From Candidatus Saccharimonadota bacterium (GTDB lineage: Bacteria > Patescibacteriota > Gracilibacteria > UBA4473), in contig OZ245819.1 in NCBI GenBank assembly GCA_965228485.1, positions 750,001-782,000 of the forward strand: 32,000 nucleotides of DNA. The letters are read 5' to 3'. Shown here piece after piece: positions 1 through 32,000 of the stretch (position 1 is the first letter of the stretch; each line of letters begins with the position of its first letter). The notes under the pieces were generated by a model that worked only from the letters and a program-made list of their open reading frames with translations, was not told the origin of the DNA and made no database searches. The position numbers were made by a program, and so were the translations under genes.

Positions 1-116
1 CGCGAAAAGATTACCAGCAGATTCCTCCAAGGGTGGAATATGCTTTAACAGCCCTAGGAAATACGGCTCTTGAGCTGAAACCAGCTCTGTTGAAGCTGGG
101 CACCCAGATGAAATAG
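1..116 (+). CDS. HxlR-type winged-helix transcriptional regulator, C-terminal fragment (5' end outside window)
   Basis: Frame 3 is open from the window edge to TAG at 114-116. It reads ...YQQIPPRVEYALTALGNTALELKPALLKLGTQMK*, matching the PPRVEY-x-LT-x-LG wing and C-terminal helix typical of HxlR-family regulators (from memory). Not in the ORF track because no start codon lies in the window. Confidence 0.5.
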   Translation, partial: RKDYQQIPPRVEYALTALGNTALELKPALLKLGTQMK

Positions 117-222
117 CGCGTATTAATTTAAAAACCAATACTCAACTGATTAGCTTACAATATTTTTAAGCAAATTTTAAATTAAGAAATAAAGTTCGAA
201 TCTCATACAGTTTGGCCTGCCA

Positions 223-771
223 CTAAGCCTTTAAGGCATCCCAAATCACCTTCAACTCATCTGCTGAAGGTTTTTTTTGAGGCTCTTCAGAAAATTTCTG
301 TATGAAAGCCATTAAAATTCCCCACCAAATATTCATAAGTAGGCACGTATCCATATCTTTAAGTTCCCCTGTTTTTTGCCAAGCCTTAATAGTCTCCATC
401 GATCCCGCCACTTCTTTTTTATAGATCTCTTTCGCTTCCTTTGAAACTATTGGTCCACGCTCTAGAAGTTGAAAATATTTAAAATCCTCAAAATTCTCTA
501 TGTAATAGCTAATAATCGCCTCTGAAAGCTTTAGAATATTTTCTTTTACTGAGGCATTCTCATCTAGAAATGTAGCAACATACCGAAAAGATTTTTGTTT
601 CTTCTCTAAATAAATCGCATCAATCAAATCTTGCTTCCTCTTGAAATGAACAAACAAAGTGCCTGAGGCAATGCCCGCCTCTTTACAAATTTGAGCCGTA
701 GAAGTTTTATCAACTCCTTGTGTCACAAAAAGTTTTTGAGCTACCTTAAGAATTTTTTCCTTAGTGTTCAT
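223..771 (-). CDS. TetR/AcrR family transcriptional regulator
   Basis: 182-aa ORF. The N-terminal helix-turn-helix KILKVAQKLFVTQGVDKTSTAQICKEAGIASGTLFVHFKRKQDL is the TetR-type DNA-binding signature. Ends at TAG 223-225. Confidence 0.9.
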   Translation of the reverse strand: MNTKEKILKVAQKLFVTQGVDKTSTAQICKEAGIASGTLFVHFKRKQDLIDAIYLEKKQKSFRYVATFLDENASVKENILKLSEAIISYYIENFEDFKYFQLLERGPIVSKEAKEIYKKEVAGSMETIKAWQKTGELKDMDTCLLMNIWWGILMAFIQKFSEEPQKKPSADELKVIWDALKA

Positions 772-787
772 AAAGTATATTTTCTCC

Positions 788-833
788 TTTATATCTATTT
801 ATCAAACCAGTTCAAAACCAGACTTGTGGTTTT
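788..833 (-). promoter_or_regulatory. Candidate TetR promoter with overlapping palindromic operator
   Basis: Minus-strand reading gives TTGAAC (815..810), 16 nt, TATAAA (793..788), ending 16 nt before the TetR ATG. The inverted repeat AAAACCA-N6-TGGTTTT (814-833) overlaps the -35. A further half-site copy CAAACCAG (803-810) lies in the spacer. Confidence 0.4.
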
Positions 834-843
834 ATAAAATTGA

Positions 844-1623
844 TTACTTAATCTCTTGCATTTGACGCACCATACGCAACACTCGCTTTTTCGACATGAA
901 TGTCATCAGCTTCATTAAAACTTTCTGCCCAAAGGTTAGTCCCGAAACAACATCCAATTCCCCCTTCAGCATACCATTGTAGCCATCTTCCGCCACCGAA
1001 CGAGCAGAAGCTGCTTTCTGGAATAAATCCGTTTTGTCCATTCCAGAGTTTTTTGCAAACCCTGTAGCGGTTGCTCCAGGCATCAGATTTGTAACGGTTA
1101 TATTCGTATCATAAAGCTCTTCAGCAAGGGCATTAGAAAAGAACTGAAAATAAGATTTCGTAGCAAAATACACCGCTTGCAATGGCCCTGGCATATAACT
1201 GGCAGTAGAGGAAACATTCAGTATTTTTCCTGAATTCTTTTTTATAAAATCTGGCAAAAACAATCGGCAAAGATGTGATGGCGCAATCATATTTACCTGC
1301 ATCATCGATCGATCTTTTTCCCATTCACGCTCATAAAATTTTCCATGCCCCCCGAATCCAGCATTATTAATGAGGTAATCAACATGAATTTTTTCCTTCT
1401 TTAACTCATCATAGATTTCAATAGGAGCCTGTTCATCATTAAGATCTTTTACTATAACTTTGACTTCTATTCCGTGCGATCGTTCCAGGTCTTGTTTCAA
1501 ATCCTGAAGTTCAGCTTCTCTTCGTGCAACAATTACCAAATCCCCTCCACGCTCTGCGTGAATAGCTGCGAACTCTTTACCGATCCCCGAACTTGCTCCT
1601 GTAATAAGCGCTACATTTTTCAT
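844..1623 (-). CDS. Short-chain dehydrogenase/reductase (SDR) family oxidoreductase
   Basis: 259-aa ORF with TGASSGIGKEFA (TGxxxGxG cofactor site), NNAG and the YFATK (YxxxK) catalytic motif of classical SDRs. Confidence 0.9.
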   Translation of the reverse strand: MKNVALITGASSGIGKEFAAIHAERGGDLVIVARREAELQDLKQDLERSHGIEVKVIVKDLNDEQAPIEIYDELKKEKIHVDYLINNAGFGGHGKFYEREWEKDRSMMQVNMIAPSHLCRLFLPDFIKKNSGKILNVSSTASYMPGPLQAVYFATKSYFQFFSNALAEELYDTNITVTNLMPGATATGFAKNSGMDKTDLFQKAASARSVAEDGYNGMLKGELDVVSGLTFGQKVLMKLMTFMSKKRVLRMVRQMQEIK

Positions 1624-1645
1624 GATTAAGTTTTTTAAAAATTAG

Positions 1646-1828
1646 TTATTTTTTTGTCTTTTTAGTCATACAACATTTGCCAAAAACCTGATGTACAAGA
1701 TATAGCATGAGCAAAAACAAATTCACTAAAACTAAACTCCAAGTAAGAAAGAACATTGTTAAAACTATTTTTCCAAAACAAGTGGACATCATCCACATTA
1801 CCTCCGAACTGATTACTGGATCTACCAT
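1646..1828 (-). CDS. Small hydrophobic hypothetical protein (60 aa)
   Basis: ATG ORF on the same strand, 22 nt upstream of the SDR gene. Two hydrophobic segments and a Lys-rich tail. No family recognised; it could be spurious. Confidence 0.3.
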   Translation of the reverse strand: MVDPVISSEVMWMMSTCFGKIVLTMFFLTWSLVLVNLFLLMLYLVHQVFGKCCMTKKTKK

Positions 1829-1901
1829 TATTTTAACAAACTAAAAAAACTGAGCACTCACTCATTTTATGACAACAAAAAACAAAAGTCAAACGGACTT
1901 T

Positions 1902-2099
1902 TTACTCTAAGCAATAGTCTTTTTCATTAGAGGAATCAGCCAGGTATAAAATCTTCTCCTGGGCACAATATCCATTTACAACGGCATAATGCCCAACTTT
2001 AGACAATGGATTATGGTAATTAACAATCGGTAAATAACCATTTTCCAAGCTCAACAAGAGATCCTCTATTTGCGCTTCCGATTTTTCTATAAAATTTAA
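1902..2099 (-). pseudogene. Remnant of a C39-like/papain-fold peptidase (C-terminal half only)
   Basis: Open frame with no ATG or GTG: LNFIEKSEAQIEDLLLSLENGYLPIVNYHNPLSKVGHYAVVNGYCAQEKILYLADSSNEKDYCLE*. The G-x-PIV ... GHYxVVxGY ... D pattern resembles the His/Asp-bearing C-terminal half of C39-like peptidases (from memory). The Cys-bearing N-terminal half is absent. It begins directly after the helicase stop cluster. Confidence 0.3.
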
Positions 2100-2108
2100 T
2101 TATTGCTA

Positions 2109-3797
2109 TCACCTCTTTCTTCCTCTGCGACGATTATTGACCCCTGCTCTTTTTGGGTTTCTCAACTCTTCAGTCGCTCTCTCTACTCTAACTTTTGGTT
2201 TTTGATGTTTCATTGCCTCAAAGGATTCTAAAATTATCTCAGCTTCCTCCAAGGGCACTGAAATAAAAGAGTAAGAATCCATAATATCAATTCTTCCTAC
2301 TTTTTTTCCAGAAACTCCGAACTCATCTTCTATTAATCTCAAAATTTTTGCAGGGTTCGTTCTATCTCTTCTTCCCGTTGTCAAGAAGAGTCTCGCTTGT
2401 CCAATTTCATTAACCCGCTCTGAGGACCTCCCGCTTGTTCTCATTCCTGGCGCTGTTCGTTTTCCATTCTTGGTTTCTTCTATTTTTTTATAAGAACTTT
2501 CATCCAACTGAGCTGAAAAACTATACTTAAGAAGTGCCGCTACAACTTCTTCGGAATCTTTTCCCTCAAACATTTCTTGAGCCAACGCCTTAAATTTATC
2601 CAATTTTTTTGATTCACTAAAAATCGTATCAATATCTTGTCTAATTTTTTCTTTCTTGATTTCAATCATTGTCCCTGCTGGAGGTATTGAAGCTTTTTGA
2701 ATCTCTGCTTTTGCATGGTCTTCAAATAAGCGAAGACGTCTAAATTCTGCGGGAGTAATCAGCGTTATTGCCTTCCCACTTTTCCCTGCCCGGCCAGTCC
2801 TTCCGATACGATGAACATAAGATTCTGAATTTTGTGGTAAAGCATAATTAATCACATGGCTTAAATCATTCACATCAATCCCACGAGCAGCAACGTCGGT
2901 GGCTACCAGAACTTCTATATTTTTTTGTTTAAAGTTTTTTAATATTTGCTCTCTACGATCTTGAGTAACATCTCCATGAAAAGCCTCTGATTTATACCCG
3001 CGATCATTTAAGTGCTTAGAAATTTCGTCGCTTTCAACTTTTGTACGACAAAAAATAATTCCATAGAAATCAATCTCCATGTCAATAATTCTGCATAACG
3101 CCTCAAATTTATCTTTAGGATAAACCTCAAAATAAATCTGATCTACCGAGTTATTGGTTATTTGATCCTTCTGTGTTTTAATGCTCACAGGATCATTCAT
3201 ATACTTTTTCGTTAGTGCCATTATCTGAGAAGGCATAGTCGCGGAAAAAAGAAGCACCTGTCTCTCTTTTTTTACGTGTCCCAATATAGTTTCAATATCT
3301 TCGATAAATCCCATATTTAACATCTCATCTGCCTCATCTAAAACAAAATAATCCACAGAATTTAGGTTTAACGTTCCTTTTTCTAGGTGTTCCATAATAC
3401 GTCCTGGAGTTCCAACAACAATATCTACACCTGCTTTTAAGTGCTTTTTTTGCATTCCCCAAGACTGACCTCCATAAATCGGAACAACGGAAAACTCTTT
3501 TGCCCCTTTCAGTGAGTTGATTTCTTCTGAAACTTGTATTGCAAGCTCTCTAGTAGGAGCTAGAACAATGGCTTGTGGATGTTTCGATTTCCCAGGAATA
3601 ATTTTGTCCGTAAAGACCAAACCAAATGTTGCCGTTTTTCCTGTTCCAGTCTGTGCTTGCGCGATAACATCACGATCTGATTTTAGTAAAAGGGGGATTG
3701 TTTTTGCCTGGATTTCGCTTGGTTCTTCAAAGCCTTTTTGCTTAATAGCTTCTAAAGCAATTGGAGATAATCCGAGATCCTGAAATGATTGGGTCAT
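2109..3797 (-). CDS. DEAD-box ATP-dependent RNA helicase with C-terminal DbpA-type RNA-binding domain
   Basis: Q motif FEEPSEIQ, motif I AQTGTGKT, DEAD, SAT and HRIGRTGRAG are present. The C-terminal block ARLFLTTGRRDRTNPAKILRLIEDEFGV... is followed by an Arg-rich tail. The ORF-track start at 3833 is a TTG. The ATG at 3797 (MTQSFQDLGL) is preferred because a -35/-10 pair lies immediately upstream. The stop is TGA, followed directly by TAG. Confidence 0.92.
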   Translation of the reverse strand: MTQSFQDLGLSPIALEAIKQKGFEEPSEIQAKTIPLLLKSDRDVIAQAQTGTGKTATFGLVFTDKIIPGKSKHPQAIVLAPTRELAIQVSEEINSLKGAKEFSVVPIYGGQSWGMQKKHLKAGVDIVVGTPGRIMEHLEKGTLNLNSVDYFVLDEADEMLNMGFIEDIETILGHVKKERQVLLFSATMPSQIMALTKKYMNDPVSIKTQKDQITNNSVDQIYFEVYPKDKFEALCRIIDMEIDFYGIIFCRTKVESDEISKHLNDRGYKSEAFHGDVTQDRREQILKNFKQKNIEVLVATDVAARGIDVNDLSHVINYALPQNSESYVHRIGRTGRAGKSGKAITLITPAEFRRLRLFEDHAKAEIQKASIPPAGTMIEIKKEKIRQDIDTIFSESKKLDKFKALAQEMFEGKDSEEVVAALLKYSFSAQLDESSYKKIEETKNGKRTAPGMRTSGRSSERVNEIGQARLFLTTGRRDRTNPAKILRLIEDEFGVSGKKVGRIDIMDSYSFISVPLEEAEIILESFEAMKHQKPKVRVERATEELRNPKRAGVNNRRRGRKR

Positions 3798-3803
3798 AAT
3801 AAA

Positions 3804-3833
3804 TTTATATTCTTGAAAAGCGAGCCTATACAA
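3804..3833 (-). promoter_or_regulatory. Promoter of the helicase gene (leaderless geometry)
   Basis: Minus strand: TTGTAT (3833..3828), 18 nt, TATAAA (3809..3804), 6 nt (TTTATT), then ATG at 3797. Confidence 0.5.
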
Positions 3834-3893
3834 AAAGGCTCATGACACAAACATATTGTCAAATATTGCAAAAAATTAGAATTTATAAAACTT

Positions 3894-4622
3894 CTAATTA
3901 AAACGCTCCATAAAAATGTCACTCGTTGGAATTGATTGTTTCTCTAAAATTTCTTGAACGCTCACCACCATGTCTCCATTCCCACAAATATAGAACTCAC
4001 TATTTTTTGGATATACTACATCCTCTAAGAATTTAGTAATTCGACAATTATGAGCATATTCTGCATAATCCTGAGCTTTTTCATCCCGAGAGAAACCCAG
4101 GTATATTTTTAACTTTGGCGACCAATTTTTAATGTCATCTAGATAAGCGATATCTTCGGCGTCTCTACCTCCATACAAAAGAACCATATCTCGAGGAGAA
4201 GCTTTTGCTGTTTCCGCTAAAATCATTGATCTAAATGGAGCAATCCCTGTTCCAGTCCCACAAAAAACTAATGTTTTGTTCACATTCTCAGAAAGTAAAA
4301 AGTGACCGAACGCACCCTTGAAATCCAGAGATTCTCCTTCGCTCATAACGCGTAAAACTTCTGATCCTTTTCCTCCAGGAACTAAACGAACAATAAGTTC
4401 GATTTCTTTTTCTGTAGGAACTGAAGCAATAGAGTAGGCTCTCCAGGTTTTCTCATCAAACCCAAGGGAAATAAACTGACCAGGAAGGAAGTTCCAGTTA
4501 TCTACAGAAAGTTCCTCTCCCATAAGAGTTTTTAATTCATCAACTCTAAAGAATAGTTTTATTGTCTCTCGTGCTACTTCTATTTTTTTTGTAAGCGTCA
4601 CCTTTCCCTGATTTATATTCAT
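3894..4622 (-). CDS. FNR-like FAD/NAD(P)H-binding oxidoreductase (ferredoxin/flavodoxin reductase fold)
   Basis: RAYSIAS (RxYS FAD site), GTGTGIAPFRSM (NAD(P)H-binding GxGxxP) and YICGNGDMV are present. The ORF-track start at 4631 is TTG; the first ATG is at 4622 (MNINQGKV). Confidence 0.8.
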   Translation of the reverse strand: MNINQGKVTLTKKIEVARETIKLFFRVDELKTLMGEELSVDNWNFLPGQFISLGFDEKTWRAYSIASVPTEKEIELIVRLVPGGKGSEVLRVMSEGESLDFKGAFGHFLLSENVNKTLVFCGTGTGIAPFRSMILAETAKASPRDMVLLYGGRDAEDIAYLDDIKNWSPKLKIYLGFSRDEKAQDYAEYAHNCRITKFLEDVVYPKNSEFYICGNGDMVVSVQEILEKQSIPTSDIFMERFN

Positions 4623-4689
4623 CGCGGACAAAGATATAAACTTACCAAAAAATGTAAAAATAAAGCACCGTTATTCGGCAAGCCTAAAA

Positions 4690-4809
4690 CTAAGCCACAA
4701 CCCAACCATTCAGGTGTCGAGTATCATACAAATAAGCCACACGTTCATCTCGAGGCATTTCTTCCCAGTAAACAGGAAGACCGAAAGCATTAAATAATTT
4801 TGTTTCCAT
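4690..4809 (-). CDS. Possible 39-aa hypothetical protein
   Basis: ATG ORF below the track cutoff: METKLFNAFGLPVYWEEMPRDERVAYLYDTRHLNGWVVA*. It fills the gap between the GH3 and FNR-like genes on the same strand. No family recognised. Confidence 0.2.
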   Translation of the reverse strand: METKLFNAFGLPVYWEEMPRDERVAYLYDTRHLNGWVVA

Positions 4810-4867
4810 TTTTTAAATATCAATGTCATCTATTGATACGCAAAAATAAAAATTCTATTTCACTTTT

Positions 4868-6019
4868 TTATTGCAAAGAAAGTCTCCAAGCTAACTTTAA
4901 CCGTAAAACTCTTTTTATTTTCTGCTCTATATCAAGAGCAAATTCAGGATTTTGCTTCATTTTTGTTAAAATTTTTCGCTGTAAAATTATTGGGTTAGAA
5001 GGCATCAAAACAATGTCTGCACCAGCCTCAAGAGCTCGAATATCTTTATCGGCAATAAATGCCACCGCCCCCATATTCATTGCATCAGTGATCACTACTC
5101 CTTCGAAACCAAGTTCGTGTCTTAAAAGATTTTTCATGATTTTAGAAGACAGAGTCGACGGCAATTCATCAGTTTGGTAATCAGGGTTATTTTCAATAGC
5201 CAAATGCCCAACCATAATCATAGGCACCTGAGACTCTACAGCTCTTTTAAAAGCCCCAACCTCTTCCAGCCCTCCTTCAATCATTAAAAGAGAATTATGT
5301 GTATCTCCTTCTACATTTCCATGTCCTGGAAAATGTTTGGCCGTGGCAATAATATCATTGTTTTTCATCGTCTTAGCAAAGAGGTTGGCTTTGTGAACCA
5401 CCTCTTCTTCGCTGGAGCCAAATGAACGATCTCCGATAACAGACTGATTCTTATTAATATCATATACAGGAGCAAAATTAATATTTATGCCATATTTTTG
5501 CAGAACAAACGTGATCAATTCTGCGTTTTCCACAATATCTTCGTCGGTCTCTAATGAAGCTGTTTTTGCCACAGTGTCTAAATTTGGAAACCGATAAGCC
5601 AACAATGAAGGCTCAGCATCAACTGAAACAAACAATGGTACTTTACCTATATGAAGGTTAATAATTTCTTCAACATCTTCTGGATCTAAATCTGAACGAA
5701 GAATCATAAATCCTCCTATGTGATTATTTTGTACCCAATTGATTAATTTTGTTTTAGAAACTGACTTTTCCCAGGCGGGCATAATGAGCTGAGCTACGCG
5801 CTCTTCAGGGCTTAAATTTTCATACCAACGGGACACTAATTCATCCAATATTTTTTCATCAGAAAAGTAATCATCTAGTGAAAAAGAAAGATTATGCAAT
5901 ATTGTGGCACTTTCTTCGTAAAACACTTTAAAAAAAACTTCTTTAACATAATTTCGGGCAAGCAAAGAGGTAATTAATACCAACGCCGTAAACCATAATA
6001 AATATTTAATCACCTTCAT
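4868..6019 (-). CDS. Membrane-anchored glycoside hydrolase family 3 N-terminal-domain protein (NagZ/beta-N-acetylhexosaminidase-like)
   Basis: 383 aa. An N-terminal hydrophobic anchor (VIKYLLWFTALVLITSLLA) is followed by the GH3 signature KHFPGHGNVEGDTH and blocks GGFMIL and MIMVGH. Confidence 0.85.
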   Translation of the reverse strand: MKVIKYLLWFTALVLITSLLARNYVKEVFFKVFYEESATILHNLSFSLDDYFSDEKILDELVSRWYENLSPEERVAQLIMPAWEKSVSKTKLINWVQNNHIGGFMILRSDLDPEDVEEIINLHIGKVPLFVSVDAEPSLLAYRFPNLDTVAKTASLETDEDIVENAELITFVLQKYGININFAPVYDINKNQSVIGDRSFGSSEEEVVHKANLFAKTMKNNDIIATAKHFPGHGNVEGDTHNSLLMIEGGLEEVGAFKRAVESQVPMIMVGHLAIENNPDYQTDELPSTLSSKIMKNLLRHELGFEGVVITDAMNMGAVAFIADKDIRALEAGADIVLMPSNPIILQRKILTKMKQNPEFALDIEQKIKRVLRLKLAWRLSLQ

Positions 6020-6036
6020 GCTTCTTAGATTAAATG

Positions 6037-6066
6037 AAAAAGAGCTCTTTTTAAAGAGCTCTTTTT
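6037..6066. terminator. Bidirectional Rho-independent terminator
   Basis: AAAAAGAGCTCTTT-TT-AAAGAGCTCTTTTT. The arms are perfect reverse complements (up to 14 bp) and are flanked by A/T runs on both strands. It lies 24 nt downstream of the 6090..6578 gene stop. Confidence 0.7.
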
Positions 6067-6089
6067 ACGATTAAACCACGCACTATAGT

Positions 6090-6578
6090 TTATTCAACCA
6101 CGTTTGCTAAAACTCTTAAAGCTGTCCAAACTTTTCCATCTGGAGTCTGCTGCATGTAATCGTGCGATCTCGAACTGGTATCCAAAAATAATAATCTATC
6201 TCGTGGCCCTAAATCTTCTGGTCCGTGGAATAGTGGATCGTAATAAAGTACAACCTCAAACTCCCCATTCTGAGGAATAACTACATTATCAAGATAAGCT
6301 GGATTCTTCATACTACCTTTTCCAACACTTTGATCATTTACCAAAATTTCCCCACTTGTACATCCACAAGAACTATCAATGCCATAAATGGCTAATGGAT
6401 TTTCTGATTGGTTTTTGATATTAAAAGCATGACTCACTACCCCATCATTAATACCAATATCCCCAAAATCATATTCCCATTCGCTGGCGACAAAGAGACC
6501 TTCTGAAATTTCTGAATTTGAATTATCCCATGAGCAAGCAAAAAGAAAAAAACTGAATAAAAATACTAAATTTTTCAT
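6090..6578 (-). CDS. Lipoprotein with DUF1573-like domain
   Basis: Signal peptide with lipobox (MKNLVFLFSFFLFAC, Cys15). FGDIGINDGVVSHAFNIKNQSENPLAIYGIDSSCGCTSGEI matches the F-x-FG ... PL-x-I ... SCGCT pattern of DUF1573 (from memory). Confidence 0.7.
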   Translation of the reverse strand: MKNLVFLFSFFLFACSWDNSNSEISEGLFVASEWEYDFGDIGINDGVVSHAFNIKNQSENPLAIYGIDSSCGCTSGEILVNDQSVGKGSMKNPAYLDNVVIPQNGEFEVVLYYDPLFHGPEDLGPRDRLLFLDTSSRSHDYMQQTPDGKVWTALRVLANVVE

Positions 6579-6580
6579 AA

Positions 6581-7249
6581 TTATTTTATTAAATTTCTAT
6601 GAGACAACCGTCTTAGCCAAACATTCATCATGTTTATTTCTTCTACTTGAGCATCAATAATCTCTCGCGCGAGTCTTTTAACCGTCGTATCTTTTCCATG
6701 CTCTAGTACCAAATTAGCCATATCCACGGCCCCTTGATGGTGGGGAATCATCCCCTTAACAAAATCAATATCTGCTTGCCCAGAAAAATCGATACTCATC
6801 CCCTGGTGCATTTTGTGATTTATACGTTTCCAAGCCAGAACACTCATTGGAACTCTTTCTCCATTCCATTGCTGTTCTAAGCTTTTTAACTTTCTCTGCA
6901 TAATTCCAATTTCAATATTCTGAGAACGAATAACTCCCTGAGAAAGTGATTTAATAGCCCCATCTTTTCCGTGAGCTAGTTGAACTAGCGCCATATCTAC
7001 AGCTCCCTGGTGATGAGGAATCATCCCTTTTAAAAAATCGATATCAGGGTCTCCCGTAAAATCAATATTCATCCCTTCATGCATAGTATGATTAATATGC
7101 ATAAAAACTTCGGTAACAAGATCCTTCTTTTTATGATCTTGAGAGGTCATTGAATGCATATGATGAGACATTGTACCTTCATGTTGCATCTGCGCTCGAG
7201 CACTAAAAGTACCAAGTAAAAATAAAATAGTTAAACAGTATTTCATCAT
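6581..7249 (-). CDS. Secreted DUF305 family protein with Met/His-rich N-terminus
   Basis: A signal peptide is followed by MQHEGTMSHHMHSMTSQDH. There are two copies of DIDF-x-KGMIPHHQGAVDMA, the DUF305 signature (from memory). Its stop is 2 nt from the start of the next gene. Confidence 0.85.
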   Translation of the reverse strand: MMKYCLTILFLLGTFSARAQMQHEGTMSHHMHSMTSQDHKKKDLVTEVFMHINHTMHEGMNIDFTGDPDIDFLKGMIPHHQGAVDMALVQLAHGKDGAIKSLSQGVIRSQNIEIGIMQRKLKSLEQQWNGERVPMSVLAWKRINHKMHQGMSIDFSGQADIDFVKGMIPHHQGAVDMANLVLEHGKDTTVKRLAREIIDAQVEEINMMNVWLRRLSHRNLIK

Positions 7250-7293
7250 TAAAAAACATTAAATAATAAATATAAAAAAATATTATTTAATGT

Positions 7294-7656
7294 CTAAAGC
7301 CGCAGACGTACGGTCTCAGCAAAAATATCTTCCGCTAAATATAGATAAGTCGGTGGAGGAAGATTTGTACCAACAAATATATGTGCAAGACTTATTTCAG
7401 ACACTACAAATATATGCTTCGCCAATACCGCTAAAAAAACCGTATCGATATCAACTGAAGCAGTACTGACAAATGTCTCATCCCAAATATCTTGAGCAAT
7501 TTTACACGCCCCACAAGGAACATCTTTGGCCTGCAGTACCTCTCCATGGCAAGGCATAATAACAACTCCTGCCTCTACCTCCAAGGGCATAAAAACAAGA
7601 CAGGCTAAACTCAATAGCTTTACAAGAATTGTGGCAAAAGCAAAAGGCAACCTCAT
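7294..7656 (-). CDS. Hypothetical exported/membrane protein with Cys motifs
   Basis: Hydrophobic N-terminus, then MPCHG and CGAC motifs. Same strand as the DUF305 gene and 44 nt upstream of it. The track start at 7659 is TTG; the ATG is at 7656. Confidence 0.5.
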   Translation of the reverse strand: MRLPFAFATILVKLLSLACLVFMPLEVEAGVVIMPCHGEVLQAKDVPCGACKIAQDIWDETFVSTASVDIDTVFLAVLAKHIFVVSEISLAHIFVGTNLPPPTYLYLAEDIFAETVRLRL

Positions 7657-7664
7657 CAACTTCC

Positions 7665-7670
7665 AATCTA
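7665..7670 (-). promoter_or_regulatory. -10 box (TAGATT), 8 nt before ATG 7656
   Basis: Minus strand: TAGATT-GGAAGTTG-ATG. It lies in a 41-bp divergent intergenic region. Confidence 0.4.
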
Positions 7671-7680
7671 TCCCATTTTT

Positions 7681-7689
7681 TGGTAAAAT
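7681..7689 (+). promoter_or_regulatory. Extended -10 box (TGgTAAAAT), 8 nt before ATG 7698
   Basis: TGGTAAAAT-AAAGTGAA-ATG. Confidence 0.45.
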
Positions 7690-7697
7690 AAAGTGAA

Positions 7698-8801
7698 ATG
7701 ATGGACTTCATAAAAAAAGTAATACGATTTTTTTCCAGGTTTACTGATGATACAGAGAAACTGTGTTACCAGTTTTTTATAAATCTTTCTCCAAAATCTG
7801 ATCATAAAACTGCTTCGGAAAGAGCTAAAAATATATTACAAAAAAATACTCCTCGAGCCCTTATGATTCTTGAGTGGAAGTTCAAAGGATATACCCAACT
7901 CACTAAAGGATACCGAAAAAAATGTTATGAAGATCTACTAATTCTTACCAAAGACTTTGAAGATTTTTACCAAGAAAAAAATATCGATTCTGAAGAAAAA
8001 TTTTTAAAAATTATTTCAGACTATCTGCACAAACATCGCCCGATAGAATATAAGGCTGGAGCTAGCTTTGATAAACTCCTTAAAAATCCTAAAGAAAAAA
8101 AACTGATCGGAGACTGTAATCAGATCACCTCCCTTTACATCTACTTCTTCAGTCTTAAATACGATATTTCTACGCTAAAGTTAAAACTTCTCCCGGGTCA
8201 CGTGTGCCTCCACCATGAAGGAACAGACTATGAAACTACCACTGGACAAATCAGCGTTTATAAAGAGTTTGAAAGACTGGCCCCAATAGAAGAAATTATT
8301 GCCGTCAATATCTTGGATACGTCCGACTATAGTGAAAATCAACACCCACTTCCCCCGGAAAACCGTTTGCAGTGTGCAGAACTAGCTATTGTTTTTTCTG
8401 GAAACAAAGAGCTTGCTCAACAGAATTTAGATGCGGCCTATCACAACCTTGCTATTCACGAAATGAACAGAAATCATTTTAAACAAGCAGCAAAGTGGGC
8501 TGAAAAAACGGAAGACAAGGCGCTCCTTGATGTCATCCTTCATAATGAAGCCGTTTATGAATTAAATCACAAACATTATGACAAAGCTCGTAGAATTTTT
8601 AAGAGACTTCATGATAAAGCGGGAGCAAAGGCTGTGGACCAAAAAGAACTTAATAGCCTTCTGGAAAAACTCAAAGGCTGTAAAACTACACAAGATTATA
8701 AAAATAAACGTACAGTAATTTATAAAATCAAAAAACTAGCACTTACTCTACACGATCGAGAAATACAAAAGTTTTGTGAAAATATTCTGAAACAAATTTA
8801 G
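7698..8801 (+). CDS. Hypothetical protein with a putative transglutaminase-like Cys-His-Asp core and TPR-like C-terminal helices
   Basis: 367 aa. LIGDCNQITSLYIYFF...LLPGHVCLHHEGTDYETT fits the G-x-C ... GH ... D spacing of transglutaminase-like cysteine peptidases (from memory). The C-terminal half has helical repeats (AAYHNLAIHEMNRNHFKQAAKWAEK; HNEAVYELNHKHYDKARRIFKRL). Confidence 0.55.
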   Translation: MMDFIKKVIRFFSRFTDDTEKLCYQFFINLSPKSDHKTASERAKNILQKNTPRALMILEWKFKGYTQLTKGYRKKCYEDLLILTKDFEDFYQEKNIDSEEKFLKIISDYLHKHRPIEYKAGASFDKLLKNPKEKKLIGDCNQITSLYIYFFSLKYDISTLKLKLLPGHVCLHHEGTDYETTTGQISVYKEFERLAPIEEIIAVNILDTSDYSENQHPLPPENRLQCAELAIVFSGNKELAQQNLDAAYHNLAIHEMNRNHFKQAAKWAEKTEDKALLDVILHNEAVYELNHKHYDKARRIFKRLHDKAGAKAVDQKELNSLLEKLKGCKTTQDYKNKRTVIYKIKKLALTLHDREIQKFCENILKQI

Positions 8802-9178
8802 AGTACTCCCACAATATAAAGCCCTGCTCCTAGAACCGCCACGAGCCCCCCAAGAAAATGAATTGTTTTTTGTGAATCGAACATTCCTTCAGCAAAGTCT
8901 TCAGCCACTTCTGGAAATCCGGCATATACAAGCCCTTTAAAGAAAGCTAGCCAACCAATTACCGAAATAAGAATTTCTTCTGGCGTTCCCCATCGACTAT
9001 GAAGCACAATCATTGTTGCCCCCATGAGCATAGCCATAAAACCAATACATAAACACAATCCATCGTTTTTAAAAATGGCTTTTAAACTAGCTTGAATCTG
9101 ACTTGGATGTGCAATAAATGCCAATCCCATTGCGAGATAGATTAAACCGAAAATTTGTAAAAATGTAGCTGTCAGCAT
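8798..9178 (-). CDS. Small integral membrane protein (about 4 TM helices)
   Basis: 126-aa hydrophobic ORF. Its 3' end overlaps the convergent gene by 4 nt. Confidence 0.6.
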   Translation of the reverse strand: MLTATFLQIFGLIYLAMGLAFIAHPSQIQASLKAIFKNDGLCLCIGFMAMLMGATMIVLHSRWGTPEEILISVIGWLAFFKGLVYAGFPEVAEDFAEGMFDSQKTIHFLGGLVAVLGAGLYIVGVL

Positions 9179-9226
9179 ATTTTTTATATTTATTAATAAG
9201 AAAATTCTAACAGACCTTGGACTTAT

Positions 9227-10249
9227 CTAAAAGAAAATTCGAACAATAACCCACCATAACGCCAATCCTGACATCAAAAGTGCGAAAACTGGAATTATAT
9301 AACGATCAAATTTCAATTTATAAATTACCCATAAAATAGGCAACGTAAAACACAGAATTATCAACTGCCCAATCTCAACTCCAACATTAAAAAATAAAAG
9401 AGAAGCTAATAACCTCCCAGAATCAGGGGCCACTTCACTAAAGATCCCCGCAAATCCTAATCCATGAAACAATCCAAAAGCAAAAATCACCATCAAACGA
9501 TTATGAGTATCTGCAAACCAAGGGTATTTTTTAGCCAAAAAAACAGTCGTCAGAGCTACGTAAGCAATTGAAGCCGCAATAACAGGTTCTACAATACGCC
9601 CCGAAAGTGTCAATATTTCGGTGCCACCAAGAATAAGAGTCACAGAATGAGCCGCCGTAAAGATTGTAACCATGCCCAAAATTCTTCTCCAGGGAGGAAG
9701 CATCAAAACTAATGCTAGGACAAAAAGCACATGATCAACCCCCTCTAATATGTGTTCGACCCCTAGTACAATATAATTTTTTGCAAATTGTAACCAATTT
9801 ATAGAATTAGGAACTTCATAGACCTCATCAAACGTACTCTGCACCTGATTTAATAAGACTAAATCATTCAAAGCAAAAGGACTCCCATCACTAAAGCCAT
9901 TCCCTGATAATAAAACATTTATATCTTGCGCCCAGTTCGTATCTTTGAGCGCCGGAGAACTTTCTATGAAATCAATGATTTCAGGTTCATTTGCCTCTGG
10001 ATTATTCAATAAAAACTCAACCAACTCTGGTGGTAAATTGAAGCTGCTCACCGAATCTTCTTCCTCACCCCAAAGAATAAGTTCTTCTCCATTTTCTATT
10101 GAGGATATAAATTCTTGAAATTCTGCTTCTGTAGCATCGGGATTTTCGGCCAGAAACGTTAATATCTCAGGAGGAATATCATGTGCCTGAACACTTCCAA
10201 AAGTGAATACCAGTAGCAACAATGACTGAATTAAAAACCTCATGACCAT
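9227..10249 (-). CDS. HupE/UreJ-type membrane protein with an acidic, internally repeated N-terminal extension
   Basis: Signal peptide followed by an acidic region of about 140 aa. That region holds two copies of PPE-x-L-x-FL-x-x-NP-x-A-x-E-x-E-x-x-x-FI-x-SS. The multi-TM C-terminal domain carries HILEGVDHVLFVLALVL (HupE/UreJ-like, from memory). Confidence 0.7.
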   Translation of the reverse strand: MVMRFLIQSLLLLVFTFGSVQAHDIPPEILTFLAENPDATEAEFQEFISSIENGEELILWGEEEDSVSSFNLPPELVEFLLNNPEANEPEIIDFIESSPALKDTNWAQDINVLLSGNGFSDGSPFALNDLVLLNQVQSTFDEVYEVPNSINWLQFAKNYIVLGVEHILEGVDHVLFVLALVLMLPPWRRILGMVTIFTAAHSVTLILGGTEILTLSGRIVEPVIAASIAYVALTTVFLAKKYPWFADTHNRLMVIFAFGLFHGLGFAGIFSEVAPDSGRLLASLLFFNVGVEIGQLIILCFTLPILWVIYKLKFDRYIIPVFALLMSGLALWWVIVRIFF

Positions 10250-10303
10250 AAAAATTACGAATAAACACTATATTTTTATTCAAAAAAGTCATAAAAAAAA
10301 TAC

Positions 10304-10309
10304 TATAAT
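10304..10309 (+). promoter_or_regulatory. -10 box (TATAAT), 6 nt before ATG 10316
   Basis: TATAAT-TTCGTT-ATG. Confidence 0.45.
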
Positions 10310-10315
10310 TTCGTT

Positions 10316-10768
10316 ATGACAAAACTTCCATACTTACCACTCGGAAGGGAAATAAAATACGTTCCTGAATCGCACGAATTTATACAAGCAGCCAAAACGA
10401 TCGCACGCACTCAATCTCTTGACCCCGACCATCCCACAGGAGCCGTGATTGTAAAAAATAATACTATCATTGGACAGGGGGCCAACGGTTCTCAATTTCA
10501 CAAATTCCCTGGATGTTTAAGAAAAAAGGTAAAAGCTCCAACTGGAACAATGTACTGGATATGCCCTGGATGCTCTCCAAAAAATCACGCCGAACAAAGA
10601 GCTCTTCAAAACTGTAAACAAAAAAACTTGGAGACAAAGAATGCAGACCTCTACCTTTGGGGGCATTGGTGGTGCTGTAAATCATGCTGGTTTCATATGA
10701 TTCAGGCAGGTATAAACAATGTTTACCTCCCTGACAATGCTGAAGAGCACTTTAAAAAAGGAAACTAA
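10316..10768 (+). CDS. Cytidine/deoxycytidylate deaminase family protein (dCMP deaminase-like)
   Basis: HAEQRAL (H-A-E zinc/catalytic motif) and CCKSC (a variant of PCxxC). An extra CPGC pair sits just before HAE. Confidence 0.75.
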   Translation: MTKLPYLPLGREIKYVPESHEFIQAAKTIARTQSLDPDHPTGAVIVKNNTIIGQGANGSQFHKFPGCLRKKVKAPTGTMYWICPGCSPKNHAEQRALQNCKQKNLETKNADLYLWGHWWCCKSCWFHMIQAGINNVYLPDNAEEHFKKGN

Positions 10769-10785
10769 ATACTAAAAACAAAACA

Positions 10786-12675
10786 ATGCGGTTCAACCTT
10801 GGATTAAAATCTCACTTTCTTGAGCAAGAATACTTATGCACAAATGGAATTGGGGGTTTTTGCAGTAATACTGTACTAAATACAAACACCCGAAAATATC
10901 ATGGCGTTCTTTGTGCTAGCTTGACACCGCCGACCGATAGACAGCTGATCCTGAACCATTTGATTGAAACTATAAAAGTTGAGACCAAAGAAATTCCACT
11001 TTCACAAGAACTCTACCAGAGAAAGCCTGAAATAGAATCACTTCCCCCCCTACAAAGCTTTACTGTAAAGCCTTTCCCCAATTGGCAATACGAAGATCAT
11101 CGTTTTAGCCTGAAAAAAGAATGTTGGATGACTCCTGGTGAAAATACAACAAATATTACCTATACCAATACCGGAAAGAGCAACTTAACATTAAATCTTA
11201 AACCTCTTCTAAGCCTAAGAGGATATCATGGGCTAAGACAGCAACAAATCAATATCGAGAGTGAAATTTTGCTTAAAAAGCTCCTCATAAAGTCCGATGG
11301 ATTTCCTATAATTTCTATTGGCTATTCTCGAGGACAGTGGACAAGTCATGGTCATTGGTATGAGAGTTGCTATTACCCAGAAGAAAAATTACGTGGATAT
11401 GATTCCTCAGAAGATAACTTTTGCCCTAAAGAACTGACTGTTGTTTTAGCTCCTCAAGAAAATCTAGAGCTACAAATTTCAGTTGAGACAAACCCACTCA
11501 ACATAAAACAATCACTAAAACAGTTAGAAAAGCGTAACAAAAAACTTACGAAGAATAGCCAATCAACCTGGGAAGAAAACCTTACCCTATCGGCCAATCA
11601 ATTTATTGTTGAACGCAAATCTATTAATGGAAAAACTATTCTCGCAGGATATCCATGGTTTACTGATTGGGGGAGAGATACTCTTATTTCCTTAAGAGGA
11701 TTTCAATATTTTTTAGATAAAAAAGATATCCAATCAATTATTTTCGCTTTTCTTGAACATGAAACCAAAGGGCTTATTCCAAACCGTTTTCCTGATAACC
11801 CAAATGACCATATCGAGTATAACACGGCTGATGCGACTCTATGGATTTTTGTAATACTGAAAGAAATTTTTGATTTTAAGAAAGATAAGCGCTTTATCAA
11901 AAAAATCACTCCTATATTGCAAAAAATTATAAACCACCATATAGAAGGGACCTCTCATGGAATTAAGTGTGAGGAAAATGGATTACTCCAGGCTAACTCT
12001 CCTGGATATCAACTAACCTGGATGGATGCAAAAATAGGTAATGAAGTCATAACTCCTAGGTCAGGATTTCCAGTAGAAATTAATTGCCTCTGGTATAACG
12101 CTTTGAAGATTTTTTATGAAATTGATTCCTTCGATCAAAGAATAGAAAAAATAATTAACAGATTTGAGAACAGCTTTGAAAAACATTTTTGGATAGAAGA
12201 TTCACTAGCTGATTTTTTAACTCCCGATTTAGCTCAAAACACCCAAATTAGACCCAACCAAATTTGGGCTCTTAGTCTTCCTTTCTCTCCGTTATCAACA
12301 CAGCAACAAGAAAGCATTCTGAATAATGTAAGTAAGCACTTATACACTCCTTTGGGATTGAGAAGCTTAGAAGAAAATGACAACGAATTTCAAGCCTACT
12401 ATCAAGGAGGTGCTGTGACGAGAGACCGGGCTTATCACCAAGGAACCGTTTGGACTTACCTGCTGCTAGATTACTGGAAGGCTTACAAAAAAATACATGG
12501 AAATATCACCCCTCTTAAAAAAGATCTCGAAGTGCTTAAGAATCATTTCTATCAAGATGGATGTCTACATGGTGTTTCTGAAGTATTCGATGGTAAAACT
12601 CCAAAAAGAGGAAAAGGTTGTATTAATCAAGCCTGGAGTGTAGCCGCCTTACTCTGGATAGAGAACAACCTATAA
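10786..12675 (+). CDS. Glycogen debranching enzyme (amylo-alpha-1,6-glucosidase type, with GDE N-terminal domain)
   Basis: 629 aa with GYPWFTDWGRDTLISLRG, YHQGTVWTYLL and NQAWSVAA blocks of the (alpha/alpha)6 GDE_C fold. It starts 17 nt after the deaminase gene. Confidence 0.88.
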   Translation: MRFNLGLKSHFLEQEYLCTNGIGGFCSNTVLNTNTRKYHGVLCASLTPPTDRQLILNHLIETIKVETKEIPLSQELYQRKPEIESLPPLQSFTVKPFPNWQYEDHRFSLKKECWMTPGENTTNITYTNTGKSNLTLNLKPLLSLRGYHGLRQQQINIESEILLKKLLIKSDGFPIISIGYSRGQWTSHGHWYESCYYPEEKLRGYDSSEDNFCPKELTVVLAPQENLELQISVETNPLNIKQSLKQLEKRNKKLTKNSQSTWEENLTLSANQFIVERKSINGKTILAGYPWFTDWGRDTLISLRGFQYFLDKKDIQSIIFAFLEHETKGLIPNRFPDNPNDHIEYNTADATLWIFVILKEIFDFKKDKRFIKKITPILQKIINHHIEGTSHGIKCEENGLLQANSPGYQLTWMDAKIGNEVITPRSGFPVEINCLWYNALKIFYEIDSFDQRIEKIINRFENSFEKHFWIEDSLADFLTPDLAQNTQIRPNQIWALSLPFSPLSTQQQESILNNVSKHLYTPLGLRSLEENDNEFQAYYQGGAVTRDRAYHQGTVWTYLLLDYWKAYKKIHGNITPLKKDLEVLKNHFYQDGCLHGVSEVFDGKTPKRGKGCINQAWSVAALLWIENNL

Positions 12676-14109
12676 AGGCTTAATATTTTGTCCTTCTGCA
12701 CCATCAAGCACCTGATAGCCGAAAGCTTTAATCTCATCTCTCAACCGATCTGATTCTTCCCAATTTTTTTCAGATCGTGCAACTGTTCGAGCTTCTATAA
12801 GTTTTTGAACCGCTTCTGGAATTTCTGCTACTTTAACTTCCGTATCAAGTACTTCAAAAATATTATTAAAGTCTGTTTCAAAGAAAGCTAAAAAATTATC
12901 TCGAGCTTTAGAAGAGAGTGTTTTACTTTCTACAGCATGAGTCGCATACTTTAAGAGTAAAAATACGATCCCTAGAGCTTCTGAAACATTTAGATCATCA
13001 AACAAAGCCTGATTAAAATTTACAGAAAAATTATCATGCAGCTCTCCATCAATTCCACCAATAGCTGGTTCATAGTTTTTCACCCTCTGGTAGGTTTCGT
13101 TAATTTTAGTAATTGATTTTCGAGCATCCTCTAAAGCTTTCTCCGTAAAGTTAAAAGCTGTTCTATAGTGAGCTGTCATTAACGCATACCGAATTTCTTC
13201 TCCTGTCCATCCTTTGTCCAATAAATCTCGAATAGTAAAAAAATTCCCTTTGGATTTAGACATTTTCTGACCATCCACAAGCAGATGTTTTGCATGCATC
13301 CAATAGGGAATTTTCATTCCACAACCACACTCATTTTGGGCAATTTCACACTCGTGATGTGGAAAAATATTATCTTCTCCTCCCGTGTGAATATCAACAT
13401 ATCCCAAAATAGCATGACTCATGGCACTACATTCAATATGCCATCCGGGAAACCCTCTTCCCCAAGGACTATCCCATTGCATTAGATGGTTTTCATCGGC
13501 CTTTTTCCAAAGAGCGAAATCAAGTGGGTTTTCTTTCTCATCATTAACTTCCACCCTAGCTCCAGCCTGCAAATCTTCAAGGTTATTCTTAGAAAGCTTT
13601 CCATAGTCTTCAAATTTTGTCGCACGAAAATAAACCGATCCCTCAACATGATAAGCAAAGCCTTTGTTGATCAAGTCTTCTGTTAGACTTATCTGTTCCT
13701 GAATAAAATCTGTTGCTTTTGGTCTGTGATGCGGAGGTGAAATTTTTAGTTTTGCTTCATCTTCTAAGAAGTAATTCGTAAATTTCTCCGCCACAGCAAA
13801 AGCGTCTACCCCTTCTGCCTTAGCTTTTTTTGCAATCTTGTCTTCACCATCTGCATCTGCAAAATCATCATTTGTTAGATGTCCAACATCCGTAATATTT
13901 TGAACCTTAACCACCTCATAATTAGCTAATTTTAAAGTTCTAAAAAGCAAATCTGACATTAGAAAAGATCGAAAGTTTCCAATATGAGCAAAGTCATAAA
14001 CCGTCGGCCCACAAGAATATAAATGCACCTTTCCTTTGGTGTTTAGTTTTTCTTCCAGTAATTCTTTTTTTCCCGTTAACGTATTGTAGATATAAACCAA
14101 TTCAGCCAT
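12670..14109 (-). CDS. cysS: Cysteine--tRNA ligase
   Basis: AHIGNFRSF (HIGH-type motif), FPGWHIECSAM and KMSKSKGN. The track start at 14127 is TTG; the ATG at 14109 gives MAELVYIYNTLTG. A TAGGAT box (14122..14117) lies 7 nt upstream of that ATG. Confidence 0.93.
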   Translation of the reverse strand: MAELVYIYNTLTGKKELLEEKLNTKGKVHLYSCGPTVYDFAHIGNFRSFLMSDLLFRTLKLANYEVVKVQNITDVGHLTNDDFADADGEDKIAKKAKAEGVDAFAVAEKFTNYFLEDEAKLKISPPHHRPKATDFIQEQISLTEDLINKGFAYHVEGSVYFRATKFEDYGKLSKNNLEDLQAGARVEVNDEKENPLDFALWKKADENHLMQWDSPWGRGFPGWHIECSAMSHAILGYVDIHTGGEDNIFPHHECEIAQNECGCGMKIPYWMHAKHLLVDGQKMSKSKGNFFTIRDLLDKGWTGEEIRYALMTAHYRTAFNFTEKALEDARKSITKINETYQRVKNYEPAIGGIDGELHDNFSVNFNQALFDDLNVSEALGIVFLLLKYATHAVESKTLSSKARDNFLAFFETDFNNIFEVLDTEVKVAEIPEAVQKLIEARTVARSEKNWEESDRLRDEIKAFGYQVLDGAEGQNIKPL

Positions 14110-14140
14110 TGTTAAAATCCTATTCAAACCACTTTATTTA

Positions 14141-15103
14141 TCAACTCTTGCCGCCATTCTCTTTTACTGGAAAGAAAAGAACAGTCTTTAAATCTTTAGG
14201 ATCGGTTTCTTTTGGGTTATTGAGATATACCTCTAGAGGGTCGACTCCCTTTTTAGGTTTTATTTTTTTAGAACGTAGATAAGCGTACCCGGCTGTCCAA
14301 GCATTACCTAAATTCTCGTATCTCCCCGTATGTTTAAGAACCAAGGCTTTTCCTCCAAACAAACGCCCAGCTACAAAATCTTCAGCCGCATCTCGTGGAG
14401 ACTTTACTGAAAATCCAGAGGTGTAAGTACAAATTTTCGCCTTAAAGTCATACTTATGATAAATTGAAAACACCGTTCCAGATGTATGAATTTGGTGCTC
14501 GTTCATATAAGCTTCTAATTTTTCAAAATCAGCTTTCATGCTTTCCCCAATGGCATCTAAACTACAAGTTTTCTTTACCCCAATATAGTTAAAACCATCA
14601 AATTTACGTGCATCTTCAATCTCAACCAGAGAAAGAACCTCTCCCGTTTCACAGTATTCCTTCAGCATGGTTAATCCTCTAACATAGTCCATCCCTACAA
14701 ATTCTTCCATCATAGAAGTCATCCAAAACATAAACCACGGTAACCGACTATCCATGGTCCAAGTAACTTTTGTTGTCCCCTCTAAGTCTTCAAACTCAAA
14801 ACGAACTTTTGATGCTGATTTCCAAGGTTTAAAAAATCTCAAATCATAATCAATAGCTCTATTAGGCGCAATGCTGGTTATTTCTAATTCTCCTGCCCCT
14901 AGCAAATCCCCTTCCCAACCATGAACCGCCCCCACAATGCCGTCTGCGCCTTCTAATGTAGTCTTTGCGGAAGGTTCCATAACCATCCATGGAGACCATT
15001 TTTTCATTTCTGAAAAGTTTACAACCAACTGAAATACCTCGGAAACTTCTCGATCAATCTGAATTGAGCGATTTACTGAAAATTTCGTTGAAAATAAAGA
15101 CAT
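14141..15103 (-). CDS. SRPBCC (START/polyketide-cyclase-like) domain fused to a GyrI-like small-molecule-binding domain
   Basis: 320 aa. The N-terminal block FSVNRSIQIDREVSEVFQLVVNFSEMKKWSPW is SRPBCC-like. The C-terminal block GRYENLGNAWTAGYAYL...DPLEVYLNNP is GyrI-like (from memory). The stop is TGA, followed directly by TAA. Confidence 0.7.
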   Translation of the reverse strand: MSLFSTKFSVNRSIQIDREVSEVFQLVVNFSEMKKWSPWMVMEPSAKTTLEGADGIVGAVHGWEGDLLGAGELEITSIAPNRAIDYDLRFFKPWKSASKVRFEFEDLEGTTKVTWTMDSRLPWFMFWMTSMMEEFVGMDYVRGLTMLKEYCETGEVLSLVEIEDARKFDGFNYIGVKKTCSLDAIGESMKADFEKLEAYMNEHQIHTSGTVFSIYHKYDFKAKICTYTSGFSVKSPRDAAEDFVAGRLFGGKALVLKHTGRYENLGNAWTAGYAYLRSKKIKPKKGVDPLEVYLNNPKETDPKDLKTVLFFPVKENGGKS

Positions 15104-15184
15104 AGTGATATGATTAATTCATTTTCAATCCTAAGATTTTACAATAAAATTAACAAGTGTGATTTGATTATCCTTATAAAATAG

Positions 15185-16012
15185 ATGAAAAAACTGCGAT
15201 ATCTTATTCCAGTACCAATAAAGAAAATTCTTAAATATAGTTTTTACGCACTTGAAGATGCTTTTAATTTTATTCGAGGGAAATCTGACCCCAATTATCC
15301 TCCAAAAAGATTAAATTTTGTAGGAAGCCATGACTTTAAAAGCGTTGGAAAAGAATTCTTAAATCACTTCCAATCACTTGGTAAACTCAGCCCAACAGAT
15401 CAGGTACTGGATATTGGCTGTGGGATTGGAAGAATGGCGATCCCATTAACGAGTTTTTTAGATAAAGATGCCCAATATGAAGGATTTGATATTGATAAAA
15501 GAGGGGTTGAATGGTGTCAAAAAAATATAACTTCAAAACACCCTCATTTTCGATTTCAATACACCGATATTTATAACAAATATTATAACAAAAAAGGTCG
15601 GATCCAAGCACAAGAATTTAAGTTTCCTTATGAAGACAACTCTTTTGATTTTGTGTTCGCGACTTCAGTTTTCACTCACATGCTGACACAAGATGCCGAA
15701 AACTATTTGCGAGAAATTTCACGAGTAACACGCCCAAATGGAACTATTTTTCTTACCTGGTTTGTTCTAAGTCAAGAGAGTTTAAACGCTATGAAAGCCA
15801 ATAAAACAACGGCTAATTTTCAGTACCAACTGGAGAAAGCTTACTACTCACACAAAAACAATCCCGAAGCAGAAACCGCTTATGAAGCAACCTGGCTAAT
15901 AAAAAATCTAGAAACTAATGGTCTTAGAAATATATCACACTACCCAGGTTGGTGGTCAGGAGCCAAAGACTCCAAATCTTACCAAGATATTATTATTGCT
16001 AAGAAAGACTAA
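15185..16012 (+). CDS. Class I SAM-dependent methyltransferase
   Basis: VLDIGCGIGRMAIPL (motif I), FDFVFATSVFTH (motif II region) and RPNGTIFLT. Confidence 0.85.
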   Translation: MKKLRYLIPVPIKKILKYSFYALEDAFNFIRGKSDPNYPPKRLNFVGSHDFKSVGKEFLNHFQSLGKLSPTDQVLDIGCGIGRMAIPLTSFLDKDAQYEGFDIDKRGVEWCQKNITSKHPHFRFQYTDIYNKYYNKKGRIQAQEFKFPYEDNSFDFVFATSVFTHMLTQDAENYLREISRVTRPNGTIFLTWFVLSQESLNAMKANKTTANFQYQLEKAYYSHKNNPEAETAYEATWLIKNLETNGLRNISHYPGWWSGAKDSKSYQDIIIAKKD

Positions 16013-16167
16013 AATATCGTGTATATAAAAGGAGCCAAAGCAGAGCCTTGGGTAAAAACAATTAATAAGCCCAGTAGAACCAAAATCAGAACTAGGGGCA
16101 GCATCCAAAATTGCTTACGCTCAAAAATAAAGTGAAAAATATCCTTAACGGTTTTGAATTTACTCAT
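16009..16167 (-). CDS. DUF5989-like small membrane protein (52 aa), missed by the ORF track
   Basis: MSKFKTVKDIFHFIFERKQFWMLPLVLILVLLGLLIVFTQGSALAPFIYTIF*. The pattern ...RK-x-x-W-x-LP ... G-x-L-I-V-x-TQGSA-x-APFIYT-x-F matches DUF5989, which accompanies carbamoyltransferase genes (from memory). The ATG overlaps the upstream gene stop by 8 nt. Confidence 0.6.
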   Translation of the reverse strand: MSKFKTVKDIFHFIFERKQFWMLPLVLILVLLGLLIVFTQGSALAPFIYTIF

Positions 16168-17326
16168 CCTGCACATTTTGTGATTTCACAAGAATTTTAT
16201 CAAGTAAAATATTGGCCACTAGTTGATGTCCATAACGATCAAAGTGAGGGTCTGCATTATGCTGAAAAAAGATATCGGTTCTTCTTTTGTCTGCTCTAAA
16301 CTCTGGTAGCAAATCCAAACAAGATAAACCTCGTGCTTCGCAAAATTTTTTCATTAATGTTTGAGGCCTATCTGCCTCTCTCGCCTCTTCATTGAAGTGC
16401 ATAATAGCATATTTTTTATCATATACACTATCAACCTGAACATCCATCGGAATAAAAACATAAAGCACTGGAACTTCCTTTTTTTCTGACCATCTAACCA
16501 TCCGTTCCCAAGCTACAAAAAACTTTTCCCAATAGATTGGTAAGTTATCGTCATATCCTTCATCTTGTGGAGATAAGAAAACGGGCCAGGTGAGAGTTGG
16601 CTGATCCTTATCAGCCCGAATAATATTCCATTTATGCCCAAGGATTAATAATCGTTTTTTCAGCTCTTCCCAAGCAAGCCATTCGGGCCGAATCTGCATC
16701 CAGCTTTCAAGCTTATCATCTTTATTCACAAATATCTTTAAGTCTTTTACCGCTAAAATGTCATCATCAGCTTCTAGCCATTCTTTTCGCCGAAATTCAG
16801 TTATATCATTAGCGACAAAAATATTCACAATTATCAATTCTGGATCGAGCACTTTTTCATACTTTTTTGCCAGTAAATAATAGTTATCAATGGAGTGCCC
16901 GATATGACCAGCATTCCAGACTTCCCAGTTTTCTTTAATATTTGGAGACAGCTGATTCATACGCTGTTCAAGCTTTTCTGTAAAAGTTTCGTGCTGATCT
17001 ATTCCAGTTCCAAAAGTAAAAGAATCCCCAAGCATAAGAACATTTTTTTGAAATGGATTGGGAATAAACTCTTCATCTCTAAACCCAAGATTATTAATAC
17101 TAATTTCAGGAATAGGATCTCCATAACCATTCTGCGCTCTACTCCCTGGTTTATGGGCATAAGTATTAATACTGTCGGCAACAAAGATTGGGATACCAAC
17201 GGCTGAAACAGAACGACGAGCATTTTCCGTATTCTTTTCTAGATAAGACTCAAACGCCAAAAACAAAGCCAAAGAAAAGAGCCCTAAAAAAAATAAATTC
17301 CAAAATAATACCTTCAAAAATTTCAT
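16160..17326 (-). CDS. Membrane-anchored SGNH/GDSL-type hydrolase or acyltransferase-like protein
   Basis: 388 aa with an N-terminal TM helix, VLMLGDSFTFGTG (GDS block I) and C-terminal NADPHFDRYGHQLVA (D-x-H block V-like). Confidence 0.6.
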   Translation of the reverse strand: MKFLKVLFWNLFFLGLFSLALFLAFESYLEKNTENARRSVSAVGIPIFVADSINTYAHKPGSRAQNGYGDPIPEISINNLGFRDEEFIPNPFQKNVLMLGDSFTFGTGIDQHETFTEKLEQRMNQLSPNIKENWEVWNAGHIGHSIDNYYLLAKKYEKVLDPELIIVNIFVANDITEFRRKEWLEADDDILAVKDLKIFVNKDDKLESWMQIRPEWLAWEELKKRLLILGHKWNIIRADKDQPTLTWPVFLSPQDEGYDDNLPIYWEKFFVAWERMVRWSEKKEVPVLYVFIPMDVQVDSVYDKKYAIMHFNEEAREADRPQTLMKKFCEARGLSCLDLLPEFRADKRRTDIFFQHNADPHFDRYGHQLVANILLDKILVKSQNVQDE

Positions 17327-17361
17327 ATCAACACAAAAACCTTAGTGAGGATAAGGAAAAT

Positions 17362-19140
17362 CTAATCAGCGACAAAATCTTCTAAGACTATTTTCGATTT
17401 TAAGTCCGCTTTATTAACTTTATTAGCCTCGATAATAAAATTTCCCATAACCAAAATATCCATATCTGTTCGAATAAACCCTTTCAGAGCGTCGAAAGGA
17501 TTGCAAACAATTGGTTCTCCTCTTACGTTAAAAGAGGTATTGATAACCGCTCCACACCCCGCTATCTCCTCAAAAGATGCAATAATGTTGTAGTAATCTT
17601 TATTTTGCTCTCTAGAAACTGTTTGCACTCTCGCCGAACCATCTACATGTGTTACCGCTGGAATAGCTTCGTGCTTAGTTTGAGTCGTTAATAACATGTA
17701 TGGACTTTCTATCCCGTTAAGCATAAAATATTCATCACTTTTATCGCTCATGACCGTTGGAGCAAAGGGCCTAAAACTTTCTCTAAATTTTATCTTTAGG
17801 TTAACCCGTTGCCAGTTTTCCTTATTTCGGGGATCGGCCAAAATAGATCTATTCCCTAACGCCCGAGGGCCAAACTCCATGGCCCCAGAAAAATGTCCAA
17901 CAACTTTGTCTTTAGCAATAAATTGAGCAATCGTCTCAGCTCTCTTGTCTTCAGAGACTTTAGTGTATTCAACTCTAAATTCTTCCAATAGCGACTTGAT
18001 CTCGATATCTGAAAAACTTGGACCTAAATATGGCATATCAATCACACGTTTTTTCTCATTCCCTAATATTTGATAGTAAAAATAAGCCGCAGCACCAACG
18101 CTCCCTCCCGCATCTCCCGAAGCTGGAAAAACATAAACATTCTCAAAAGGACCTTCTCTTACAATTCTCCCATTAGCTACACAATTCAGCGCTACACCTC
18201 CAGCCAAGCATAAATTTTTATTAGGGTAGCATTTATAAGCGTGCTTCACTAACTTAAGCATTAATTCCTCCGTAACAGACTGCAGACTTGCCGCCATGTC
18301 TTTATGAAACTGTGTTAAAGGTGATTCTTCCCCCTTTCTTATAGGTTCTCCAAAATGATTAGCGAATTTTCTACCAACCATTCTCAAAGCATATTCATAC
18401 GTAAAAAACTTTTGATTTAGGGCGAAGCTCCCATCGTCAAAAGTTGTCAAAATTTCATATACCTTGTCTTTATAAATTGGCTTTCCATAAGGCGCTAACC
18501 CCATAACTTTATACTCAGCGCTATTAACCTTGAATCCAAGATAATAGGTAAAGGCACTATATAAAAGCCCTAAAGAATGAGGAAAATGAATCTCCTTCTG
18601 AAGACTTAAATGTTGCTTTTCTCCTACAGCAATAGTGGTCGTAGCCCACTCCCCAACTCCATCAGCCGTCACTATGGTTGCCGTATTGAAATCAGAAGAA
18701 TAATAAGTTGAAGCCGCATGGGATAAATGATGTGAAACAAAATATATCGCCCTTTCAAACTTAGGCTTTTTCTTATCGGTTGTTAAGAGCTTTCCAAGTT
18801 CAGATCTGATTTCACTCTCGATCCATAGTTTCTGTCCTAACCAAGTCTTCATCGCCTTTTGAAAGGAACGAAAACCTTTCGGCCAGGTATGAATATAAGT
18901 CTTCAAAAGTCTTTCAAACTTGATAATTGGTTTCTCGTAGTAAACCACCTGATCAATATCTTCAATACGAATTTGCCCCTCAGATAAACAATATTTAATC
19001 GCTTCTATTGGAAACGCTTCGTCATGCTTCACTCGAGTAAATCGCTCCTCTTGTGCGGCCGCAACAACAATCCCATCCTTAAGTAAACAAGCACTACTAT
19101 CATGATAATGAGCGGCAACTCCTAAAATATAATTGGGCAT
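17362..19140 (-). CDS. Carbamoyltransferase (NodU/CmcH/TobZ family)
   Basis: 592 aa with ILGVAAHYHDSSACLLKDG...EERFTRVKHD at the N-terminus and NTSFNVRGEPIV in the C-terminal domain. Confidence 0.9.
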   Translation of the reverse strand: MPNYILGVAAHYHDSSACLLKDGIVVAAAQEERFTRVKHDEAFPIEAIKYCLSEGQIRIEDIDQVVYYEKPIIKFERLLKTYIHTWPKGFRSFQKAMKTWLGQKLWIESEIRSELGKLLTTDKKKPKFERAIYFVSHHLSHAASTYYSSDFNTATIVTADGVGEWATTTIAVGEKQHLSLQKEIHFPHSLGLLYSAFTYYLGFKVNSAEYKVMGLAPYGKPIYKDKVYEILTTFDDGSFALNQKFFTYEYALRMVGRKFANHFGEPIRKGEESPLTQFHKDMAASLQSVTEELMLKLVKHAYKCYPNKNLCLAGGVALNCVANGRIVREGPFENVYVFPASGDAGGSVGAAAYFYYQILGNEKKRVIDMPYLGPSFSDIEIKSLLEEFRVEYTKVSEDKRAETIAQFIAKDKVVGHFSGAMEFGPRALGNRSILADPRNKENWQRVNLKIKFRESFRPFAPTVMSDKSDEYFMLNGIESPYMLLTTQTKHEAIPAVTHVDGSARVQTVSREQNKDYYNIIASFEEIAGCGAVINTSFNVRGEPIVCNPFDALKGFIRTDMDILVMGNFIIEANKVNKADLKSKIVLEDFVAD

Positions 19141-19361
19141 TAAAAAGGACGAGTTAATTGATCAACCGTTTGGGTTTTTGGCGAATCAACCCAGGTAGTT
19201 TTAGGCTTTTTAGCAAACCAGCGAAATGGCCAGGCCAAAATGGCATAAATTCCAATCACTACAAAGTAAACAATTCCAAGTAAAATATACTGATTAACCT
19301 CACCTACTACGTGAGCAAACTTCATCCAGTAATCCCAAAGTGTTTTAAAAAAAGCTTTCAT
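19140..19361 (-). CDS. Small membrane protein, possibly SxtJ-like
   Basis: 73 aa with a hydrophobic core (YILLGIVYFVVIGIYAILAWPF). Its TAA overlaps the carbamoyltransferase ATG by 1 nt (TAATG). The resemblance to SxtJ-type proteins that accompany carbamoyltransferases is from memory only. Confidence 0.5.
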   Translation of the reverse strand: MKAFFKTLWDYWMKFAHVVGEVNQYILLGIVYFVVIGIYAILAWPFRWFAKKPKTTWVDSPKTQTVDQLTRPF

Positions 19362-19364
19362 CTA

Positions 19365-20825
19365 TTAAACAAAAGTGCTTAACCGTTCTAAAGTTTCTTC
19401 TTTTCCTAAGATTTCAGCAATCTCAAATGGCCCTGGAGAACGCTCCAAACCAGAAATAGCGACTCTAAACGGCCAAAGAAATTGTCCATTTTTAAGCCCC
19501 ATTTCACCAATTTTCTCAATGGATAGTTCTCGAATTTTTTCTTTATTAAAATCGGCTTCATCCAGATTTTGCAACAAGGTGTTAACTTCCAAAATAACTT
19601 GCTTAGCCAAATCTAAATCCACTTTCATCTTCTCTGATGTAAGGAGTGAAAAATCTGGAGCCTTATAATCAAAAAAGCAGGTCATTTCATTAGCAAAGTC
19701 TGAAAATACTTTCGCTTTTTGATGCACTATTTCCACGATGCTTTTTAATTTTTCTCGATCAGTTAAATACTGAGACTTTAATTCTGATCCCTCATACTGC
19801 TCAGCCCAATCGATAAAGGATTGTGTTAAATCTTCCAAGCCAAATTGCTTCATCCACTGCTGGTTGAACCATTTCATTTTCTCAAAATCATACTGAGCTG
19901 AAGCGGGGTTTACTCCTTTTAAATCGAACACTGAAATTAACGTCTCAAGATCGAAAACTTCTTCTGTATTTTTAGGATTCCATCCCAAAAAGGCTAATCC
20001 ATTTACCACGGCTTCAGGCAAAAAACCTTGTGACTGAAAGTCTTCAATCAAAACTGCCACTCCTGGCTCAACTCTCCGTTTAGATAATTTTCTTTTTTGT
20101 TGATCCAATACCAACGGAATATGCGCATACTGAGGAGGATTCACTTCCAAGGCCTTCCAACAAAGCAATTGTTTCGGGGTATTTGAAATATGATCTTCTC
20201 CTCGAATCACGTGAGTAATCCCTTGAGCATCATCATCAATTACATTCGCGAGTAAATAAAGCACCGAACCATCACTTCGAGCCACAACAAAATCTCCCAA
20301 AGTATCTGAGTTCACTTCATTTTCTCCACGAACTAGGTCTTGGAACGCTAGCACCTCATTCTTTGGGCATCTTATTCTCCAAGCAAAAGGCTTCCCTGAA
20401 TCCATTTCTGTCTCTAATGCAGACTTATCCCAATCTCGAAAGGGAGACCAAAAAACAAAATTTTGTTTATTTTTTTCAGCGTCACTACGAAGTAAGTCTA
20501 ATTCCTCTGGAGTTGTAAAACAAGGAAACACCTTGTCTTCATCCCAAAGTTTTTTTAATACTTCAGTATGATGTTCTAGACTCTCTGTTTGACGAACTAA
20601 AAGATGAGATTCTGAAACAAAATCCATCCCCAACCACTTAAGCCCTTCTAAAATCTCTGTTTCAAACTCTGCTTTTGATCGTTCTTTATCAGTATCTTCC
20701 CAACGGAAAATAATCTTTCCTTTGTGATGTTTAGCAAACAAATAGTTAAAAAGTCCTGTTCGGGCAGTGCCTAAATGCAGGTGCCCAGTAGGAGATGGTG
20801 GCATACGAACAATAACTTCACTCAT
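19365..20825 (-). CDS. gltX: Glutamate--tRNA ligase
   Basis: PSPTGHLHLGTART (HIGH region), KLSKR (KMSKS variant) and a GluRS-type anticodon-binding C-terminus. It ends TAA-TAG immediately before the next ATG. Confidence 0.93.
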   Translation of the reverse strand: MSEVIVRMPPSPTGHLHLGTARTGLFNYLFAKHHKGKIIFRWEDTDKERSKAEFETEILEGLKWLGMDFVSESHLLVRQTESLEHHTEVLKKLWDEDKVFPCFTTPEELDLLRSDAEKNKQNFVFWSPFRDWDKSALETEMDSGKPFAWRIRCPKNEVLAFQDLVRGENEVNSDTLGDFVVARSDGSVLYLLANVIDDDAQGITHVIRGEDHISNTPKQLLCWKALEVNPPQYAHIPLVLDQQKRKLSKRRVEPGVAVLIEDFQSQGFLPEAVVNGLAFLGWNPKNTEEVFDLETLISVFDLKGVNPASAQYDFEKMKWFNQQWMKQFGLEDLTQSFIDWAEQYEGSELKSQYLTDREKLKSIVEIVHQKAKVFSDFANEMTCFFDYKAPDFSLLTSEKMKVDLDLAKQVILEVNTLLQNLDEADFNKEKIRELSIEKIGEMGLKNGQFLWPFRVAISGLERSPGPFEIAEILGKEETLERLSTFV

Positions 20826-20869
20826 AATCCTCGAGAGAATATTTAAAACAGATATTTTGTCACGCGAAC

Positions 20870-21946
20870 CTAGCGTCGAATATTCCCAAAAACTCGAGAA
20901 CTAACTGCTGATTGAAAATTAATAAAAGGTTTGCTAGCAGCTTCAAACCCATAACGATCTGGGTTCCGCAACTCTGCATCAATGTAAATAAATACATGTG
21001 GATGAACTTGTGCAGCATCAACCCTAAAATTTAAAAATGGATCGCGACTTGGTCCTGGTTTGAAAACCAAAGCATTAAGTTTCAACGCCAAAGGGGAAAT
21101 GATCGTATAATCATGTCCTCTATCACAAAAATCTTCGTCGGTTTCATCTCCTAAAATTGGATATTGCTCTCCGAGATTATTACCATCAAGGTCTGTAATA
21201 ATTTCACATTCAGAACTACCTGAATCCCACTGCAACAAAACATCTGGATTAGCCCCCAAGTCATTGAAATCTCCATCGTCATTAGCATCATGAGGCCCCC
21301 AAACATCCGCCAATCCATCCCCATCTACGTCCGCTCCAAGCTGCCTTTGAACCTCCACAACATCGTCTGTATCATTAAAACGAATAGCGGTTCTGAGGGT
21401 TCGGCTAGAGTTAATCAAATAGAGCGTCGCCAGGTTAGCCGAAGAATCCCAAGCTTCTGTACAATCATCAACCGTAGTCCCATCTGGCTCCATTCCCCCC
21501 AAATTCCTATCTTGAGTCGTATCACCATTCGTATCCCAATAAAAAATCCCTGGGTAGCTTAGGTCTATGCGGTTATTACGATTTACTTCAGGATTTGCAT
21601 TATCATTATCCAAATTAGCCCCTGCTGGTGCTTGCCGAGCATCAAATGCTGGACAGGATCCACTATTAGGCCCCATTTCAATAAAAAAACGATCATAGTC
21701 AATCGTATTATTTCGAAATATTTGAGCAATTCTCTCCATCAGATAACGGCTTTCGGCATAAAAGTCCTGAGAAAACTGAACTCTTTTTTGGCTAAAATAG
21801 ATAGACCCCACAAGTCCCAAGGCGGAAGTAATAACAATTGAAGCAATTCCTGTAGCCGCCAGCGTTTCAAGTAATGTAAACCCTGACTGTTTTCTTCTGA
21901 AAGCCTCTTTTATTTTTCTAATAAGCATCTCTCTCAAAAAAATCAT
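20870..21946 (-). CDS. Type IV pilin-like/pseudopilin protein with acidic calcium-binding-type loops
   Basis: Prepilin motif KQSG-FTLLETL followed by a hydrophobic helix. The globular part contains DVDGDGLADVWGPHDANDDGDFND (21260..21331), DTNGDTTQD and DLDGNNLGE, which are DxDxDG-like loops. Overlaps the upstream gene by 29 nt. Confidence 0.75.
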   Translation of the reverse strand: MIFLREMLIRKIKEAFRRKQSGFTLLETLAATGIASIVITSALGLVGSIYFSQKRVQFSQDFYAESRYLMERIAQIFRNNTIDYDRFFIEMGPNSGSCPAFDARQAPAGANLDNDNANPEVNRNNRIDLSYPGIFYWDTNGDTTQDRNLGGMEPDGTTVDDCTEAWDSSANLATLYLINSSRTLRTAIRFNDTDDVVEVQRQLGADVDGDGLADVWGPHDANDDGDFNDLGANPDVLLQWDSGSSECEIITDLDGNNLGEQYPILGDETDEDFCDRGHDYTIISPLALKLNALVFKPGPSRDPFLNFRVDAAQVHPHVFIYIDAELRNPDRYGFEAASKPFINFQSAVSSRVFGNIRR

Positions 21947-22715
21947 ATAAATGTGCTTCTAATGTACTCGTGCGAGTCCTTCCTTCTTCCTTCCACTGAA
22001 CTTTAGAGACCACTTTAATATGTCCCTCCTCACAATTATTTGTGCCATCACGATCTTCATTTGAAACACAAGTTGAATTCACTCCATCACAGAAACAAGG
22101 TGTACTTCCGCCATTATATGGATTTAATTTTTCTATATAAATCTGTCTATGAAATTCTGTACGACCATTTCCTGCATCCGTATATGTATAACGATTGGTT
22201 GATGGATCAATAAACAAACGATAAAACGGATGCGGATCTGGCCCTGTAGAAATATCTATCTCACTTTGAGAAATAGTTCCACCGCCTTCTTCATTTAGGC
22301 TTAAGTAATACCTTCCACTTGCATCATTAAACTCGACTAAATAGTAAGTTCCTGTATCACCACTATCGATTGTGTTCCCAGTGGTTGTGTTAAGACAAGA
22401 GTTTGGATCCCCAGTGGTGTCAAGACAAAGCCATTTTCCACGTCGATCTCCCGAATACTTTAGCCAATTTGTATCCCGAATATTTCTAACGGCTTCAATT
22501 CCTTCTCGAGCTATATTAAGCGCAATAATTCTATTTTTGACATTAGCATTGGTCCTGACCGCTCGGTCTAAGATACTAAAAGTGGCAATAAGCACCGTAG
22601 AAAGCAAAGCTGTAGCAATAACGACCTCTAATATTGAATCTCCTCTCAACTTTGAAGTTAAGTTCTTACCATTAAAAAATGATCTTATCTTTTTCATTTT
22701 TAGTAAGTCTGACAT
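21918..22715 (-). CDS. Pilin-like protein with atypical prepilin motif
   Basis: KLRG-DSILEVVIATALLSTVLIA: Gly at -1 and Glu at +5 followed by a hydrophobic helix, but Asp at +1 instead of Phe/Met. The C-terminal part is Cys-rich. An alternative ATG at 22697 would remove the 16-nt overlap. Confidence 0.6.
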   Translation of the reverse strand: MSDLLKMKKIRSFFNGKNLTSKLRGDSILEVVIATALLSTVLIATFSILDRAVRTNANVKNRIIALNIAREGIEAVRNIRDTNWLKYSGDRRGKWLCLDTTGDPNSCLNTTTGNTIDSGDTGTYYLVEFNDASGRYYLSLNEEGGGTISQSEIDISTGPDPHPFYRLFIDPSTNRYTYTDAGNGRTEFHRQIYIEKLNPYNGGSTPCFCDGVNSTCVSNEDRDGTNNCEEGHIKVVSKVQWKEEGRTRTSTLEAHLYDFFERDAY

Positions 22716-23263
22716 TCCGATCCAGATTTATTAAATGTAGGAAATCCTGCTACCCGATTAAAACAAAGCCCTTGTTGCTTTATCTCTCCTCTTTGCCCCA
22801 TCACCATATGTATTGATTCGGCCTTTCGGAGCGTTGATGACTCTGTAAACTGAAGCTTTGCATTAGCAGGTCCCGAAAAAAACGAAAAGGTAATATCCTC
22901 TACCGTAGCGGTAGCTGCGGGCGTCAAGGTAATACTATCTATTTCTGCAAAAATTGGGGAAACACTTGTCCGCTCTACCGTACTATTACTGTCATCATAA
23001 AAACATCTCAACTCATAAGAAAATGGGGTGGTATCTATAATCATTTTCCACATTACGGAATTACTGTCGTTACTACATTTTTTATTAGTGATTGCCGCAT
23101 TACGAGCATCAACAATAGTATCAACTATTGCCTGAACTTCTGCTTGAAACTGTGATCGTTCTCTCAATTTGTAATATTCTGGAGCCGAAATTGTAGCCAA
23201 TATTCCAAGTATAGTCATAGTGGCTAAGACTTCTACCAGAGAGAACCCTTTGAAACGTTTCAT
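22700..23263 (-). CDS. Type IV pilin-like protein (N-terminal methylation motif)
   Basis: MKRFKG-FSLVEVLATMTILGILATISAPEY is a canonical class III signal. The start at 23263 is chosen over the track start at 23326 because a promoter-like TTGTAG-16-TACAAT sits 7 nt upstream and the leader is then of typical length. Confidence 0.8.
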   Translation of the reverse strand: MKRFKGFSLVEVLATMTILGILATISAPEYYKLRERSQFQAEVQAIVDTIVDARNAAITNKKCSNDSNSVMWKMIIDTTPFSYELRCFYDDSNSTVERTSVSPIFAEIDSITLTPAATATVEDITFSFFSGPANAKLQFTESSTLRKAESIHMVMGQRGEIKQQGLCFNRVAGFPTFNKSGSECQTY

Positions 23264-23270
23264 TGATGCT

Positions 23271-23299
23271 ATTGTAACTAAAATAATTTTACCTACAAT
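23271..23299. promoter_or_regulatory. Overlapping divergent promoter pair (pilin cluster / lepA)
   Basis: Plus strand: TTGTAA (23272-23277), 16 nt, TACAAT (23294-23299). Minus strand: TTGTAG (23298..23293), 16 nt, TACAAT (23276..23271). ATTGTA and TACAAT form a 6-bp inverted repeat, so each -10 overlaps the other promoter's -35. Confidence 0.45.
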
Positions 23300-23326
23300 C
23301 GCGAAGCCCTTATTTTGGCTATACAC

Positions 23327-25135
23327 ATGAACTCAAAGATTAGAAACTTTTGTATTATCGCTCATATCGACCATGGGAAGTCGACTCTTGCTGACCGTTT
23401 TTTAGAACTAACAGGAACGGTTAAATCTAGAGATATGAAGGGACAACTCCTCGATACGATGGAGTTAGAACAAGAGCGAGGGATCACCATCAAACTACAG
23501 CCAGTACGAATGCAGTGGAAAGAACATCAATTAAATCTTATTGATACGCCTGGACATGTTGACTTTTCATATGAAGTTTCTCGGAGTTTAGCCGCCTGTG
23601 AAGGAGCCATTCTGGTGGTAGATGCCACTCAAGGTATTGAAGCTCAAACACTCGCCAATGTATTCCTTGCTATGGAATTTGGACTCGAAATCATCCCCGT
23701 ACTCAACAAAATAGACCTTCCTGCTGCAGAACCAGAAAAAAGAGCTGAAGAAATTGAAAATGTTCTTGGATTTAGCGCCGAAGATATCCTGACAGTTTCG
23801 GCTAAAGATGGAACCAACGTAGATAAACTACTTGATGCTGTCATCGAAAAAATTCCAGAACCTTCCTTTAACAACATATTTGATAACGTTGAAGTTTTTG
23901 AAAATGACAGCGAGACAAAGGCACTCGTCTTTGACTCAACTTTTGATAGCTACAGAGGTGTAGTAAGTTCTGTGAGAATTTTTTCAGGAACCATTAACAA
24001 AGGAGACAAACTAAAACTCCTCCGAACAGGACGTGAAATTGACGCTCTGGAAGTTGGATTTCTAAACCCCAAATATTCTCCAACAAAATCACTAGAAACA
24101 GGAGAAGTGGGCTATATCGTAACGGGTCTAAAAAATGTTGTAGATGCCCGAGTCGGAGAGACTTTTTATAAAGGGAAAGCTCAAGATACAACTCCACCCT
24201 TACCAGGATACTCAGAAGTCACCCCCTTTGTTTATGCAGGAATCTATCCCACTTCTGGAGATGACTTTGGACTTCTGAGAAAAGCTCTTGAAAAACTTTC
24301 TCTCAATGATGCCTCTCTCCAGTACGAACCTGAACACTCAGGAGCCTTGGGACATGGGTTTCGAGTAGGATTTTTGGGGCTCTTACATCTTGATATCATC
24401 CAAGAACGTCTCGAACGAGAATTTGACTTGGACATACTCGTAACCGCTCCGTCAGTTTCTTACGAGATTGTTCGACACAATAGAGACGTAGACATTGTTT
24501 CGAATCCTTCTGATCTACCAGATGCAGGAAATTATGAGACCATTCGAGAACCCTGGATGAAGATCACCATTCTTTGCCCAGCGGATCAAGTCGGAGGAAT
24601 TATTAAACTCTGTACGGATAGAAGAGGGCTTCACCAACACTTACAATACACTTCGTCTGATAGAGTTGAACTCATTTTTGAAATCCCATTAGCATCAATT
24701 GTTACAGACTTTTATGACGATCTAAAATCTATTAGCTCTGGTTATGCTTCTATGAGTTATGAAAATATTGGAATGAGAGAAGGAGACCTCCAGAGACTTG
24801 ATATATTGGTTGCTGGAGACCGCGTAGATGCCCTCAGTCAGATCGTTCACAAAGATGAAGCTTATCATATCGGAGTAAAATGGTGTGAAAAACTAAAAGA
24901 AATTATTCCAAAAGCCCAGTTCGCTATTGCCATTCAAGCGGCAATCGGTGGTCGAATTTTGGCCAGAGAAACCATTCCAGCCCTTCGAAAAGACGTAACC
25001 GCAAAACTTTATGGAGGAGATGTAAGCCGAAAGAAGAAGCTTTTGAAAAAACAGAAAGAAGGGAAAAAACGACTAAAGCAATTTGGAAAAGTGACCATCC
25101 CACAAGAGGCATTCTTCGCCATGATGAAGAAATAG
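23327..25135 (+). CDS. lepA: Translation elongation factor 4 (LepA)
   Basis: IRNFCIIAHIDHGKSTLADR (G1), DTPGHVDF (G3), NKIDL (G4) and the LepA-specific C-terminal domain. The track start at 23315 is TTG; the ATG at 23327 gives MNSKIRNF. Confidence 0.95.
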   Translation: MNSKIRNFCIIAHIDHGKSTLADRFLELTGTVKSRDMKGQLLDTMELEQERGITIKLQPVRMQWKEHQLNLIDTPGHVDFSYEVSRSLAACEGAILVVDATQGIEAQTLANVFLAMEFGLEIIPVLNKIDLPAAEPEKRAEEIENVLGFSAEDILTVSAKDGTNVDKLLDAVIEKIPEPSFNNIFDNVEVFENDSETKALVFDSTFDSYRGVVSSVRIFSGTINKGDKLKLLRTGREIDALEVGFLNPKYSPTKSLETGEVGYIVTGLKNVVDARVGETFYKGKAQDTTPPLPGYSEVTPFVYAGIYPTSGDDFGLLRKALEKLSLNDASLQYEPEHSGALGHGFRVGFLGLLHLDIIQERLEREFDLDILVTAPSVSYEIVRHNRDVDIVSNPSDLPDAGNYETIREPWMKITILCPADQVGGIIKLCTDRRGLHQHLQYTSSDRVELIFEIPLASIVTDFYDDLKSISSGYASMSYENIGMREGDLQRLDILVAGDRVDALSQIVHKDEAYHIGVKWCEKLKEIIPKAQFAIAIQAAIGGRILARETIPALRKDVTAKLYGGDVSRKKKLLKKQKEGKKRLKQFGKVTIPQEAFFAMMKK

Positions 25136-25155
25136 CTATTTATTGATAAATCAGT

Positions 25156-25161
25156 TATAAT
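25156..25161 (+). promoter_or_regulatory. -10 box (TATAAT), 6 nt before ATG 25168
   Basis: TATAAT-TAGCTG-ATG. Confidence 0.45.
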
Positions 25162-25167
25162 TAGCTG

Positions 25168-25581
25168 ATGTCACTCCCCCAAAAACCAATGCTTAGCGAT
25201 GTAGATCCAATTGAACGGTCTGCTGTTGCTGAATCTAAGGATTGGGAAACGTTAGAAGAAATTATCGAAAAACCATTAAGAGCCGCCATGCATGATCTTT
25301 GGGAAAAAGGCATTAAAACATGGCAGTGCTCAGCAAACCGAAAAGATATTTCAAAAGGGATAGTCTTTTTTGAGATTAGAGCTGACAAAGAATTTCTATC
25401 TCAAGAGAATTACGACATAGCCATGGCTAATCAGGGAGAAGAAATTAAGCGGGGGGAATTTTCATTTTTTAGATTCAGTAAACCAATCTCTGGGAATGTT
25501 GAACTAGCTACCATCGTTACTTGGTCACGCTCAGTTTCGAATATGTTTCAATCCCAAAAATTACAAAAAGTCCTTTTATAA
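25168..25581 (+). CDS. Hypothetical protein (137 aa)
   Basis: ATG ORF with its own -10 box. No family recognised. Confidence 0.55.
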   Translation: MSLPQKPMLSDVDPIERSAVAESKDWETLEEIIEKPLRAAMHDLWEKGIKTWQCSANRKDISKGIVFFEIRADKEFLSQENYDIAMANQGEEIKRGEFSFFRFSKPISGNVELATIVTWSRSVSNMFQSQKLQKVLL

Positions 25582-25637
25582 CAGAGAGAAAACAAAAAAT
25601 GACAATGTGTAAATATATTTTATTTAACTATTTGTTG

Positions 25638-25646
25638 TGCTATAAT
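25638..25646 (+). promoter_or_regulatory. Extended -10 box (TGcTATAAT), 8 nt before ATG 25655
   Basis: TGCTATAAT-GTGAAGAA-ATG. The same 10-mer TGCTATAATG recurs at 26834. Confidence 0.5.
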
Positions 25647-25654
25647 GTGAAGAA

Positions 25655-25963
25655 ATGAAAAAACTTTATAAACTTTCTTCAACCACTCCTTCAACTCACA
25701 TATTTCACGAAGGAAATCAGTTTGAACTTTGTTTTGATACTCCAGATGAAGATATCGAAAGCGTACAGTCCGAACTACAAAGACTTACAAAATTGTTGCA
25801 AAGCTATGATCGTTTAGATGATGAAATCGATGATCAGTGGGCTAGCCAGGCTCAAATCAGCGAGGCTCAAGAGGAACAACAACTCATTCTATCTCAAGCA
25901 GGTTTCACCATCAGAAGTGGACTATCGGATAAAATTAAAGAACTGGAAGACAAGTTAAAATAA
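25655..25963 (+). CDS. Hypothetical acidic, probably coiled-coil protein (102 aa)
   Basis: ATG ORF, D/E/Q-rich with heptad-like helical stretches. No family recognised. Confidence 0.55.
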   Translation: MKKLYKLSSTTPSTHIFHEGNQFELCFDTPDEDIESVQSELQRLTKLLQSYDRLDDEIDDQWASQAQISEAQEEQQLILSQAGFTIRSGLSDKIKELEDKLK

Positions 25964-26018
25964 TTTTGTTGGAATCAATTTTTCTCTAGAATGAAATTGA
26001 AATTAACCACAAAATTCT

Positions 26019-26774
26019 ATGGGATTCTTAAGTTTATTACCTATCGTAATCGTTTTGGCTGTAGCCTTTCTACGCCAAATTAATCAATACGAACGAGGCG
26101 TCATGTTCACCCTCGGTCGTTTTACAGGAATTAAAGAACCAGGATGGCGAATTGTGGTTCCAGTTTTTCAAAAACTACACAAAGTTGATATCCGAACCAA
26201 AGCCGTTGATGTTCCAGATCAAGAAGCTATTACCAAGGACAACATTCCGGTAAGAATCAATGCGGTTGTCTACTACAAAATCCAAGATGCTGGAAAAGCT
26301 GTTCTTGAAGTAGAAAATTTCTTTTGGGCTACATCTCAAGTAGCACAAACAACCATGCGTAATGCGGTTGGGGAAGTGACGCTTGATGAGCTGCTGCAAA
26401 AACGGGCAAAAATTGCAGAAGGAATTAAGGTCACAGTCGATGATATCACTGATCCTTGGGGAATTGATGTTGAATCGGTGGAACTGAAAGATGTTATTAT
26501 TCCTGAAAACCTAAAACGAACTATTTCCAAAGAAGCCGAAGCTGAACGAGAAAAGCGATCAGTCATTATTAAAGCTGAAGGAGAAAAGATTGCAGCCCGA
26601 AATATTACTGATGCCGCTCAAATGCTAGCAGAGGCTCCTGGAGCTCTTCACTTAAGAACGTTACAGTCAATTAATGACCTCAGTTCTGATCAGTCAAATA
26701 CGACTATCTGGATGGTTCCTGTAGAAGGATTTGCTGCGCTTAAAGGCGTTGCAGAAAAGTTGGGAATTAAATAG
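26019..26774 (+). CDS. SPFH/band 7 (stomatin-like) membrane protein
   Basis: An N-terminal TM helix is followed by the SPFH domain (ERGVMFTLGRFTG..., EAEREKRSVIIKAEGEK). Confidence 0.88.
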   Translation: MGFLSLLPIVIVLAVAFLRQINQYERGVMFTLGRFTGIKEPGWRIVVPVFQKLHKVDIRTKAVDVPDQEAITKDNIPVRINAVVYYKIQDAGKAVLEVENFFWATSQVAQTTMRNAVGEVTLDELLQKRAKIAEGIKVTVDDITDPWGIDVESVELKDVIIPENLKRTISKEAEAEREKRSVIIKAEGEKIAARNITDAAQMLAEAPGALHLRTLQSINDLSSDQSNTTIWMVPVEGFAALKGVAEKLGIK

Positions 26775-26803
26775 TTAAAACTATACAGAAAAAACATTAG
26801 AAA

Positions 26804-26831
26804 AGCGTTACAGTTGCGAACTGTAGCGCTT
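26804..26831 (+). terminator. Terminator-like hairpin after the SPFH gene
   Basis: AAGCGUUACAGU-UGCG-ACUGUAGCGCUU: a 12-bp stem (one G-U pair) with a tetraloop, followed by a short U-rich stretch. It abuts the next promoter. Confidence 0.5.
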
Positions 26832-26833
26832 TC

Positions 26834-26842
26834 TGCTATAAT
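26834..26842 (+). promoter_or_regulatory. Extended -10 box (TGcTATAAT), 8 nt before ATG 26851
   Basis: TGCTATAAT-GACCTGAT-ATG. Confidence 0.5.
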
Positions 26843-26850
26843 GACCTGAT

Positions 26851-28143
26851 ATGGATATTTCTAGTTTTTTTGACTCAGGTGAACACCTTTATCAATTACT
26901 CATAGCCGTAGCCCTTGGAGCTTTTGTGGGTTTACGTCGAGAACTCGAAGCTCAAAACAAAAAGCAAACAAGCTTCATGGGATTTCGAACCATGGCACTA
27001 ATTTCAACATTTGGTGTTATTTCAACATTTTTCCCAACACTTCCCTATCTTCCAGTTGTTTTCTTTTTTTCTCTACTGGTTTTTGTTGCTATCGCTTACA
27101 CCAATGGAGCCTTCAACCTCAAACTTGTTGGAATCACTTCTGAAATATCAGCTCTATTCATGTTCTGGATTGGAGTACTTATTGGCTATGAACAACAAGT
27201 TCTCGCGGTAATTCTTACTATTTTCATTGCGGGGTTAAATGGATTCAAGGATGAACTCCACAATTTTGCTGGGACTATTAGCCCAAAAGAGTGGTCTGGA
27301 GCCCTGCAACTACTAGCCATTTCTGGAGCCGTCCTCCCATTTCTCCCTCGAGAACCGATTGATCCAATGGGAATTCTCGTCCCGTTTAATGTTTGGTTTC
27401 TTGTTATTCTTATCTCAGGAATTGGATTTATGGGATATTTCTTCAGTAAGTATTTAGGAGTTAAAGGAGGGATTCCCCTAACAGCATTCTTAGGTTCTAT
27501 AGTTTCTAGTACGGCTGTAACCACCTCTCTGTCCGACCAGTCCAAAAGAGCCAATCTCACTGGAATTTTTACCGTAGGGATTTTAATCGCCGTTGCCACT
27601 ATGCAGATTCGAGTAGCTGCTGAAGTATTTTTGTGGGGAAGCCCTGAAATCATTCGAGCTGTTGCTCCTATTCCAATTGCTATGTCTCTGTCCGCTTTTG
27701 CGTGTGCTATTTATTTCTTTTACCAAACAGGGAAAAAGCATAAATTCTCTCAAACAAAATCAAAAACACCTGAGAGCAAAGTTTCGCTTCACAGTCCATT
27801 TGAAATTATGCCAGCTATTAAATTTGGAGGTGTTTTCATTCTGGTTCTCTTTGCCCTTGCCGTTGGGCAAAAATATCTAGGCGATTCTGGAGTTTATGCG
27901 GCTGCCTTCTTTTCTGGGTTTGTAGATGTAGATGCAATTGTCCTTTCCTCTTTAGAATCAGTGAAACTAGGAGAAATGGAACCCAAGCTCGCTCAAAACG
28001 CTATTATCATTGCTAGTATTGTTAACACTCTGGTAAAAATATTTTATGTAGCCATCCTGGGAAGTAAGAAGCTCGTTAAAAAAGTAAGTATTGGTATTTT
28101 GATCACGGTTGCAGCTGGATTGTGTGCGCATTTAATTTGGTAA
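26851..28143 (+). CDS. MgtC/SapB-family domain plus DUF4010-like multi-TM membrane protein
   Basis: 430 aa. The N-terminal block LLIAVALGAFVGLRRE...GFRTMALIS is MgtC-type. About 10 hydrophobic helices follow (the DUF4010-like C-terminal half is assigned from memory). Confidence 0.8.
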   Translation: MDISSFFDSGEHLYQLLIAVALGAFVGLRRELEAQNKKQTSFMGFRTMALISTFGVISTFFPTLPYLPVVFFFSLLVFVAIAYTNGAFNLKLVGITSEISALFMFWIGVLIGYEQQVLAVILTIFIAGLNGFKDELHNFAGTISPKEWSGALQLLAISGAVLPFLPREPIDPMGILVPFNVWFLVILISGIGFMGYFFSKYLGVKGGIPLTAFLGSIVSSTAVTTSLSDQSKRANLTGIFTVGILIAVATMQIRVAAEVFLWGSPEIIRAVAPIPIAMSLSAFACAIYFFYQTGKKHKFSQTKSKTPESKVSLHSPFEIMPAIKFGGVFILVLFALAVGQKYLGDSGVYAAAFFSGFVDVDAIVLSSLESVKLGEMEPKLAQNAIIIASIVNTLVKIFYVAILGSKKLVKKVSIGILITVAAGLCAHLIW

Positions 28144-28154
28144 GCAAAAAAACC

Positions 28155-28183
28155 TTGTCTAACTTTTAAATAAGGCTTATATT
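28155..28183 (+). promoter_or_regulatory. Candidate promoter of the ileS leader
   Basis: TTGTCT (28155-28160), 17 nt, TATATT (28178-28183). This would produce a leader of about 215 nt. Confidence 0.45.
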
Positions 28184-28346
28184 GCGGTTGTTCTTTTTAA
28201 GATTAAAAAATTCCCTTGAGCGACCATCAATCGTAAACCTTTCACAAAAAAGGGGGAAGTCGGAAGAAATCCTTCACAAGAAGGAAATTAGAACCGAACA
28301 GTTTTGAAGCATTGTTTGTCTGTTAACAAAACAAGAAAGTAAAATT

Positions 28347-28377
28347 CAGGTTGGCACCGTCCAAAACAGGACACCTG
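28347..28377 (+). promoter_or_regulatory. T-box antiterminator element
   Basis: CAGGU/ACCUG (5 bp), a 7-nt 5'-side bulge UGGCACC (28352-28358), GUCC/GGAC (4 bp) and loop AAAACA. The sequence GGUUGGCACCGUC resembles the T-box core GGGUGGNACCGCG (from memory). Confidence 0.6.
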
Positions 28378-28402
28378 TACGAAATAAATTTCGTATTTTT
28401 TT
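28378..28402 (+). terminator. Terminator- or sequestrator-like hairpin immediately before the ileS start
   Basis: UACGAAA-UAAA-UUUCGUA (7 bp) followed by U7. It ends 3 nt before the ATG at 28406. Confidence 0.45.
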
Positions 28403-28405
28403 GTA

Positions 28406-31400
28406 ATGAAACAACCTTTTTTTACCGCTCCCGATCCTAAAAAATCTGTAAATGAGACTGAACTAGAAGTCTTAAATTTTTGGAAAGACAGCAATGTTTT
28501 TCAAGAGTCTGTTGAAAGTCGAAATCCAAATAATGAATTTGTATTTTTTGACGGTCCACCATTTGCTACTGGAACTCCTCACTACGGACATATTTTGGCA
28601 GGAACAATAAAAGATGCCATTCCTCGTTATTGGACTATGAAAGGATACCGAGTGAATCGAAAATTTGGATGGGACTGTCATGGTCTTCCCGTAGAATATC
28701 AGGTTGAAAAAGAACAGGCCATCGGTGGAAAACCTGGGATCGAAGCTATGGGAGTGGATAAATTCAATGAAATGTGTCGATCCATTGTTCTTCGCTGTCG
28801 AGATGAATGGGAAGATACCGTTGATAGAATGGGCCGTTTTGTAGACTTCAAAAACGATTATAAAACCATGGATTCTGAGTTCATGGAATCTGTTTGGTGG
28901 GTCTTCCAATCTCTTTGGGACAAAGGGCTTATCTACGAAGGGGAAAAAGTCGTTCCCTATAGTCCAAAACTTGGAAGTCCATTATCCAATTTTGAAGCTA
29001 ATCTAAACTATAAAGACATCGATGATCCCGCGGTAACCGTTAAATTTGAAATCTTGGACGAGGTTACATCTAAACCCGTGAACGATAAAAAAACTTATTT
29101 TCTTGCCTGGACAACAACCCCTTGGACACTCCCAAGTAATATTGCTCTGGGCTTTGGAAAAAATCATCAGTACATCCTGTTAGAACATGAAGGCGCTTAC
29201 TATTGGATAGCGGAAGATGCGGCCACAAAGTACTTTCCTGAAGATTTTGAAATTTTAGATCGACGTCTTGGGCATGAGTTTTTAAACGTCTCTTACAAAC
29301 CTCTCTTTAATTTTTTTACTAATGGTGAAGAAAAACGATTTATCTGTCTTCACGACGATGGAGATTACGTAACCACAGAATCCGGGACGGGGATTGTACA
29401 CTTTGCCCCTTCCTTTGGAGCAGAAGATGCTGAGCTTTGCGCAAAATTTGATGTATTTGGAGTCAATCCTATTGATGAAAATGGTTACTTCACAGACCAA
29501 ACTCCGCCGTTAGAAGGAAAATATTTCCGAGCCGATGAAGAAATAAAAGGATCAAAAGAAGATAATGCTAACACGTGGGTAATGCAAGATCTAAAAGAAC
29601 GAGGATTACTCTTTAAGCGAGATCAAATTCGCCATCAGTACCCGTTTTGTTGGAGGACAGATTGTGCTCTGATGTATCGAGGAATTAAGACCTGGTTTGT
29701 GAAAGTCAGCCAGATAAAAGAAGACCTTATTGCTAATAACCAAAACATTAATTGGACACCTTCGCACCTAAAAGATGGACGATTTGGAAAAATTCTTGAA
29801 AGCGCTCCCGATTGGGCCATCTCTCGAAACCGATATTGGGGATGCCCACTGCCTATTTGGCGTTGTGATAAAACTGGAGCCATTGAAGTCATTGGTTCTA
29901 GGGAAGAACTAGAAGCTAAAACAGGACAAACCGTAGAAGATCTTCACAAACACTTTGTTGATGAGCTCACTTGGGAAAACAAAGAAACAGGTGGGACCAT
30001 GAGAAGAATCCCGGAGGTTCTTGATTGTTGGTTTGAGAGCGGAAGTATGCCCTATGCCAGCAGACATTTTCCATTTGAAAAAGAACATGATCAGTCTGCA
30101 CAAGACTTCCGAAGTGCCAACTTTATTTCCGAAGGGATGGACCAAACTCGAGGGTGGTTTTACACTCTTCACGTTCTAGGAACGGCTTTGTTTGGTAAAA
30201 ACATCTTCGATAATGTCATCTGTAGTGGAATAGTTTTGGCAGAAGACGGAGAAAAAATGTCAAAATCCAAAAAAAACTATCCTGACCCAGGACTAATCTT
30301 TGAAAAATATGGAGCGGATGCCATGCGTTTTTACCTTCTACAATCTCCTGTGGCAACAAAAGGAGAAAATCTAAAATTTTCAGAAAGGGAAGTTGAGGAA
30401 GTTCTAAAAAATATCATTCTTCCATTAAAAAATGCATACCAGTTTTTATCAATGTATGCCAATATCGATGGTTGGGCACCAACGAAGTTTACACTTATCC
30501 GACACGGAGAGGCTGAGCACAATGTAGCCCGCATCTATTCTGGGAAAGCCTCAAACCCACACCATTTAACCAAAGATGGGAAAGTTCAAGCTGAAAAATT
30601 AGCCCAGAACATTACCCCAGTAGACGTCCTTGTGGCTTCTCCACTAGTACGGACACAAGAGACCGCTAAAGTAATTGCCGAAGTACAAGGTTTTAACGAA
30701 AAAATTATAACCGACGAACGATTTAAAGAAGTAGACTTTGGTGAACTTGAAGGGAGGACCTACATTGGACCAGAGCAAAGATTAAAAGAACCTTCTACCG
30801 AGCCATTAGAATCAATTCAAAAACGTTCTCTGGCTGGACTCAAAGAATTAAAAGAAACTCATCAAGGTTCACACATCGGAATTGTAAGTCATGGAGGGAC
30901 AATACGTAGCCTCCAAACAGCTTTACACGGAATCACGAAACAAGAAAAACACTTGGAGTTTCCAGCGATTGGAACTGGACAATCTCAGATTGCATTCTGC
31001 CCACCTGAAAGTGAAAATGAACTGGATCAATGGATTATGTCTGAATTACAGACACTAATTGAAAACTACAAAACAGACTTCGATCAATATGATACCGAAG
31101 GCGCGTGTAGGGCAATCTTGCCATTTATTGATAAACTAAATAATTGGTACTTGCGACGAAGCCGAAAGCGATTCTGGGCTGAAGGCTTGGATGCCGATAA
31201 GCAAAATGCCTACGAAACTCTACACTATACACTCTTTACGGTGAGTAAAATTCTAGCACCAATTATGCCATTTTTTGCTGATTGGCTTTACCAGAAAACT
31301 TCTGGTGAACAAAGTCGATCTGTTCATGTAGATTTTGTCCCATTTTCTATAACATCATATAAAAATGAAGCATTAGAAACAAAAGTGGGACTTGCTCGAG

Positions 31401-32000
31401 ACATTGTTCGGCTTGCCGCTTCTATTCGATCTCGTCAAAAAATAAAATTAAGACAACCACTACAAAAACTGCAGTTTGCTCTTACTCAAGAGGCGGATCT
31501 AGATCTTGAAACTATTGCCAATGAAGCCAATGTAAAAAAAGTTGAAATCCTCCAATCAGTTGATGGTATTGCTCAACAAATTATTAAAGTTGATGCCCGG
31601 AAAGTAGGACGAAAATTTGGAAAGAAAGTCCAAACATTAATCCAAGCAGGAAAGTCTGGTGATTTCAGTATCCTGCCAGACGGAAAAGTCGAAATCATGG
31701 ACGAAGTACTCGAAGCTGATGAATACGAGTTAGCTTTTATTACCGAAGAAGGAGTAGAGGCCGACGCCACCCCAGATGTAGTTGTGATTCTCAATACTGA
31801 AATAACAGAAGACTTAGCCCAAGAAGGACTTAGTCGAGAAGTTATCAGAAGTATTCAAGACTTAAGAAAACAAACCGGATTTGAAATTAGTGATCGCATT
31901 GAAATTATATTTGAAACTAATGATGAAATGCTCAAAACGATGTTTGTAAGTTTTGGGGATAACATTGCTCAAGAAGTTCTTGCTACAAATATTACAGAAG
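28406..32000 (+). CDS. ileS: Isoleucine--tRNA ligase, type 2 (eukaryote-like), with an inserted histidine-phosphatase domain; 3' end beyond the window
   Basis: My manual translation is open from ATG 28406 (in-frame TAA at 28385) to the window end, 1198 codons. It is absent from the ORF track only because there is no stop in the window. Motifs: FVFFDGPPFATGTPHYGHILAGTIKD (HYGH at 28580-28591), WTTTPWTLPSN, GWDCHGLPVE, DWAISRNRYWG, KMSKS (30254-30268), NNWYLRRSRKRFW, and a C-terminal EGLSREVIRSIQDLRKQTGFEISDRI. Confidence 0.95.
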   Translation, partial: MKQPFFTAPDPKKSVNETELEVLNFWKDSNVFQESVESRNPNNEFVFFDGPPFATGTPHYGHILAGTIKDAIPRYWTMKGYRVNRKFGWDCHGLPVEYQVEKEQAIGGKPGIEAMGVDKFNEMCRSIVLRCRDEWEDTVDRMGRFVDFKNDYKTMDSEFMESVWWVFQSLWDKGLIYEGEKVVPYSPKLGSPLSNFEANLNYKDIDDPAVTVKFEILDEVTSKPVNDKKTYFLAWTTTPWTLPSNIALGFGKNHQYILLEHEGAYYWIAEDAATKYFPEDFEILDRRLGHEFLNVSYKPLFNFFTNGEEKRFICLHDDGDYVTTESGTGIVHFAPSFGAEDAELCAKFDVFGVNPIDENGYFTDQTPPLEGKYFRADEEIKGSKEDNANTWVMQDLKERGLLFKRDQIRHQYPFCWRTDCALMYRGIKTWFVKVSQIKEDLIANNQNINWTPSHLKDGRFGKILESAPDWAISRNRYWGCPLPIWRCDKTGAIEVIGSREELEAKTGQTVEDLHKHFVDELTWENKETGGTMRRIPEVLDCWFESGSMPYASRHFPFEKEHDQSAQDFRSANFISEGMDQTRGWFYTLHVLGTALFGKNIFDNVICSGIVLAEDGEKMSKSKKNYPDPGLIFEKYGADAMRFYLLQSPVATKGENLKFSEREVEEVLKNIILPLKNAYQFLSMYANIDGWAPTKFTLIRHGEAEHNVARIYSGKASNPHHLTKDGKVQAEKLAQNITPVDVLVASPLVRTQETAKVIAEVQGFNEKIITDERFKEVDFGELEGRTYIGPEQRLKEPSTEPLESIQKRSLAGLKELKETHQGSHIGIVSHGGTIRSLQTALHGITKQEKHLEFPAIGTGQSQIAFCPPESENELDQWIMSELQTLIENYKTDFDQYDTEGACRAILPFIDKLNNWYLRRSRKRFWAEGLDADKQNAYETLHYTLFTVSKILAPIMPFFADWLYQKTSGEQSRSVHVDFVPFSITSYKNEALETKVGLARDIVRLAASIRSRQKIKLRQPLQKLQFALTQEADLDLETIANEANVKKVEILQSVDGIAQQIIKVDARKVGRKFGKKVQTLIQAGKSGDFSILPDGKVEIMDEVLEADEYELAFITEEGVEADATPDVVVILNTEITEDLAQEGLSREVIRSIQDLRKQTGFEISDRIEIIFETNDEMLKTMFVSFGDNIAQEVLATNITE
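30485..31006 (+). other. Histidine-phosphatase (PGAM/CobC/SixA superfamily) domain inserted in IleRS (residues about 694-867)
   Basis: KFTLIRHGEAEHN (RHG motif), LVASPLVRTQETAKVIA (second catalytic Arg), EVDFGELEGRT (conserved Glu block) and IGIVSHGGTIRSL (C-terminal catalytic His). The flanks are the IleRS blocks ...NAYQFLSMYANIDGWAPT and ENELDQWIMSELQTLIENY... Confidence 0.8.

Follow-up and report, generated by a model that had tools for sequence, protein, structure and literature searches.

Among RNAs that recognize other RNAs, the T-box is the textbook example. In canonical transcriptional T-boxes (RF00230; B. subtilis tyrS, glyQS), a specifier faces the tRNA anticodon, and the CCA end faces UGGN, which adjoins helix A1 in a 7-nt bulge (5'-UGGNACC-3') between A1 and A2; both the specifier and the bulge recur in the ileS leader described here. 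By general definition, N of UGGN is complementary to the discriminator base (N73) of the cognate tRNA. According to current reviews, all T-boxes have virtually the same discriminator core, with Stem III (flanked by purines, 5'-RRRxG-Stem III-AA-3'), A1, A2, and a G-U wobble pair at the base of A2 as the steric sensor of the 3'-aminoacyl group. Stem III has been called indispensable for binding of the tRNA 3' end, and transcriptional T-boxes generally need a Stem I platform for fast capture of the tRNA (PMC7583486). The ileS T-boxes of Actinobacteria (M. tuberculosis, N. farcinica, M. smegmatis) act on translation and have an ultrashort Stem I (Sherwood et al., 2015, as cited in PMC7583486; PMC11297988). 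Their anti-sequestrator and sequestrator helices expose or mask a Shine-Dalgarno sequence. The TBDB needed a custom model for this class, RF00230 being known as insufficient.

The DNA studied here, referred to below as the window, is a stretch of 32,000 nt, and all features mentioned are on its plus strand. Its last gene, ileS, starts at 28406 and runs past the window edge at 32000; its translation matches the Pfam domains tRNA-synt_1 (E = 1.7e-140), Anticodon_1, and DUF5915. The ileS leader (∼215 nt) is exceptional, as the neighboring genes are mostly leaderless and have no Shine-Dalgarno sequence. The original prediction was that of an atypical T-box leader regulating ileS, and it is supported by hits of a covariance model, by covariation, by an AUC in a hairpin loop, and by a UGGNACC bulge; every sequence element that it described is present base for base. 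In particular, positions 28206–28377 are supported, by comparison with relatives, as an Ile-specific T-box decoding and discriminator unit. We consider it fairly probable that the entire region 28190–28405 is the 5' leader of ileS, an Ile-specific T-box of a lineage-specific design that acts by tRNA-Ile-dependent transcription attenuation.

The putative promoter consists of TTGTCT (28155–28160) and TATATT (28178–28183) with a 17-nt spacer; it had been proposed from the sequence and was also reported by a promoter scan. Twelve relatives have a similar pattern (TTG...17...TAnnnT), equally placed with respect to the leader. The motif GUUCUUUUU (28190–28198) lies where the leader RNA is predicted to start, and in the 12 relatives G(U/C)UCUUU is near-invariant ∼7 nt 3' of the –10 box; L001 has GCUCUUU and L017 has GAUCUUU. 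The 5' motif GUUCUUUU is complementary to the S-turn strand GGAAGAAA (see below), but both are near-invariant and their variants do not co-vary. We rejected a second promoter-like sequence, TTGTCT-18-TAAAAT (28316–28345), as a coincidence inside the covarying pseudoknot hairpin. An ORF at 28182–28307 (41 aa, TTG start), considered as a leader peptide, overlaps conserved RNA helices.

The covariance model, R1, was built from relatives using 19 seed sequences. Its sole hit in the 32-kb window is 28206–28377, with 134.5 bits, a score that is partly due to construction, as the window is one of the seeds. Window-independent evidence comes from hits at loci outside the seed and from covariation. R1 identified ∼49 non-redundant leaders upstream of ileS or ileS-containing operons in Gracilibacteria, Peregrinibacteria, and related bacteria, all of them with AUC in a hairpin loop and UGGNACC. 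In a plain MAFFT alignment, 97.1% of cells were paired, compared to 37–51% with the partners slid, and 25 of 29 pairs had changed on both sides, a score reached in none of 500 shuffles. The structure-guided alignment yielded 98.3% of paired cells and compensatory changes at 29 of 31 pairs, with such changes in every helix of the leader. It is this conservation in relatives that places the observation above chance. Judged by these alignments, the leader is one of an unannotated family that is conserved in candidate-phyla bacteria of the Gracilibacteria type.

The original prediction had named two observations that would speak against it together, a missing RF00230 hit and missing conservation or covariation of the fold at 28347–28377. 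The hit is indeed missing, while conservation and covariation of the fold are strong. RF00230 had no hit in the window at the gathering threshold, nor in the 351-nt leader at E ≤ 10, nor in 28 relatives (20 at the gathering threshold, 8 at E ≤ 10). It also had none, at the gathering threshold, in 14 Acidimicrobiia/Actinomycetes ileS loci, the presumed positive control. At three of these 14 loci (L048, L066, and L075) R1 finds T-box-like leaders with the GGGUGGUACC core; its hits to Acidimicrobiia ileS leaders with this classic core are weak (24–26 bits, E ∼1e-4). The RF00230 miss is therefore uninformative, as the model also misses actinobacterial-type ileS loci where R1 finds leaders; the RF00230 search is insensitive for leaders with a short Stem I.

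The outer helix P1 of the decoding module (28211–28258) pairs UUCCC (28211–28215) with GGGAA (28254–28258) and encloses the specifier hairpin along with a second hairpin region (28235–28253), which is variable. P1 is paired in 98% of cells of the structure-guided alignment, with compensatory changes at 5/5 pairs, and in 94% of cells of the plain MAFFT alignment. The GA/GA sequences flanking it may form a K-turn-like junction. The ultrashort Stem I (28220–28234) has 4 bp, formed by GCGA (28220–28223) and UCGU (28231–28234), and a 7-nt loop, CCAUCAA (28224–28230), which contains the Ile specifier AUC (28226–28228) followed by A. This hairpin nested in an outer helix had been predicted, and the relatives bear it out: the AUC in the hairpin loop (NNAUCNN) is invariant in all R1 hits above ∼19 bits, and Stem I covaries at 4/4 pairs (GC/AU/GU). 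The ileS leader has no distal Stem I platform.

Neither Stem II nor a IIA/B pseudoknot had been recognized in the original prediction; both are present and covary. This domain, with its S-turn and F-box, is optional in T-boxes and occurs in most of those not specific for glycine. Stem II (28260–28297) is comprised of a lower helix UCGG/CCGA, an S-turn formed by AAGAAA and AAUUAGAA, and an upper helix UCCUUC/GAAGGA, and matches the Stem II S-turn as described (PMC7583486). The S-turn strands AGAA (28265–28268) and UAGA (28289–28292) fall in invariant alignment columns (AGAA and A.UAGA); the lower and upper helices are paired in 98–100% of cells, and 7/7 pairs covary in the plain MAFFT alignment. 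In the pseudoknot (28299–28332), CAG (28299–28301) pairs with CUG (28320–28322) in the loop of a GUUUGU/ACAAAC hairpin (28314–28332). It is paired in 100% of cells, with the variants CG/GC/AU/UA/GU. The F-box equivalent is CUGUUA in the window, while the relatives have CGG with CCGUYA and N. farcinica has CCGUCA (PMC7583486). CAG/CUG of the window is itself a compensatory change relative to the relatives.

Downstream of the pseudoknot lies a purine-rich linker, AAGAAAGUAAAAUU (28333–28346), with a RAG-like AAG. Stem III is absent: between the pseudoknot and A1 there are only 14–17 purine-rich nt (AACAAGAAAGUAAAAUU), where no helix is possible, and the purine flanks (AAG ... AAAA) remain in the window. 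Stem III is lacking in 16 of 27 parsed leaders, which have a linker of only 16–22 nt; in the remaining 11, AAUUAAG and (G/A)AA are separated by a hairpin.

The antiterminator-type element (28347–28377) consists of A1, CAGGU (28347–28351)/ACCUG (28373–28377); the bulge UGGCACC (28352–28358); and A2, GUCC (28359–28362)/GGAC (28369–28372), with the loop AAAACA. Both the MFE and the centroid structure from RNAfold contain this fold, as predicted, together with the 3' hairpin. The fold z-scores are only –1.1 and –1.4, so the single-sequence fold is no better than chance. In the family, UGG.ACC of the bulge is invariant, A1 covaries at 4/5 pairs, with variants such as CGAGA/UCUCG, UUGGA/UCCAA, CAAGG/CCUUG, and CAGGU/ACCUG, and A2 covaries at 3/3; A1 of the window carries compensatory changes relative to relatives. 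The base pair of A2 is G28359-C28372 and not the G-U steric sensor. The structure-guided alignment has G-C at this position in 21 leaders, G-U in two, A-U in one, and U-A in one.

The base N of UGGN is U in almost all relatives. Within the subclade of the window, it is C (the window and L081), A (L003), or U (L001, L002, and L004). C would mismatch the usual A73, and it had been taken to predict a tRNA-Ile with G73. This is not supported; as N is U, C, or A within one subclade, the variation is more in keeping with a relaxed fourth pair than with an altered tRNA. ARAGORN found no tRNA-Ile gene in the window or in 66 Gracilibacteria/Peregrinibacteria-type loci.

A1 is directly followed by the hairpin UACGAAA-UAAA-UUUCGUA (28378–28395) and U7 (28396–28402), and then by GUA and the ATG at 28406, which agrees with the predicted hairpin and U-run (28378–28402) ending 3 nt before the start codon. 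The hairpin has a dG of only –5.5 kcal/mol and was not flagged by a simple terminator scan of the window; a relaxed scan yielded ∼10 chance weak hairpins with U6 in the window, mostly inside genes. As similar hairpins occur by chance, the hairpin with U7 alone is no evidence, and only its conserved position is. A hairpin with a U-run of at least 5 nt, 10–55 nt past A1, is present in 34 of 49 family members, compared to 3.4% of 980 random positions. In the family, the U-run begins 18–26 nt after A1, and the hairpin starts from –3 to +2 nt from the A1 end; the stem differs in sequence between close relatives, with pairing kept. The distance from the U-run to ATG varies from 0 to ∼140 nt (44–143 nt in L008, L012, L013, L014, L024, L026, L085, and L097), which argues for a terminator over a ribosome-site element. 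Positions 28378–28405 contain no Shine-Dalgarno-like sequence, the hairpin and U7 being there instead, and so there is none to sequester.

That the hairpin shares almost nothing with the antiterminator had been noted for the window, with G28377 as a possible exception, and is correct. In the window only G28377 could be shared, as a G-U pair with U28396, and the MFE structure holds A1 (5 bp) and the 7-bp terminator together; therefore, secondary structure alone gives no switch here. In the closest relatives (L001, L002, and L081), a 2-nt overlap abolishes A1 in the MFE structure, and in many other relatives the terminator takes the outermost A1 pair. The terminator and A1 share 4–5 nt in L022, L031, and L094 and are fully mutually exclusive in the Peregrinibacteria-type L047 and L058. 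Across the aligned leaders, a predicted terminator abutting A1, typically with 0–2 nt shared and 1 nt in the window, is a conserved family property and not a defect of the window copy. The small hairpin ACAGG-ACA-CCUGU (28366–28378), originally seen as the competitor of the antiterminator, is not conserved in relatives (L001 and L007 were inspected) and was discarded as a switch partner. Pairing of the terminator strand with the 3' strand of the specifier hairpin (UACGA with UCGUA) occurs in the window only and was also discarded.

Like the actinobacterial ileS T-boxes, the leader precedes ileS, has AUC in an apical hairpin loop and no distal Stem I platform, and carries a Stem II S-turn, a IIA/B pseudoknot with an F-box (CCGUYA), a RAG linker, and UGGNACC. 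Unlike them, it is found in Patescibacteria/Gracilibacteria-type hosts, has a hairpin and a U-run instead of a Shine-Dalgarno sequence or sequestrator, and nests Stem I with a second variable hairpin inside P1; the window and 16 of 27 relatives lack Stem III, and the T-box core is UCGAGAUGGUACCGUC in the window type versus AGGGUGGNACCGCG in Actinobacteria. With canonical T-boxes the leader shares an intrinsic-terminator-like hairpin and U-run before the gene, and with tyrS-type leaders, Stem II and the pseudoknot. By contrast, it has no long Stem I, recognizable canonical K-turn, AG bulge, or distal-loop platform; the specifier of the window is in a terminal loop, not in an internal loop; and the window lacks Stem III and closes A2 with a G-C pair where canonical T-boxes have G-U. 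A canonical terminator (or sequestrator) draws its 5' strand from the 3' strands of A1 and A2 and so excludes the antiterminator, whereas the 5' strand of the window-type terminator begins 0–2 nt inside the A1 end.

From the sequence comparisons, the most likely function of the leader is tRNA-Ile-dependent transcription attenuation. Uncharged tRNA-Ile would bind AUC through its GAU anticodon and the UGG of the bulge through its CCA end, thereby stabilizing A1, so that RNA polymerase would read through the hairpin and U-tract into ileS. When the tRNA is absent or charged, transcription would stop at the U-tract. The weakest step is the coupling. Since the terminator stem starts, without a spacer, at or within the final 0–2 nt of the 3' strand of A1, the junction nucleotides might be contested between A1 (5 bp beside the 7-nt bulge) and the bottom terminator pairs; a rigid A1 with bound tRNA at the base of the stem may also make it harder for the hairpin to form completely at the polymerase. 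A bolder version, possible though doubtful, is that of a T-box class that couples tRNA sensing to an intrinsic terminator by a zero-spacer hairpin on A1, with neither strand exchange nor Stem III. The hairpin would then replace Stem III structurally or be blocked at the polymerase by tRNA-bound A1, and the choice between termination and read-through would be made by 1–2 junction nucleotides, or purely by sterics and stacking.

Several features count against attenuation: the lack of the platform and of Stem III, given the roles ascribed to both, the G-C pair at the A2 base, the mismatch expected for N = C, the low stability of the hairpin, its coexistence with A1 in the MFE structure, and the RF00230 miss. 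In an alternative reading, the T-box would work by other means than regulated termination, with the hairpin 28378–28395 stacked on the open end of A1 in place of Stem III and with translation initiation or mRNA stability at the AUG as the output. In one version, the purine-rich linker would dock on the tRNA/bulge helix when the tRNA is bound and pair with the U-tract otherwise. So far, T-boxes with a short apical-loop Stem I act on translation (PMC7583486). All the leaders missing Stem III (16 of 27) have the 3' hairpin at an offset ≤0, looser spacing (+1, +2, no hairpin) being found only in leaders with Stem III, and in the subclade of the window AUG follows the U-run after 0–4 nt; the joint presence of A1 and the hairpin in the window MFE structure fits as well. 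However, the U-run tracks A1 and not the start codon, from which it is separated by up to 44–143 nt in many members, and a hairpin directly followed by 5–8 U is the signature of an intrinsic terminator. The proposed A/U pairing of the linker is of low complexity, and several members carry both Stem III and the hairpin. Overall, we regard this explanation as rather unlikely.

A further alternative is a decaying or uncoupled T-box that has inherited its tRNA-binding modules and no longer reports charging, the terminator having become constitutive or partial in the subclade. Decay would explain why N is C, why Stem III is missing, and why the overlap is a single nucleotide; variation of N (U, C, A) is confined to the subclade of the window, the terminator is weak, and the window MFE structure shows no competition. 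Still, all helices of the window are intact, A1 and the pseudoknot carry compensatory changes, the terminator stem has diverged from close relatives yet is still paired, and 134.5 bits is in the upper range of the family. A constitutive terminator before an essential single-copy gene would also be costly. Overall, decay appears quite improbable. As for the suggestion that there is no T-box here, and that the UGGNACC bulge and AUC loop are a chance likeness in another structured RNA or a spacer, it could draw on the lack of an Rfam T-box hit, on the insignificant single-sequence z-scores, and on sub-threshold hits to tracrRNA, PreQ1, and PyrR. But these hits, together with those to SpF36 and enod40, are far below the gathering scores (e.g., 21.6 vs. 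70 bits for tracrRNA) and were set aside as hairpin/U-run or A-rich look-alikes, while the leader is conserved with covariation in ∼49 loci and R1 cross-hits actinobacterial ileS leaders, making a chance likeness extremely improbable. Among these readings, tRNA-Ile-dependent attenuation is the one we prefer.

The combination of a short apical-loop Stem I with a hairpin and U-run, and not with a Shine-Dalgarno sequestrator, is different from the described T-boxes. The family departs from three rules: the identical discriminator core, the indispensable Stem III, and the long Stem I platform of transcriptional T-boxes. It widens the reach of tRNA-based regulation to candidate-phyla bacteria with reduced genomes and mostly leaderless genes, and provides natural minimal variants for testing what aminoacylation sensing and termination coupling need; with a covariance model for the class, ileS leaders in CPR genomes could be annotated correctly. 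If the bolder version is true, strand-exchange-free coupling would be a new logic of riboswitch expression platforms, and the Stem I platform that binds the tRNA elbow would be dispensable for a transcriptional T-box. Candidate-phyla (Patescibacteria) bacteria would also gain their first described T-box family: our literature search, of incomplete coverage, so that an earlier description is possible, found no T-box reported for Gracilibacteria, the candidate phyla radiation, or Patescibacteria.

At least three terminator arrangements exist within this one clade. The Peregrinibacteria-type leaders (L047, L053, L056, L058, and L124) and those of the L148/L150 type score 19–63 bits with R1 and have the AUC loop, the S-turn, and UGGUACC as in the rest of the family. 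In contrast to the self-contained hairpin of the window type, their terminator and A1 are mutually exclusive: the partner of the strand preceding the U-run is the 5' strand of the T-box together with the bulge in L047 and L058, and the linker just 5' of A1 in L148 and L150.

The 5' region of ileS in the window is very probably an isoleucine T-box. All elements named in the original prediction, which had proposed an atypical ileS T-box from the sequence alone, were recovered when we read positions 27900-28600. A promoter-like site on the forward strand, also listed by a promoter scan (TTGTCT at 28155-28160, a 17-nt spacer, and TATATT at 28178-28183), is followed by the conserved motif GUUCUUUUU (28190-28198) at the predicted 5' end of the RNA. 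In its general form, G(U/C)UCUUU(U), this motif is near-invariant about 7 nt 3' of a conserved -10 box in the window and in numbered loci of its relatives (L001, L002, L003, L004, L007, L011, L012, L014, L017, L022, and L081). It does not covary with the S-turn strand GGAAGAA, though the two are complementary on paper.

Downstream comes an outer helix P1 (UUCCC at 28211-28215 with GGGAA at 28254-28258), inside which a GA junction leads to an ultrashort Stem I, GCGA-CCAUCAA-UCGU (28220-28234), whose 7-nt loop carries the specifier AUC (28226-28228) and a following A; between Stem I and the 3' strand of P1 lies a variable second hairpin region. Stem II (28260-28297) and the IIA/B pseudoknot, formed by CAG (28299-28301) and CUG (28320-28322) in the loop of the hairpin at 28314-28332, had gone unrecognized originally, and both are present. 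The family consensus of this pseudoknot, CGG with CCGUYA, compares with the published F-box CCGUCA. A purine-rich linker containing AAG, the "RAG" of PMC11297988, leads to helix A1 (CAGGU at 28347-28351 with ACCUG at 28373-28377), the bulge UGGCACC (28352-28358), and helix A2 (GUCC/GGAC, loop AAAACA). The terminator-like hairpin UACGAAA-UAAA-UUUCGUA (28378-28395), U7 (28396-28402), and GUA then precede the ATG at 28406, assigned to ileS by translation and Pfam (tRNA-synt_1, E = 1.7e-140).

Both the minimum free energy and the centroid structures from RNAfold contain A1, the bulge, and A2 together with the 3' hairpin. Still, the single-sequence fold is not significant alone, as its z-scores are only -1.1 and -1.4, and weak hairpins with U6 arise by chance in the coding sequence of the window. 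Rfam 15 at the gathering threshold yielded nothing in the whole window, tRNA genes were not found there, and a search of 28100-28450 at E ≤ 10 gave no match to the T-box family RF00230. The latter is not evidence against a T-box, since Rfam at the gathering threshold also found nothing in 14 ileS loci of Acidimicrobiia and Actinomycetes, in agreement with the custom model that TBDB needs for translational ileS T-boxes.

The T-box reading is carried by comparison with relatives. By the IleRS N-terminus, the closest ones are MAGs labelled Candidatus Gracilibacteria, Altimarinota, Peribacteria, and Peregrinibacteria, all of the Patescibacteria group, with identity of at most 81%. A simple motif search found UGGNACC upstream of ileS in 22 of 32 loci from such MAGs, always with two flanking helices and then a separate hairpin and U-run, and comparison of the upstream 300 nt showed conservation of the entire leader beyond the antiterminator. 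In a MAFFT alignment of 19 leaders, the invariant columns were AUC, AGAA and A.UAGA, one pseudoknot C, and G.UGG.ACC. When helix assignments were mapped onto this plain alignment, standard pairs filled 97.1% of 551 cells, compared with 37-51% when the 3' partners were slid by 1-3 columns; both sides changed in 25 of 29 pairs, and the covariation score was matched by none of 500 shuffles. A structure-guided, N-padded alignment of 25 leaders gave 98.3% paired cells and 29 of 31 pairs, but being fitted to the structure it carries less weight. The window itself has compensatory changes in helix A1 (CAGGU/ACCUG versus the consensus CGAGA/UCUCG) and in the pseudoknot (CAG/CUG versus CGG/CCG).

A covariance model built from the 19 aligned leaders, R1 (171 positions, 26 pairs), had a sole match in the window at 28206-28377 (134.5 bits, E = 5e-37), a score that is partly by construction, the window being one of the seeds. 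Across 160 fetched loci it found ∼49 non-redundant leaders, with AUC in the hairpin loop of every match down to ∼19 bits. Together, leader conservation, covariation, and R1 support the T-box interpretation in a corrected form. R1 also matched Acidimicrobiia ileS leaders weakly (E ∼1e-4), with the classic core AAACCGGGUGGUACCGCGG, which connects the family with the actinobacterial ileS T-boxes already known. The T-box lies 5' of a small gene preceding ileS in L003:768-949, L015:2273-2438, L018:2216-2507, L025:975-1185, L027:1212-1445, L083:3700-3868, L091:9264-9458, L096:6824-7008, L031:464-675, and L094:1412-1622; in these loci its target would therefore be an operon and not only ileS. By eye, the products of the intervening genes include an RpiB-like protein, a small protein of the membrane, and one of 160-170 aa common to L015 and L091.

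The bulge is UGGUACC in nearly all matches, the exceptions being UGGCACC (the window and L081), UGGAACC (L003), and UGGUAAC (L079). From the C, a G73 discriminator had been predicted. U is the base in L001, L002, and L004, which belong to the window's subclade (IleRS identity at least 77%). Three bases thus occur at this position within one shallow clade, which points to a probably relaxed fourth pair and away from G73.

The family departs from described T-boxes in several respects. Stem III, which a review (PMC7583486) describes as integral to the discriminator and indispensable, is missing in the window. Of 27 parsed leaders, 16 lack it and 11 carry a hairpin flanked by AAUUAAG and (G/A)AA. 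The basal pair of helix A2 is G-C, in place of the G-U steric sensor, in 21 of 25 leaders. The only known T-boxes with an apical-loop Stem I and no elbow platform are the translational ones of Actinobacteria; unlike these, the leader has no Shine-Dalgarno sequence at all, and a hairpin with 5-8 U follows the T-box. There is further variation: L005:2794-2945 (= L082) and L084:4737-4903 wholly lack the IIA/B pseudoknot, with only ∼22 nt from Stem II to A1, and retain the specifier, S-turn, bulge, and abutting terminator; L008:2664-2932 (= L087), L013, L024, L085, and L097 carry insertions of 60-100 nt in the second hairpin or apical Stem II; and in the S-turn of L008, AAAA replaces the otherwise invariant AGAA.

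The 3' hairpin does not draw on the 3' strands of A1 and A2, in contrast to described T-boxes. Relative to the end of A1, its start lies at -3 to +2 nt, and the U-run begins 18-26 nt after A1; 34 of 49 members show this arrangement, compared with 3.4% of 980 positions drawn at random from those loci. Stem sequences vary even among the closest relatives with pairing kept (UACGAAA, CACAAA, CACAUAAA, CACGAAUA, CACGAG). The main rival explanation is that this hairpin stands in for Stem III, the output being translational or on stability. It agrees with the spacing, as leaders without Stem III all have offsets ≤ 0 and looser spacings occur only in those with it. However, the distance from the U-run to the ATG ranges from 0 to ∼140 nt, which counts against such an output and makes the U-run a part of the T-box, not of the start codon.

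The overlap series among relatives and the folding of A1 with the terminator point to tRNA-dependent transcription attenuation of ileS as the probable output. When the leaders were folded from A1 through the U-run, 21 of 38, the window among them, kept at least 4 pairs of A1 alongside the hairpin; in the window only G28377 is shareable, pairing with U28396. Helix A1 has only 5 bp beside a 7-nt bulge; its outermost pair is captured by the terminator in many other leaders, and a 2-nt overlap removes A1 from the minimum free energy structure in the closest relatives L001, L002, and L081. In L022, L031, and L094, 4-5 nt are common to both. The family holds several expression-platform designs: in L047:2762-2990 and L058:2688-2930 (Peregrinibacteria type), the strand that precedes the U-run forms pairs with the 5' strand of the T-box and, in the manner of a tRNA 3' end, with the UGGU bulge, and in L148:9703-9870 and L150:523-700 its partner is the linker immediately 5' of A1, so that the terminator encloses A1/A2. 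For the window type, coupling may have shrunk to competition for junction nucleotides between A1 and the terminator. A steric effect could add to it: a stem base with no single-stranded 5' spacer would be hard to complete at the polymerase while tRNA stacking on A1, the established ON signal (PMC7583486), holds A1 rigid. Either specific coupling is a tentative suggestion, somewhat doubtful compared with attenuation itself.

A non-exhaustive full-text search of the literature returned nothing on T-boxes in Gracilibacteria, the candidate phyla radiation, or Patescibacteria, nor does TBDB mention these groups.

The IleRS contains a His-phosphatase domain (Pfam His_Phos_1, E = 2e-30, RHG motif; residues 696-847, window 30491-30946) as an insertion that separates the catalytic core from the anticodon-binding domain. 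By tblastn, ∼35 Gracilibacteria-type relatives have the same insertion, with two tandem copies in some (L006, L008, L017, and L019). In more distant uncultured bacteria, a tmRNA gene lies just upstream of ileS on the opposite strand (L062:2187-2595, L070:2439-2851, L109:3546-3939). Most of the 28 window genes lack a Shine-Dalgarno sequence, and in several (starts 10316, 25168, 25655, 26851, and others) TATAAT ends 6-8 nt 5' of the ATG, so near as to imply leaderless mRNAs; ileS, with its leader of ∼215 nt, is the exception. Some Gracilibacteria and Altimarinota, the nearest named relatives, read UGA as glycine. Under table 11 the window ORFs are intact and the IleRS frame is free of TGA; the 27 complete ORFs end in TAA (14), TAG (11), and TGA (only 2).

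Follow-up and report, generated by a model that had tools for sequence, protein, structure and literature searches.

The locus examined here raises two linked questions: whether a histidine phosphatase is genuinely encoded within the reading frame of an isoleucyl-tRNA synthetase (IleRS) and, if so, what it would do there. Aminoacyl-tRNA synthetases are known to acquire accessory domains. The locus lies at the end of a 32,000-nucleotide stretch of DNA from a Candidatus Saccharimonadota bacterium (contig OZ245819.1, positions 750,001 to 782,000), which as a whole is referred to below as the window. An initial annotation, made from the sequence alone, had proposed an embedded histidine phosphatase and knew of no described synthetase that carries one. 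Our literature search likewise found no published description of a catalytically intact phosphatase nested in an aminoacyl-tRNA synthetase, though public databases do show such proteins.

The host synthetase and the limits of the insert

The ileS gene of the window (28406..32000; this and all features below are on the forward strand) comprises 1198 of the 1220 codons of a type-2 isoleucyl-tRNA synthetase, the rest being cut off by the window edge. Translation bore out the single open frame noticed at the outset: frame 1 is open for 1198 codons from position 28406 to the window edge, and the full-length protein (P0021, 1220 aa) is 100% identical to the window ORF. The product passed the NCBIfam model TIGR00392 (ileS) with 891.6 bits against a cut-off of 621.4, the insert splitting the match into two stretches, and matched Pfam tRNA-synt_1 at aa 22-650. 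The HYGH, editing and KMSKS motifs of a type-2 enzyme named in the initial annotation were all located by translation. The class I signature HYGH (HIGH; aa 59-62, 28580..28591) is invariant at H59, Y60, G61 and H62 in 45 sequences. The CP1 editing motifs WTTTPWTLPSN (aa 235-245) and GTGIVH (aa 327-332) span 29108..29401, and the family alignment of IleRS shows invariant editing residues at W235, T236, T237, P239, W240 and T241 as well as at G327, T328, G329, V331, H332 and D341. In the KMSKS loop (aa 617-621, 30254..30268), K617, S619 and K620 are invariant. The anticodon-binding helical domain restarts past the insert (aa 874-1021, 31025..31468; Pfam Anticodon_1, PF08264, E 9e-29) and is followed by the type-2-specific C-terminal tRNA-binding domain (aa 1035-1196, 31508..31993; DUF5915, PF19302, E 1e-26). 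An AF2 model of the full-length protein reached a pLDDT of 85.9 and a pTM of 0.79, and its best Foldseek matches were the P. megaterium IleRS2 structures 8c8v/8c9d (TM over target 0.80-0.81). Model score, HIGH and KMSKS signatures, CP1 editing motifs with their Asp, anticodon and C-terminal domains and overall fold all agree with a type-2 enzyme; the window gene is a complete type-2 IleRS, predicted from these features to be editing-competent.

The nested domain occupies aa 691-866 (30476..31003), where it replaces a loop of about seven residues that links helices 1 and 2 of the anticodon bundle. The Pfam search proposed in the initial annotation gave a highly significant match to His_Phos_1 (PF00300) at aa 696-847 (E 2.2e-30; 106-112 bits against a gathering cut-off of 21.7), in keeping with the intact branch-1 histidine phosphatase predicted in frame inside IleRS. 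The limits were set, as also proposed there, by alignment with homologues that lack the insert: P0078 has seven residues at this point, and L082-L084 join the equivalents of window residues 692-696 straight to 868-869. The place in the sequence originally given for the insertion was thereby upheld, together with the claim that ordinary IleRS have only a short loop here, whereas its limits (30485-31006, aa 694-867) required a small correction. In the AF2 model the insert lies between the bundle helices H660-688 and H872-893 with pLDDT values of 90-97. Its first (694-699) and last (860-863) strands are adjacent, which would enable the domain to bud from the loop, and a phosphatase of about 170 aa is thus predicted to fold independently of the synthetase that carries it.

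The junctions read ...DGW|APTKF... and ...AFCP|PESEN..., and an identical junction (690/864) was found in 62 IleRS sequences from NCBI, JGI, ENA and Logan. L001 and L002 have the phosphatase insert at 53-54% identity, and the junction recurs in two GTDB species genomes; the syntenic L081 is without insert. That an assembly chimera, a frameshift or a mis-join fakes the fusion is always a prior possibility for metagenome-derived sequence, and nothing else was found in its favour. Against it stand the recurrence of one junction in 62 proteins that were assembled independently and come from four data sources, the syntenic relative with seven residues instead, a continuous frame, uniform composition with no GC shift at the insert, and a model that is confident across both junctions. 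We therefore regard an assembly artefact as effectively refuted. An intein, a homing endonuclease or a mobile-element insertion was also rejected for the window, which gave no Hint or endonuclease Pfam match, and no flanking repeats beyond chance were found at the insert. The repeats that the search did return, a single imperfect 21-nt inverted repeat with 81% complementarity and short direct ones, are consistent with chance.

Catalytic residues and nearest relatives of the nested domain

The four signature blocks on which the histidine-phosphatase assignment had been based are all at the places given for them (LIRHGEAEHN at aa 697, SPLVRTQETA at 745, DFGELEGR at 777 and VSHGGTIR at 827). The RHG motif begins with R699 and H700 (30500..30505), the latter being the predicted phospho-accepting nucleophile. 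N706 (30521..30523) and R749 (30650..30652, in SPLVRTQETA) are the Asn and the second Arg of the phosphate pocket, E775 (30728..30730, in KEVDFG) is the predicted general acid/base, and H829 (30890..30892, in VSHGG) is the second catalytic His. These six residues are invariant in 62/62 copies at this insertion site (site C, see below), which are only 35-57% identical, and nearly invariant at the other insertion sites too; G701 is kept in 61 of the 62. RHG, N706, R749, E775 and H829 align to PspA and to 9mmh. One assignment had to be changed: the catalytic Glu, previously placed in the DFGELEGR block, is E775 of KEVDFG, which corresponds to the catalytic Glu of PspA and is invariant, whereas E780 is variable and E782 mostly conserved. 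The complete catalytic set and the strong purifying selection on it make the nested phosphatase very probably active rather than a relic, and to this extent the activity expected in the initial annotation was supported. In the site-C clade the cap is shorter, with 54 residues between Glu and His vs 62-65, which could admit larger substrates.

With a model of the domain alone, the top Foldseek matches were PspA (4ij5/6), PhoE (1h2e), HFP (9mmh), GpgP and CobC, with probability 1.00, and the sequence matches agree with this list. The nearest relatives of the insert by sequence and by fold are small-molecule phosphatases. The earlier description of a PGAM/CobC/SixA-type core thus stands as regards the branch-1 catalytic set but not as regards kinship with SixA-type protein phosphatases. 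Assignment to individual families was rejected in each case. The SixA phosphohistidine phosphatase model (TIGR00249) gave 28.8 bits against 74.5, over the N-terminal 66 residues only, and SixA is absent from the top fold matches. For the CobC alpha-ribazole phosphatase (TIGR03162) the score was 76.5-83.4 bits against 162.9 and there is no cobalamin operon context; the true CobC homologues P0012-P0019 are encoded in CobU-CobT-CobS-CobC operons. The 2,3-BPG-dependent phosphoglycerate mutase (dPGM_arch, 72-77 bits against 225), the phosphoserine phosphatase PspA (57-64 against 350) and GpmB (53-60 against 261) fell short likewise.

A homologue search with the insert alone returned free-standing proteins at no more than 40% identity, a limit of the word index having caused the embedded copies to be missed; these emerged when the full-length protein was used as query. 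The closest free-standing homologues (P0001, P0002 and P0005; 34-41% identity) have the signature 'RHGEAEHNV...HLT' in common with the insert and are encoded 0.7-3 kb upstream of an insert-free ileS. All instances of this neighbourhood belong to a single group of related contigs, and ancestry alone may explain it. Free-standing tandem double-phosphatase proteins (about 410 aa) also appeared among the top representative matches; their contexts are unrelated and non-CPR, so that they are uninformative for the insert.

Occurrence of nested domains among CPR synthetases

A search of IleRS homologues for the same insertion had been suggested in the initial annotation. The insertion proved to be no singular oddity but a common and conserved architecture of CPR IleRS, the phosphatase domain being present in 103 of the 120 closest IleRS. 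One to four copies occur per protein, at three main loop regions that divide by sub-site into five clades: site C falls within the anticodon-binding domain, A and B within the catalytic domain close to the acceptor end. In unbootstrapped NJ trees the copies group by insertion site into these five clades, interleaved with free-standing forms, and a single capture followed by intragenic spread may account for the pattern. Within the Gracilibacteria/Peribacteria-type CPR IleRS clade the insert is a module of long standing that has been passed on vertically, and it could serve as a lineage marker for CPR phylogeny. It has been secondarily lost in P0078 and P0081, which indicates that the module is dispensable.

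The association appears to be confined to IleRS. When 1.84 billion representatives were searched, all hosts above 450 aa in length within the best 150 were IleRS. CysRS served as the specificity control since the retrieved loci contained no CPR ValRS or LeuRS; an extra domain was found in 0/120 CysRS relatives from the same genomes, and the CysRS and GluRS of the window are normal. The IleRS relatives themselves carry further inserts of GNAT, HAD, PNK-like kinase, serine-hydrolase and nuclease or transposase types, and modules in the same loops include a DUF559 nuclease, an IS200-type Y1 transposase and a MuF_C-like domain. In P0083 a double HAD domain stands in for the phosphatase. The best PDB match of the P-loop kinase inserts of sister IleRS is Pnkp1 (4xrp; E 1e-5 and 7e-4) and their best NCBIfam match is the Ser-tRNA(Sec) kinase PSTK (4e-10), both below family cut-offs. 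A GNAT domain occurs in P0027 and P0032 and accompanies the phosphatase in relatives, one of which is auto-annotated by JGI as 'isoleucyl-tRNA synthetase/phosphohistidine phosphatase SixA/GNAT'. The window protein itself does not belong to the IleRS-with-GNAT family (NF040702; 287.5 bits against 1999) and gave no GNAT Pfam match.

Possible roles and comparison with known systems

The explanation that we favour, tentatively and at somewhat short of even confidence, is that the protein is a bifunctional synthetase-phosphatase in which a PhoE/PspA/CobC-type domain is inserted into a type-2 IleRS and most likely acts on a small molecule. By the mechanism of its superfamily the insert would be a phosphomonoesterase, and this is what would make the whole protein bifunctional. 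His700 would attack the phosphate and form a phospho-histidine intermediate, Arg699, Asn706, Arg749 and His829 would grip the phosphate, and Glu775 would protonate the leaving group and activate water. The substrate might be a small phosphorylated nucleotide or metabolite, and IleRS might serve as a scaffold that ties the dose and location of the phosphatase to the isoleucine-charging machinery; both suggestions carry low certainty. Compared with a small molecule, tRNA or protein seems to us the less probable direct target, again with low certainty. Whatever the substrate, the link between phosphatase and IleRS is real, as follows from the three loop regions, the presence of up to four copies, the HAD replacement in one relative and the free-standing homologues beside ileS.

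tRNA-end repair had been among the speculative roles of the initial annotation. An RNA-directed role of this kind, in which IleRS would recognise tRNA(Ile) and the phosphatase would strip 2'/3'- or toxin-added phosphate from it, strikes us as unlikely, yet it has the most to commend it among the alternatives. In relatives the phosphatase would, by analogy to T4 or bacterial Pnkp, partner the nested PNK-like 5'-kinase. The exclusive association with IleRS fits this proposal, as do the Pnkp1- and PSTK-like kinases of sister enzymes, the replacement in P0083 by a HAD phosphatase, the class found in T4 Pnkp, the position of site C in the anticodon-binding domain and of sites A and B near the acceptor end, and the shortened cap at site C. 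However, the kinase matches are weak, and no kinase is present in the window protein; the insert is neutral to acidic rather than basic (net charge about 0, clade mean -2.3), a charge that lends no support to RNA binding; the phosphatase has no match among the anti-phage systems in PADLOC; neither a ligase nor a cyclic phosphodiesterase was seen as a partner; and we know of no branch-1 histidine phosphatase that acts on RNA ends. The small-molecule character of the nearest relatives slightly weakens both tRNA-end repair and kinase-toxin reversal, the other role suggested initially, but the PNK-like inserts keep the tRNA idea alive. The IleRS exclusivity and the PNK/PSTK-like kinases would be explained by action on tRNA no less well than by action on a metabolite. 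In a broader and somewhat less probable version, CPR IleRS would be a modular platform for the maintenance of tRNA(Ile), whose phosphatases, kinases and GNATs act on tRNA(Ile) or Ile-tRNA(Ile), healing nuclease-cut or toxin-phosphorylated ends or modifying the charged tRNA.

Two further explanations were weighed. In class I synthetases other than IleRS, HipA-type kinases hit a KMSKS-loop Ser, and the histidine-phosphatase superfamily includes the protein phosphatases SixA, PGAM5 and Sts-1. The insert, tethered covalently about 70 residues past KMSKS, might accordingly dephosphorylate IleRS itself (e.g. at a KMSKS-loop Ser) or a partner, in regulation or antitoxin-like protection, and the kinase inserts of relatives could complete a kinase/phosphatase pair. 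This we hold to be very improbable: the SixA score is far below its cut-off and the top fold matches include no protein phosphatase, the same domain occurs at three or more distant loops, which disfavours a fixed cis geometry, and we know of no kinase toxin that targets IleRS. It is only a little less doubtful that IleRS is a permissive landing pad, with a phosphatase retained for reasons that do not concern IleRS or only as a structural or dimerising element, and with some inserts selfish. His_Phos_1 enzymes are often dimers, many unrelated inserts share the same loops, gain and loss are patchy, and relatives without the insert are viable. But a passenger would hardly keep six catalytic residues absolutely over deep divergence, a pattern that argues for selected catalysis, and the non-homologous replacement of the phosphatase points to selection for activity. 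Neither CysRS, the sole other family examined, nor the window GluRS shows comparable insertion.

IleRS, apparently alone, emerges as a hotspot of enzymatic elaboration across ultra-small, host-dependent CPR bacteria, with nested phosphatases in up to four copies beside nested kinase, acetyltransferase and hydrolase domains. Action of the phosphatase on tRNA(Ile), IleRS or a by-product of the reaction would reveal a new layer in the quality control or defence of translation; a housekeeping enzyme carried along by IleRS would be a striking case of function packaging in minimal genomes. A tRNA(Ile) maintenance platform, if real, would represent RNA repair or anti-toxin activity embedded in a synthetase, a class not known before, and would contain the first RNA-directed branch-1 histidine phosphatase.

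Known systems resemble the protein in parts. Its entire host architecture, with a Rossmann fold bearing HIGH and KMSKS, CP1, a helical anticodon domain and a type-2 C-terminal domain, is common to P. megaterium IleRS2 (8c8v/8c9d), yeast IleRS-tRNA (8wnd) and T. thermophilus IleRS (1ile) at 32-34% identity, but in these solved enzymes the loop between helices 1 and 2 of the anticodon-binding bundle contains no domain, and their length is about 1030 aa, compared with about 1214 aligned columns for the window IleRS. The insert has its fold and catalytic set in common with PhoE (1h2e/1ebb), PspA (4ij5), the riboflavin-pathway HFP (9mmh), CobC (6e4b, 6nru) and GpgP Rv2419c (4qih), at 24-32% identity and an rmsd of about 3 Å over 166-171 columns; these are free-standing enzymes of 177-215 aa with defined substrates, whereas the insert is nested, has a shorter cap and scores below all of the equivalog cut-offs. 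T4 Pnkp, bacterial Pnkp1 (4xrp) and the HD domain of the E. coli CCA-adding enzyme offer an analogy, and only that, for a phosphatase (with a kinase) on a tRNA-handling protein: their phosphatase folds are HAD, metallophosphoesterase and HD, unlike the insert, and the window protein is without a kinase. A CobC-like phosphatase is fused to a nucleic-acid enzyme in the RNase H / acid phosphatase of the M. tuberculosis Rv2228c type (NF005567, matched over its phosphatase half at E 2e-21 to 6e-23), but that fusion is terminal and involves another partner enzyme, whereas the present domain is nested and scores 77-82 against a cut-off of 326. The curated precedent for IleRS with an extra enzyme domain is NF040702, 'isoleucine--tRNA ligase, N-acetyltransferase domain-containing'; unlike this GNAT variant, for which a curated model exists, the phosphatase variant had neither a curated model nor a paper that we could find.

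Host enzyme and boundaries of the nested domain

The initial annotation described one frame, open from 28406 to the window edge, encoding a type-2 isoleucyl-tRNA synthetase (IleRS) interrupted by a histidine-phosphatase domain at 30485-31006. Translation of this gene (ileS, 28406-32000, + strand) gives 1198 stop-free codons, and a 1220-aa protein from a public collection (P0021, on a 1.295-Mb contig) is 100% identical to it. Pfam resolves the product into tRNA-synt_1 (aa 22-650), His_Phos_1 (aa 696-847; E 2.2e-30), Anticodon_1 (aa 874-1021) and the type-2-specific DUF5915 (aa 1035-1196), all on the + strand, which bears out the proposed phosphatase identity. The NCBIfam ileS equivalog is passed at 891.6 bits (cut-off 621.4), the match being split in two by the insert. 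HYGH (aa 59-62), the editing motifs WTTTPWT (aa 235-241) and GTGIVH (aa 327-332) and KMSKS (aa 617-621) are invariant in a 45-sequence family alignment. As host signatures, editing motifs and equivalog assignment are all present, the host looks like a fully functional, editing-competent enzyme. Stop-codon counts (TAA 14, TAG 11, TGA 2) and a coding density of 93% are consistent with the standard genetic code. In the CP zinc knuckle (29864-29989, aa 487-528) three of four cysteines are lost, C487 being kept and positions 490, 525 and 528 reading T, N and T; the full set of four is present in 36 of 45 relatives.

The boundaries of the insert were set by insert-free relatives. P0078, which is 65% identical and whose locus is syntenic (GluRS, pilin-like genes, LepA, Band_7, ileS), has 7 residues in place of window aa 691-866, and in three IleRS that are more distant (L082-L084) window 692-696 runs directly into 868-869. 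The insert therefore comprises aa 691-866 (30476-31003, + strand; ~170 residues), matching the span first proposed. When the 1198 residues were modelled with AlphaFold2 (mean pLDDT 85.9, pTM 0.79), the insert was predicted with pLDDT 90-97. It opens with strand 694-699, closes with strand 860-863 and is flanked by the first two helices of the anticodon-binding bundle, the long helix 1 (660-688) and helix 2 (872-893). The best PDB matches of the model, P. megaterium IleRS2 and yeast IleRS-tRNA, share its overall fold but have nothing at the insert loop.

An identical junction (window 690/864) occurs in 62 distinct IleRS sequences drawn from assemblies in NCBI, JGI, ENA and Logan. A junction-spanning query matched the genomes of two GTDB species, one MAG from Peribacteria and one from Gracilibacteria, end to end at 53-54% identity, and both have the same Pfam architecture. 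GC content is even along ileS, and repeats flanking the insert are at chance level only. Together these observations exclude the chimeric assembly about which the initial annotation had cautioned, and make an artefact a practically negligible explanation. An imperfect 21-nt inverted repeat (30445-30465 / 31115-31135; 81% complementary), which brackets the insert ~10-110 nt outside its ends, was judged to be due to chance.

Active site, distribution and phylogeny of the nested phosphatases

The six active-site residues of branch-1 histidine phosphatases (R699, H700, N706, R749, E775 and H829) are invariant in all 62 copies at the window site, which are only 35-57% identical to the window domain, and nearly so in copies inserted elsewhere; the inserted domain is almost certainly catalytic, as judged from this conservation. 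The earlier claim of a full catalytic set thus stands, but alignment to the Glu of PspA places the catalytic glutamate at E775 in KEVDFG, not in the DFGELEG block. By the superfamily mechanism, His700 would form a phospho-histidine intermediate, with phosphate held by Arg699, Asn706, Arg749 and His829 and Glu775 serving as acid/base. The nearest solved proteins by sequence and fold are small-molecule phosphatases, namely PspA phosphoserine phosphatase, PhoE, 9mmh (a riboflavin-pathway histidine-family phosphatase), GpgP, CobC and TIGAR. In NCBIfam, the insert falls short of every one of the equivalog cut-offs set for CobC, SixA, dPGM, PspA and GpmB; by sequence criteria it is a superfamily member outside every characterised subfamily.

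The initial annotation suggested looking for the same insertion in homologues, and the phenomenon proved much wider than the single window case. Among the 120 closest IleRS from a search of 5.8 billion proteins, 103 contain at least one nested phosphatase domain (one copy in 85, two in 15, three in 3); a search of 1.84 billion proteins added a representative with four copies, and others with tandem copies inside a single loop. Proteins with multiple or tandem copies, up to four, include P0142, P0047, P0056, P0102, P0150, P0143 and P0158; copies within a single protein are only 25-35% identical to the window domain. In window numbering, the copies occupy three loop regions: site C, that of the window (690/864; 62 copies), site B (about 557-568; 17 copies) and site A (502-532, with sub-sites 502, 506/512 and 523/532; 42 copies). 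Site A lies inside the CP zinc-knuckle region, where the inserts of other CPR fall between the two Cys pairs, and is the standard position in genomes of Taylorbacteria, Saccharibacteria, Paceibacterota and Nomurabacteria. Across 80 fetched genome loci, the domain was absent from the IleRS of Planctomycetota, archaea and other non-CPR lineages. A 3.2-kb contig binned as Candidatus Nitrosotenuis, a thaumarchaeal MAG (L037), encodes an IleRS of CPR type that has a site-A phosphatase, and is probably mis-binned. One Saccharibacteria IleRS with a site-A phosphatase (L028) is spread over two overlapping ORFs in different frames (4432-7278 and 7091-8215), the catalytic and anticodon-binding parts being separate, which could reflect a frameshift or sequencing error, or a gene that is genuinely split. 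Two unusually long Planctomycete ORFs (L046 2728-7542, 1605 aa; L048 3529-7545, 1339 aa) contain other extra sequence and no histidine phosphatase.

An unbootstrapped neighbour-joining tree groups the copies into five clades, strictly according to insertion site, and free-standing enzymes are interspersed among these clades. An IleRS-core tree, also unbootstrapped, nests the insert-free P0078 and P0081 within the site-C clade and shows a patchy scatter of additional A and B copies, a topology which argues that gain, duplication and precise loss are all ongoing. The copies may still descend from a single capture followed by intragenic spread.

Restriction to IleRS, free-standing homologues and other inserts

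The best 150 cluster representatives matching the window phosphatase, from a search of 1.84 billion proteins, include no host longer than 450 aa other than IleRS and fragments of it. As a control, the 120 closest relatives of the window CysRS, many on the same long contigs as the IleRS matches, contained no extra domains (0/120); CysRS (12670-14127, - strand) and GluRS (19365-20825, - strand) of the window and ArgRS of related loci are ordinary. The host is a complete IleRS, the phosphatase active site is complete and under strong purifying selection, and their association is IleRS-specific. These three class I synthetase genes of the window (CysRS, GluRS, IleRS) lie within 20 kb, separated by two pilin-like N_methyl proteins, LepA, a Band_7 protein and an MgtC/DUF4010 protein, an order that recurs in L081, L001 and L002. 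No Pfam match was obtained for five window ORFs, 102-388 aa in length (7698-8801, 25168-25581 and 25655-25963, + strand; 16160-17326 and 21918-22715, - strand).

The closest free-standing homologues (P0001, P0002 and P0005; 34-41% identity) share an unusual 'RHGEAEHNV...HLT' signature. Their gene order is conserved, running SmpB ... ArgRS, small ORF, His_Phos, one to four variable genes and insert-free ileS, with the phosphatase gene on the ileS strand and 0.7-3 kb upstream. Phosphatase genes in this neighbourhood lie at L082 7022-7615, L083 5375-5950, L084 10001-10570 and L085 8122-8691, and NUDIX or RecO genes follow ileS. Genes fused in some genomes and adjacent elsewhere classically signal a functional link; the neighbouring gene could reflect such a link or the origin of the insert. 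More distant matches are true CobC genes in cobalamin operons. About 45 cluster representatives (P0146-P0275; roughly 410 aa) are free-standing proteins with two tandem histidine-phosphatase domains, found in non-CPR contexts with no ileS nearby (L091-L095).

In related IleRS (P0129, P0106, P0083, P0074, P0084, P0032 and P0075) the same loops receive RimI-like GNAT acetyltransferases, a double HAD phosphatase (in an IleRS without histidine phosphatase), a serine hydrolase and P-loop kinases; a DUF559 nuclease, an IS200-type Y1 transposase and a MuF_C-like module occur elsewhere in the protein. The 1790-aa P0129 combines four different inserts: transposase, phosphatase, GNAT and kinase. Both kinase inserts have the RNA-repair kinase Pnkp1 as top PDB match (E 1e-5 and 7e-4, below cut-off), and one has the Ser-tRNA(Sec) kinase PSTK as top NCBIfam match, also below cut-off. 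Nuclease and kinase inserts (P0106 aa 254-436 and 1142-1397; P0083 aa about 970-984) have similar Pro/Gly-rich flanks (SSPLTRGGGGV, PPPTPPYQGEG, PNPLPGGEGA) that look like translated repeat elements. A mobile-DNA mechanism is hinted at for some of the insertions.

Possible substrates and relation to known synthetases

We tentatively favour a small phosphorylated molecule as substrate, with IleRS as scaffold, since the close relatives of the insert are all small-molecule enzymes, the insert is not basic, and the domain functions from loops far apart in structure and is dispensable in some lineages. The main rival, tRNA(Ile) end healing or toxin reversal, is supported by the exclusivity to IleRS, the PNK-like kinase inserts, the HAD phosphatase substituting for the histidine phosphatase and the shortened cap in the site-C clade; we consider it somewhat unlikely. 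That the domain is a passenger or plays a structural role seems improbable, and dephosphorylation of protein in cis very improbable.

Full-text literature searches found no published description of a phosphatase-bearing IleRS. The family has been partly noticed by database curators, given an NCBIfam model 'IleRS, N-acetyltransferase domain-containing' and a JGI auto-name of one relative, 'isoleucyl-tRNA synthetase/phosphohistidine phosphatase SixA/...GNAT'. The architecture is genuine and widespread, and it is specific to IleRS. Accessory domains are already known from synthetases; a nested, multiplied histidine phosphatase is new among them.
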